DNA of 64,000 bases from positions 337,714,001 to 337,778,000 of the forward strand of contig JBNRSN020000001.1 of NCBI GenBank assembly GCA_051313645.2. Direction: 5' to 3'. The translations under genes were made by a program, and so were the position numbers. The DNA comes from Centroscyllium fabricii. Taxonomy: Eukaryota. The notes beneath the pieces were generated by a model. It was not told where the DNA came from. It searched no databases and saw only the letters and a list, made by a program, of their open reading frames with translations. Of this stretch, positions 1-64,000 are shown in pieces. Numbering within the stretch: the stretch's first letter is position 1; every line of letters begins with the position of its first letter.

Positions 1-163
1 GCATCCTCTCCAAAGCAATCACATCCTTCCTATAATGTGGCGACCAGAACTGCACACAGTACTCCAGCTGTGGCCTTATCAACGTTTTGTAGAGCTCCAT
101 CATAACCTCCCTGCTCTTATATTCTATGCCTCGGCTAATGAAGGCAAGTATCCCATATGCCTT
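1..163 (-). mobile_element. CR1 LINE ORF2 fragment
   Basis: Minus strand encodes AYGILAFISRGIEYKSREVMMELYKTLIRPQLEYCVQFWSPHYRKDVIALERM, typical CR1 ORF2 C-terminal region. Confidence 0.9.
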
Positions 164-1189
164 GGTGTGGTGTTCTCCATTATGGGCCATGGCCTTTCAC
201 TTCAGTTTTTCAATGAAGAAAATTGTTTTCCCACTTACTCCATTGGAAATATTAATAGCTTTTCATTACCAATCATGTTATACCACTGGTTACTGGTGGT
301 TCCAAAGAAAACAAATGCACCCTTTGCCTTAACCAATTGTTTCCAATGCCAACTATTACCTTGCAAGTACCATGTAGGAATATACAACATTTAATCATAT
401 GAAAATCAGAGACGGACTAAGGGCGGCACTACATTGAGGGCCCAAGGGCCTGTACAGTGCTGTATGTTCTATGTTCTATGATTACTATTTTCAAATTTTT
501 TTTGTTGACATTTTTCATTAAAATAAAATAAAAAATTATCCTTATGTCGTGCAATAACATGAGTGTCAAAGTTAAGTTATATGGATGTATAAAGCTAATC
601 TGTTCAGTGATGGCGATAGTTTTTGTGAACATCTCCTTACTCCCAGAGACAAATTTAGATCGACGTTTCCACAATACTGCTAGAAATGGGACTATTTTCA
701 CCAACACCCTGTAGAATTTTTTAATAAATTATTTTAGTCTCTTCCAACCAAGTTATGTTACTCCTATCATCTCTTCACCTGCTTTTTTAATTTAAAAAAT
801 CTTGCCAATTTCTTCCCCGCACTTCCTTTCATGAAGCCACTGATTCGCTGTTGGAGGACAGCTCAGTGGGTATGGGTCACCTGCCAATACTTCATTCACT
901 CTGTCGCCATTGTTCATGTGTGAGCATTGGTAATGAGCATAAGCAGAATGTTTGAATTTCCAGGTGCCCTCACCTGTCCTCCACACACAGAAATTACAAC
1001 ACAGTAATAAGTCATGCAGCCCAACCAGTCAGTATTGGTGCTTATCGTCCACATGAGCAGCATTCCTCATCCCATGTGCCTGCTCTGTGGCATTTAAGCA
1101 GTGGTCACTGGCTATAATTATCAGGAAAGGGAACCTTAGCTGATTTGCCTCTCGTTTGCCCAGACAGCAGTCAGAGCACAGCCCTATCT

Positions 1190-1520
1190 GAGAGATTGTT
1201 TCCCATGGCTGGAGAGTCCAGAACTCGGGGGCACAGACTCAGGATAAAGGGTCGTCCATTTAAGACAGAGACGAGGAGGAACTTCTTCACTCAGAGAATT
1301 GTGAATCTTTGGAATTATCTGCCCCAAAGGGCTATGGCTGCCACTGAGTATATTCAAGGTTGAGATAGATAGATTTTTGGACTCTCGGGGAAATCAAGGG
1401 ATATGGCGGTCGAGCGGGAAAGTGGAGTCGAAGTCATAGATCAACCATGATCGTATTGAATGGTGGAGCAGGCTCGAGGGGCCGTGTGGCCTACTGCTGC
1501 TCCTAGTTCTGTTCTTATGT
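1190..1520 (+). mobile_element. CR1 LINE 3' end
   Basis: FPMAGESRTRGHRLRIKGRPFKTETRRNFFTQRIVNLWN followed by a CR1 3'UTR/tail. Confidence 0.9.
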
Positions 1521-1537
1521 AGATTAGCTACCTCAGC

Positions 1538-1666
1538 CTGACGAACGGTCTTCAGCCTGAAACGTTAACTGTTTCTCTCTCCACCGATGTTGCCTGGCCT
1601 GCTGAGTTTCTCCAGCGTTTTCTGTTGTTATTTTGGATTTCCAGCATCCGCAGTATTTTGCTATTG
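1538..1666 (+). mobile_element. Penelope-like element terminal fragment with degenerate hammerhead motif
   Basis: CTGACGA..GAAACGTTAACT followed by the same terminal sequence that follows the endonuclease-coding remnant at 25503-25994. Confidence 0.75.
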
Positions 1667-2073
1667 TACCTCAGCCTAGACTTGGGATCAAACCTGTGGT
1701 CCTCCTAGTCTGTATGGTTCAGCTACTCGCTGAATAAACTCACTGAGCCAGTGGTGAAGCGCCATTACTAACATCTCTACATTTTACATTTCATCTTCTT
1801 GCTGGTCATCCTGCGTTTCACATTAAAATAAACACTCCAGAAACATCAAGCTTCCAGTTGGAGCCAGATTTGGAGGTAGCCGGCAGTAAAAGCTGAAACT
1901 GCCACTGATGCCAAATGTTTCCATCAGACTATCGTCAGAACCCTGCTGTTATAATCTTGCATACAAAGGCAAATATCCTGTACAACTATAATCATAACGT
2001 AAATACGCCCTTCCCTCATTATAAGATGCTTTCTAGGAGCTGACCATTTTGTACCTAACATAATGATGTGCAT

Positions 2074-3508
2074 AATAATAACAGAAAACACTGGAGAAAC
2101 TCAGCCGGCCAGGCAGCATCGGTGGAGAGAGAAATAGAGTTAACAGGGGGAATTTTTCCGGAAGGGCGGGAACCTGGCGGGGATTGGTCGGGGCGGCTTC
2201 TGGTCCCGCCCACCCAACCAGCTGGGAAGGCCATGCAATTTTAGGTTAATGAGGTCGTTAAATCCCCGCCGGCGGCAGCGGCAGGTGATTAGGTGAATCG
2301 AGTCGGGCTGCAGCAGAGCTGCGAGCACTTTGATTCACAGTTCCAGTACTGGTTGTTGTCAGTTCCCATGGCAACACTCCACTGTGACAACACTCCACTG
2401 TGACATCACAGTGGAGTGGAGCCAATGTGAAAGGCCAAGTGCTGGTGACTGACAGGTGGGCGGGTGGGCTCCGAATCGCTCACAGCTCGCACCAGCTGAG
2501 AGGCCATTGTGGGAACTGAGATTGCTCAGTTTCTGGTCTCAGCTGATATTGAAGGCAGAACGGAGGTACTTACTCCTCTAAGGTGCTGGAGGCATGCCAA
2601 GCATTTGGCAGCATGTCCTTCAGACCTTAAAGGAGAAAGTAATAAATTCAGGAACTCACACAACACCAGGTTATAGTGCAAAAGTTATAACCAGCGCTGT
2701 GCTCCCGCGGGGTTTCACCCAGTGGGGTTTAAGGTGGCGGGGTTAGGGCAGCAAACAGCGCAAAATGGCTGAGGGCCCTTAAAATGGCATTAAAGAGGCC
2801 AATTAAGGGCCCTTAACGAGGTGACAACCCATCCCCGCCGGTCGGCTGCGGGAAGGTTTCGGGGCAAGGAATCTGGGGGCGGGAAAATGAGAAAGCGGCG
2901 CGGATCTGGCGGGACCTGCCGGTTCCGCTATTTTGCCAGCCCGGCCACCCAAAACCCCGCCTCACGGGGACATGAAAATTTCCCCCAACGTTTCAGGTCG
3001 ATGACCTTTCTTCAGAACTGGAGAAGCCGGCAGGGGGGATAGATTTTAAAGCTCATAGGGGCTGGGGAAAGGGGATAGGAGGGGGGGTGAAAGAACAAAG
3101 TTAAGATCAGGAACAGGCTAGAAGGCGGGGCAGATGAGATATTAGGAGAAATTCTTATATCCCCCGCCTTCTAGCCTGTCGCTGATCTTTCCTTTGTTCT
3201 TTCTGCTCCCCCCCCTCCCCCCTTTTCCCAGCCCCTACTAGCTTTAAAATCTAGCCCCCCACCCCTCCCCGGCTTCTCCAGTTCTGAAGAAAGGTCATCG
3301 ACCTGAAACGTTTTGTTTTCTGTTCCCTCTCAGGTCCCCCTGCCTTCCTACCCGTTTCATTTCCTGGCTTTTGTCTTGACAAAGGGTCCGAACCCGAAAT
3401 GTCAACTCTATATATTTCTCTCCATGGATGCTGCCTGGCCTGTTGAGTTTCTCCAGCATTTTCTGTTGTTATTTTGGATTTCCAGCATCTGCAGTATTTT
3501 GCTATCGT
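2074..3508. mobile_element. Penelope-like fold-back element (2074-2144, 2987-3312, 3370-3508) interrupted by a DNA element
   Basis: Inverted arms 2987-~3140 and ~3160-3312, each with CTGAAGAAAGGTCATCGACCTGAAACGTT; terminal sequence shared with the 7267-7806 element. Confidence 0.8.
2145..2986. mobile_element. Non-autonomous TIR DNA element, PIF/Harbinger-like (copy 1)
   Basis: Ends (A)GGGGGAATTTT ... AAAATTTCCCCC with a 3-bp AAC duplication (2142-2144, 2987-2989); homologous to 20934-23142. Superfamily inferred from GGG termini and the 3-bp TSD. Confidence 0.65.
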
Positions 3509-3604
3509 AATGAGGTGCATGTTGTAGTGAGTGTCCCATAACCTAATACACAATGCAGTAGGAAAGGTCAGCAGCCACCTTAAAAATAGTAATTGGACAG
3601 GGAG

Positions 3605-5653
3605 CCTTATAAAAGCATTTGCAACTATCTTCAGCCAGAAATGCCGAGTGGATGATCCATCTCGGCCTCCTCCTGAGGTCTCCAGCATCAGATGCCAGTC
3701 TTCAGCCCATTCAATTCACTCCAAGTGATGTCAAGAAACGGCTGAAGACACTGGATACTGCAAAGGCTATGGGCCCTGACAACATTCCGGCAATAGTACT
3801 GAAGACTTGTGCTCCAGAACTAGCTGTGCCCCTAGCCAAGCTGTTCCAGTACAGCTGCAAAACTGGCATCTACCCAGCAATGTGAAAAATTGCCCAAGTA
3901 TGTCCTGTCTACAAAAAGCAGGACAAATCCGACCCGGCCAATTACCGTCCCATCAGTCTACTCTCAATCATCAGCAAAGTGATGGAAGGTGTCATTGACA
4001 GTGCTATCAAGCGGCACTTACTCAGCAATAACCTGCTAACTGACGCCCAGTTTGGGTTCCGCCAGGGCCACTCAGCTCCTGACCTCATTACAGCCTTGGT
4101 CCAAACATGGACAAAAGAGCTGAACTCAAGAGGTGAGGTGAGAGTGACTGCCCTTGACATCAAGGCAGCATTTGATCGAGTGTGGCATCAAGGAGCCCTA
4201 GCAAAGCTGAAGTCAATGGGAATCAAGATGAAAACTCTCCATTGGTTGGAATCCTACCTAGCACAAAGGAAGTTGGCTGTGGTTGTTGGAGGTCATTCAT
4301 CTCAACCACAGGACATCACTGCAGGAGTTCCTCAGGGCAGTGTCCTAGGCCCAACCATCTTCAGCTGTTTCATCAATGACCTTCCCTCCATCATAAGGTC
4401 AGAATTGGGGATGTTCGCTGATGATTGCACACTGCTCAGCACCATTCGAGACTCGTCAGATACTGACGCAGTCCGTGTCCATATGCAGCAAGACCTGGAC
4501 AACATTCAGACTTGGGCTGGCAAGTGGCAAGTAACATTCGCACCACACAAGTGCCAGGCAATGACCATCTCCAACAAGCATGGGCAGCACAGCATGGTGG
4601 CATAGTGGTTAGCACTGTTGCCTCACAGCGCTAGAGACCCGGGTTGAAATCCGGCCTCGGGTGACTATCTATGTGCAGTTTGCACATTCTCACCGTGTCT
4701 GCGTGGGTTTCCTCTGGGTGCTCCGGTTTCCTCCCACAGTTCAAAGATGTGCGGGTTAGGTTGATTGGCCATGATAAATTGACCCTTAGTGTTAGGGGGA
4801 TTAAATAGGTGGGGTTATGGGGATAGGGTGGGATATGTGTCGGTGCAGGCTCGATGGGCCGAAATGGCCTCTATATGTACTGTAGGGATTCTGTGATTCT
4901 GTGAAGCGAGACTCTAACCATCTCCCCATGACATTCAATGGCATTATCATTGCTGAATCCCCCACTATCAACATCCTGGGGGTTACCATTGATTGGAAAC
5001 TGAACTGGACCAGCCATATAAATACTGTGGCTACAAGAGCAGGCCAGAGGCTGGGAATTTTGCGGCGAGTGTCTCACCTCCTGACTCCCCAAAGCCTTTC
5101 CACCATCTACAAGGCACAAGTCAGGAGTGTGATGGAATACCCTACACTTGCCTGGATGAGTGCAGCTCCAACAACACTCAAGAAGCTCGACACCATTCAG
5201 GATAAAGCAGGCCGCTTGATTGGCACTCCATCCACCACCTTCAACATTCACTCCCTCCACCACCAGCGCACTGTGGCTGCAGTGTGTACCATCTACAAGT
5301 TGCACTACAGCAACTCGCCAAAGCTCCTTCAACAGCACCTTCCAAACCCGCGACCTCTACCACTTAGAAGGACAAGGGCAGCAGACGCATGGGAACGGCA
5401 CCACCTACAAGTTCCCCTCCAAGCCACACACCATCCTGACTTGGACCTGTATCGCCGCTCCTTCACTGTCGCTGGACCAAAATCCTGGAACTCCCTTCCT
5501 AACAACATTATGGGTGTACCTACACCATATGGACTGCAGCGGTTCAAGAAGGCAGCTCACCACCATCTTCTCAAGGGCAATTAGGGATGGGCACTAAATG
5601 CAGGCCTAGCCAGCCAGCGACACCCACTTCCCATCAATGGATATTAAAAAAAA
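3605..5653 (+). mobile_element. 5'-truncated CR1/L2-group non-LTR retrotransposon (RT domain with stop/frameshifts)
   Basis: KAMGPDNIP, QFGFRQGHS, LDIKAAFDRVWH, GVPQGSVLGPTIFSCFINDLP and MFADD RT motifs; A-rich tail near 5650; interrupted by a SINE. Confidence 0.93.
4581..4903 (+). mobile_element. tRNA-derived V-SINE (HE1-like), short CR1 tail type
   Basis: A/B-box-like head (TGGCATAGTGG, GGTTGAAATCC), V-domain GTTTGCACATTCTC..GTGTCTGCGTGGGTTTCCTC..GGTGCTCCGGTTTCCTCCCACAGT, GATTCTGT tail repeat; AAGC duplication in the host LINE. Confidence 0.88.
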
Positions 5654-7336
5654 GGATGGGATGTAATATCACAAATTATTTTTAAAATTATGATGAGCCT
5701 TGTAGAAAGGGTTTGTTTGGTCAGCACATCTATAATCAAGAATATTTGGATTGCTCACTGTTGGCTACAACTTTCACATCAAGATATCATTTTTTATGTT
5801 GGCTATCAGTTACATTTTGGGGGACAATTTTAACTGAAGATCAGAATGCTCGGGTGGTCTAATCTGACAGTAGTAACGCATTATTCTTAAAAGCTTTTCT
5901 TTAATTGAGAGATATGTAACAATTAAAATGCATTTCAAAAGGCAGGCAATTTCTATATACTATTGTTGTGAAATACTGCCAGGCAGGCACTTATAAGATG
6001 TTAAAAGGTTTATTAAACATTTTCAGGATCTCTTAACATGAAAATGTTTCACATTGTCGGAACTTAAAATGGAGCCTTTTTTTTCCGATTGGGACTACCT
6101 GTTAAGAAAGAGATTTAAAGCAATGAATAACTTCAAGGCAAAGGACCACAATCAAAGAGAGGGTTGAAGAAGTGCTAAATTGTTACCGAGCCTGTGTTAC
6201 CAGAATACAATTAACATATGCAAATACTCAATGAAACCAGACCTTTGACAAAGTGAAGAGCAAATATTTAAATCATTTTACGACAGGAACAGCTCCAAAT
6301 GTCTTATCAGCATGGGAGCTTTATCCATTTTATCTCATCAAAGGGGGCTGACAGTTTAGTTGGATGCTCCGTGGGAAGCCAAATGCCCAGATCTTCAAAG
6401 AATGATAGTGTCAACCAGATCTGATCCAGGATCAGTTAAACATACTTTCTAAAACAATTGGCATTCCCCAAATGCTTGCAACTTTAAGTAGAACCAAGTT
6501 AATCTTTCAAGAGCTTGATATATATTTTATGTACCACATTCCATACAAAAAGGACTTAGAGTAACTGCGCATCTTTTCTGATACTTTCAAAGTTAAAGAA
6601 TGCCTCATATTTAAGTTTGTATCTGCTTTCAAAGCTTCACAGCATCTTCCCCAACCAGGGTTTACATGCAACAAACCGAAGCTTCATTTGTTTTTCTGAA
6701 TAGAAAACCTCAAGGAGAACAAAGATTTAAATGAAGAGGATTAATTACCACACAGCATTTTGTTTCGAAATAGTTGAAAATCAGTTCTAAAACAGAAGAG
6801 GTGTATACGCAATTGTCTTTAACCAAAAGGGTGAAAAAAAGAATAATTTTAAGCAATGCAACAATGAGTAATGTGAACTTGATACACATGGGGGAGAAAT
6901 GCAGGAACTAAACTTTGTCTGTACGAACATATCCTATTGCATTTTTAGACAGTGACGCAAAACCCTACTTTTAAAGCCATCAGATTGTCCACATACTTTA
7001 TTAGAAACAAGTGGTGCAACTGGACAGATCACATTATTACTCATAGTCTTGAACATCTACATTTAATTCCCAGCATTTACATTTTTGTTTCAGATAGCAC
7101 TCTGCTCCCCTCTCTCTATGTGCAGTTTTCCCACCATTTTTAAAAGCACTATTTATAGGCTTAAAACAACACCTTTAGGACCAGGTCAATGGGCTTTTTT
7201 GGACTAATAGTAATTATTCCAGGACTTAAACTCTTCAGACTATTACAATGAAAGGAACAAAAAAAAATCCAAAATAACAACAGAATATGCTGGAGAAACT
7301 CAGCAGGCCAGGCAGCATCGGTGGAGAGAGAAACAG

Positions 7337-7373
7337 AGTTAACGTTTCAGGTCGATGACCTTTCTTCAGAACT
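7337..7373 (-). ncRNA. Minimal type I hammerhead ribozyme motif (sense to LIN28B pre-mRNA)
   Basis: AGUU-CUGAAGA-A-AGGUC-AUC-GACCU-GAAA-CGUU-AACU: stem I AGUU/AACU, core CUGANGA and GAAA, 5-bp stem II, palindromic stem III. Confidence 0.75.
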
Positions 7374-7672
7374 GGAGAAGCCGGGAGTGGGGGGGATAGA
7401 TTTTAAAGCTTGTGGGGGCTGGGGAAAGGGGGTGGGAGTGCTGAAAGAACAAAAAGAAAGATCAGCGACAGGCTAGAAGGTGGGGGAAGGTAAGAGACAT
7501 TAGGAGAAATTCAAGGAACACAGGATGGCTCTAATTTCTCCTAATGTCTCTTGTCTCCCCCGCCTTCCAGCCTGTCGCTAATCTTTCCCTTTGTTCTTTC
7601 AGCACCCCCCCCTCCCCTGCCTTTCCCCAGCCCCTACAAGCTTTAAAATCTATCCCCCCTCCCGGCTTCTCC

Positions 7673-7709
7673 AGTTCTGAAGAAAGGTCATCGACCTGAA
7701 ACGTTAACT
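7673..7709 (+). ncRNA. Minimal type I hammerhead ribozyme motif
   Basis: Same motif as 7337-7373 on the opposite strand. Confidence 0.75.
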
Positions 7710-8984
7710 CTGCTTCTCTCTCCACTGATGCTGCCTGGCCTGCTGAGTTTCTACAGTGTTTTCTGTTGTTATTTCAGATTTCCAGCATCCGCAGTATTTT
7801 GCTATCAAAAAGAAATCCAAGGTATGATAAAATAGTAACAGCTTGATGTATCTTTCCTCCAATAGCCATGTTTAATTTCCACAATATACTACGTCCAGTT
7901 AAAAGAAAATGAACTGTGTCCATTTGCTTAACAGATTTATAAAATTAAATATTTTTTTGAAACTCAGCAATTCACACATATTAAAACTGTTTACCATGCT
8001 GATCAAACAACAGTTATCAAAATGTCATTGCAAAATATGACATTTTATGAGCTGGCTATGTCAGATCTACAAATTAAATTGTGATTTACAATTTCCTATA
8101 GTTTACCTTACAAAAGCCAGTAGCATTAAGGCAACACAGAAGGGCCAATGTTCGCAACAAAAATCAATAGATTGAATATACTGATTATCTCTGCTGACCA
8201 CAACAGTATTTTTACAATACATTCAACCATCTTGATGATATGTTTAACCCCACTTGAAATCAACATGTCAGGATCACATTCTCACTACGGCCATTTTTGC
8301 GTTTTCCCCTCATACCCAAACCAATAGTAAAGCACACTCAGCATCGCGATCATTAGATCAATCATTAACAATGTTTCTTAGTAAATTGTCTAGAAAATAA
8401 ATTAGTAAATTAGAAATGTAATCTTTCAAACTAGTTTAAAACTATAAAATACCTATTTTTTTTACACACTGAATTATAAAGTCAATCCTATAATCAATAA
8501 ACCTTTCTTCTAAAAAAACATTTTAGAGGTACATAACGATCACACACAATGTATTTCCCCCTTTTTGAAGATAAAAGCATTTCTAGTATATTTTAGAATC
8601 CAGATAGTCACAATTGATAGTTTTAAACAATGTAATCAAAATTTCCATTCAAAGTCAGGAGCTGCAGCAAAGTGAAAATGAATGACTGTGTAATATAACC
8701 TTTCTTACATTGTGGCACAGTTGTACTTTTGCAGATCTGTACACTTCTTGGTTTTGTCAACGTAAGACTTTAAACTGAACTTAAGTAGGTTGTGATCCCT
8801 ACTTATCTGAGAACCACAAATCTCAAAATTAACGTCTCAAATTCAAATATTTTTACATTTCCATGACTTGTGGAGAAATACTAGTGGAATCTCTCCACTG
8901 GTGTGTCACATCACAAATCACCTTCAACAGATTGAGAGGGAGATTACAAAAATTAAGCCCATCATTTATGGGCGGTGGATACAA

Positions 8985-9177
8985 GTTCATTGAATATATT
9001 CAAGAAGGAGCTGGATGCATTTCTTAATGCTAGAGGGATCAAGGGATATGGGGAGAAGGCAGGGACAGGGTATTGAGTTTGGATGATCAGCCATGATCTC
9101 ATTGAATGGCGGAGCAGGCTCGAGGGGCCGAATAGCCTACTCCTGCTCCTATCTTCTATGTTTCTATGTTTCTATGT
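8985..9177 (+). mobile_element. CR1 3' tail fragment
   Basis: GATCAGCCATGATCTCATTGAATGGCGGAGCAGGCTCGAGGGGCCGAA plus (TTTCTATG)n tail, as at 62520-62650. Confidence 0.88.
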
Positions 9178-9654
9178 AAAAATGTATTTTTCCAGTTTAA
9201 CTACTGCACACATTATGAATATGTTGTGGTTAGCCAGATCATATGTTAAACATCTCCAATCATGAAGAAACTCTAAGTAACCCATCAATACTTCACTCAT
9301 GAGTTATCTGGTCAGCCTTTCTTTTGGAGACAATTATCATATTTTGTGCCTTGACAGCATAGATCCCCTTTCTGTACAATAAATAAAAATGATAATCAGA
9401 TGTAAATATAAAACACACAAATACAAGAGGCAGTCAACAGATTATATAAATATACTAAAAACTGATGCAGTCATTCATTTACAGTATTAAGATATATTTC
9501 ATTATACATTCCCAGTTATTTATGATGTTTTTGTTAAAGGCTGCTAATTTATCAGTATTTACTAGCTACTTCCAATATTACATTGTAATATAATGTAGAA
9601 TTGTTTGAAAATGTTAAAATCTACTTTTAAAAATCATTCTTGACTTGTGCGGTG

Positions 9655-9975
9655 TTGGTTGATCTCAGCTGGGTACCAATGGCCTAAGTGACCTCTTGGT
9701 TGAAGATTGTGGGGGGGAGGGGGCGTGCGAAAATTGTCGAAGCATCCCATGCCTGATCATTATCCAGTAACCCCATCTAAAGTTTTGCTTTTGTACAATC
9801 ATGGGAGGACAGAAGTGGGGTTGGCCATGATGCCTTTCATAGTTGGATAGCCTGTTGGCACTCAATGTCTAAACATAAATAATAGATATTCTGGGGTGAT
9901 ATCAGGGTGCCTTGCACCAGTGGATCCATACCACAGCAAGGGGTCAATGCCTTTAGGAGCTGAGGAGAAGGGAGG
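9655..9975 (+). mobile_element. Old, diverged SINE-like repeat (family unassigned); related copies near 34960-35240, 46950-47460, 49800-50070 and 59240-59390/60432-60540
   Basis: Diverged shared blocks (CCTGAT..TATCCAGT, ATAGCCTG.TG.CACTCA, ATGAAGAATGGCC, TGCCTTCAGGAG) recur across these loci. Confidence 0.5.
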
Positions 9976-10611
9976 GACAGGGAGAACAATTGCAAAGTAA
10001 ATTAGCAAGAGAAAACTAAATATCTGAAATGGAAGTTTACACTGTTATATTTTAAACTAACCTTTCTGTTTTTATCCTTAATATTAGCAGATTTAGAAAT
10101 AATTGATGTCTGATATGTTGCTTTGTAGCCAATCTTTGGAGTCAAAGATTGCTTTTCAATTTGAGTAACATCTCTTGTGGTGTTTAGTGATATTGTCTTG
10201 TTGTGTTTAGTGTTATTTTCATACACTATCAGGGCATTATTTTAGCATCATTCAAGGAGGATCATTTACTATTAAGTGTAAGATTGAAGTGCTGAAAAAA
10301 ACCCACTTCCAAATATTTCAAAAAGTTAAGACATTTTGACAAGTTGCAACTAAACCACACATCGCTGTCTGAGTTTTTCTTGAAGCTTAATTCCGCAGGT
10401 TTCCTTTACAGGTATAAATTGAGTACACTTATTCAATACACAACTAAACTTCAATCATTCTGTATGCCACACCATCAATGCAGCTAACAATTTTTCAAGC
10501 TGCTTTTTTTAAACTAAAGGCCAAGAATCAGTACATTGTTTAAAAGACAGCTACTGCCAAAATTAAAAACTTCAGAAAACAGCTGGCCCAAACCTCTCTC
10601 TAGACCATAAA

Positions 10612-10722
10612 GAAAAGACTTGCATTTATATAGCACCTTTCACAACCACCGGACATCCTAAAGCGCTTTACAGCCAATGAAGTACTTTTTTGACGTGTAG
10701 TCACTGTTGTAATGTAGGGAAT
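10612..10722 (-). mobile_element. Deu-domain SINE / L2-type 3' tail fragment
   Basis: Reverse complement of the tail at 39890-39988. Confidence 0.75.
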
Positions 10723-12559
10723 ATTTCATAGAAATAAAGCAAGTTTGAACATCAAACCATGAGCAAGTGTATAAAGCTTGAACTTCAAAATCAAAATCTA
10801 TTTCATCCGCACAACTTAACTGAGAATGAATATAACCAAAGCAAGTTTACATGAATTATTTGAAAACTAATTGGTGTTTGATTGAGACCACAACGATTAG
10901 GGACGTGTCAAAGAAATGCAAATGATATTCAACAGCAGGTGCACACTTACACCATAATAAATCGGCTGAGATTCTTTTCTGGCTGTTTACATCTTACAAT
11001 AGAAGATTTTTTTAATTACTCCTAGAACAATTTATATATTAAAATATAGTTTTGTATAGTTGGTAACCATTAATTCAACACTCAATTCCTCACTCCCTTG
11101 ATCTGTTTATACTGCAACTGACTGAGAAATTCACATAAATAATGCATAGTTTCTTTTACTCCATCAATTTTAAGATATTAAGTCTAACTACAGGTGGTTT
11201 GTTGGTCATAGATTCAGTGAAGTCTTGTGCAAGACGGTAGCATAAAGGGTGTTTGAAAACTTGGAATTATTTCATTCTCATGAAGAAACATTGAACTATT
11301 CACCTTTTCTAAAATAAGATTACATTTTCCTTTCATTGTCCCTCATGTGATTTTACCTCTGAAGCTATTAAGACGCATTTTTAAACGGTACACAATTGGA
11401 AAATGCAACTATACTTTTTTTAACTGCTCTTTTCATCGCTGTGATGTAGAATACATGTCAAAGAACATACAATGATCGCTCAACATAAGCCTTACAGTAA
11501 TGACAATTACCACAGATCTGACAAGAGGCAAGTTTTTTTTCCACCAGCACTGAATTACTTGAACAAGTAGAGGCTCTAAATGCACTTGTGGAAATGTGTA
11601 TGTCACTGTGTTAGCTAACAATGTTAACAATCTCAGAGCACAAGTGGACGAGAATGTATTTAATTATATAATTCGCAGAACACGCTGGATAAATGTAAAT
11701 TTATTTAATTTGCTAAAATCAGATGCAACAAATTCCAACTAAAGCCCATTGGAACTCCTGGCCAGGGTAACAAGGAAGCTGAACATACATGGGGCAGCAT
11801 ACCTAAAACAGGGTAATAACCGGGTGGAAACCTCCCTTACTTCAATATTTAATTTTAATGATTCAAATCGTTGCCAATAAACAAATACATGCGTGCAAAA
11901 GCGATTTGCTGCCTTATAAACCGCGAGCGCGTCATTCAAACGGGAGTCGAACCAGTAAACACTAAACACACGCTGAGCTTGAACCACAACCAGGTAAAAG
12001 TTTCGTGTTTTTTTTTAAAATGCTAATTTTACGCGTTGCGATTAGATTCGCGCGAAGAAACGTGGACCGAGGGGGTGAGACTTGAATGGAGATTGTAGCC
12101 CGGGTCTGCCCGGTGAAAACTCCCTGCCATGGGAGCAAGAGGATGCGACCAACTCCCCCGAAAACGCGTTTCTCCCCTGTCCTGGCGCTGTATTCGTCTA
12201 TAAAACAATCTTACGAGGTCGTAAACCCCTTACTTAACGACCCAAGGAAGGTTTAGAGAGAGACAGAAAAGAACTTTTAAATACAGACACAAGTATAGAA
12301 AACAAGCATGGGCACGGAGCGCTGGGACCCAACACAAGGGCAGATTGTGCGGCTTGTGGCCACAAACCAGTCTGAGTCCCCTCGCCTCCCCCAAAATGAT
12401 ATTTCACATATTCAAATCTGTTTACCGCCAATTATGGGAGGCAAATGACTGCAAAGTGTATATAATTCTGTGTGTATAATTCTATGTATTTAATTCTATG
12501 TAAATGATTGTGTATATACCAATTATGTGTATATACCAATTATTATGTGTATATCACTG

Positions 12560-13147
12560 TGTATATATCAACCATTCTGTGTATATATCAACCATTCTGT
12601 GTATATATCAACCATTCTGTGTATATATCAATCATTCTGTGTATATATCAGTCATTCTGTGTATATATCAGTCATTCTGTGTATATATCAATCATTCTGA
12701 GTATATATCAGCCATTCTGAGTATATATCAGCCATTCTGTGTATATATCAGTCATTCTGTGTATATATCAGTCATTCTGTGTATATATCAGTCATTCTGT
12801 GTGTATATCAATCATTCTGAGTATATATCAGTCATTATGTGTATATATCAGCCATTCTGAGTATATATCAGCCATTCTGAGTATATATCAGCCATTCTGA
12901 GTATATATCAGCCATTCTGAGTATATATCAGTCATTCTGTGTATATATCAGTCATTCTGTGTGTATATCAATCATTCTGAGTATATATCAGTCATTATGT
13001 GTGTATATCAATCATTCTGAGTATATATCAGTCATTATGTGTATATATCAGCCATTCTGAGTATATATCAGCCATTCTGAGTATATATCAGCCATTCTGA
13101 GTATATATCAGTCATTCTGTGTATATATCAGCCATTCTGTGTATATC
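12560..13147. repeat. 20-bp minisatellite (TATATATCAGCCATTCTGAG/TG), ~29 units, in LIN28B intron 2
   Basis: 20-nt periodicity is directly visible; degenerate units extend left to ~12460. Confidence 0.97.
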
Positions 13148-13975
13148 ACTGTGTGGATTTGATTCTGTGCATCGTAAGAAGCCAATCATTGATCGCACAG
13201 TGGGCAGACATCCTGCATCTGAAGGTGCTGCAATTATCAACAATCCAATCCAAGTTTCTTTTAATAAACTATTTGCTCCTCCAGAAATCTTCCGAGGCCA
13301 ATCGTCACACAATAAAGCGGGAGAAAAGGGGAACCTTTCTCTTGCACTCCCCGAGTTTTGCAAGAAAACGCCGTGGAATAAATATCACGGTGGCGGTTTT
13401 AAAGCTTTCAGTCTTTCGGAAGGGGACTGTATATTGCAACAAACGCCCCTCAATATTTCCCTGTACCAAACATGCAACAGTCTTGAGTCTAGCATTTCCG
13501 GGTTTCACCTCTGACCTTGACAAGCAGATCGTTATTGTGATATTTTTGCGCCGGCAGGGAACACCAATTGCCATGTGGATGGCGTTTTCCTTTAAACTTC
13601 GCTCATGCATCAGACTTTCTCCGTCGCTTTTTCATCCGCCACCCAGTAAAAAATTATTGTATGCAACAAAAAAGTGTATTCAGCCAGGCAATCATGAAAC
13701 GGTTGACTACAACCTCCCGCTATCTGGTTTCCAGAGTTACACCACTCCAGATTGGCGAAAGGGAGGGGGGCACAGCACAGCACATATGAAACGTGAATGA
13801 AATGGGATGGGAGCCGATTCCAGCTCCTACCGTACAATCCAGAACATTTACACCAATTGCGCGGGTTTTTTTTTTACAATTGAGCTTTAACTATTTCTCT
13901 ACAGACAACCCCTCCCCCTTCCAAAAGCAAAACATTTGTTTTATGAATGAAACTGGCGGAATTATGCAAACTTAC

Positions 13976-14157
13976 TTGGTGTACGAAAACATCGACTGGC
14001 GTCTCCAAGGGGGTGCCTTCCCGAGAGGTCATGGAGATAAACCCGAATCCCATCCTGACGTTGAACCATTTACAGTGGCCTGCTCCCTGCTGGAGCTGAG
14101 ATTCGTCTTTCTCTGTTAATTTTCCTTTTTCGTCTCCACCACCTTTACCCGTCCCTC
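13976..14157 (-). CDS. LIN28B: LIN28B coding exon 2 (N-terminal part of cold-shock domain)
   Basis: Translates (G)GTGKGGGDEKGKLTEKDESQLQQGAGHCKWFNVRMGFGFISMTSREGTPLETPVDVFVHQ, the LIN28 CSD signature with a LIN28B-type N-terminus. Flanked by pyrimidine tract + CAG acceptor (14160-14158) and GTAAG donor (13975-13971). 182 nt, phase 1 in and phase 0 out, as in vertebrate LIN28B. Confidence 0.96.
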
Positions 14158-14931
14158 CTGGACAATTGCGAACACAAGAGGGGAGAGAGAGAGAGAGAGG
14201 GGAGGAAAAACAAGGTTTCAATTGATCTGACGGAAAAGAGGGGATGGGGGGGGGGAGTGGAAATCATTAACAAAGTACATTTAAAAATAAGCTTCTGAAA
14301 GAAAGCACTTCACACATCGACATGGACATTGGCTGAAGCCTATATGGCAAAGCCATTGTAATATCGATTCTGATCCATGTGCAATCCTCCTTTACTCCAT
14401 GTTTGAGGCAGCAAATTACGATCAGCAAACCGTACGTAACTGGAATAGGGCTGGTTTAAAACGGAGCCCATCGCCCGCAGAAACCAGTGTCACACACAAG
14501 CCCGGCTATTCTCCACAAATCGTCATCAACATTCAACAGCGCCGATCGCCAGAGCTCTTTTTTTTGTATTGCTGTGCTCGAACCAGCTTCGTATTTCTGC
14601 TGAAGAAAACTACTGTCGCGTCCAGCGTGCGTCCTCCGATCAAACTTAAGGGGCAGGTGTACAGTGTGTGTTGCCCCCTTCCCCGCACACACACACACAC
14701 ACTGGAGAGAGCGAGCGAGAGAAAACTGTGCTTAATCGGACACAAACAGTCCACACAATAGCCCTCAGAAAGCCTTTGAAGTTGTGAATAAATGGGGGGC
14801 GGGTACATACATTTTGGGAGATCTACAACAATGGGTTTGGAAAAGCCCCCCTTCTGCGATCTCTTAAAAGTATGCAGCCCAAAAAAAAAAGGATTTTTTT
14901 TTAAACAAAAAGAGAGAGAGAGAAATGTAAC

Positions 14932-14941
14932 CTTCGGCCAT
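14932..14941 (-). CDS. LIN28B: LIN28B coding exon 1 (ATGGCCGAAG, MAE-G)
   Basis: CAAC-ATGGCCGAAG|GT on the minus strand; the phase-1 donor joins exon 2 in frame to give MAEGGTGKGGG, matching the LIN28B start MAEGG. Confidence 0.92.
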
Positions 14942-15190
14942 GTTGTCACACAGGCCCCTGTGTCCAAACCCGCCCGATGAGAACTTTTTCCTTGGAATGG
15001 GTAATCTTCGGCATCAATCTAGCGTCATAGGGATCAAACATTTAGCAATCGCCAATGCTCACATGGTCTAACGTTAGAGTGTCCCCTCCCTCCCTCCCTG
15101 GCACACACGTGACTCGTCAATTACATGCCTTCTTGCCGCTAATTACACATCGCAGGCTTTCCAGAGGCAGAACAGAGCCAATCGGCCGCC
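14942..15190 (-). promoter_or_regulatory. LIN28B: LIN28B 5'UTR and proximal promoter with E-box (CACGTG 15106-15111) and CCAAT box (15178-15182)
   Basis: Minus strand reads AATTGACGAGTCACGTGTG...TTAGACCATG...TAGATTGATGCCGAAGATTAC...CAACATGG, resembling the mammalian LIN28B 5' end as I recall it. The motifs are directly visible. Confidence 0.75.
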
Positions 15191-17897
15191 CCTCTAACCT
15201 GTCACCGCATTCATCGATGATTCAAACCACCCCCCCCCCCCACCCCCCAAAAAAAACCTCCCGATTTTTTACCCAGCTAATTTGTCCGACATTTTTGATG
15301 AACCGGTCAGCTCGATACACTTAAAGCCTCAGGGTTTCTTCCCCCCGTTGTTTTGCTTTCTGTGGGGAACGTCAAGCTAATGCAACATATACTAACCACA
15401 GATCAACTGTTATGATAAACACGATTATATATAAACTGACAATGCTGTGTGTGAATTTATTCGCAAATCTCGACAGTTCACACATCGCTGGCAATAATCC
15501 TATGTAAATATTGTTAATGCAGTGAAGAGTTGTGAATGTAATATTCTGATTTTATATAATTATATATAGTTAAATATAGGAAGGACAGATTTTTAAATTG
15601 TGCAAAAGGAGTCCCGGGCATGTCGCCGACGGTTTTTTTTATTTAGTAACATTCAGGAGAAGCTCTCCACACAAAATAATCAAAGATCTCACAAAAGATA
15701 TTGGATACTTTTCCTTCCGAGTAATAAACGCGAGCGGAGAGCGGCGGCTTTTGTGCCGCCGCCTTAAAGCAAGGTGATACCATTTGAATGTAAGATGTCA
15801 TTTTTTTTTAATGATCTCCGTTTAAACTATAAAACGGTTCATCAATCACACAAGCCATACTTGATGCCTTTATTTCAGAATGAGGATTCCAGTGACGGTG
15901 TCTTTTGCAAGCATTTTGGGCAGTGTTGGCTTTTAAGGCCACATGTACCCAGTTTTGAAAGTATATATATATATCATCAACACTAAAGATGATTAGTCTT
16001 CTCCCACATGCGACTTTCCCTCACTTTTTGTTAAAAGGAAATGCCCCTTCCAAAGGGGTTCAAAGGTCAAGCATTTGCTTCATTGCTCCTGTTGTTATTT
16101 TGAAATACCTTTACATTTGGCGTTTGGAGGAGAAATGTGCAAGGCTCTCTGAAAAGGGGATGGTAAAAGTTGGTGTTCTAGGAAGGGGGGGGAGGAAAGT
16201 GGCCGATTTTACATTGTTTGCTATGCATTGTCGATTACCATGCGTTTTACTCAAAAAAAAACTGGCCTGACGTGTCGGCGCCAACTAGTCTGACCAATTG
16301 TAAGGGGCAGTTTGCGCTTAAAGGGCTTGTTTACTGTTCTAACATCAGCGTCTTAAAAGTCGCAAACATTTGCTTTCGCACAACGTGCACTTTTGTCCAC
16401 CTAAAGTGCGCTGGTCAAGCATCGCAGGAGGTTTGGGGCAGATTTTTTTAACGGGTTAGGGGAGGGTAGAGAGAGAACAGCCTACTAACTCGCAGTCCTG
16501 AAATTCCTTTGAAGTCTTCAACCGTAAATTTCCTATAGGTTATTTCAACAGAGCGTGAGTTGAGGTCCAATCTCTAAACCGACCTAAAATGGTTGCGTTT
16601 GTTGGCTCTGTGATCACTCTCGTCTCTTTTTTCTCTCTCTCTCCAGTGTTTCCAGTACCGCTTTGTACCAGGCCATCGATTGAATTTAAAACCATCAAAT
16701 CTTCAAAAAAAAAATCATGCTGCGGTCCCCTACACGTTTTACAAATAACCTTTCATTTTACTACGATTACTTGCGCCACGCAGCCACATGCAACCAAGAA
16801 AAGCCCACATGCCCACCGTTTCCAAAAGAATGATATGTGCCTGCCTTCTGCAAAAGATGTAAGTGCACTTATTCCAAACAAAGACACGAAAAACAATCGA
16901 AAGGCACCAGTTTATTTGCAAACGCCCAATGAGTATATGGGGGTCGAAGTTGGTATTTTATTCGTGACGCGCGCCTCAGACAAGTTAAGGATACTTTTAA
17001 ATTCTTGAAATTCTTAAAGTCCCCGTTAACAGAGCAAATGGGCAATCTTTAAACGGGGGGTGGTGTTGAAAGCTTTCAGTTTTACTGAGTGCGCAATGCT
17101 TCCCGAAACTCATAAATGAACCTCCCTCCCCCCCAATAATTACAAATCGATAAAGTCAGCTAGCATAAATACAACTGATAGATCCCAGTTTCTCCTTTAA
17201 TATTTGATCCTCCGACTGCGGGCGGCAGAAACGGCTGTTTCAGGCTTTTCCTCGTATTAGGAGAATTAAGATCGGGTCAGCAGAGTGGTCACTGGGTGTC
17301 AGATGTTATCGAGTCATTCATTTCCTGTGCGAGGACATCAGCCTTTCAAGTCATGCAAAGGTATAGCTTTGGTCAGCTGGGAAGCCCACATCCCAGCTTT
17401 AGCCCATTCAGAAACAATCAGCCAAGTTGTTCTTTATAAAGAAAGCTTTTTTTTTTAAAAACGCAATTCTTTAACAAAATACAAAAAAAAACACAGCTTA
17501 GAGAATGTAACCGGCTGCAGCAAGCAGTTTCCCAGTAAGCCTTTATGTGCTTGCTCAAAATAACTTTTTAAAGTCTTTATTACACGTTTCTCACGTTTCT
17601 TCCTGAAAGATCCGACTTGAAGATAAAAAGTTTAAATTTTTTGCTGAAGTCCCCCACCATAAGCTTCACATTCTGGAGCCTCGACCTTACCCGGCGAGTG
17701 TGCCTTGACCAGCCAGCAAGGAGGCATCGTCTTTCGGAGGTCCTATTGAGAAAGGTCTCGGTCTCTTGGGCAAACGCTGATTTTTTTTTCTCTCTATCGA
17801 ATTCAGTATTGTGGGTATAATTAAACCCCAAAAGCAATTCGTCAGATCAGATTTAGGTTTCGTCGCGCCGAAGAAAACTACTCGGCGTTTCATTTTA

Positions 17898-18177
17898 AAC
17901 ATAGAAGATAGGAACAGGAGTAGGCCATTCGGCCCCTCGAGCCTGCTCCTCCATTCAATGCGATCATGGCTGATCATCCAAACCCAGCACCCTGTCCCTG
18001 CTTTCTCCCCATATCCCTTGATACCTTTAGCTCTAAGAAATATATCTAACTCCTTCTTGAATATATTTAATGACCTGGCCTCAACTACATTCTGTGGTAG
18101 AGAATTCCACAGGTTCACCACTCTCTGGGTGAAGAAATTCTTCCTCATCTCTGTCCTAAATGGCTTACCCCTTATCT
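17898..18177 (-). mobile_element. CR1 LINE 3' end
   Basis: IRGKPFRTEMRKNFFTQRVVNLWNSLPQ plus CR1 tail. Confidence 0.92.
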
Positions 18178-18239
18178 GCTGCATCTGCTTTTTGTTTCAA
18201 CAAAATGGGCTTTGTGCGATTCAAGATCTATAAAGGAAT

Positions 18240-18578
18240 AACTTGCATTTATATAGCGTCTTTCAGGAGCTCAAGATGCCCCCAGAGCGCTTTACAGACA
18301 AGGGGAGCACTATTGAGGGGTTGTGATGTAGGAAACGCAAACATCAAGTTCACAAAAACAGCAATGAGATAATGACCAGATAATCTGTTTGAGTGATATT
18401 GGTCGAGGGATAAACATTGTCCAGGACACTTGGGCAACTGCTGCCCCTCTTCAAGACAGTGCGACCTGAGAAGGTAGATAGGGCCATGGTTTAACGTCTC
18501 ATCCAAATGAAGGCACCTGGGACAGTGCAGCACTCCCTCGGTTCTGCGCCTGGATTATGTGCTCCAGTCTCTCGAGTC
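18240..18578 (-). mobile_element. Deu-domain SINE (SacSINE1-like), diverged
   Basis: Reverse-complement similarity to 39530-39988. Confidence 0.7.
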
Positions 18579-18950
18579 CATGGCCTCGCTCCTCCCTATC
18601 TCTGTAATCTCCTTCAGCCCCACAAACCCCCGAGATATCTGCGTTCCTCTAACTCTAGATCTTGAGCATCCCTGATTATAATCGCTCAACTATTGGTGGC
18701 CATGCCTTCTGTTGCCCAGGCCCTAAGCTCTGTAATTCCCTGCCTAAACCTCTCTGCCTCACTACCTCTCTCTCCTCCTTTAAGATGCTCCTTAAAACCT
18801 ACCTTTTTGACCAAAATTTTGATCACCTGCCCTAATTTATCCTTATGTGGATTGGTGTCAAATGTTTTGTTAAAATACCCCTGTCCAGCGCCATGGGAGG
18901 TTTTACTACGTTAAGGCGCCATATAAAAATTCCAGTTGTTGTTGTTGTTG
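18579..18950 (+). mobile_element. L2-type LINE 3' end
   Basis: HGLAPPYLCNLLQP..LRSS motif, WNSLP-like block, (GTT)n tail. Confidence 0.75.
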
Positions 18951-19455
18951 GAGTAGGGCTCTGACCTGCGACCTCCTGATTCCGCTCCCACTGAGCAAGA
19001 ATGACACCCAAATATAAAGAAAACGCAACACACGATACGTTTAATAACGATTAGCTTTCATAGCACTTCCATCATTTAATGATAGGTCAGTGTCCATGAT
19101 GGATATTTTCAGAAATTGGAAAGAATATGTAGATTTAATCCGCAACATTACCATATTGCTAAAGCACCCATTTTAGAGCCTTGTTTATGCACAATTCGTT
19201 GCGATTCCTGCATCTTCGGTTGAAATGAAAGTTCAGAAGAATTATATTTAAAATTATAAATGGAAATATTTACCTGTTATTTATATTTATAAAATATAGT
19301 TTGGTATTTACATCAGTTTTTTAAATTAAAATACATGCGGGAGACTTGTTAGATAAAACGAATCCACTAAAATCGAATTTCCAACTATTCTCAATGTGCG
19401 GCATTGACTCGCCAGGGGATGTGAGTTAACAAGTGATTCGGATACTTCATTAGTG

Positions 19456-19780
19456 NNNNNNNNNNNNNNNNNNNNNNNNNNNNNNNNNNNNNNNNNNNNN
19501 NNNNNNNNNNNNNNNNNNNNNNNNNNNNNNNNNNNNNNNNNNNNNNNNNNNNNNNNNNNNNNNNNNNNNNNNNNNNNNNNNNNNNNNNNNNNNNNNNNNN
19601 NNNNNNNNNNNNNNNNNNNNNNNNNNNNNNNNNNNNNNNNNNNNNNNNNNNNNNNNNNNNNNNNNNNNNNNNNNNNNNNNNNNNNNNNNNNNNNNNNNNN
19701 NNNNNNNNNNNNNNNNNNNNNNNNNNNNNNNNNNNNNNNNNNNNNNNNNNNNNNNNNNNNNNNNNNNNNNNNNNNNNNNN
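19456..19780. other. Assembly gap (325 N)
   Basis: Run of N. Confidence 1.
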
Positions 19781-19967
19781 TTCACTATTTAGGGTGGTAT
19801 TAGTCACATACTTAGGATTTTACCAGACGACCGATGATAAGGCTTTGGCTATCCCTTTTTTAAAATCCCTTTCTAAGTAAAATTTACATCTGCCAGATCA
19901 GCAGCACCTCTTCATTCGAAATGATTAATCTTAAATATAAACTAACAATGGAGTTCTCCATTGATAG

Positions 19968-20095
19968 GATAGCAAAATACTGCGGATGCTGGAAATCCGA
20001 AATAACAACAGAAAACGCTGGAGAAACTCAACAGGCCAGGCAGCATCAGTGGAGAGAGACAGAGTTAACGTTTCAGCTCGATGACCTTTCGTCAG
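19968..20095 (-). mobile_element. Penelope-like terminal fragment with hammerhead motif
   Basis: Minus strand CTGACGAAAGGTCATCGAGCTGAAACGTTAACT plus the conserved terminus. Confidence 0.8.
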
Positions 20096-20933
20096 CCCAT
20101 AGATGATGGCTGGTGACGGATTAAACGTTAAGCGTGTGCTTTAGACACCCAAAAATATTCAATCTTTAATCTGATAACAAATCGAAGCGATTCTCTGTAA
20201 AAACACATTTTGAATTGTCATTGGAACGGATTGAACAAGAGGTGAGCGCCTTTCTCAAGTGAAGTGATGGCAGCGTGTATTTTTAAATGGGGGGTGGTGA
20301 CAAACCGACCCGATCAACCTTGCCTGATTATGGAGGTGTTTACAGCAGTTCGACTCAAGTCCAGCAGACTTTCTAGTTTGTGTTTGCAGTTTTCAAACAC
20401 AGTTCCAGTCTAGAGCGATCGGACATGCGACTATCTCGCGCCTCAATTCCATTTTTATTGGTTTAAGTGGCAAATCAAGTGTCACGCGGACCCGACCAGA
20501 CAGTAAAGTCCCAAAATGTGGTTCAACGCAACATATTTCGTTCTATCGAAACGGAAATGATTCGGTCGCGTTTAAATAAAACGTCGTCGATTGGGGTTGC
20601 GTTTCATCGTGGCCGGTCGTTTGTTACAGGCTGTTCGATAGTCCCAGGTTTGGGGGCAGTAATCACTTCACAAAGCGTCTTTTGTTTTAATTGAAAACGA
20701 CCAACGGAGGGGGGAAAACAAATTAAACTTTATTTGACATACAGCGTGGATCCCGTTAAGATCAGGAATCAACCATTCTGAATGCCGGGCGGTGGTTAAT
20801 TATTTATATATTTGATATAAATTAACATCTGTTTGACTTAATGCCTTGGGGTTTAATCCCACTACAATAACAGAAAACGCTGGAGAAACTCAGCCGGCCA
20901 GGTAGCATCGGTGGAGAGAGGAACAGAGTTAAC

Positions 20934-23142
20934 GGGGAGATTGGAAGGGCGGGAACCTGGCGGGGATTGGTCTGGGCCGCTTCAAACAGCTGGGAAGGCC
21001 ACTCAATTTGTTTAATTAGGTTGTTAAATCCCCGGGCGGCAGCAGGAGGTAATTAAGTCAATCCAGTTGGGCTGTAGCAGGTCTGCTAGGAGTTTGATTG
21101 ACAGTTCCAGCACTGGTTGTTGACAGTTCCCATGGAAACACTCCACTGTGATATCACAGTCGAGTGGAACCAATGGGAAAGGTCAAGTGCTGGTGACTGA
21201 CAGGTGGGCGGGCAGGCTCCGAATCATTGACAGCTCGGCACCTGCTGTGAGGTAATGTGCAAAGCTGAGATTTCTCAGTTTTTGCTCACAGCTGGTGCAG
21301 CAACCACAGAGTTACTTACTCCTCTAAGGTGCTGGAGGCATGCCAAGCATTTGGCAGCATGTCCTTCCCCACCTTGAAGGAGAAAGTAATGACCAGCACT
21401 GTGCTCCCGCTAGAGCGGGGTTTAAGGTGACAAGGCAAAATGGCTGAGGGCCCTTAAAATGACACTAAAAATGCCAATTAAGGGCCCCATACGAGGTGAC
21501 AACCATTCCTGCCGACCGGCGGCGGCGGCAAGGTTTCGGGGCGGGGAATGATGGGGGGGCGGGGAATGATGGGTTGGGGGGGCGGGGAATGATGGGTGGG
21601 GGATGCGGGGAATGATGGGTGGGGGGGGGCGGGGAATGATGGGTGGGGGGGGGCGGGGAATGATGGGTGGGGGGGGCGGGGAATGATGGGTGGGGGGGGC
21701 GGGGAATGATGGGTGGGGGGGGCGGGGAATGATGGGTGGGGGGGGCGGGGAATGATGGGTGGGGGGGGCGGGGAATGATGGGTGGGGGGGCGGGGAATGA
21801 TGGGTGGGGGGGGCGGGGAATGATGGGTGGGGGGGGGGCGGGGAATGATGGGTGGGGGGGGGCGGGGAATGATGGGTGGGGGGGGCGGGGAATGATGGGT
21901 GGGGGGGGCGGGGAATGATGGGTGGGGGGGGGCGGGGAATGATGGGTGGGGGGGGCGGGGAATGATGGGTGGGGGGGGGGCGGGGAATGATGGGTGGGGG
22001 GGGCGGGGAATGATGGGTGGGGGGGGCGGGGAATGATGGGTGGGGGGGGCGGGGAATGATGGGTGGGGGGGGCGGGGAATGATGGGTGGGGGGGGCGGGG
22101 AATGATGGGTGGGGGGGGCGGGGAATGATGGGTGGGGGGGGCGGGGAATGATGGGTGGGGGGGGCGGGGAATGATGGGTGGGGGGGGCGGGGAATGATGG
22201 GTGGGGGGGGCGGGGAATGATGGGTGGGGGGGGCGGGGAATGATGGGTGGGGGGGGCGGGGAATGATGGGTGGGGGGGCGGGGAATGATGGGTGGGGGGG
22301 CGGGGAATGATGGGTGGGGGGGCGGGGAATGATGGGTGGGGGGGCGGGGAATGATGGGTGGGGGGGGCGGGGAATGATGGGTGGGGGGGCGGGGAATGAT
22401 GGGTGGGGGGGGCGGGGAATGATGGGTGGGGGGGGCGGGGAATGATGGGTGGGGGGGGCGGGGAATGATGGGTGGGGGGGGGCGGGGAATGATGGGTGGG
22501 GGGGCGGGGAATGATGGGTGGGGGGGCGGGGAATGATGGGTGGGGGGGCGGGGAATGATGGGTGGGGGGGAATGATGGGTGGGGGGGGCGGGGAATGATG
22601 GGTGGGGGGGGCGGGGAATGATGGGTGGGGGGGGCGGGGAATGATGGGTGGGGGGGCGGGGAATGATGGGTGGGGGGGGCGGGGAATGATGGGTGGGGGG
22701 GGCGGGGAATGATGGGTGGGGGGGGCGGGGAATGATGGGTGGGGGGGGCGGGGAATGATGGGTGGGGGGGGCGGGGAATGATGGGTGGGGGGGGCGGGGA
22801 ATGATGGGTGGGGGGCGGGGAATGATGGGTGGGGGGGCGGGGAATGATGGGTGGGGGGGCGGGGAATGATGGGGGGGCGGGGAATGATGGGTGGGGGGGC
22901 GGGCGGGGAATGATGGGTGGGGGGGGCCGGCGGGGAATGATGGGTGGGGGGGGGGGCGGGCGGGGAATGATGGGTGTGGGGGGGCGGGGAATGATGGGTG
23001 GGGCGGGGAATGATGGGTGGGGGGGGCGGGGAATGAAAAAGCGGCGGGGATCCTGCGGGCGAGGTCGGGACCCGCCGGTTGCGCTATTTTGCCGGCCGGG
23101 CCGCCGAAAACCCCGCCTCACAGGGACATGAAATTGACCCCC
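20934..23142. mobile_element. PIF/Harbinger-like non-autonomous element (copy 2) inside a Penelope terminal fragment (20866-20933, 23143-23161)
   Basis: Colinear with 2145-2986; GGGG...CCCCC ends; AAC duplication at 20931-20933 and 23143-23145. Confidence 0.65.
21539..23037 (+). repeat. G-rich ~23-bp minisatellite (GCGGGGAATGATGGGTG6-9), ~60-65 units
   Basis: Directly visible; G-run length varies between units. Confidence 0.97.
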
Positions 23143-23298
23143 AACGTTTCAGGTAGACCTTTAATTCTACTATATGGTTGGCGCTTCGGTCCCTTTAAAT
23201 CTCGCTGTTTCTGATTTTGATCGAGGTTCCCTGGGCCACAACACATCGGCAAAGAGCTTTAAGATCAGGGACGTAACCAGCCTCTCGAACATGTGTCC

Positions 23299-23731
23299 CA
23301 GGGCCGGCCCTACCATATAAACGATGTAAACATTTGTTTAGGGCCCCCGATTTGAGAGGGCCCCTCATAGGCCTAAGTGTTTTCATGCCCATGATAGACA
23401 TACATTGCCCCTGCACAATATTGTGCACAATGTACTGGTACATAACTGGTGCATAATTATATACTGGGTACAGTAGGTTTTAGTGCCGGCAGAAGAAGCC
23501 CCCCTTGTGCTTGTGCACACATATCTACAGACACAAACAGAAAGGGCCCCCAAAATACCTTGTTTGGGGCCCCCAAAAACCTTGTTTGGGGCCCCCAAAA
23601 TACCTTGTTTGGGGCCCCCAAATACCTTTTTTGGGGCCCCCAAAATACCTTGTTTGGGGCCCCCAAAATACCTTGTTTGGGGCCCCCAAAATACCTTGTT
23701 TGGGGCCCCCAAATACCTTGAGCCGGCCCTG
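23299..23731. mobile_element. hAT-type MITE with internal ~23-bp tandem repeat
   Basis: TIR CAGGGCCGGC/GCCGGCCCTG, perfect 8-bp TSD ATGTGTCC (23291-23298, 23732-23739); about 8 units of GGGCCCCCAAAATACCTTGTTTG at 23543-23720. Confidence 0.9.
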
Positions 23732-25047
23732 ATGTGTCCGTTATATCACACCTAGTTCTACAGAATTTCGCTAAGAAACATCTTACGACGATTTCGTGTT
23801 CGACCGACTTGCACAAGAATATCGTTCACAACACACCCCTAACTCTACCACAACCTGCTCCCCATTGTGAACAAATGGCCCAGTGATCGGCCTGTCACGG
23901 CTAACTGGGAGGAGCTGGGCAGCCGCGGGCTGAAGAGCCACGGCAGTGTCCATCGTCTCAGCACGACGGCAAGTGGTGTGTGCTGGGGTCACTGTTCACC
24001 CGTGTGCATTCACAGCGTCTCAGCCAGCAGTGAACACACGGTATCTGTGCAGCGCACCTACACAACTGTGCTCAAATACCCAACATGGCCTTCAATATGG
24101 TTTTCACACCTATACTTGGCTTCATGTGAATACTTTCCGTATATTCCGTTACATGGTCCCTTACTCCAAAGAAAATCCGATGTATCTCCCAGCAATAACC
24201 TGGTCGTGTAACATCAGCTGTAATACTGACAGTTTGGTGCAGGAACTGGTGGAAACTTCGAGAGAAAAAAGTGCGTGGGATCTTTAGAATATGACCCGAA
24301 GATCCCAAGCTCCGGCCGCGCTGTCTGAGCAATTCCTGTCCCAGGGAGAGAGAAAGGATCTCTGGCCCCTGTGGAAGCATTCTTGCTGCTTTGTACCTGC
24401 CATCTGGACAGATTAGTAACCAGCAGTATAACCCCGGTCTTCCGGCCGCGCATCGCACTTCGGAACTGGGCCGGAGAGGGTAGCTGCAGTATAGCTGCAG
24501 TCCAAAGGCAGAGGCCAGCCGCAAGTCAATTTCCAAACTGGGCGAGAGGGCGGGCGTAGATATCACAAGGAAAATGGTCAGTGAGGAAAAAGTTGGAATT
24601 TGCTGAAATCAATTCGATTTGGATTGAAAATAGAAAATTCGATTCTGGATCTCCGCATTTGTCCCTCAAACAACTCATTTTCTAGATTGAAGCGGTAACA
24701 GGGGAATTCCGTGCGGGCTATCCGCCGAAGTTACGGCGGCGGAGCGGGAGACGCGGCGAGCGGATTCCCATCCAACAGCAGGTCTACCCTGGATGGCGTT
24801 TGTGCATTTTCCTGCTCTCCTCCTCATCCTGCTACCCACTTACTCACAACATGCGGCAGGCGTCGGATTTTCCATAGCCAATATTAGGACGCAATCAACC
24901 TCAACCTGATCATTTGCTGCGCTCTGTATATTTTGCTGCTTACACGATATGACATTTCTTTCAACCGAATTGGATCGGAAATGTCCGTGGCTCTCACTAC
25001 ATCAACACCGGCAGTTGTGCCGAACAATTGCCGTTTGATTGTAGCCA

Positions 25048-25199
25048 TGATGTGGAGGTGCCGGTGTTGGACTGGGGTGGACAAATGCAAGAAGTCACAC
25101 AACACCAGGTTATAGTCCAACAGTTATATTTTTAAAAGTTTGTGATTTAAAATAAAACTGTTGGACTATAACCTGGTGTTGTGTGACTTCTTGCATTTG
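25048..25199. repeat. Hairpin remnant of a second Penelope-like family
   Basis: ~57-bp inverted arms CAAATGCAAGAAGTCACACAACACCAGGTTATAGTCCAACAG and its complement; homologous to 53868-54093. Confidence 0.75.
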
Positions 25200-25502
25200 A
25201 TTGTAACCTGCACTGGACAAGACGCTGGGGAACGTGTTCAAAGAACAGAACCAGTCGATGCGAATCGGGTTTAGTAAACTGAACGTGTCCAGAAAGCACG
25301 GGAATTTCAATTAGGTTAGGGTAAATTACTAACATTGATTAGCTAAGGCGGTTGGATGGATTTTAATTAGTATCTCACGCATCTGAATTGAGTTGACGGG
25401 AGTTCTAAGACGATAGGTTCGCGATGCCGGGGGCTCGTCCTTCACCTGCAGGATAAGGCGGGGCACCTAAAGTCAACATTCTGGAAAAACAAGCAAAGCA
25501 AA

Positions 25503-25994
25503 GGCCTCTTGCATTGTTCCACGGAAGCTCAGCGTAAACTCGAGGAACAGCACCTCATCTTCCGATTAGGCTTCAGCCCTCTGGACTAAACATAGAGTTC
25601 AACAATTTTACATCATAACCTCGGCCCCTACCACACTTTTATTTATATATTTCTCTTTTCTCAATCCACACTTTCGTCTGGGCTTTTTTCTTTACTCTGT
25701 CAGAGCCGTTCACACCTATCCAGAGCCATCCTGTGTTCCTTGAATTTCTCCGAATATCGCTTATCTGCCCCGCCTTCCAGCCTGTTTCTGATCTTTTCTT
25801 TGTTCGTCCAGCCCCTACAAGCTTTAAATCTAACCCCACCCCCAACCTTCCCGGCTCCTCCAGTTCTGACGAAAGGCCATCGACCTGAAACGTTAACTCT
25901 GTTTCTCTCTCCACCGATGCTGCCTGGCCTGCTGAGTTTCTCCAGCGTTTTCTGTTGTTATTTGGGATTTCCAGCATCCGCAGTATTTTGCTAT
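25503..25994 (+). mobile_element. Penelope-like element 3' portion: GIY-YIG endonuclease C-terminus, UTR, hammerhead (25862-25898), terminus
   Basis: GLLHCSTEAQRKLEEQHLIFRLG/QPSGLNIEFNNF (small deletion) is a characteristic Penelope ORF end, followed by CTGACGAAAGGCCATCGACCTGAAACGTTAACT. Confidence 0.88.
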
Positions 25995-27664
25995 GTGCAC
26001 ATGTGACCTAAACAGAGCAGCGCCCAAATGGAAGAATGGGACCGAAAGAGACCGACATGTGGACTGGAGGAGTCAGTGGTCACATGGTTATGTGTTACCC
26101 TGCTGGTTTCCTTCTCTTATTAGACTTTCGATGACAATATCCCACACTATCTATTGAAAGGAATGCCCCAGAGGCAGGCGCCCGACCTTTCGGCCTGTGC
26201 TCAGGTTCCCTTGGGAAATAATTGAACAGAAGTCCGTGTGGCAGGAACTGCCTTCGCACCGAGAAGTGAAGAATCGTTTTAAGAAACCGCCATATCCTCC
26301 TCCAAACTGACGTTCTCGGGAGTTGTACAAATTACGCCCAGTGCAACATCTGTCCAGAGGCGAACAACTCGGTTATCCGGATAGACTGGCTGATGGAAAG
26401 GGGGAGGGCGGGGTAAACAACACAAACCTGGAGACGGGCAGTGCAGCGTTACTCGGCAACACGCGGTTTTGCTGCTTTCGCCTCGTCTCAGCTCCGCAAA
26501 GGACGAGGTCCTCCCGCTACTTTCAATCAACATACCCGGCTTCATGGACTGGCTCTCCATGAATGACGCCCCCAAAATAAGAGTCTGCCCATTAAAGTGT
26601 TCAAATGTTATAATTGCCCGTCGGTTTTTAATATTGATTTCATGTCGCTAACACTTATTTGATGATAATATGGCTACAACACCCAATTGTTACCACGGGG
26701 TAACAATTCTAATTACTATTTGCAATTATAAGAAGAACGAACTGCCTCAAGTTATAGATTCCAAGTGGATTTAATTATCCTCGGTTCGAGCAGGTAAATT
26801 TCGCAAATTTCAATTAAGACAATTTAACATCCAACAGCTACACTGGAGGTAAAAGTACAATTATTTGAGTTGGCGGCTAACTGTAGGAAGAGTAGTTGCT
26901 GATTCCGTCCTCGCCGGATATAGCAAGTCAACCTATAGTGAAAAGCATTGAGTGTGGGTGGGTGGGCACTGGGACACTCCCAACAGTTCATTCACAGCCC
27001 GAGCTGCCAGCAACCAGACGCCTTTAAAACACGGATTGACGACTAGTTCGGTCTGAAAAGTGATCCGAGTTTATCCCGGCTCTAAACGGGAGAATTAACT
27101 TTGTAATCGTGTCCCTGTAATCCTTCCGGAATTTTCAGCTGGCAACTCGAGCTGCCGTTTTTCCCAATGCCAGTAATGATCACTGACACCTCTCCCTCGT
27201 TATCTATCGCCTCGGTATTTCAATTTCCCCACAATTATCACTTTCAGTTTATGACTTATACTTTGATTTGAAAACAGGATTTTGTATCAGAAATAATACT
27301 ATTCCACGCTTAGAGGGGAAATTAATTTCTATTTTGATTAACATTTACTGCCGACTTTTACTATCTCATTCTATAGTCCCCGTTAGCGATTTTTTCTCGT
27401 CAGTTAATTGTTTGATCCACTTTTTTTTCCCACATGCATTCGTGCCTTGTCGACATTTGTATTCTGAAATGTTGGAACATCTTATCAATTATCACTTGCA
27501 ATGGGCATCTTTTTCTTCTTGCATATCAGTAATGCAGTTCAACTTCCATTTATATCGCGCTTTTAACACTGATTTTAATACGCCAAGACATTAAAAAAAA
27601 CACCCAGCATGCGAGTTAAAAGACGACCAAAGGTTTTGTGGAGGCGTTTGAAAGTAAGGAAAGA

Positions 27665-27914
27665 GTCCAAAGATGTGCGGTTTAGGTTGATTGGCCAGGA
27701 TAAATTGACCCTTAGTGTTAGGGGGATTGAATATGTGGGGTTACGGGGATAGGGTGGGGTATCTATCGATCGGGATCGAGGGATATGGGGACAAGGCAGC
27801 GACAGGGTGCTGGGTTTGGATGATCAGCCATGATCTCATTGAATGGCGGAGCAGGCTCGAAGGGCCGAATGGCCTACTCCTGCTCCTATCTTCTATGTTT
27901 CTATGTTTCTATGT
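27665..27914 (+). mobile_element. 5'-truncated V-SINE with long CR1 tail
   Basis: GTCCAAAGATGTGCGG..GGTTGATTGGCC body and (TTTCTATG)n tail. Confidence 0.85.
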
Positions 27915-28184
27915 ACCCAAGTGTAGAAACATAAAGGAGTTCCAGAATAGAGGCTTGACCACTGAATGTGAGGAGAAAAGATGCCCAGGGCAGCGATGGA
28001 AGAGTGGAGAGTAACATTATCCCATAGGGCTGGAAGAGTTTGTACATCTAGAAACGATTTTGAATCGAATGTGTTGGGAGATGGGGGGCCACTGGAAGGC
28101 AGGAAGTGATAAGGCTGCATTGCATAGTAAGACCCGTTTACCTAATAAGGTGAAGCCCAACCCGCTTCACCAACCTTCAATGGC

Positions 28185-29032
28185 GCCACCATTCCCCCAC
28201 TGTCAATATATCGGCTATCAGCACTGACCTGAAGCTTAACTCGGCAACACTTTGGCTACAAGAGCAGGACAGAGGCTGAGGACTGTAAGGCCTGGATCAC
28301 ATCCAAACCCCCCTCAGAGCCTTTCCATACTCGACCAGGCTTAAGGAGTGTGATGGAGCACTCACCACTCAACCTTGGTATGGACAGCTGCAACAATACA
28401 CAAGATGCTGGGCTCCATCTAGGACCCAACACACTGACTGATCTGTGCTCAAATCACTGGGCTCAATATATCCACTGCCTCCACCATCATCGAATTGTGG
28501 CTACAGGGTAGACGAGAAACTCACCAACGTTGCTTCAACAACATCTGTTCCTGGGACTAGGGACAGGGTCACTGGAAAGGCTTGAAAGCTAAGCAGAGCC
28601 AGGCCTGGTTAGTACTTGGATGGGTGACCACCAGCGAATGCCAGGTGTAGAAGGTCACAAAAGGATTCCCAGGGAGGGGCGGTTGGCTGAAGATTGTTGG
28701 AAAGATGGAATGGCGGCATCTGGCAGCGACTTTGCTGGACTCTTGGGAGCTTGCAAGATCACATTTTATTGTATAATGACAATAAAGTTGAATTATTATC
28801 TGCCCCCATTGTTGCAACTTCCGGGAAGAACAAGAGCAGAAATGTTATAGCATATTATTGCCACCAGGGTTTCCTGTAAATTACTCACCATCCTGCCTTG
28901 GATATATAATCACTGCTCCTTCATCGGTGCTGCGTCAATTTCCATGAATTCCCTACCTAACACAACCAGAATCCAAACCATTCAAGAAGCTCCATCATCA
29001 CCTTCTCAGGGCAACTAGGGATGGGCAATAAA
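28185..29032 (+). mobile_element. Degenerate CR1/L2-group LINE 3' part (family of 3605-5653)
   Basis: TGGCTACAAGAGCAGG, GGAGTGTGATGGA and GGGCAACTAGGGATGGGCAATAAA blocks. Confidence 0.75.
28548..28797 (+). mobile_element. 5S rRNA-derived SINE (SINE3-like), copy 1
   Basis: AAGCTAAGCAGAGCCAGGCCTGGTTAGTACTTGGATGGGTGACCACC matches the 5S internal control region; tail TGACAATAAAGTTGAA(TTA)n; ATCTG duplication. Confidence 0.8.
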
Positions 29033-29375
29033 TTCAATTCAATTTATTTGTCACATGTACCAAATACAACAAGTGTAATCTAGACAGTGCTGGCATTGCT
29101 CCCATTCTGTGATGAATAAAAAGCGAGAGTGTGGTAGTATTTTGGACAAGTAGGAGTTCACGTAGGAATGAACTCGAGAGAATGTTAAGAATGATGGAGA
29201 TGATGAAGGTATGGCTGAGGGTTTAAGTGAGGGTGAGGGTGAGATCAGGACAGAGGTGAGTGAGACAGTAGAGGTGGAAATAGGCAGCTGTGGTGAAAGA
29301 ATAGAAGTTTGAAGCTCAATTTCATGTCAAATTGGGCAGCAAAGTCTCGGACCGTAAGATTCCGTCCAAGCAGGC

Positions 29376-29915
29376 ATAGAAACTAGGAGCAGGAGTAGGC
29401 CATTAGGCCCTTCGAGCCTGCTCTACCATTCAACAAGATCATGGCTGATCATCCAAACCCAGTACCCCGTCCCTGCCTTGTCCCCATATCCCTCGATCCC
29501 TATTGAGTCTGCACCGACACACATCCCACCCTATCCCCGTAACCCCACATATTCAATCCCCCCCGAACACTAAGGGTCAATTTATCCTGGCCAATCAACC
29601 TAACCCGCACATCTTTGGACTGTGGGAGGAAACCGGAGCACCCGGAGGAAACCCACGCAGACACGGGGAGAATGTGCAAACTCCACACAGATAGTCACAC
29701 AGAACTCCTATCTTCTATGTTTCTATACAAGGAGAAAGCGGCGGATTTACAAATGTCCAAAGATGTGCGGATTAGGTTGATTGGCCAGGATAAATTGACC
29801 CTTAGTGTTAGGGCGATTGAATGTGTGGGGGTTACGGGGATAGGTGGGATATGTGTCGGTGCAGGCTCGATAGGGATGAAATGGCCTCTATCTGCACTGT
29901 AGGGATTCTATGATT
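29376..29915. mobile_element. Two V-SINE fragments in opposite orientation (29376-29698 minus; 29756-29915 plus)
   Basis: V-domain and both tail types visible. Confidence 0.85.
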
Positions 29916-31836
29916 ACTCCGCCTTAGTTATAACTGTGGATAACAAGAACAGTCTCTCTGACTGTGAGAGTTGCGTTTTATTTGTGTTTAACGAAGCATA
30001 ATTGTGTGTCAGAAGTTACAATTCACTCCAGGGTTTGGGGACAATAAAGCATTTTGTCATTTTTGCCTTTCTTCAAAACCGCACACATTGGACATGTATT
30101 CGCGTGTTTCCAGAAGCGAACTGTTACGCATATATTAGTTAAAGTTTGAAATGGTTTAACATAAGAATTTTAGTTTTATAAAAAAAAGTTTTCATCACTT
30201 ATTCCGAAATCAGGAAATGACGCAAAGGATATTCAGACAGAGATCTGAAGAAGAAAACATTCGCAAAACCGACATCATGCAGCGGTTAAACCTTAAAACA
30301 AAGGAGAGGGAGGATTCGGGAGAGGAAGGTGGGAACTTGTGAGCGGGGAATCCAGGCCTCTCAAAGACTGGCATGTCGTGGGTGTCCCAGAAAGAAGTAG
30401 GCGAGTGGAGGTCTGATAAACGGAAATCCATTTGTTACCTGAAAGAGGCAGGACCTGCTTCGGCTGGCCAATATTGGCCGATTGAAAAGCCGGGGACAGC
30501 GGTTTAAGCTTAACATTTTCCACCAGTCGTCAGTAAAGACCTCAATATTTGCACGTTTGAATTCTGGTGGCCAAGCAATCGAGGCTGTAATTCGAGTTCT
30601 CATGTGTACTGTGCACACTCGGGCATCCCAACAAGGTATAGATTTTCTGCCCCAAATTTGGCATTTGCTCACCCCCCCTTCCCCACACGCAACAACAGTC
30701 CCCTGGCACCGTGCCCAATATGCACCGTTTACACGTTAGCCTGTTCAATGTGGGATTTAACAGGTCGCAGGCAGCACAGACGTTGGGATGGGGAGGAGGT
30801 TTCCACTTGGACAGCAATTAGGAGGAGCACGACGAACTCGAACGGATTTCCTCTTTCCCTAATCCAGAACCACTCAAGCCCATGTCGGCTCTACACTGTT
30901 GGCTTGACGACGCGCGAACTCAGCACAGGCCAGAGACGGGCTTTTGGGGATTTCTTGGGCCTTGGAGCACAATATGCAGCGCATTTAATCACAGAGCATC
31001 AAGGGAACAAAGCTGGACGTTTTTTTTAGCTCTAGTCTTCAAAGTTTGCAGTTTATTGCAGGCATTTATCAATTACATGGGTGCCGGACTAATATACCTG
31101 GGCGCACCGCCACACGGAATCATGGAGTGATCGGACACGGCTGCGTGCCCGCGATTTCCTGACCTTTGCCATTTTATGTAAAATACACAAAACGAAAGGA
31201 TTTCCACGAAGGCAGTGAGAAAAATCAATGTAAAAAAATAAAAAATTGGTTGTTCTTGCAATCCTTTGAGAAATTGGTTACATCTTCCAAGGCACAGCGA
31301 GACAGAACTCTTTTATTTAAAACCAATTACAAAAACACCATTACTTAAAACATTCACAAAAGAAAACAAAACCCCCACATTACCGCGCTTGAGCCGCGGC
31401 AAACTCCCAAACCCCAATGCCCACAAGGTAGGAGCCAAAGTTTCAAGCCCTCCTGCCCACAAGGCAGGGGTAAAAGTCACAAGCCCTCCTGCCCACAAGG
31501 CAGGGGTCACGACAAGTCCTCATGGCCGCAGGCAAGGGTCCAAACTCGCCAAGCTTCCTGGTCGTCATCGCCCGCCCATCCAGACACAGTGAGACAGAAC
31601 TGGGAGTGGGATACTTACTCCTCCTCCTAGGCAAGGAACGATGCCAGGCATCTGAGGAATTAAATTACGATTTCAATTGCGTTTTACAAAGGTTGCAAAA
31701 CAGCGAGCAGCAGCTGGAAGACTCAGTTCCAGATAGGTTTACATATTTTAAACCAAGCCATTTGGCCCATCGAACAATGCGAGTGTTTTTCTCCACATGA
31801 GCCACCTAACCTAATCTCAATCTCCTGCTTGCTCCC

Positions 31837-32106
31837 TGTGGTAAACCGTTTACCACTACTACTGCTGTATTGTATATAGTCTCTGTATTGTACATGGTTA
31901 CCTCTTGCCCACCTGAGATCTACCTGGGATGCCTCAGCCGGCTCCGCCTCCTGGCTCCACCCACAGGCGGCTGTATAAAGGTGGCAGCCCTGCTGACCTC
32001 GTGGCATCCCAGGACCTGATAGTGACAAGACCTGTACTCCAGTTCGTTGCTAATAACAGCCTCAGCTACTTCACTTCACCGACTCGTGGTAATTGATCGT
32101 GCATCA
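31837..32106 (+). mobile_element. Solo LTR (270 bp)
   Basis: TG...CA ends, perfect 5-bp TSD CTCCC (31832-31836, 32107-32111), TATAAAG near 31975, AATAAC poly(A)-like signal near 32052. Confidence 0.85.
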
Positions 32107-32123
32107 CTCCCCATACACTTCAG

Positions 32124-32260
32124 CAGTTCTGACGAAAGGTAATGGAGCTGAACCGTTAACTCTGTTTCTCTCTCCACAGATAATGCCTGACCTGCTGACT
32201 ATTTCCAACATGTTCTGTTTTTATTTCAGATTTCCAGCATCCACAGTATTTTGCTTTTGT
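32124..32260 (+). mobile_element. Penelope-like terminal fragment with decayed hammerhead
   Basis: AGTTCTGACGAAAGGT..GAACCGTTAACT plus terminus. Confidence 0.75.
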
Positions 32261-32936
32261 CTTACTTTAATATTCCGCTTCCGATTCCCTTTTAAAATAA
32301 ATTATGGACTTTGTTACAGTAATGAATCATGGTAGAGAATTACATATTTTACCTACTTCTGAAAATAAATATTTTCTAACTTCCCCTTTAATTCTTTTTT
32401 GTCGTCATCTTAAATTTGCACCCTCTAGTTATGTATTTACATATGCACAGATGTAATACTCAGTCTGAAAAATAAATCTATCCCTCTCCCCTTTTGTATA
32501 TTCCCCAGTCCTTTATCATTTCCCAGCTAGGAGGGAAGAGAGACAACCTGTTTCCAAGGCTCTGACAATTCTATTTTTAACCAGGTTTCCAGGAAATATA
32601 CGACAGCAGTCCAGGGAAGCATTGATTTTCTGTGGAGGAGCATAGAATTTGCTGTATGCTTCTTACAACTTCACAACCAAGATTGACAAATCATCTTGTC
32701 GGGAATCATGAAGAAAATCCTAAATCTTACCATTCTACTGGAGCACCGACATGCTGTTTTCTAAATCTTGTTTCTGTTGTTCTATTGTTTTGGGGGGAAA
32801 TGTGCTCAACACACTTCATTGACATCTTTAAAATATGTTCACTGCTGGTACAAAGTTTCCAGTAGCATTACTGCAATATTTTCATTTCAGTTGGATTCAT
32901 GATATACAGACAGCGACACGGACTACCAGTTCAGGA

Positions 32937-33331
32937 AACATAGAAACATAGAAACTAGGAGCAGGAGTAGGCCATTCGGCCCTTCGAGCCTGCTCCGCCA
33001 TTCAATGAGATCATGGCTGATCATCCAAACCCAGCACCCCGCCCCTGCCCTCTCCCCACATCCCTCGATCCCTATCGAGCCTGCACCGACACATATCCCA
33101 CCCTATCCCCGTAACCCCACATATTCAATCGCCCTAACACTAAGGGTCAATTTATCATGGCCAATCAACCTAACCCGCACATCTTTGGACTGTGGGAGGA
33201 AACCGGAGCACCCGGAGGAAACCCACACAGACACGGGGAGAATGTGCAAACTCCACACAGATAGTACCCGAGGCTGGATTTGAACCCGGGTCTCTAGTGC
33301 TGTGAGACAACAGTGCTAACCACTGTGCCAC
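32937..33331 (-). mobile_element. Near full-length V-SINE with long CR1 tail
   Basis: tRNA head, V-domain and CR1 tail on the minus strand. Confidence 0.9.
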
Positions 33332-33559
33332 CCCCAACTGGCAATTGTACTTGGTCTTATGTACTATTCTGCTAATTCAGGATCCTTTTCACACACATTA
33401 TCTTTAAAGGGGAAAACTAATTATTTCTTCTTTGCATATTGTGTAAATAGATGTAATGTAGCTGTTTATGAATGGAAAAACCTTACTGTTTAATATAAAC
33501 TCCATAGTAGGGTTTAGTGCTGATCACATTTAGTGTTGATGGCATGGTCAGCAGAACAT

Positions 33560-33935
33560 ACCACCGGGGGTGCACTCCCTATCTACACCAGGCGGTGCAT
33601 GACTAAGGCTAAGAAAGTCATTAAGGATCCGAGTCACCCGAACAACAGCCTCTTCTCACTGCTGCGGTCAGGAAAACACTACCGCAGCATTAAGACGAAC
33701 ACTGAGAGGCTTAGGAGGAGCTTTTACCCCCAAGCCATCCGGATCCTAAATGAGGACGCTGCCAAGGGTCAGTATACTGCTCCCTGACGATTGAATGCCT
33801 TTTTCTTCTTGTAATTATTATTTGTATTTATTGTTATCTGGAGAGCACAGGCATGGAGCTTGCGCTTAAGCATTTCACTACACTTTGTACATGTATAATG
33901 ATGTATGTGACAAATAAAGTAAACTTGAGTTACTT
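33560..33935 (+). mobile_element. Rex1/Babar LINE 3' end
   Basis: IYTRRCMTKAKKVIKDPSHPNNSLFSLLRSGKHYRSIKTNTERLRRSFYPQAIRILN plus TGACAAATAAA tail. Confidence 0.85.
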
Positions 33936-34032
33936 GAGTAAACTAAACTTGTTTATAGGATTCATATATGCAAACAATGTTTAGACAGAATATGAACTAT
34001 CTGTGTGGTGTATAAACATTAGCTTTATTTAT

Positions 34033-34490
34033 CAACCATAGCTCAGTGGTAACACTCTCACCTCAGAGTCAGAAGCTTGTAGGCTCGTTCCCCACTTGAG
34101 AGACTTGAGCATGTAATCTAGGCTGACACTTCAGTGCACGACTGAGGGCGTGCTGCACTGCTGGAGGTGCGGTCTTTCTGAAGCAAGGCCCCATCTTCCC
34201 TCTCAGGTAAAAAAATCCCATGACACTATTTGTAGAAGATCTGGGGAATTCTCCCTGATGTCTTGGTCAATATTTATCCCACAACCAACATTATTGAACA
34301 AAAAAAAAAATGATTATCTGGTCATTTAACTCATTTCTCTTTGTGGGACCTTACTATGTGTTAAATGGTTGCTGTGTTTCCTGACATTACAACAGTTACT
34401 ACACTTCAATGGTACTTCATTGGCTGTGAAGCACTTTGGCACATCCTGAGGTTGTGAATGGTACTACCTGTACATCGATGCAAGTGCTTG
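34033..34490 (+). mobile_element. Deu-domain SINE (SacSINE1-like)
   Basis: tRNA-like head and Deu-domain core colinear with 39530-39988. Confidence 0.78.
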
Positions 34491-34510
34491 TTTCCTTTCA
34501 TTCTTTCTTA

Positions 34511-34906
34511 TGGGCGGCATGGTGGCGCAGTGGTTAGCACTGTTGTCTCACAGCTCTGGAGACCCGGGTTCAAATCCAGCCTCGGGTACTATCTGTGTGG
34601 AGTTTGCACATTCTCCCTGTGTCTGCGTGGGTTTCCTCCGGGTGCTCCGGTTTCCTCCCACAGTCCAAAGATGTGCGGGTTAGGTTGATTGGCCATGATA
34701 AATTGACCCTTAGTGTTAGGGGGATTGAATATGTGGGGTTACGGGGATAGGGTGGGATATGTGTCGGTGCAGGCTCGATAGGGATATGGGGAGAGGGCAG
34801 GGGCAGGGTACTGGGTTTGGATGATCAGCCATGATCTCATTGAATGGCAGAGCAGGCTCGAAGGGCCGAATGGCCTACTCCTGCTTCTAGTTTCTATGTT
34901 TCTATG
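34511..34906 (+). mobile_element. Full-length V-SINE with long CR1 tail
   Basis: GGGCGGCATGGTGGCGCAGTGG..GGTTCAAATCC head, V-domain, tail. Confidence 0.9.
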
Positions 34907-36059
34907 TTATAGCTAACCTCATAAAACAAACAATCTATTGAAACAATTGTGGAAGACACAAGGGGTTTATGCAGTGAGTACTGAAGCCACATAGACAAAG
35001 AAGAGCTGAGGTTCAATCCCCAAGCTATGCCATTAACTGATCGCAGCCAGAATGGTGCTGGGTGGGATAACTGGACTCAGTCAGCATCCTATGAGAAGGA
35101 GGGAAACAAAAAAATTGGGCTGGGTTTCCCACTCCCCGATTGCCGATTGGAAGTGTGGGTCTGGATGTTTCACAAGAAAATGATTAGGCTCGGCTGTGCT
35201 GCTCCCCATGACAGAACAGCTGCACACACTAACTAGCAAGACACTAAAAACAATTATTGCTGTATGGTGAAAAACTAGGGGCCAACAAGTGCACTTGGAA
35301 CCATACTCCATGAAAGATTCAACCATTTCTGGAGAGAAGAGGGGGGAAGAAAGAGAGAAATAGTAACTTAATTATTTTCAGACATCTGCTATTATTCACG
35401 TATAAAGAGGAAGAACTTGTATTTATATGGTGTCTGATCAGAAACATCTCAAACACTTCACATACACTGAGCTACTTTGGAAGTGCAGTCACTGTTTTTA
35501 TGAATGTAAACTGTGCAGTCATTTCATGCATAACAAGGTTCCAGAGAGAGCAATGGGATGAAATACCAATCAATCTGGTTTTTGGTAGTATTTGTTGAGG
35601 AAAGATGGTTAGCCAGGACACTAGGAGAACATAGAACAGGAGTAGGCTATTTAGCCCCTAGGTTCTACTAGATCATGGATAATCTGTACCTCAACTGCAT
35701 TTATCTGCTTGCTCTTGTTCAAATAGTGCCTTTAACATCTATCTAAACTATGGTAGATTGTACCTCAACTTAATGTCTCCCCTAAAAGATGGCACCTCCA
35801 ACAATGCAGCATTCCCTCAGTACTACACTGGAAATGCCAGCTTAGAATATGTGATCAGGTCCGAGAGCAGGGTTTGAATCCAACACTTCCTGCATCAGAG
35901 GCAAGAGTGGCTCTTTCACTAATGCACAACATTCAATGGGGACCTTCCCAAGGTAAATGCATCACATGATGTGGCACTGAGTCATACAGTCCAGGAAGAT
36001 TCCAGATTCGATCTCTGACCCGTACTGAGTTTGACAGTCTCGGATAGGAAGGCGGTGGT

Positions 36060-36613
36060 CATAGAAACATAGAAACTAGGAGCAGGAGTAGGCCATTCGG
36101 CCCTTCGAGCCTGCTCCGCCAATCAATGAGATCATGGCTGATCATCCAAACCCAGTACCCCGCCCCTGCCCCCGCCCCACATCCCTCAATCCCTATCGAG
36201 CCTGCACCGACACATATCCCACCCCATCCCCGTAACCCCACATATTCAATCCCCCTGATACTAAGGGTCAATTTATCCTGGCCAATCAACCTAACCCGCA
36301 CATCTTTGGACTCCCACTTTGGTCATAGAAACATAGAAACTAGGAGCAGGAGTAGGCCATTCGGCCCTTCGAGCCTGCTCCGCCATTCAATGAGATCATG
36401 GCTGATCATCCAAACCCAGTATCCCGCCCCTGCCCTCTCCCCATATCCCTCTCGAGCCTGCATCAACACATACCCCACCCTATCCCCGTAACCCCACATA
36501 TTCAATCCCCCTAACACTAAGGGTCAATTTATCCTGGCCAATCAACCTTCCCCGCACATCTTTGGACTGTGGGAGGAAACCGGAGCACCTGGAGGAAACC
36601 CACGCAGACACGG
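36060..36613 (-). mobile_element. Two tandem 5'-truncated V-SINEs
   Basis: Units at 36060-36311 and 36324-36613, each beginning at the CR1 tail; GGTCA at all three junctions. Confidence 0.88.
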
Positions 36614-39529
36614 TCACACTACAACTGGCTAAAGAAAGAAAAATAAATCTGAGCCCCCACTTCTAATCACTCTCCGGTGATCTGTCCTAGGAGATTCGTA
36701 TGTGCGGACATGTGGCACCCCATGCAGCTGAATAGCTTCCCAACATTTGCCAGTCTAGGCTCACAATGAAGAATAGCCATTTGGGTGAAGCATGGAGGGC
36801 TGGCAGCACAGCAGGAAAGAATGGGAGAATTTGAAAGGAATGAATACAATGAAACTTTTCGAAAAGCATATGAATTTATTCTTTAATGCACAAAGAGTAA
36901 TAGCAGAAGGATGATACAGACTATGTAACATACTGACACAGTGAATGTAAATGAACACAAACAAAGGAGTCGAAAGAAAATGTACTTTTATCATCTCGGG
37001 CATGAAATAAGCATGAGCTAAAAGTCAGAGGAAAGTGGGGGTTGGGCTTAAATGTCCAGAATCAGATCTCTGATGTTGAACTATGGCCATGGGGAAAACA
37101 GAGGTTGAGGGCACATATGGTCCTAATTAGCTCAAAATCAACCCTACCATTACGAGGTATGTCCTGGAAAGAGAGAGGAACAAATCAGGTGGAGATTTTT
37201 TTAAAAGAGCTTTCAGTCGACAGAAAGAATTAAAGCAACAGGATTTCATGAACATAGTTAGAAAACCAAAATATTGCTCACCTATGCCTAGTTCAGACTG
37301 CCCTCTGTAAAAGTATCCTGCTCCTCTGTGTAATCACTTTAATACCAATAGTGCCAGTAACTCCATATTTAAAAGGAGCTCTGATTAACGCACGTTACTT
37401 GCAACCTCATCGATGTGGTGACACCAGCTGAGCTAGATATAAATGAGCAATGTTGCTGGTGTTGGATCCCAAATCAGGGCAATCATTTGCTGGAGACAGA
37501 TATTAAGATCCCTAATAATGAAAAATATCCCATCTGTGGCTGCTATAGCAGTTGCGATCTGTTGATGTGGCACAAAATGTTCCAATTGTGCCAAGTCTGC
37601 TAATGTTGCACTCTTCCTGCAAGCTGTATCACCAGCAATATAAACTGTCTAATCTGTGCGTATGAAAACAACTAAATGTGCCAACCATAACTATATCAGC
37701 AGTGCTAAATTGTTCTTCACTATGCTAATCATAGTAATGGTGCAGCTAAATAGGTTGTAACATCTGTAATCACACCATTGGTGGCAATTATATCGGTCTT
37801 TGAAAACGGACTGTTTGGCTTGTGCTAAATATATTCAGATTCAAACATGAAAAGAAAGCAGCAGACATTGTCAGTTAGGTGTACTATATTAAAGAAAAAA
37901 GTTAGAATAAATAAATGATAGAAAATAAAGGTAAATCAAAGCACATATGACTTCGGCGACTGGAGATAATCTAATGGCTGTCCATCATAGCAGCCTGTGG
38001 CATCAGTTGGAGTTTATTTATTCAACATACAGATAAACTAGATAAGTCTTAAAACAAAACCTATAAAAAAAAACACAAATCTGAAAGGCTGGATTGATGA
38101 TCAGTGTACCAAGAATGTGCCACAGGCTGGTAGGACACAGGATCTTCCAAAACATCCTCTACCCTTTAGCCAAGTCGTCAACAGGAGATGGTGAGAAGAT
38201 ACGAGCTGTGCTGTTTACTCCATAAGGAAGGAGGTGATGGTCATATATTTAAATAAAACTGAATGACTCCAAGCTGCTCTTAGGACTTCCTATTGGCCAG
38301 ATTAAGAGCAGTGCTGGAAGAGAATTAAGAGCAGGATGCATTCCTTGTCAATTTACAAATGGCATGCAGCGGAAGTAGATCTTTCTATTCAGTAACAAAT
38401 AAAGTGAAGATCTTACCTCTATAAAAAGTGGGTACACTTCAAAAAAGCAATTCATTGACTGTGAAGCACTTTGAGACACCCTGAGAGTACGGTGGAGCAC
38501 TATATAAAAGCAAATATTTTCTTTCTATATTAAAATTTAATACTGTGGCCATCAAAGCCTTTGCATTTTCTTTACTAAGCCACTAACAACAATCAATACA
38601 TGCAGGAATCAAAATCTTTGAGCAGTTGCCACCACTTAAATATACAAAATGTTCACAAGTTCAAGATGTTCACCTCATAAATTACTTTTAGTTCACTTAT
38701 CATGCTTCATTTAGGACATAATACTTAATTGGCTCCAGCTACCTAGCCATCACATGGTCTTCTAGATTCCATTGCTGTCCCAGTTCACAAGGGAGTGCAC
38801 AAAGAGCACTTCCTAAACACTAATTACACACACTCTTGTCATGGCTGTGTATCTGTATGTTATATGTTGTTTGTGTGCATGATACATTTATACACACATC
38901 ATACACACAAACAACATAGATATCCTGGCGAAATCAACACTTACACAGAACAATGTTCACCAGGGCTCCAATGGGATTATTTACAGGTAGTCTGGGCCCT
39001 GGAGCATGGCAGGGATTTAACTGCTAACCTGGCCTGTCCCATCAAGGCAATGGCATTAGGACTCCCAGTGTTAATCGAGGTAATTATAGGTGCTTGTAAA
39101 TTCCTCGGGTCAATTAGAGGTCAATAAAGCTTGTAAATTTAAGGGTCCAGGATGAAATGCCTAGTTTTCTTTCCCTTTGTAAAGATTGTTTCACATCGAG
39201 TAACACATTTTGGTGTGTGAAGTGTGGAGGATATGTGCTAAATGCAAGATTATAATAATATTAAATACATTTTCTTGTATTTACCAAACTGCACACACAA
39301 GCAGGTCTCTTGTGGCATTGCTCACAGCGAGTCAGACGATATGCTATTTTATATTCAGGAAGGCTGTTTATGCCATATAAGATTTCATATCAGTGCCACT
39401 GATTTATGGTGACTGATTAAGTCAAATCCTGTATTATATGGTATTCTGGAGTTTGTATTGGTGCTTTGGAGATTGATTTCCATGGCTCTGTCCCTTCTTC
39501 TGTGAAAACTGAAAATCAGTGGTCTTTAG

Positions 39530-39988
39530 CGTCAGCGGTGGCTCAGTTGGTCGCACCCTCACCTCTGAGTCAGAAGGTCATGAGTTCAAGTCCCACTCCA
39601 GGGACTTGAGCACAAAAATCTAGATTGACACTCCAGTGCAGTACTGAAGGAGTGCTGCACTGTTGGAGGTGCCGACTTTCGGATGAGACATTAAACCGAG
39701 GCCCCGTCTGCTCTCTTAGGTGGACGTAAAAAATCCCATGGCACTATTTTGAAGATGATCAGGGGAGTTGTCCCCACTGTCCTGGCCAACATTTATTCCT
39801 CAATCAACATCACTAAAACAGATTACATGGTTATTATCACATTGCTGTTTGTGAGAGCTTGCTGTGCACAAATTGGCTGCTGCGTTTCCTACCTTACAAC
39901 AGTGACTCCACTTCAAAAAGTACTTAATTGGCTGTAAAGCACTTTGGGACATCTGGTGGTTGTGAAGGGCACGATATAAATGCAAGTA
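39530..39988 (+). mobile_element. Full-length Deu-domain tRNA-SINE (SacSINE1-like)
   Basis: A-box TGGCTCAGTTGG, B-box GTTCAAGTCC, Deu core CGGATGAGACATTAAACCGAGGCCCCGTCTGCTCTC..GGACGTAAAAAATCCCATGGCACTATT. Confidence 0.82.
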
Positions 39989-40799
39989 CAGGTATTATAT
40001 ATATATATATATTTATTCATTTTTTTCCCATACCATTTTTAAAGCTGAGGATACTCAACAAGATGGTGTGCAAGATCTATTTGTTGGAAGTAGGTATCTG
40101 GTATCTAGCAGTACAGGAGACAGAAGCAAGGTTTAGCTATGCTGAGGGGCAGTCCTGGGCTTCAGTAGCAATGAGACTGATTGTGGGCTTTCTTTTTTTA
40201 AAACACCAGGGGTTGGTCTTGTGGTTTGGCAGAATGAAAGTGGGGAGACTAGAGAAGGAATTTCTGAGCGTGGGACCTAGGTGGCTGATGGCACAGTAGG
40301 GTGAAAGGGCATGGGCACACAACAAGCCAGAGTCATAGTAATGGGGAGATTTGTTGAGGAAATTATATAGAGTTGGAGAAGTTTTGAGAGATAAGGAAGA
40401 GGGGCAAAGCCTTGAAGGGATTTAAAGATAAAGATGAGAATGTTAAATTGGAGGGTTTGGGGGATCTGGAGTCAATGTAAGTCGGGGGTAAAAGGGGTGA
40501 TGGGTGAATGGAACCTGGTGCAGGATAGAATATGGATGAGCTGATGTTTATGGAGGGTAGAGGATGGGAGTCTGATGAAGAGAACATTGGAAGAGTTTAA
40601 TCTGGAGGTAACAAAGGCATGGATGAGAGTTTCAGCTGCAGATGGATTGAGGCTGGGGCAAAAACAGGCAACATTGCCGAGGATGTGATGGAGAGGTTAT
40701 CGGGTCGGAAACTCAGCTCAGGGTTAAATGAGATTGTGAACAGTCTGGTTCAGCCGGAGACTGTGGCTGGAGTGGGGAATGGAATCAGTGGCAAGGGTA

Positions 40800-41115
40800 C
40801 GTAGCCATTGAAGTACTTTAGAAGTGCAGTCACTGTTGTATTGTAGGCAAACACGGCAGCAATTTGTGCACAGCAAGGTCCCACAAAGAGCGAGGAGATA
40901 AATGACCACATAATCTGTTGACGGATAAATGTTGGCCAGGATACCCGTTCTTCTTTGACCAATAGCATTGGATCTTTTACATACACCTGGGAGGGGGGGG
41001 ACAGGACCTTGGTTTAACATCTTATCTGAAAGACGGTACCTCCAACAGCGCATCACTCCCTCCGTAGTGTCAGCTTAGATTATTTGCTCGAGTCCCTGAA
41101 GTGGAACTTGACCCG

Positions 41116-41148
<33 letters not shown>

Positions 41149-41165
41149 ACTGAACCAAGGCTGGC
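40800..41165 (-). mobile_element. Deu-domain SINE next to an L2 remnant (~40230-40799)
   Basis: Reverse-complement similarity to 39530-39988. Confidence 0.75.
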
Positions 41166-41319
41166 ACCTGAAGCAGTAGCCTGCCATAGTTGCTGCAAGG
41201 TATGCAATTTGGAGTGCCCCATTATAGAAAGGACATTAAAGTCATAGAAAGTGTACAGTGTCAATTACCAGGATATTGTCAGGGATGGCAAACATAATAT
41301 GAGGAGAGACTTGGGACCT

Positions 41320-41817
41320 TTTTTTTAATTCATTGATGGGATGTGGGCGTCGCTGGCTGGCTAGGCCTGCATTTAGTGCCCATCCCTAATTGCCCTTGAG
41401 AAGATGGTGGTGAGCTGCCTTCTTGAACCGCTGCAGTCCATATGGTGTAGGCACACCCACAACCACAATGTTGCGTAGTGGCTGTTTACAACTGAGTGGC
41501 TTACTAGGCCATTTCAGAGGGCATTAAGAGTCAACCACATTGCTGTGGGTCTGGAGTCACATGTAGGCCAGACCAGGTAAAGATGGCAGATTTCCTTCCC
41601 TGAAGGACATTAGTGAACCAGATGGGTTTTTGCAGCAATCGACAATGGTATCATGGTCGCCATTACTAAGACTAACATTTAATTCCAGAAATAAATTGAA
41701 TTGAGTTTAAATTCCACCAGCTGCCGTGGTGGGATTTGAACCCATATCCTCAGAGCATTTGACTGAGCCTCTGGCTTACCAGTCTAGTGACATAACCACT
41801 ACGCCACCGCCTCCCCC
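41320..41817 (-). mobile_element. tRNA-derived SINE whose tail matches the 3' end of the 3605-5653 LINE
   Basis: Head GGGGGAGGCGGTGGCGTAGTGG..GGTTCAAATCCC; 41331-41457 is near-identical to the reverse complement of 5513-5639. Confidence 0.85.
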
Positions 41818-43092
41818 TAACTACTTCCAATAAAGCAGAGATACTTCCAATAAAGCAGACAAGGGTAAGAGGAGATGTAATCGAGGTCTGTAAAATGATG
41901 AAGGGTTTTTATGGAGTGAATAAGGAGACAATCTCCTCTCAATTAGGAACCAGTGAGAAGCAGTCATGAAATTTAAATTGTTGCAAAAAAAAGTGACTAG
42001 AAAGGTTAGGAGAATTTCCTTGTGGGACCTTGCTGTGCACAAATTGCTGCCGTATTTGCCTACAAGACAACAGTGACTGCACTTCTAAAGTACTTCAATG
42101 GCTACGTACCCTTGCCACTGATTCCATTCCCCATCCAGCCGCAGTCTCCGGCTGAACCAAACTGTGTTGGAACAAAAAACACTGCAGATGCTGGAAATCT
42201 GAAACAAAAACAGAAAATTCTGTAAACACTCAGCCGGTCAGCCAGCATCTGTGGAGTGAACAGATAAGTTAACTTTTCAGATGTAGACCCTTCATCAGAA
42301 CTCTGCCAATTCCACTCCGAGTTAGCTGATAAGAGATGTGCAAGAGCAGCTGGTGAATGACTCTCCTTCCAATCTTTCCCCTTTGTGTAAAAGAATCTGG
42401 CTTCTGCTTTCTGCCTCAACACCGTAATACAGCCAAAATCAGGAACTCAATGATGTGGTGCAAATTAAACCCGTCACTCTTGGGCACCATGTATTTGCAC
42501 TCTGATGTAATGCACTATTATGCTGTGTGCCCATTAAAAAATATTCTCTGGATCTCATGAAAATTAATTAAGTGGTGCAAAAATGAACAGTAACATTGTG
42601 AAGCTGAAATAAAAGTCATTGGTTTCCCTGACTAATCCTAAAACATTCATAACAAACTGTACATCAACTAATGATCATTATTCATTTCTATGATGAAATG
42701 TTATGACAGGTAACCATGCCACTGACAACAAACAACACAGTTTAATAATTCTTGTTCAAAAGATTTAGATTAAAACAAGATCATCTATTATTTTAATATA
42801 AGTTTTTTATAGAGCCCATGTTACAGTAAAAAACCTGTAGTGCTTTGCGAATGTGTACCTGTGAAATTTGAACCAATGAAAAACATTCCCGTTTTGTACA
42901 CAGAATTAACAGCACAGAAACAGGCCATTTGACCTAGCTAGTCTATGCCGGTGTCTATGCTGCACACGAGCCTCCACCACTCTACTTCATCTAACCTCAT
43001 CTGCAAATCCCTCTAATCCTTTCTCCCTCATGTACTTGTCCAGCTTTCTCTTAAATGCATCTATGCGATTCACCTCAACTATCCTTGTGGTA

Positions 43093-43400
43093 CAGGTCCG
43101 ACACCGTTAATCCGGCACCAAGCCGGTGCCGGACTAGTGAAAAATCCGAACGACTGAAGCTTCGGCGAGTGCATGCGCAGACCATTCAAAATGGCCGCTG
43201 CGCATGCGCAGACATTCAAAATGGCCGCTGCGCATGCGCAGACATTCAAAATGGCCGCTGCGCATGCGCAAACATTCAAAATGGCCCCTGCGCATGCACG
43301 GCAGCCATTTTGAATGGTCTGCACATGCGCAGACCAGTCGGGGAGAGGCTCGGATTCGTGCTGGATGACTGAAGTTTCCGGATTAATGGTGCCGGACCTG
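43093..43400. mobile_element. Tc1/mariner-type MITE with internal 30-bp repeats
   Basis: 23-bp TIR CAGGTCCG(A/G)CACC(G/A)TTAATCCGG; TA duplication at 43091-43092 and 43401-43402. Confidence 0.9.
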
Positions 43401-44893
43401 TAGCACATTCCACATTCTAACCACTCTCTGGGTAAAGAATTTTCTCCTGAATTCTTCATTGGATTTATTAGTGACTATCTTATATTTATGACCCTTAGTT
43501 TTGGACACCCCCACAAGTGGCAACATCTTCTCTATGTCTACCCTGTCAAACCCCTTCATAATCTTAAAGTCCTCCATTGGGTCACCGCTCTGCCTTCTCT
43601 TTTCTAGAGAAAAGAGCCCCAGCCTATTCAGTCTCTCCTGATGGTTATAACCCCTCAGTTCTGGTATCATCTTTGTAAATCTTTTTTTGCTCCTTCTCCA
43701 GTGCTTATATATCTGTTTTGTAATACGGTGATCAGAACTGTAACATAGTTGCAGTGTGATCTAACCAAGGTTATAAAAATTTAACAACTTCCCTGCTTTT
43801 ATTCTAGAAATGAACCCCAGTGCTTAGTTTGTATTTTGGCCCTATTAACCTGCGTTGGTAGTTTTAATGATTTGTGAATGTGTACACATAGATTCCTTTT
43901 CCTGTACTCCATTTAGACTCTTATTTTCCAAAGATTATGTGGCTTCCTTATTCTTCCTACAAAAATGCAGCATTATATATATATATATATATAATATATA
44001 TAAAAATTAATTTGCCATTTACAACCATTCTGGAAGTATATCAACATCTTCTTGTAATTTTTCGCAGTCTTCCTCAGTATTAACTAGACCCCCAATTTGG
44101 TGTCATCCACAAATTCAGAAATTGTACTTCCAATTCCGGAGTTCAAATCGTTTATGTAAATAGTGAGCAGCAGTGGTCCCAGCATCGATCCCTGTGGAAC
44201 CCCATTTCCCACCTTCCACCAGTCTGAGTAACTACCTTTAACCCCGACTCTCTGTTTTTTGTTTTGTACCCAGCTGGCTAGCCAGTCTGCTACTTGTCCC
44301 CTGACTCCACATAATGTGACATCAGCCATGAGTCCGCTATGTGGTACCTTATTGAAGGCCTTTTGAAAATCCCAGTACATTACTATTGTCTATTCTTTCT
44401 GTTACTTCTTCAACAAACTCAGTAAGGTTGGTCAAGCATGACCTTCCCTTTTGAAATTCATGTTGACTATTCTTCAATGTGTTTTCGGTTTTTAGATGTC
44501 TTTCTATTACATCTTTGAGTAAAATTCCATTATCTTTTCCATCACCGATGTTAAGCTATCGGGTCTATCGTTCCCTGGATATGTTCTATCTCCCTTTTTA
44601 AATATAGGAATAACATTAGTCGTCCTCCAGTCTTCTGGCACTATACCATTTTCTAATGTATTTTTACAAATATATAAACTATCTCTTCCCTAGCTTCTCT
44701 AACCCAGTGGTTTTATCCTTTCTAAGTTTAATGACTTTATTATCTTACCCTTTCTATCTTCAATGTCTTGATATCCTTTTTTAAAACTCCTCTTCTAATG
44801 TCCTGTCCATCCCGTTTTTCTCCCTGGTAAACACTGCGGCAAAGTAATTATTCAATATTTCTGCCATTTCACGGTTATTACCTGTGAGTTTAT

Positions 44894-45203
44894 CATAGAA
44901 TCCCTACAGTGCAGAGAGAGGCCATTTCGGCCCATCGAGCCTGCACCGACACATATCCCACCCTATCCCCGTAACCCCACATATTCAATCCCCCTAACAC
45001 TAAGGGTCAATTTATCATGGCCAATCAACCTAACCCGCACATCTTTGGACTGTGGGAGGAAACCGGAGCACCCGGAGGAAACCCATGCTGACACGGGGAG
45101 AATGTACAAACTCCACACAGATAGTCACCCGAGGCCGGATTTGAACCCGGGCCCCTAGCGCTGTGAGGCAACACTGCTAACCACTATGCCACCGTGCTGC
45201 CCC
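44894..45203 (-). mobile_element. Full-length V-SINE, short tail type
   Basis: Reverse-complement match to 4581-4903. Confidence 0.9.
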
Positions 45204-46036
45204 ATCTTGTGCCGTCCATTTATCTTGTGCATCCCTTATTGGCCCTATCCTTATCCTGATTTTTCTTTTGTTATTGGTTATTTATGTGTCTGTAGAATAC
45301 TTTCTTTTTAGATTTCTTGATAGCTTAATGTCATAGTACCTCTTTGCTTTCCTAATGTTTTTACTTCTTTCCTAAGCTCTTCATATTCCCTTTTATTATC
45401 CCTTTCTTTGTTGTCTATGTAATTAGTGTGTGCCTTCTTGTTTAGTTTCAATTTTCTCTTTATCTCTTCTTTCACCCATGGTGTTTAATTATTGGCTGGT
45501 TTGTTCATGTTCTCTCAGTGGAACGTATTTCTCCTGAACTCTCTCAATTACCTTTTTAAATATTTTCCACTGTTGTATCGTTTTTATGTCAGTATTTTGT
45601 TTTCCAGTTTATCTTCCCTAGTTCCACTCCCATTCCCTCAAAAATACCTTTTTTCCAATCTATTACATTGGTCTTTGTTTTACTTATGTCTTTCTCAATC
45701 ATTATTTTAAACTTTATGATGTTGCGATGGCTATTGCCTAGATGTTCCCCTACATTTACTTCTCTCATTTGTTCTGGTTCATTTCCCATTCCAGCAGTGA
45801 TTCTGCTCTTGTGTACTGGGTAAGAAAGGAGTCCTGTACACACTGTGAAAACTCCATTCCCTTAGCCCCTTTCACTGCCTTGTCTTGCCAGTTTATTTGG
45901 GGGGTAGTTGAAATCTCCCATGAGTATTATTCTATGTCTTTTACTCATTTCTTCCTCCACTTCCCTCCAACTATTAGGTGGTCGGTAGAATACCCCATTA
46001 GCATGATCAGTCACTTCTTATCCTTTATCTCAATCC

Positions 46037-46433
46037 ATGGTGGCACAGTGGTTAGCACTGTTGTCTCACAGCACTGGAGACCCGGGTTCAAATCCAGCCT
46101 CGGGTGACTATCTGTGTGGAGTTTGCACATTCTCCCCGTGTCTGCGTGGGTTTCCTCCGGGTGCTCCGGTTTCCTCCCACAGTCCAAAGATGTGTGGGTT
46201 AGGTTGATTGGCCATGATAAATCGACCCTTAGTGTTAGGGGGATTGAATGGGTGGGGTTACGGGGATAGGGTGGGGTATGTGTCGATGCAGGCTCGATAG
46301 GGATCGAGGGATATGGGGAGGGGGCAGGGGCAGGGTGCTGGGTTTGGATGATCAGCCATGATCTCATTGAATGGCGGAGCAGGCTCGAAGGGCCGAATGG
46401 CCTACTCCTGCTCCTAGTTTCTATGGTTCTATA
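46037..46433 (+). mobile_element. Full-length V-SINE with long CR1 tail
   Basis: Same structure as 34511-34906. Confidence 0.9.
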
Positions 46434-47891
46434 TGGATTCAGTTTCTACCTTAATGTTAGTTATTTCCCTTTTTTCTACTGCCTTTGTTACTGCTAATTA
46501 GCACAGCTACCCCACCTCCCCTCCTTCCTTCAATACCCTGTCTAAATACATTCTACACTGCAATATTTAACTTCAGCCATGCCCCCTCAAAAATATCTGC
46601 TCCTGGGAAAAAACACTTTCCATATCCTTTCATTCAGTATAAAATGTCCTCATATAGCAAAGAAATATTTGGCTTGATAATGGCAAACATCAATTAAGAA
46701 AAAATTCTCCCCACACAACATTTTAAAAAATAAACAGAAACAATTCTGATGAAGGGTACACACCTGAAATGTCATAACCCATCTTCCCTCTTTATAGATG
46801 TTGACTGATTTGCTGTGTATTTTGAACATGGTTTGTTTTTTAGATCTCCAAGATGTGCAGTTCATACAAATATTTCACAATTAGTCCAATGTGTGCCTGT
46901 GAGAACTTGACTTTGCTTTTAAATTCTACCAGCAAGACTATCTCAGTTTTTATCCCCTCCTCTCCTGAAGGCACCAAGACTTGCTGGGGTATAGTTCCAC
47001 AGATGTCAGCAGTCTTCCAATAACTCACCAAAGTAGCTGTTCTTCAGGTCTGAGTCTAAACAGTGAACATCGGCAGGATATTATTTTATGTGCAACTCTC
47101 TTATCCCATTCTCTCCTAAAGGTACTGACTTATGTTGGAATAGGATACTGCATCCACCCAGTACTTTGCCTAAATAGCTATTCTTCAGATGTATGTGACT
47201 TGGCAGGCTGTTTGCAACAGGAATCACAGACAAGCCTTATTCTTTTCTAATCTGTCGTCCACACTTTGCACCAGGGATCATGGAGTAGCCTTCAGGAGTG
47301 AGACAACTGGCTGATTTTCCTGGTCTTACCCTCGGACAGTGAAATCATTTGTTGCCCGGCCCTGCCACCCCAGCTGATATCAGCTATCAAAGCAGAGTGG
47401 AAACTGAACATGGACCTTCTCATCAGTCTAGTCAAGCAAATACTGTCCTTACAAATTGGACCATCAGGAAACCATCAGTAGACTGTTTACCTATGGAAAA
47501 AATGAGTGCAAATATGGAATGTCGTTTGCTGATACCCATACATGTAGACTTTCAATCAGGGGTCATTGGCTAATTATCAGGAGTGGGAGCCCTAGATAAT
47601 TTGCCATTCTTAGTAAGCAGTGGTTGCAGAACTACTGCCCTAGCGGAGACCAACTTGCTCAGTATAGACCAGAGATTAAATGTGGACCTTTCTGGTCCCT
47701 ATGGCTCAGCAGGAGGTGGTTTTATGCACTAAGCTATGAGTGGGAATTGGTACTCATGTACCAATGAGTGAAAGAACATCTTGAAGCTCTGCCAGTGGAT
47801 ACATGCAATTCCGGATTTGATAATGAACCATTCGGATTACTAAGGTCCCTGGTTAGTGCAGAGTTACCTAATCTCTGCTGAGGCTCCAGTG

Positions 47892-49795
47892 ACAAGTCAG
47901 AAGTGGGGATGTTCGCTGATGACTGCACAGTGTTCAGTTCCATTTGCAACTCCACAGATAATGAAGCAGTCCATGCCTGCCTGCAGCAAGACCTGGACAA
48001 CATTCAGGCTTGGGCTGATAAGTGGCAATTTACATTCATGCCACACAACCGCCTGGCAATGACTATCTCCAACAAAAGTGAGTCGAAACATCTCCCCATG
48101 ACATTCAATGGCATTGCCATCACCGAATCCCCCACCATCAATATCCTGGGGGGGGGGGGGTCCACTATTGACCAGAAACTTAACTGGACCAGCCACATCA
48201 ATACTGTGGCTACAAGAGCAGCTCAGAGGCTGGGTATTCTGCTGCAAGTGACCCACCTCCTAACTCCCCAAAGTTTTTCCACCATCTACAAGGCACAATT
48301 AAGGAGTGTGATTTTTAAAAATTATTTCCTGGGTTGTGGGAGTCGCTGGCAAGACCAGCATTTATTGCACATCCCTAACTTCCCTTGAGAAGATGGTGGT
48401 GAGCCACCTTCTTGAACCACTGTAGTCCATGTGGTTAGGGAGGGTGTTCTAGGGTTTTGACCCAGTGACAATGAAGGAATGGTGATATATTTCCAAGTCA
48501 GGATAATGTGTGACTTGGAGGGGGACTTACAAGTGGTGCTGTTCCCATGCACCTTCTGCCCTTGTCCTTCTAGGTGGTAGAGCTCATGGGTTTGGGAGGT
48601 GCTGCTGAAGAAGCCCTGGTGAGTTGCTGTAGTGCATCTTGTAGATGGTACACGCTGCAGCCACGGTACGCTGGTGGTGGAAGGAGTAAATGTTCATGGT
48701 GGTGGGTGGGGTGCCAATCAAGCAAGCTGCTTTGTCCTGGATGGGGTTGAGCTTCTTGAGTGTTGTTCGAGCGGCACTCATCCAGGCAAATGGAGAGTAT
48801 TCCATCACAGTCCTGTAGATGGTGGAAAGGCTTTGGGAAGTCAGGAGGTGAGATACATGCCACAGAATACCCAGTCCCTGACCTGCTCTCATTGCCACAG
48901 TATTTATTTGATACACAGAAACACAGAAGATAGGAGCAGGAGTAGGCCATTCGGCTCTTCGAGTCTGCTCCGCCATTTTTGATGAGATCATGGCTGATCA
49001 TCCAAACCCAGCACCCCCCTCCTACCCTCTCCCCATATTCCCCGACACCCCCAACTCGAAGAACTATATCTCACACACATACTCATGGGCAATTTTTAGT
49101 ATCTCCAATTCACCTAACCTGCAGTCTTTGGGTGGTGGGAGGAAACCGGAGTACCCGCAGGAAACCCACACGAACACTGGGAGAACATGCAAACTCCACG
49201 CAGAGGGGTCCCGGGCCAAGCAGGGTTCGAACCCAGGAGCTCCTTAGTGCGAGGCAGCAGTGCTAACCACTGCACCACCGTGTCATCGATGGAATACTCT
49301 CCACTTGCCCGGATGAGTGCAGCTCCAACAATACTGAAGAAGCTCGACACCATTGAGGACAAAGCAGCCCGCTTGATTGGCACCCCATCCACCACCTTAA
49401 ACATTCAATCCCTCCACCATCAGCGTACCGTGGCTGCAGTGTGTAGCATCTACAAGATGCACTGCAGCAACTCACCAAGGCTTCTTTGGCAGCACCTCCC
49501 AAACCAGTGATCTCTTCCACCTAGAAGGACAAGGTCAGCAGGTGCATGGGAACACCACCACCTCCAAGTTCCCCTCCAAATCACACACCATCCTGACTTG
49601 GAAATATATTGCCGATCCTTCATCGTCGCAGAGTCAAAATCCTGGAACTCCCTCCCTAACAGCACTGTGGGAGTACCTTCACCACACGGACTGTAGCTGT
49701 TCAAGAAGTTGGCTCACCACCATCTTTGAGGACAATTAAGGATGGGCAATCAATGTTGGCCTTGCCAGCGATGCCCACATCCCATGAACGAATAA
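47892..49795. mobile_element. Nested CR1/L2-group LINEs: plus copy (47892-48312, 49288-49795) interrupted by a minus copy (48318-48907) and a divergent V-SINE (48918-49282)
   Basis: MFADDCTVFSSI..QQDLDNIQAWADKWQ on plus breaks at GTGTGAT and resumes at GATGGAATACTC; the antisense copy encodes MEYSPFAWMSAA. Confidence 0.85.
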
Positions 49796-50760
49796 CACAA
49801 AGAACTGAAATTAGCCTCAGCAGCCTTGACCAGGGGTGGGACGGATGTTTCTGGTTCTGTTTCTGAGTCAGTGATTATGCTGGAATGTATGTTGGTGTGA
49901 TTATCAGTTAAGTACAGGACTGAACTTATCTGTGATGCTCTTTATGGTCGAATATCCTGCTGACATGACTATTTAGGGTTACACATGAAGAATGGCCTCT
50001 TGGGTAAGGCTTGTTGACATCCATGCAACCGTGTCACAGTATGAGCCAGGACTGTCAGAGGGAGGGGGGAAACTCCATAATAACATCAGTCAATGTTTAT
50101 GTGGTTAACATACAAATCAGACAAATCAGTTCTGCTGGAAAATCTTCCTAATTTATCTGGAAAAATAGTTTTTAAATCCACTGAAATGATTGGATTTCAA
50201 ATGTAAAAATTATTAGAATTTCATCAACACAGCACCTCCCGCCCCCGCTTCCAAGAAACAAAAATGATCCGTCAACATGTGTCAAACCATACATCATTGA
50301 GACTTGAATCCCAATTAGGAAACGATCCAAACTCAGCCACAAACCTGATCATTTCACTACAACTATCAAAGTCAGACTACTAATAGGCAAAAGAGGACGG
50401 TTCCGATTAGCAGAGAAGTTTTTACACATGGTTCCATTCAGCCTCAACCCCAACTTCGTTATGCACCAGAGCATGCACAGGGTACTTTGAAGTTAGCACA
50501 GCAACAGACAGCACAGGAATATTAACATTTTTACAAATGCAATCACACAACCATAAAAATACTTGGTCTGCTTCTGGCCTATCAAGCTTAGTTTCATTCA
50601 TCACATTTTCCTGTTTATAAATGTACTTAAACTAATATTAAATACATGCATTATCAGACATCATTAACTCAGTATAATGATATGTCCAGTCATCAAGATT
50701 AGAACTTCATTTCACCTTGAAAGCATAGCTTTGAAACCCAATTCATATATGCACTTCAGA

Positions 50761-51432
50761 CACGGTGGCACAGTGGTTAGCACTGTTGCCACACAGCACT
50801 GGAGACCCGGGTTCAAATCCAGCCTCAGGTACTATCTGTTCCTGGTACTAGGGACAGGGTCACTGGCAAGGCTTGGAAGCTAAGCAGAGCCAGGCCTGGT
50901 TAGTACTTGGATGGGTGACCACCAGGGAATACCAGGTGCAGAAGGTCACGAAAAGAGCCCCGGGGAGAGGCGGTTGGCTGAAGATTGTCGGAATGATGGA
51001 AAGATGGAATGGCGCCGCGCACAGACGCAGCGGCTTTGCTGGACTCTTGGGAGCTTGCAAGATCACATTTCGTTGTTCATGTACTTGTACATTGTACAAT
51101 GACAATAAAGTTGAATTATTATTATTATTATCTGTGTGGAGTTTGCACATTCTCCCCGTGTCTGCGTGGGTTTCCTCCGGGTGCTCCGGTTTCCTCCCAC
51201 AGTCCAAAGATGTGCGGGTTAGGTTGATTGGCCAGGATAAATTGACCCTTAGTGTTAGGGGGATGGAGTGTGTGGAGTTACGGGGATAGGGTGGGATATG
51301 TGTTGATTCAGGCTCGATAGGGATCGAGGGATATGGGGAGAGGGTAGGGGCGGGATACTGGGTTTGGATGATCAGCCATGATCTCATTGAAGGGCCGAAT
51401 GGCCTACTCCTGCTCCTAGTTTCTATGTTTCT
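50761..51432 (+). mobile_element. V-SINE split by a 5S-derived SINE
   Basis: Head 50761-50838; body and tail 51129-51432. Confidence 0.88.
50839..51128 (+). mobile_element. 5S rRNA-derived SINE (SINE3-like), copy 2
   Basis: GAAGCTAAGCAGAGCCAGGCCTGGTTAGTACTTGGATGGGTGACCACCAGGGAATACCAGGTGC; TATCTG duplication; (TTA)n tail. Confidence 0.82.
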
Positions 51433-53712
51433 AATTGTCACATCTCAAACTTACTGCACCTAACTAACAAGTGTCTTCATAGATGTTCTGTGCAGTAACT
51501 GCCTCCACTCCCAGGTTTACATTGTACACCGTAATTATTAATGTTGATAGGCAATTGGTGATGTTTATTTTAATCAAAGCCTGTTAATTATCTCAGTTTT
51601 TACATAAACTTTGAGGCTATGGAAAGTACAAAGCACTGCATAAGCATGTCGTATTTTATTGCACTTATGAAGCTGTACTTCAGACTAACAGTCAAGTGTT
51701 TAACAACTTCCATCACAAGTACAAGACAATCTTGTTATTACTGTTACTGATTATCTTGGGAGGTCTTCGTCCAGAGTTTGCACAACATATGTCTTATAAT
51801 ACAGAACAGCGATGTTGTTGAAACTATCAATAATCAGACTACCATATTGAAATACTTAATTCAGGCTTTTTATGCATAATTTGAACCACCAAATGTGTAG
51901 AACCCAAACTTTGACTATCTATAACTGCAGCATGGGGAGGTAAGTAAACACGATACGAATACCTGGAATACACGGCAGAATTACATTTGCCTTCCTTTGT
52001 GAACACTTCACCAAAAGGTGCCTCTCATTATCACAGTTTCTCCTTCAGGTGGGGGGGGGGGGGGGGGCGAGAAGGATTGTGGCCTGCCAATCACCTTCAA
52101 TACTGCTCCATCATCAACTGAAGACTGCGCTCTTCAAATTATCCTTTATATTTGCATTCTCCTGGAAGCTGCGCATTGATCTGGGTGACTGTGAAAATGA
52201 TTGCTGTTCTGCAGTCAGCCTGTACACTGCAGACTGAAGTGCAACTAAAGGTTGAATGCCAGGCAATTTGCCTCCCTTTGATCATGTAGGCATCTCTGAA
52301 TTATTTGGTGTAATGTTCAATAGCAAAAGCAAGATCAACACCTCACCATCTGGGGCAAACCTGAGTATGAAGATTAGTCATGGTTAGGGTTCAGGTCTGG
52401 CAATCTATGGATTTGTACATTGCTTTCATGCCCATCTGGGATATTCATTTCTGGGGGGTTCCCTAAATCATGGAGCCTGGTTGGCAATTCATCTTAAGAG
52501 GAGAAAAAGTCAAATGTCACTCAGGAATGGAGCTTAAACTGGTGACCTTCTTAGCCAGGAACTGAATTTCTTCTGGCTTGATTTAGGGGTAACAGTTTTA
52601 TTTTCCTCATTTTAAAAAATGAACAAATTCGAGAAGGAATGTTCTGTTGCTTCCAACGGCATCTGACCCCCACCACTTCCACCGTTACGAAACTAAAAAC
52701 AATCTTCAAACGGGGAGGTACTTTCCCGCCGTGCTTCTTAAAGGCATCTTAAAATACTTTACAGGGGGTTGTAAGGAGAGACAGAGAACCGCTTCGCTTT
52801 TGATTTGTTGAGATTCGGTTTAGTCCAAAACAAAAAAAGGCCACTAACAAGAGGGTGGGATTATGTGAGAAGGCTGCTTGCCCTCACCCTCAAACATCGC
52901 ATCAACCCTTATTCAAAGCGTGTCGCCGTGCACAGTGGGGTGGGACGGCTCCGCTTCTTTAAGGGGGCTGTGTTGGTCGGATGACGCGCCTGGAGGAAAT
53001 CCTTGTCTGGCAGGTGGTGATGTCAGTGTTTCTTGCGATGCCTGGGCTTGGTGCTGGAGCGGGGAGTGACTGAGTCAGTGAGAGAGAGAGAGAGAGAGCC
53101 AACGAGCGAGTGACTGCTGCTGGAATCCAGTCCACACAATGGACTCCGAGTGACCACGTCCAGCCCGGAGCAAGACAACCGCATACCATCAGACAAGTAA
53201 GGACCACCTTTAAACACTATATATACACACACACACACGTTGCCCGTGTGTTCCTCATGACTTGGTGAGCCGAAATGCTGAGAATACTAACCGTGCGATT
53301 GTAACCACACGACTGATGGAGACTGGAGCGGGCAGAGGTGAGGGTTGGGAAGCCCATATGTCTTCATGCGGCAAGTCAGGGGGAGGGCGTGGACCGCAGT
53401 AACTAAAAGTGCCATTCCGATTCTAAAATGCCACCCACTCCCATGTAAATAAGAGTTTGCACGGCGTTGGCCTCGCTGACAGGCCGCCCCATGGATTGAG
53501 ACCGCTTGTGTGTGTCGGGCAATGTCCGAACCGAGCGCTCCACAAACCCCACCCAGCAACTGCACTCCACACAGTCAGTCAGCGCCTCAGCCTTTCGCTG
53601 TGAACGGTCGGGTAATGTGTCAGAAACCACGGCGAGCTCGATATCGGGTGTCACTTCCACCACACCGTTCCAGTTTTAACATTTCTGCTTGTTTGCCACT
53701 TTCCGCTCGATT

Positions 53713-53744
<32 letters not shown>

Positions 53745-53867
53745 AGAGTTGAATAAAGAGGCCAGTTAGTTTACCTGAACCTTCAAATAATCACCACCAA
53801 TCCCGTCAGAACACTGAGAAGGATGCCAGCTCCTCCCTGGTTCCCGCTTACAAACGAAAAGTAGCCT

Positions 53868-54093
53868 TGATGTGGAGGTGCCGGTGTTGGACTGGGGTGG
53901 ACAAATGTAAGAAGTCACAACACCAGGTTATAGTCCAACAGACTTCTAACCATCGAGCATTGTTCTCTGACTATATATGCTGTGCCTATGTGCATCTCTT
54001 CACTTCACCTGAGGAAGGAGCAGCGCTCCGAAAGCTTGTGATTTCAAATAAAACTGTTGGACTATAACCTGGTGTTGTGTGACTTCTTACATT
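53868..54093. mobile_element. Second Penelope-like family inverted terminal structure
   Basis: Inverted arms ~53904-53940 and 54055-54093 enclosing a hammerhead motif. Confidence 0.75.
54005..54041 (+). ncRNA. Minimal type I hammerhead ribozyme motif (family 2)
   Basis: UCAC-CUGAGGA-A-GGAGC-AGC-GCUCC-GAAA-GCUU-GUGA: perfect stems I and II, palindromic AAGCUU stem III. Confidence 0.8.
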
Positions 54094-57000
54094 CGGAAAC
54101 AAAAGTGATAGGGTAACTTTGGTCCTAATAACTCGCCATTAGATCCATTATAAAGTGAGTTTGAGGAGAACCTTTCTCCAACTCTGGCTACCGCGGGACA
54201 GAAGCGGCCTGTGTAAGTGGCAGGTTTCTGTGAGTTATCAATTAGGCGAACGAGGCCAAGTGTTGTTTTCCAACACTGAATGTTTAGTTACCGGATACAA
54301 GGATGGAAGCAGCAACTACAGCCTAACCGGATTGTTTGGTTGCGGGCACGGCGCAGTCTGATGACACCTCTCTGTTCCCACAAGCTGTCTCCTAAATGTG
54401 CTTCCCTTTTTCTTGCCGAAATGTTTCTTTAAAGCAATGATTAAGCGGGTCATGCCTATGGCGGGTGAGTTTAGTCGAGTATCTAGCACAGAGCGGTTGA
54501 TCCAACATCTTCACTTCAATCCAAACTGCTTCCCAGTGACAGCCTCCCCCTTTTTTTTTAAACAGTACTGTACCTAACATCCAGGTTTAACATAAATCAC
54601 AACCAGCCCGCGAAGAAGTCACGGGAATTCACCGACTGCCCACAACAGGGGTTGGTTAATGTTACTTTTCTCGCACTGACAAGGAGGTGATATTCGCTGA
54701 AATTGTGCTTCGGGGCTGAATTCACCCCTCGAAAAAAAACCTCCCCCCCCCCCCCCCCCCTCACATCCTCCCAAAAGTGTCCCTCCCAAGCGATGTCGTT
54801 TGAGAAAATACATTTCAGTTTTATGCAGTCAGCAATAGTTCTTCTAATTCCACGTTGCCCACAATGTCGTTATATCCAGAGAGGTCGAAGTTTTCAGGTA
54901 CAATCATCAAGACGTTTACTACTTCTGAAAATGAAGTTCAGCCTGAAGAAGCAGCGACTAAAAAGCGAATTATTTAAGCGTCAAATTACAATGGATTTTT
55001 GGTGGGCCAATCCTTTGTGCAGGCCTCGGCGCCATTTATTACATCAGTTGATATCTAACTGCATTTCAGGACAATATGTAAACTGTCAGGACATGCCAGG
55101 AATGCATTGGGCGGTCAGAAAATTGACCGCTACAGTTAGATCATCTGCTTTATAAAACTATAGAATGCAGCTCACACCATGCTTCAGCGGCACACAAACA
55201 TGTGTGTGTATATATATTACAAACATTTTTTTTAAAGAGAACGACGAACCTGAGTCTGGACAGGAGACCATCTTGAATGAGCTCATCCTCTTCTCTGAGA
55301 CCTGGAAATTAACACGTCTGCTCAGTTTGACATGAAAGGACAGTAAATGTTTGCACACAGTTCACAACCTTTTATAGTTAGACGAAAAATGTGGCCACTG
55401 CTTCCCCAGCCGGAACCCTGTCGTCTCATTGCAGCCCACAAGATTTCGGAGTGTTCCGATTACCTTTCCCACTAGACAGACAAAAGGACTAAATTGTGCC
55501 AAATATAAATCGGCTGAGTGCAATTCGCGCTTCTCCCAGGGGCATTCGCACGGTTCCAATCTCCCGGACAGCCAGGCGCTTTGCAATATTCACTGTGGCG
55601 AGTTCCGATGCTAGAGTTTGTGTCTATCGATCAGCCGCTTCCAGCGTTACACTATCGTGTAGCAAACATTCCAGCCACATTTTTGAGAGAAAGACATACC
55701 GATTTGTTTCCCTTCTGCAAAACCAAGGTGTATATTCTTTCAAGCTATTAATAATGGATTATATTTTACCAGCAGAGTGTAACACAAGAACTCACTGCGT
55801 TCCAGTACTCATTCCTCGACCTGAGCCGATTGTTCTGTGCAATAACGTCCCAGAGCTCAGTTTTTGCATTAAAAACAATGATTGTGCTGTTGGCCCCATT
55901 GAACGACTCCGGTATGTCTCATACATACAAAACGCATTTTAACTTGCATGTGCACGGCTGTGTGTGCGTTAAAGTGGCGTTTAGAGCCCAGAAACAGGGC
56001 GTTCGGCTCAACAGGTCTGTGTCGGTGTTTATTTTCCACACCAGCCTCCTCCCACCTCACCTCATCTCACCCTTTCGACAAGCTTCAATTCCTTTCCTCC
56101 CTCATGCACATTTTGCTCAAAACGGTCGATTTGATGAATTTTATTCATTAGATTATGCTGCTAGTACATGAGCATCGAACATTTTGAAGGTTTTATTAAA
56201 CAATTACATTGTTTCAGATGTAATTTTTCCTGGTCAAAAGTCGAATACATGAACAAAAAAGAGATTTTCCTATAACGACCAAATGTAAAAAGGTCTCAAC
56301 GTTTAAAAAAGCGTCCACTGTTCAGAAGAGCAGAACTGCTCATTGTAAGATAGCTGCAGTGTGATCAGTTCTGTTGCCCATTTTGCAAGAGTCGCTGGTG
56401 AGGCAGACGGCGCTGTGTGATTAGTCTGAGGGCTCGGGTTTCCACAGGGCTATTTAAAGAATGCTGTGTACAGGAACTCACCTGGTAACAGACGGCGGCT
56501 GCTTTTCCACGGCCATTGGATCGGCCGGAAGCTAGCAGGCGCAGGGTCAGGTGTGTTCAGGAGGTTGGCTTTTCCTCCCCCCTCTTACTGTCCCGTGTAC
56601 ACACCCAGTTCCCCAGCTGCCCCCCGCCCAAGCACAGCACTGGCTGCCGAGACCAGAAAGAGGGGTTCATTCACCCCCTCACTCACTCACTCAGCACTGC
56701 TGGAGGCTTCAAGCGATTTGAGGCCAGGGGGAGGCGATCCGGCAGACCAGGCCGGCCGAGCAAACCCTATTTCAGAACAAATGGCAAAAGGAAAACTGAC
56801 CTGGTCGCTAATAATCAGCTGGGGGGGACAGAGAGAGACAATACGTAACAGCATGCCACAACCTGAGGGACAATGACTGACCAACATGCACACATGCACG
56901 CACACACAGGCAGAAAATGACCAACATTGACTGTGATATTGATTGAAACTGCATTTAAGCTATATATCTACTGATATTACTACGGATGCGGCTGTATATA

Positions 57001-59391
57001 CTCTGTTAGTACTGTTGTTATTACGTCTAATAATGTATTTTATATATATGTTATAAATGTATTTCTATGTATGTTACAATGCTTTGGCAACAAAGGTTGA
57101 TGCCATTCATGCCAATAAAGCTATTTGAATTTGAATTTGAATTTGAGAGACTGTGCTTCGGTGGGCGTTGCACGTTAAGCAGTCTTTCTCTTATCTCGTT
57201 TAATATCGGATACAGCCCGCTTCATCAAAATTCATTAAAATAAAGAAATCCGCCAACCTATTGGGACTCGCTGGGAGGAGAGGTCTGCCGAATTCGCAGG
57301 AATACTCCAGGCGTTAATTCCAAACGTATTGAAACCCCCTTTTGGACGGCGTGCATCACTTTGTTGCAACAATAAGCGGATATTTGATTAAGACAGCTCA
57401 CTGAGGATTCCCCCGGGACCTCACCTAACACGGGGGGGGGGGGCATCGGGGGGGGGGGGGCATCTGGGACTGGTGCAGAGCGGCCCCCAAGTCCCTCTGG
57501 GTTTATTCCTCCAACTCACACTCTTCCCCCCCCCCCCCCCCTTCTCCACATCAAAGCTACAGGGCCAAAGATGTCCTTTCATCGTTGCATCGACAGCAGA
57601 TGCAGTTATTCCAAGTTCTTGAACTCGAACACAGAATTGGTCCTACAGTGGGTGAACTGTGAAGTAAAAGGTCGTTTACATTATTTTATTTAACATTAAG
57701 TAAGTGGGGGGGGGGGGGGGGAGGACAAAGAAATAGCGTTTTAACTGCACAATGCGCGAGTTTTTAGTGCAATATTACTTTGGTGCTGTTCGCTCAGAAT
57801 AACGTGACTCTCAATTGCACGGGTCCCATTTTATTTCTGTGGTTGCCAAGGTTACAAAGCAATGCCTTATTTATGATTCTTTCTGTGTCTCCCAGATTAA
57901 ACCTTCTTGGGGGAATAAAAATATTACTATGCATATATAAACTATCCGTTCAGTTGTATAAACAGCTTCAACCTAATTCAGAGTGGTTCTAATTACAGAA
58001 CCACACTGCAAAGAGGCGATTTTTAAATATTAATGATTGTGGAAAGGATTGTTGCCCTTTTAAATTTTCTACATCCTGGTGCTGCCGTTTCTATGGCGAC
58101 GTTTACCCATTCTCTAAAAGGAGCTAAATAAGACCAGGATTGTGCTGTGGGCGGGTGGGCGTGTGACGGGGTGGTTTTACTGCACTTGCCCATTTCCTAT
58201 ATAAACGTTACTGACGCGGTAGTAAATGCACCAACATATATAATTATCAAAATAACAACCGTGCCATCAAATAGACGAGCCAAGAGAAACTAAGGTTGAT
58301 ATGTTACTTCAATAAATCGGGGCATTAAATTAATTACTGTGCTGACATTAAAACTGGTCACTTCAAACGAGTCTCCCGGTCATAAATCAGATTGTTTTAT
58401 AGAAGTTTTTTTTGTTGCCTAGTTGGTAGGCATACTCTATGTAGGATGATTGGAGATGTTTACATCAGTGTGACAAAGCAGCTTGACATCTGCCATTCAA
58501 GTTCCAAATAACTTCAATTGCAAATAAAGCCCCCATTGAGCCAAACTGGAGGACAGATTCATTTCAAAGGTTTACTCTATTTAAAAAAAAAACTTTTTTT
58601 CATCTGACTTTTTACTTCTCTTACTCATTACAACATATGTTTATAGTATATTATAAATTCAAGTCCCAAAGTAAGAGTACATCAGATATCACCCAGCAAT
58701 TCATTTAACATATACACAGGTTATTTTTGACCCTATCACAAAGCAGAGCTTACAACGTTATCCCTGACTCATGTCCCCCCCCCCAAAAAAAACCCAAAAG
58801 GCCATATGATGAGAAATAAACGACTATCCAGTTTAAAGGCAGTTGAATTAACAGTGGACTTTCTGGACCAAAAAGGTAGCTGGCAATGAATGTATGTTTT
58901 GAAAAATATATAAACATTTATTACTGCACACAAATGCATGCAACCTGATTTAGGGATTTGAGAACTACAGGGAGTTAAGTTTTTGACTGTTCTACCTTGT
59001 ATCACACTCGATCATCTATTACTTTCAATCTTGGAATTCTGCCCCAAGTTCAACGTCTTAGGAAAAAAGCATTATAGACACATGAAATATAGTTACAATT
59101 TCACCTAAATGGGTTTGTTGTCGTTTTTGCTCAGTCAACAACATACTTATTGAGATGAATCAGTTGTAATTAAATGAACTTTGATTAGGATTTATTTCAA
59201 CAAAGCTTCAACACCCTAAATGTTCCTACTTCCCCCCACCAATTTCCTCCCTTCTGAAGGCATTGAGTTCCAGTTAGGATATGGTTCTGGTCACACTCCT
59301 GCACATCACCCAAGTGGTCATTCTAAAAGTGTGAGTATTGACAGTGAGTTAGACAGGTTATTCAACCACGGGGGGCATTATAGCCAAGATC

Positions 59392-60430
59392 GAAACGGAT
59401 CGTTTTCTGAGTGGCAGGCGGTGACTAGTGGGGTGCCACAGGGATCTGTCCTGGGACCCCAGCTGTTCACAATATATATTAATGATCTGGACCAGGGAAT
59501 TGGATGCAACATCTCCAAATTTGCAGACGACACTAAACTAGGAGGGGGGGTGGGCTCTGAAGAGTATGTCAGGAAGCTCCAGTGCGATTTGGACAAGTTG
59601 GGGGAATGGGCAGATACATGGCAAATGCACTGTAATGTGGAAAAATTTGGGGGCAAAAACAGGAGGGCAGATTATTATTTAAATGGCAATAGATTGGGAG
59701 ATGGGGAAGTGCAGAGAGACCTGGGTGTTCTTGTGCACCAGTCACTGAGGGCGAGCATGCAGGTGCAACAGGCGGTTAAGAAGGCAAATGGTATGTTGGC
59801 CTTCATATCAAGAGGGTTCGAGTATAGGAATAAGGATACCTTACTACAGCTGTACAAGGCACTGGTGAGACCACACCTTGAGTATTGTGTACAGTTTTGG
59901 TCCCCTCATTTGAGGAAGGATGTTCTTGCCATGGAAGGAGTGCAGCGGCGATTCACCAGGATGATACCTGGAATGGCAGGAATGACTTACGAGGAGAGAT
60001 TGTGTAGTTTGGGCTTGTACTCGCTGGAGTTTAGAAGATTGAGAGGGGATCTCATCGAAACATATAAAATTCTGACTGGCCTGGACAGGTTAGATTCAGA
60101 AAGAATGTTTCCAATGGCGGGGGAGTCCAGAACCAGGGGCCACAGCCTAAGGATAAGGGGTAAACCATTTAGGACAGATTTGAGGAAGAATTTCTTCTCC
60201 CAGAGAGTGGTGAGCCTGTGGAATTCCTTGCCACAGAGGGCAGTGGAGGCCAGTTCATTAAATATATTTAAGAGGGAATTGGATATATTTCTTCAGGCTA
60301 AAGGGATTAAGGGTTACGGAGAGAAGACGGGGACGGGGTACTGAACTTGACAGATCAGCCATGATCTCAGCCAAAGATCAGCCATGATCTCATTGAATGG
60401 CAGAGCAGGCTCCTATCTTCTATGTTTCTA
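59392..60430 (+). mobile_element. Young 5'-truncated CR1 LINE, open frame to the natural stop (60344)
   Basis: SGVPQGSVLGPQLFTIYINDL, SKFADDTKLGG, RPHLEYCVQFWSP; CR1 tail. Confidence 0.95.
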
Positions 60431-61039
60431 TCCTCACGTGATATCTCTAGATGTTCACTTCCAGCAGCGGCCAATAGATAATGCTCTCGAGCCTGAACCC
60501 TGGCTGATTTTCCCCACCCTAACCTCGGGGCACTAAAGCCAATTTTAACTCTCTTACTGATATCTGGTAACCACACAGATGGGGAGTCAACCATGGGATC
60601 CTCTGTGCACCTCAGACATAATATTCAAGGCTATTTAAGCAACTAACATTGATAGAAGGACATTACAGTATTTTATTCTGCATCTTTTACAGATACAGGG
60701 TACAAGATATTGCAAAAATAATGCTATAGTTCAATTACTTTCCAATTGTATGCATTCAGTTTATAGAAATCTAGAGTTTACGTGTAGATAATGTATACAG
60801 TAGCCATGGTACTGTATACAATTTACCATCTCTGATCTTAATTACAAATATTCAGTAGCAACGGGTCCAACAGTTGACTGCTAAACCAATTGGGAATATT
60901 TGTTGCTGCCAGACAATTAAAAGTTTTTTTAAAATTGTGAACTCCAATTTGACAGCTAAATTATATCAGAAACTAGAGGAATGTTTCTTAGATTAAGCAG
61001 GAAAGATGATGAGGAGTTGGGGGTCAGATTTTAAAGCAG

Positions 61040-62651
61040 TATTTGTTGGGAAATGGGGTTAGAGAAATTGATGGGATTGAAGGCCGATAAATCCCCAGGG
61101 CCTGATAATCTACATCCTAGGGTACTTAAGGAAGTGGCCCTAGAAATAGTGGATGCATTGCTGGTCATCTTCCAAAATTCGATAGACTCTGGAACAGTAC
61201 CCATGGATTGGAGGACAGCTAATGTTACCCCACTATTCAAAAAAGGTGGTAGAGAGAAAACAGGGAATTACAGCCTGACATCAGTAGTGGGGAAAATGCC
61301 AGAGTCCATTATAAAAGATGTAATAGCAGAGTACTTGGAAAATAGTGACCGGATCAGACAAAGTCAACATGGATTTACAAAAGGTAAATCGTGCTTGACT
61401 AATCTACTGGAATTTTTGCGGATGTAACTGGCAAAATAGATAAGGGAGAACCAGTAGATGTGGTGTATTTGTACTTTCAAAAGGCTTTCCATAAGGTCCG
61501 CATAAGAGATTAGCGTGTAAAGTTAAGGCACATGGGATTGGGGGCAAGGTATTGACTTGGATAGAGAACTGGTTGGCAGACAGGAAGCAAGGAGTTGGAA
61601 TAAACAGGTCTTTTTCCGAGTGGCAGGCAGTGACTAGTGGGGTACTGCAGGGATCGGTCCTTGGACTCCAGCTATTCACAATATATATTAATGATCTGGA
61701 TGAGGGAACTAGATGTATTATCTCCAAATTTGCAGATGACACAAAGCTGGGTGGGCGTGTGTGCTGTGAGGAGGATGCCGAGAAACTCCAGTATGATTTG
61801 GATAGGTTGGGTGATTGGGCAGAAGCTTGGCAGATGCAGTATAATGTGGATAAATGTGAGGTTATCCACTTTGGTGTCAAAAAAAGGCAGATTATTATCT
61901 GAATGGCAATAGATTGGGAGAAGGGGAAGTGCAACGAGACTTTGGTGTCCTTGTGCACCAGTCATTGAAGGTAAGCATGCAGGTGCAGCAGGCGGTTAAG
62001 AAAGCAAATGGAATGTTGGCTTTTGTAGCAAGAGGGTTTGAGTACAGGAACAAGGATGTCTTGCTGCAGTTGTACAGGGCCTTGGTGAGACGATATCTTG
62101 AGTATTGCGTACAGTTTTGGTCGCCTTATCTAAGAAAGGATGTTCTTGCCATGGAAGGAGTGCAGCGAAGATTCACCAGGCTGATACCTGGGATGGTAGG
62201 ATTGATGCATGAGGAGAGATTGGGTCAATTGGGCTTATACTCGCTGGAGTTTAGGAGAATGAGAGGGGATCTCATTGAAACTTATAAAATTCTAACAGGA
62301 CTGGACAGAATAGATGCAGGAAGGATGTTCCCGATGGCGGGGGAGTCCAGAACCAGGGGTCATAGTCTAAGGATAAGGGGTAAGCCATTTAGGACAGAGA
62401 TGAGGAGGAATTTCTTCTCCCAGAGAGTGGTGAACCTGTAGAATTCTCTGCCACAGAAGGCAGTAGAGGCCAATTCATTAAATATATTCAAGAAAGAGTT
62501 GGATATATTTAAGGCTGAAGGGATCAAGGGATATGGGGAGAAAGCAGGGACAGGGTACTGAATTTGGATGATCAGCCATGATCGCATTGAATGGCGGAGC
62601 AGGCTCGAGGGGCCGAATGGCCTACTCCTGCTCCTATCTTCTATGTTTCTA
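61040..62651 (+). mobile_element. 5'-truncated CR1 LINE with frameshifts
   Basis: KSPGPDNLHPRVLKE, QHGFTKGKSCLTNLLEF, KFADDTKLGG, CR1 tail. Confidence 0.95.
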
Positions 62652-63336
62652 GTAATGAAAAAGGATATTGCACTGTGTTTTGTGTGGCAGGACTGCTAGT
62701 ATTTGTGTGAGATCATGCAACAGTGCAATGTACCCTACCAGTAGGCAAATCCTGCCTGTGTAGTTACATAAGTGAAATACAGAGTTTTCAAACCAATCCT
62801 GCATCTTGACCCACTGCCCTTTTCCCTCCTAACCTTTGAGGATGGTAGTGTATTTTCTGCATTAAAATAAAAGAGAATAGTCGGCACCTCGATGTAATCT
62901 AATCATGGGGATTCAAATAAAGTAATAAATTGAGAGAATGATGCTCACTTTATAGTTATGACACCATTAGATTAGTACTTGGAAATCACTCCCTTTATAC
63001 CATTTTACTTGCTTGTGTGCTTTTCAACTATTTTTGAGATGCACTATTGATGGTGAAGGCTGAAATAGTTCAGAGTACAATGCATACAAAAAATATTGTC
63101 TTGTGAAATGGAACAAAATGCTTTAATTAGGTTTTATTTTGCTGCTGTTTACCAGGACTCACCATCATATGTATATATTAATTAAATTAGATTTAAGTAA
63201 TGAGGTACCAGTTTATTGGAATAGTGTAGGTGACCAAAAAGTGATAACATTCTATTGGGCACAACTGGTTGTACACAGGAGATTTGGCGATTTATAAAGG
63301 ATTAGAATATATAGATAATGCAATAATTGTCAGGAG

Positions 63337-64000
63337 ATCATCAAGTTTGTGGACGACACCACGGTGGTTGGCCAGATCACCAACAATGATGAGTCAGCCT
63401 ACAGGGATGAGATCCAGCGCCTTGTGGGATGGTGTGCAGACAACAACCTGGCACTGAACACCAAGAAAACTAAGGAGATCATAGTGGACTTCAGGAGGAC
63501 TGGAAGCAGAGGACACCCCCCCATCTTCATCCAAGGGGCTGAGGTGGAAAGGGTGTCCAGCTTCAAGTTCCTCGGGGTCCACATCTCGGAAGACCTCTCC
63601 TGGTCACTAAACACCTCCTCTCTGGTTAAGAAGGCCCAACAGCGCCTGTACTTCCTAAGGAAGCTGAAGAAAGCCAGGCTGTCATCCGGCATCCTCTCCA
63701 ACTTCTACCGCAGCACAATAGAAAGCATACAGACAAGCTGCATCACAGTCTGGTATGGAAATTGCACCATCTCGGACTGGAAGACCCTGCAGCGGGTATT
63801 CAAAACTGCCCAACGAGTCACCGGTACCCAGCTACTGTCAATGGAAAGCATCTACCTCAAACGCTGCCTACGGAAGTCTCTGAACATTATTAAAGACACC
63901 ACACACCCCAGCCACAGTCTGTTTGCCCCCCTGGCCTCCGGGAGACGCTACAGATCAATTCGCACCCGCACGACTAGATTTAAGAACACTTTCTTCCCCA
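63337..64000 (+). mobile_element. Rex1/Babar LINE RT C-terminal region (runs off the window)
   Basis: Open frame IIKFVDDTTVVGQITNNDESAYRDEIQRLVGWCADNNLALNTKKTKEIIVDFRR...KAQQRLYFLRKL...SGRRYRSIRTRTTRFKNTFFP. Confidence 0.92.

Follow-up and report, generated by a model that had tools for sequence, protein, structure and literature searches.

Recurrent insertion of Harbinger-like elements at one site of the predicted hammerhead in Penelope-like 3′ repeats of Centroscyllium fabricii

Among PIF/Harbinger transposons, the zebrafish element Harbinger3_DR uses a 15-bp palindromic target (PMC3016246). As far as the available part of that account goes, it resembles the elements treated here in having a 3-bp TSD within a longer palindromic target, with half-sites that start GT-N-T in both, and in its two-ORF build, transposase plus Myb-like, which recurs in the coding family found here. 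It differs in that its TSD is CWG, whereas the TSDs in the present genome are A/T-rich and variable; moreover, the preference here is looser (~6 bits), and one multicopy repeat receives ~8–10% of the insertions. Tourist-like MITEs moved by PIF/Harbinger (PMC2836001) offer another comparison. In the portion of that source at hand, the likeness lies in short, non-coding elements with G-starting TIRs, 3-bp TSDs and ends shared with a coding family. The elements described here, in contrast, are not restricted to TWA, are ~840 bp long, and cannot be derived from the coding family by deletion alone, as they match it at the ends only (71–86%). Dada transposons, in turn, target multicopy small-RNA genes (PMC8869645) and, by what the available text says, resemble the present case in that a DNA transposon has repeatedly entered an RNA-coding, multicopy repeat at a single base. 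Dada, however, has 6–7-bp TSDs and is described as inserting specifically in its targets, and a Dada-type element would be expected to have most of its copies there. The present elements have 3-bp TSDs and a transposase of the DDE_Tnp_4 type, and 9 of 92 unbiased ends lie at the site, with ~90% elsewhere.

The receiving repeat also has described counterparts, the minimal hammerheads in the terminal repeats of Penelope-like elements (PMC4209133). In the accessible text of that paper, they and the repeat studied here have in common CUGANGA, one more nucleotide ahead of stem II, GAAA-CG-UH and the lack of a stem III, together with a short stem I, an arrangement in head-to-head pairs and a position downstream of an RT/GIY-YIG ORF, which is putative here; unlike them, the first stem II pair here is mostly A-U or G-U, not G10.1-C11.1. 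The same accessible text makes no mention of transposon insertion at the hammerhead site. A search of mainly open-access literature found no account of Harbinger insertion into Penelope hammerheads.

The 64,000-nucleotide stretch analysed here (the window) spans positions 337,714,001–337,778,000 of its contig, in a genome of 7.21 Gb. It contains, besides several uninterrupted copies of a Penelope-like 3′ repeat, two copies, hosts A and B, filled by non-coding inserts (Table 1). A first-pass annotation had claimed that two diverged inserts sit at the identical host base with an AAC duplication, and the coordinates and junctions bear this out. The two lie 18 kb apart and are alike in orientation. 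The same annotation had given the ends as GGGGG; the termini are indeed G-rich and C-rich, but alignment with 30 relatives puts the true family termini at six G and six C, insert A having its outermost G mutated to A and one terminal C to T. Insert B is an element of ~730 bp plus its minisatellite (23 bp × 64.7).

Table 1. Inserts, hosts and uninterrupted comparison copies in the window (hammerhead parts are predicted).
Feature	Position	Strand	Remarks
Element (MITE) A, non-autonomous Harbinger-like	2145..2986	.	842 bp; ends (G)GGGGGAATTTT...AAAATT(C)CCCCC; relatives 88–92% identical, with 3-bp TSDs
Element (MITE) B, diverged subfamily of A's element	20934..23142	same orientation as A	15% from A; in a different starred clade
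Minisatellite inside MITE B, 23-bp, G-rich, 64.7 copies	21553..23036	+	grown from MITE B's own subterminal G-rich motif
3′ end of Penelope-like copy A	2074..2144	-	predicted stem I 3′ strand 2138–2141; left TSD copy AAC 2142–2144
Right TSD copy and core side of predicted minimal hammerhead, host A	2987..3019	-	TSD AAC 2987–2989; fold as in empty copy; predicted 5′ stem I strand 3016–3019, CUGAAGA 3009–3015, stem II 2995–3007, GAAA-C-GUU 2987–2994
Penelope 3′ UTR arm (to ~3153) and inverted second arm (3154–3312)	3020..3312	.	second arm's core ends at GAAACGTT
3′ end of Penelope-like copy B	20864..20933	-	left TSD copy AAC 20931–20933
Right TSD copy and host remnant of copy B	23143..23162	-	TSD AAC 23143–23145; GAAAC; stem II damaged; CUGANGA absent
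Empty comparison: head-to-head pair of the Penelope 3′ repeat	7265..7805	.	two uninterrupted sites
Empty comparison copy for the site-weight profile	25866..25994	+	others: 1538–1664 (+), 19969–20095 (-), 32129–32260 (+)

On its minus strand, the host reads AGTT-CTGANGA-A-AGGTC-ATC-GACCT-GAAA-C-GTT-AACT. The duplicated triplet on this strand is GTT, the predicted NUH triplet of a minimal hammerhead, and since the core numbering would put the cut after GUU, it coincides with the predicted cleavage triplet. The fold predicted for one empty copy has stems I and II and leaves the core open. The features of a minimal type I hammerhead present in the repeat are CUGANGA...GAAA, an extra base before stem II, the CG palindrome, UH, and stems I and II; as 89 cores were collected by pattern, the core is there by construction, while the pattern does not impose stem I (AGTT/AACT) or stem II. 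The position of the G10.1-C11.1 pair is AU in 5 of 10 copies, GU in 2, GC in 1 and unpaired in 2. In a covariation analysis of 10 copies, 79.5% of cells were paired, best at slide 0 and not above shuffles. Rfam, searched at E up to 1, gave no hammerhead match, the returns being hairpin-driven microRNA matches under the gathering score and 5S-like matches.

For host A, the annotated view that the insert parts stem I from the catalytic core at the cleavage site stands: the core (2987–3015) is separated from the 3′ strand of stem I (2138–2141), and insertion splits the predicted ribozyme in cis. It does not hold for host B, which ends ~20 bp past the insertion site and has neither CUGANGA nor a catalytic core.

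The assignment of the host to Penelope comes from longer copies, which tie the repeat of host A to a putative upstream RT/GIY-YIG ORF. On their 5′ side, these copies retain a decayed ORF that shows a YIDD motif and whose C-terminus, lying ~300 bp ahead of the core, is GIY-YIG-like. The Pfam GIY-YIG family (PF01541) scores just under its cut-off in one of three decayed ORFs searched (E 2.8e-4, 21.6 bits vs. 22.6), and the motif region is visible by eye in 8 of 12 loci; a reverse transcriptase is suggested by a YIDD-type motif seen by eye in locus L329, with no Pfam RT match in the decayed ORFs. The exact empty-site 17-mer has 53,422 occurrences genome-wide, and from this number and the densities in non-random samples we take the host sites to be about 70,000–140,000. 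Host copies are ~88–90% identical pairwise, and most are short 5′-truncated fragments. The filled fraction of predicted ribozyme sites is at least 4–7%, uncorrected for missed ends. Two filled sites among the ~9 copies of the window are unremarkable, since the probability of this is 0.07–0.4 at 5–15% occupancy.

The right-end 20-mer of the inserted family occurs 3,849 times genome-wide. Relatives of A (40 scored of 7,290 candidates) have six G and six C at their termini and 3-bp TSDs that vary in sequence, and MITE copies are ~91% identical pairwise. As an unbiased sample we used 92 position-ordered right ends on contig C1 (92 of the 100 listed). A MITE-type left end lies within reach in 39 and in none of the other 53, many of which have a transposase starting ~600 bp inside. 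When 20 of those ends were extended, 17 reached the left end of a coding family, nearly all with 3-bp TSDs. This family measures 5.1–8.5 kb including nested inserts, mostly 5.3–5.5 kb, and carries Myb_DNA-bind_5 (PF13873; E 3e-8, over the cut-off) and DDE_Tnp_4 (PF13359; E 1.4e-35) on opposite strands; DDE_Tnp_4 candidates in the genome number 72,583. The autonomous partner that was to be sought through the TIR has a candidate in the coding family, which has related ends and uses the same site. It is, however, like the MITE at the ends only (84–86% over 63 bp, 71% over ~280 bp), and we take it as a candidate source, itself or through a close relative, of the transposase that would mobilise the MITE.

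The 3-bp TSD and short G-starting TIRs, with DDE_Tnp_4 and a Myb/SANT-like second ORF in the coding family, are those of PHIS/Harbinger-like elements, a build that matches the description in the available part of PMC9179366. In the TSD-based sense, as given in the accessible text of PMC4482050, the PIF/Harbinger group has TWA, NuwaI has CWG and Pangu has ANT. Here, TTA and TAA together make up 11 of 167 non-host TSDs, and CWG and ANT do not fit the set either, which is A/T-rich and variable (AAA, ATA, TTT, ATG, TAT and others). The element is Harbinger-like in build and is placed in no TSD-defined PHIS group.

Genome-wide, among the 3,849 right ends, 176 abut the core side of the host and 122 its 3′ side; both orientations occur, and at least 298 family ends adjoin the site. 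All 60 of the 60 loci fetched from both flank searches carry the host on the matched side, in several host subfamilies, and a transposase adjoins the end in 18 of them. Three full-length coding copies (L201–L203) sit in the host site between AAC and AAC. A search for the host anchor with any Harbinger-type end within 12 bases gave 7,355 matches vs. 24 in the control; of 30 anchor loci fetched, 24 have the insertion at the GTT site, and their end types number at least 10. The site is shared by short copies, by 5.3–5.5-kb copies with transposase and Myb, and by other Harbinger-type ends. The data support thousands of independent Harbinger-like insertions at one 3-base spot of the predicted Penelope ribozyme throughout the genome.

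Independence has to be weighed against two ways in which filled sites could multiply together. The first-pass annotation had considered a composite Penelope/Harbinger unit amplified as one piece, which could proceed by retrotransposition or by homing-like conversion of empty sites by filled ones, and A and B do agree in orientation, in the start point of their hosts and in a rare host variant, CTCAGCCGGCCAGG. The common start point is real, but it is a frequent Penelope 3′ end, at which 9 of the 17 further filled hosts whose flank could be read also stop. The variant is also real, with 2 occurrences among the first 100 listed of 28,875 genome matches; as a marker of a composite we rejected it, since it is found in none of 41 other filled hosts and is present in three empty ones (L344, nearby, and L357, twice, on another contig). 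We leave it as a minor host polymorphism, which both window hosts carry by chance or through local host kinship. A unit copied whole is further contradicted by the use of both orientations, by the many element types, 5.5-kb coding copies included, and host subfamilies involved, and by the lack of the surplus of 3′-side junctions that 5′ truncation would give. The suggested comparison of inserts with their hosts, made with an insert tree and a Mantel test, gave no sign of joint descent. On a FastTree phylogeny of 110 MITEs (65 non-host and 45 host, confined to near-full-length copies of at least 80% identity), the host label takes 35 changes vs. a shuffled mean of 35.3, and the host-inserted copies are unclustered. 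Host copies of the same orientation are never sisters (23/23 and 20/20 changes), the closest host pair is at 0.046 vs. 0.042 for the closest non-host pair, and the Mantel test finds no correlation of insert distances with host distances (rho 0.11, p 0.18, n = 43). Given the star-like shape of the tree, in which 9 of 107 branches are starred, later joint amplification is excluded better than amplification at the burst itself; the latter is also argued against by the absence of a surplus of 3′-side junctions. We judge a composite unit to be very improbable. Still more improbable is the derivation of A and B from one local duplication, named beforehand as part of the outcome that would undo the annotation's own proposals. 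It would account for the 18-kb spacing, the like orientation and a host variant that stands at ~2 in the first 100 listed genome-wide and recurs nearby in L344. Yet, minisatellite set aside, A and B differ in 15% of aligned columns, whereas random family pairs differ in ~9%, and B is the farthest from A among 109 family rows; the similarity between the two regions ends at the host boundaries, the outer flanks being unrelated, and the host parts differ at ~5 of 70 positions. Divergence and unrelated flanks effectively rule this origin out.

The choice of base can be examined with insertions outside the host. Of the 92 ends in the unbiased sample, 9 occupy the GTT site (95% interval 4.6–17.8%). 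Two of the other 83 lie at a secondary position in a variant host, and the remainder elsewhere; one base receives ~8–10% of insertions and ~90% fall outside it. The non-host target profile, of ~6 bits, is palindromic, SANAY-WWW-RTNTS, and favours a purine two positions outside this motif; its commonest half-site is GTTTC (15/167). Target profiles omit host flanks and flanks beginning with an extra C, and that from 161 ends also omits six flanks that are other element ends. Scored on an empty host, the 161-end profile places GAAAC-GTT-AACTC first, with a weight 61–167 times the average, followed by TGT (7–10) and TCT (5–9). The offsets among 100 listed of the 7,355 anchor matches include 70 at the exact main site, ~5 at TCT and 3 at offset 12. 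Since a profile made outside Penelope ranks this base best and predicts both secondary sites, the exact base is likely set by sequence preference, and the hot spot coincides with the cleavage triplet because the core GAAA-C spells the preferred half-site. A long palindromic target has its precedent in Harbinger3_DR (PMC3016246, in the part available).

The extent of use goes beyond this preference. The GTT site is used 4,000–10,000-fold above the genome average, and the preference measured outside the host amounts to 154 × 2.2 = ~340-fold, or ~900-fold if outer positions add 2.7-fold, leaving an excess of ~4–30-fold. The half-site controls gave 29 matches for AAYGTTTCY (13 being mutated hosts), 13 for NNNAACTCV (7 being hosts) and 224 for NNNGTTTCY, with background densities from a non-random sample of 0.66–0.96 Mb. 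Another repeat, presumably CR1-like, has a right half identical to that of the site and holds ~8 of the 3,849 ends, ~4–20-fold less per copy by crude copy estimates. Since secondary host sites are used in about the ratio that the profile predicts, the excess looks element-wide and not base-specific. Inverted (head-to-head) host pairs show no link to filling in small samples (7/49 filled vs. 7/24 empty, p 0.20), and hosts and Harbinger copies showed no co-localisation. CpG at the site finds no support as a source of the excess, AAC being just 1 of 16 non-host AAY flanks. The excess could come from non-additive half-sites, from errors in host number, and from the similar age of host (~88–90%) and MITE (~91%).

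This residual 4–30-fold, together with the convergence of many end types on the GTT site, is also what dedicated targeting might leave behind. A Harbinger-like clade would then possess a determinant beyond the 13-bp site, be it the reading of a longer motif, recognition of the stem II palindrome or attachment to a protein on Penelope ends, that steers it onto the ribozyme core and breaks it, the Penelope ends serving as a safe harbour in the manner of Dada. We consider this unlikely. About 90% of insertions are outside the site, secondary host sites follow the outside profile, and core integrity appears irrelevant, intact cores being found in 21 of 30 filled vs. 6 of 9 empty hosts, with no dependence in these small samples; a genome of 7.2 Gb would, moreover, leave little need for a safe harbour. 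The annotated proposal of a transposon that targets Penelope ribozymes is supported as to repeated, independent insertion. With 83 of 92 unbiased ends elsewhere and the base predicted from outside, what may be kept of targeting is a weaker form, for which the excess leaves room. For the accompanying idea of a ribozyme-disabling parasite we find no supporting evidence, in view of the coreless host B and the like share of intact cores in filled and empty hosts.

We therefore favour, with a probability of roughly 0.72, the view that both inserts are MITEs which entered a Penelope 3′ repeat of high copy number independently, and that a related element with transposase and Myb ORFs mobilised them, its preferred palindrome being best matched by the conserved GAAAC-GTT-AACTC. 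The coding family or a close relative would mobilise the MITE in trans, and the palindromic preference of its transposase would happen to fit this stretch of the predicted hammerhead best. Purifying selection on the ribozyme core may maintain the near-invariant target in about 70,000–140,000 copies. A further, element-wide factor would lift the use of Penelope ends 4–30-fold over the profile, most likely non-additive half-site recognition and the accessibility of Penelope copies of similar age. Ribozyme splitting would be a by-product, in mostly truncated copies; a selective role for it is unsupported, because hosts are mostly 5′-truncated fragments and host B is coreless.

The sequence-guided, independent nesting of Harbinger-like elements on the predicted Penelope ribozyme site is a known behaviour in a new form, with a modest extra excess. 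It provides a measurable case in which the catalytic constraint of one mobile element, the invariant hammerhead core, makes the dominant landing site of another, and thousands of natural insertions can be used for mapping Harbinger target choice, with TSDs outside all TSD-defined PHIS groups and an excess that is defined and testable. Annotators should be cautious with such repeated nests, which are not composite elements. If the excess were true targeting, it would represent a second Dada-like strategy, aimed at the ribozyme of a retroelement.

The same AAC/GTT site that is predicted to be cleaved, and that receives the Harbinger-like insertions, seems also to be a breakpoint for Penelope's own inverted insertions, because fold-back junctions (GAGTTAACGTTAACTC) are centred on it in 2 of the 11 host matches (flank stretches L340-L349). 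Beside insert A, in a single case, an inverted Penelope arm terminates exactly at the predicted cleavage point, GAAACGTT, and is directly adjoined by a different Penelope variant; T-rich microhomology is possible at the end of this arm.

The Penelope site is used 4-30-fold beyond the measured target preference. The stem II DNA of the predicted hammerhead, AGGTCATCGACCT, which recurs in other hosts, differs by a single base from an IR1-type nuclear-receptor element, a candidate resemblance. If a factor binds this putative IR1-like DNA, it might account for part of that excess, which is otherwise unexplained.

Outside the Penelope host, about 8 of the 16 insertions at the control pattern AAYGTTTCY (L224, L226, L232, L233, L237, L246, L247 and L223) fall at one position of another repeat, presumably a CR1-like LINE, and this position is a second, weaker hot spot for Harbinger-like insertions. 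At four loci (L044, L110, L014 and L105), ends of the family abut other family ends with a single triplet separating them; these stacked ends represent repeated insertion into a site used before. The doubled triplet GTTGTT that precedes the element at L312 is possibly the footprint of an earlier excision, subsequently re-used.

Features of the window inside, beside or apart from the two inserts
Feature	Positions	Remark
Stem II DNA	2995-3007	putative IR1-like
Inverted Penelope arm	3154-3312	beside insert A
Different Penelope variant	3313-3510	
CpG-rich, unique-looking stretch	20300-20850	directly left of host B
Minisatellite	21553-23036	23-bp unit, G-rich, 1.5 kb
5S rRNA-like head of repeat	28541-28656	27.6 bits
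5S rRNA-like head of repeat	50831-50947	38.5 bits, just above gathering

The minisatellite in insert B originated from the MITE's own subterminal motif and looks able to form G-quadruplexes. The repeats with 5S rRNA-like heads, which occur repeatedly in the window, are probably 5S-derived SINEs, and the CpG-rich stretch is possibly a promoter or CpG island.

A published survey reports no Harbinger in elephant shark and calls for a check of other cartilaginous fish (PMC9179366). The Centroscyllium fabricii genome contains 72,583 Harbinger-type transposase candidates, many with long open frames, which is a very large expansion.

Follow-up and report, generated by a model that had tools for sequence, protein, structure and literature searches.

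It is described as typical of Penelope-like elements (PLEs) that an inverted, 5'-truncated copy lies at their 5' end and that a tail is found at one end (PMC8557442 and PMC8969392), and both features also appear in PMC3846280. Pairs of minimal hammerheads on opposite strands, separated by 100-700 bp, have been known since 2014 (PMC4209133), and the cleavage of minimal hammerheads as dimers is summarised in PMC6765202. In this study, we show that a palindrome at 7265-7806 of a 64,000-nucleotide stretch of DNA from the shark Centroscyllium fabricii (the whole stretch analysed, hereafter the window) belongs to a PLE family with thousands of copies, bears a tail on one of its two arms and lies within a target duplication, and that the junctions of such fold-backs are scattered. 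A fold-back with two hammerheads is ordinary Penelope anatomy; inverted copies, tails and opposite-strand hammerheads have all been published already.

The endonuclease-bearing (EN+) PLEs of the Neptune clade (PMC8557442, PMC3846280) share with the shark family a reverse transcriptase (RT) with a C-terminal GIY-YIG domain, a Cys-rich linker, 5' truncation, an inverted adjacent copy, a one-sided tail and a target duplication, whereas the window copy is a non-coding 3' end only, with a tail of ~26 nt as against 30-40 there. The minimal PLE hammerheads of PMC4209133 are likewise of type I, with a 4-bp stem I, an extra nucleotide between A9 and stem II, a palindromic 15.2-16.2, a U3-A8 variant and opposite-strand pairs. 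In contrast to them, stem II of the shark motif has 5 bp and is closed by A-U where G10.1-C11.1 is usual. The Poseidon element of Anolis, PAc (PMC11167929), resembles the shark family in having a tail defined by two preferred 3' ends, with a hammerhead upstream of both, but it belongs to another clade, its start sites lie inside the ORF start, and its ribozyme was shown in vitro to be dispensable and to be assisted by protein. Non-LTR retrozymes (bioRxiv 10.64898/2026.07.22.740005) are also PLE-derived, hammerhead-bearing and non-coding; however, they are head-to-tail tandem units, each with a hammerhead, whereas the window element is head-to-head and is not amplified as a unit.

The palindrome and its parent family

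The left arm of the palindrome (7265-7532, minus strand; reference positions 880-1142) pairs with the right arm (7533-7806, plus strand; reference positions 901-1168) at 88.5% identity over 253 aligned nucleotides, in good accordance with the arms of ~245 bp given in the initial annotation. Both arms are 5'-truncated PLE 3' ends. The left one extends ~21 nt deeper into the element, these nucleotides being the hairpin loop, and is without a tail; the right one alone ends in a PLE "tail" of ~26 nt (7781-7806, plus strand), a concept taken from PMC8557442 and PMC11167929. A 14-bp target-site duplication encloses the unit (7259-7272 and 7807-7820, plus strand, 13/14 identical), and the last ~8 nt of its left copy also match the end of the element, a microhomology. 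The predicted fold of 7255-7815 reaches -441.5 kcal/mol (z -40.7; equalled by 0 of 100 shuffles). Identity between the arms is uninterrupted over a run of 54 nt which spans the whole hammerhead motif and is longer than the average arm identity suggests. We consider it highly probable that the palindrome consists of two 5'-truncated Penelope-like 3' ends, head-to-head within one 14-bp target duplication, which probably arose together in one insertion event and are probably inert now.

The Penelope-like origin, which had been proposed from the window alone, is well supported by the rest of the genome. Exact 29-nt cores occur 7,039 times (reversed control, 0), and a first look by arm similarity gave 1,526 candidates, 40 of which were scored. 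In longer copies, the sequence upstream of the arm continues into a GIY-YIG frame, and one locus (L271) holds a 547-aa frame matching RT and GIY-YIG; the 5' end of this copy is truncated and adjoins an inverted 3' end. The matches of this frame to RVT_1 (E 1.5e-5; 25.3 bits against 29.6) and to GIY-YIG (E 6e-4; 20.4 bits against 22.6) are both under the curated Pfam cut-offs, and the named proteins nearest to it, at 61-65%, come from sharks and rays. A Cys-rich linker of the CxxxxCxxC type was seen by eye between RT and EN in L271, L272 and L025. No full-length element was recovered. The copies show 5' truncation, tandem or inverted terminal repeats, an optional tail and a hammerhead in the terminal repeat. 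Judged by these predicted frames, the family is an EN+ PLE with a single ORF for RT and C-terminal GIY-YIG, an assignment that holds for the family, the window copy being a truncated 3' end; the clade is probably Neptune by the Cys-rich linker criterion of PMC3846280. Elsewhere in the window, PLE 3' ends of this or a related kind occur as single arms at 1538-1664, 19968-20095, 20866-20934, 25503-25994, 32124-32255 and 42176-42302.

A second insertion in the window

The same fold-back design had been noted at 2987-3312. It is indeed a fold-back, but it actually extends over 2074-3506, and neither of its young hammerheads is intact. The insertion is enclosed by a 13-bp target duplication (2061-2073, plus strand, 12/13 identical to 3508-3520). 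Its left arm, on the minus strand, lies in two parts: the proximal part (2987-3153) ends at GUU and the distal part (2074-2144) resumes at the duplicated GTT. Between them, at the predicted scissile bond, an 842-bp non-coding Harbinger-type MITE (2145-2986) with G-run/ATTTT terminal repeats and a 3-bp duplication splits the left hammerhead, so that the end at 2987 is no truncation, the MITE lying between the duplicated GTT and the arm continuing at 2144. The right arm (3153-3312, plus strand) and its hammerhead stop exactly at GUU and are joined to a tandem piece (3313-3506, plus strand), which has a tail and a degenerate hammerhead and is the 3' end of an older, more diverged PLE subfamily, within the same target duplication.

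A template jump at the cut site, as at 3312/3313, was considered as a recurrent event and rejected, since a junction to an upstream PLE piece is found at 0 of 30 loci in which pyrimidines follow GUU; these loci are mostly short deletions or substitutions, and one (L309) is a local duplication. A count of 66 against 2 at a control position was set aside as confounded by microhomology spacing. In the same set (L295-L324), short deletions recur just past the cut site between two GTT repeats, and these are possibly repair scars of transposon excision.

Fold-backs, single-arm copies and the origin of the inversion

The sample consisted of the first 90 core-anchored loci on one contig, from which 13 passengers in one MITE were removed to leave 77 independent loci; anchoring on an exact core biases the sample towards young copies and can enter a fold-back twice. 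Head-to-head fold-backs make up 17 of the 77 and single-arm copies 60, and the resulting share of 22% is higher than the rate per insertion, since a locus with two cores has twice the chance of being sampled. The 13 passengers (L032-L035, L039, L041, L043, L044, L122, L140, L149, L153 and L156) belong to a young, TA-flanked MITE of ~700 bp, 95-99% identical among copies, which carries a fixed mini PLE fold-back with a broken hammerhead from which the 5' strand of stem I is missing.

The initial annotation had regarded the palindrome as a distinct non-coding derivative that yields a ribozyme from either strand, that is, as a dedicated non-autonomous family of ribozyme-bearing fold-backs amplifying as a unit, and had named random junctions beforehand as evidence against it. 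Both motifs are intact in the window copy, fold-backs are common (17/77) and one fixed mini fold-back has been amplified (13/90 loci), which are points in favour of such a family. However, the breakpoint pairs of the 17 fold-backs are all different and none equals that of the window, most loci are single-arm, the coding locus L271 also has an inverted 3' end, and the fixed length and structure across copies by which MITEs or fold-back DNA transposons are recognised are absent from the fold-backs. The mini fold-back is a passenger of its MITE, and the core is no better conserved than the sequence downstream (divergence 0.078 vs 0.050 among 68 copies, not anchored on the core and many picked for similarity to the arm; canonical core kept in 43/68). 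The scatter of junctions already largely refutes a dedicated family, and we give this reading very little credence.

The 3' ends of the 77 loci fall into two clusters, 39 short and 30 tailed, with 8 others. Exactly one arm is tailed in 10 of the 12 scoreable fold-backs (p=0.017 against independent ends), in a small test on one contig which left out 5 of the 17 fold-backs for being interrupted or fragmentary. By eye, direct target duplications of 13-17 bp could be recognised around at least 7 of 22 fold-backs inspected, both window copies included. Identity between the arms of a fold-back (0.93) and to other arms (0.92) reflects ordinary decay and fits one template or two alike.

The pattern of one tail per fold-back is consistent with priming on both target strands, and for the window fold-back we lean towards such a mechanism. 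The RT-endonuclease would nick both target strands ~14 bp apart and each nicked strand would prime reverse transcription; one cDNA would start at the tail start site and the other at the inner start site, and both would end early and then be joined. Nicking and extension of both strands have been reported in vitro for the Anolis PLE, along with initiation at two internal sites, by which the tail is defined (PMC11167929). The 2 of 12 fold-backs that are short on both arms are evidence to the contrary. It is also conceivable, if rather doubtful for this locus, that in an insertion by-product of the same family the inversion came from one template alone, through self-priming or snap-back. Self-priming has been argued for the head-to-head repeats of rotifer Penelope (PMC3846280), and in 12 of 15 fold-backs the identity between the two arms slightly exceeds the median value against other arms. 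At one locus (L050, ~1360-1630), the palindrome continues into the flanking DNA, which fits snap-back copying and shows that it also happens. In the window, however, snap-back from the left arm cannot supply the tail, because that arm, reaching 21 nt further, lacks it; the tailed right arm is no plain copy of the other, and the unit is flanked by direct target duplications. The thousands of shark copies permit a direct test of how Penelope inversions form.

The hammerhead motif

A motif of 37 nt, AGUU-CUGAAGA-A-AGGUC-AUC-GACCU-GAAA-CGUU-AACU, is complete on each strand of the palindrome, at 7337-7373 (minus strand) and, in identical form, at 7673-7709 (plus strand). One intact motif per strand had been claimed, and likewise the minimal type I class with a palindromic stem III; both claims agree with what we find, the core CUGANGA/GAAA/UH being present together with stems I and II, and the predicted cut falls after GUU. 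A hammerhead search had been suggested as a check. A structure descriptor finds the motif, with 173 matches in 1.15 Mb of DNA selected largely for its hammerheads and none in the reversed control, but Rfam cmscan of window positions 1-20000 (E<=10) names no hammerhead family and returns only hairpin look-alikes under the gathering score.

Taken by itself, the motif is predicted to form stems I and II with -5.9 kcal/mol, which is no better than shuffles (z -0.49), as expected because the motif is minimal. The duplex of motif and antisense is predicted at -64.8 kcal/mol against -5.9 for the motif fold, and the full hairpin is far more stable still, as given above. A motif homodimer has a predicted MFE of -17.0, in a structure that differs from the active form, and the head-to-head layout makes only one sense motif per strand available for a dimer. 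The ribozyme is predicted to be buried because this geometry puts the antisense arm first in a transcript of either strand, and its folding is predicted to be blocked because the 54-nt identical run covers the entire motif. In these models, neither window hammerhead is expected to fold, the motif being locked in a hairpin of ~250 bp within an intron that is spliced out. The hammerhead is the standard motif of the element's terminal repeat and likely functions only in the RNA of source elements, as a dimer or with help from protein.

Much of the core variation among the 68 copies compared above is subfamily change. Across the genome, the core variants U3-A8, U3-G8 and C3-A8 number 1,749, 828 and 72, and the 12 U3-A8 loci inspected have mostly different flanks. 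U3-A8 is a known covariation of the hammerhead core (PMC4209133). Its excess over C3-A8 suggests selection in source elements, with individual copies decaying, but the change counts as one or two subfamily events. There is little stem covariation within the Penelope-like family; a second hammerhead family has different stems but the same fold. This second minimal family, with an AGCU palindrome and often in opposite-strand pairs, occurs at L052:2850-2886, L067:1735-1771, L078, L086:612-700 and other loci.

The host gene

A cold-shock-domain exon near 14074 (approximate bounds 14009-14130, minus strand) has Lin28b as its best PDB matches (79 and 75 bits), followed by LIN28A (70 bits), and the gene is named LIN28B-like on these matches; the next exon lies ~144 kb before the window start. 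With exons on both sides, the element is intronic, within a ~158-kb intron after the first cold-shock exon, and its left (minus) motif is sense to the pre-mRNA, so that both the intron location and the orientation given at the outset were correct.

A co-opted role of the insertion in regulating LIN28B pre-mRNA, whether by cleavage, by editing or by small RNAs, seems most improbable. In favour of it are the intronic position and the long hairpin that a transcript would form. However, several hammerhead sites are expected in a 158-kb intron because the local density is ~15 uninterrupted sites per 264 kb, and the divergence of the window copy is typical of the family. No record containing the element sequence is listed as RNA, and contigs of four sequencing runs at the locus are dominated by other copies, with no expression or editing signal visible in them; unique flanks run into the element ends in two of the four runs, and no contig spans the element.

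A Harbinger family at the predicted cut site

The insert at 2145-2986 has the terminal inverted repeats and the 3-bp target duplication by which PIF/Harbinger transposons are recognised, and related insertions occupy the predicted cut site elsewhere (L082, L084, L085, L095, L098-L100 and L102-L104). An element of ~4.2 kb at or next to the same site (L272, ~2420-6670) has similar ends and a DDE_Tnp_4 frame (E 3e-35), and on its opposite strand a 351-aa frame without a Pfam match. Genome-wide, 1,023 of 14,809 exact ends of the MITE family (586 + 437; 6.9%) follow the 11-nt cut-site flank, and 9 of 10 loci checked, all from one of the two sets, were true PLE sites. Of the 90 ends listed first, 7 are exactly adjacent to the cut site and 5 more are so within the ambiguity of the G-run; at a second site, ~6 nt further downstream, there are another 7-8, for the most part in a more diverged subfamily. 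An exact 3-bp target duplication was found at 20 of these 90 loci, the far end being not found or G-run ambiguous at the rest. At L093, L107 and L187, GTT is doubled at the cut site, consistent with an excision footprint and re-insertion, once by a different MITE family.

By length alone, 0.006% of insertions would be expected at such sites, and the observed enrichment is ~1,200-fold, the expectation using the local density of 15 sites in 264 kb. The non-PLE targets of the family form a loose palindrome which the hammerhead cut site resembles, and according to a matrix built on 48 clean flanks 0.4-0.8% of insertions should fall there, with a bootstrap upper bound of ~2%. Target-sequence preference accounts for roughly 80-140 of the ~1,200-fold, the remainder being possibly crudeness of the model; it explains much, perhaps not all, of the hot spot. 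The second hot spot favours DNA preference over any role of catalysis. Harbinger3_DR, as described in PMC3016246, likewise has a palindromic target consensus around a 3-bp core, but the consensus of the shark family is looser and different, and happens to resemble the ribozyme cut site in another transposon. A bold reading, which we think unlikely, is that the Penelope hammerhead has become the special target of a shark Harbinger family, which would insert at the scissile bond ~1,200 times above random and several-fold above its general preference. If true, a DNA transposon would use the conserved ribozyme core of another transposon as a renewable landing site while disabling the ribozyme; targeting above sequence preference would be a new kind of transposon-on-transposon targeting. 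Our search of the literature, with most subscription journals and Repbase outside its coverage, found nothing relevant on a DNA transposon that targets hammerheads or PLEs.

Copies that end at the cut site were also considered as a sign of cleavage in vivo and rejected. A nucleotide other than A follows GUU in 778 of the 7,039 cores, and about half of 30 such copies inspected are MITE insertions, and most of the rest show point changes or small indels. Harbinger insertions at the hot spot resemble ends at the cleavage site and are a trap when ribozyme activity is inferred from genomic ends.

Other features of the window are minisatellite arrays at 12437-13266, 21511-23100 and 23522-23764, with units of 20, 23 and 22/23 nt, and two stretches, 3886-5584 and 59220-62441, that we take to be fragments of LINE-type reverse transcriptase frames.
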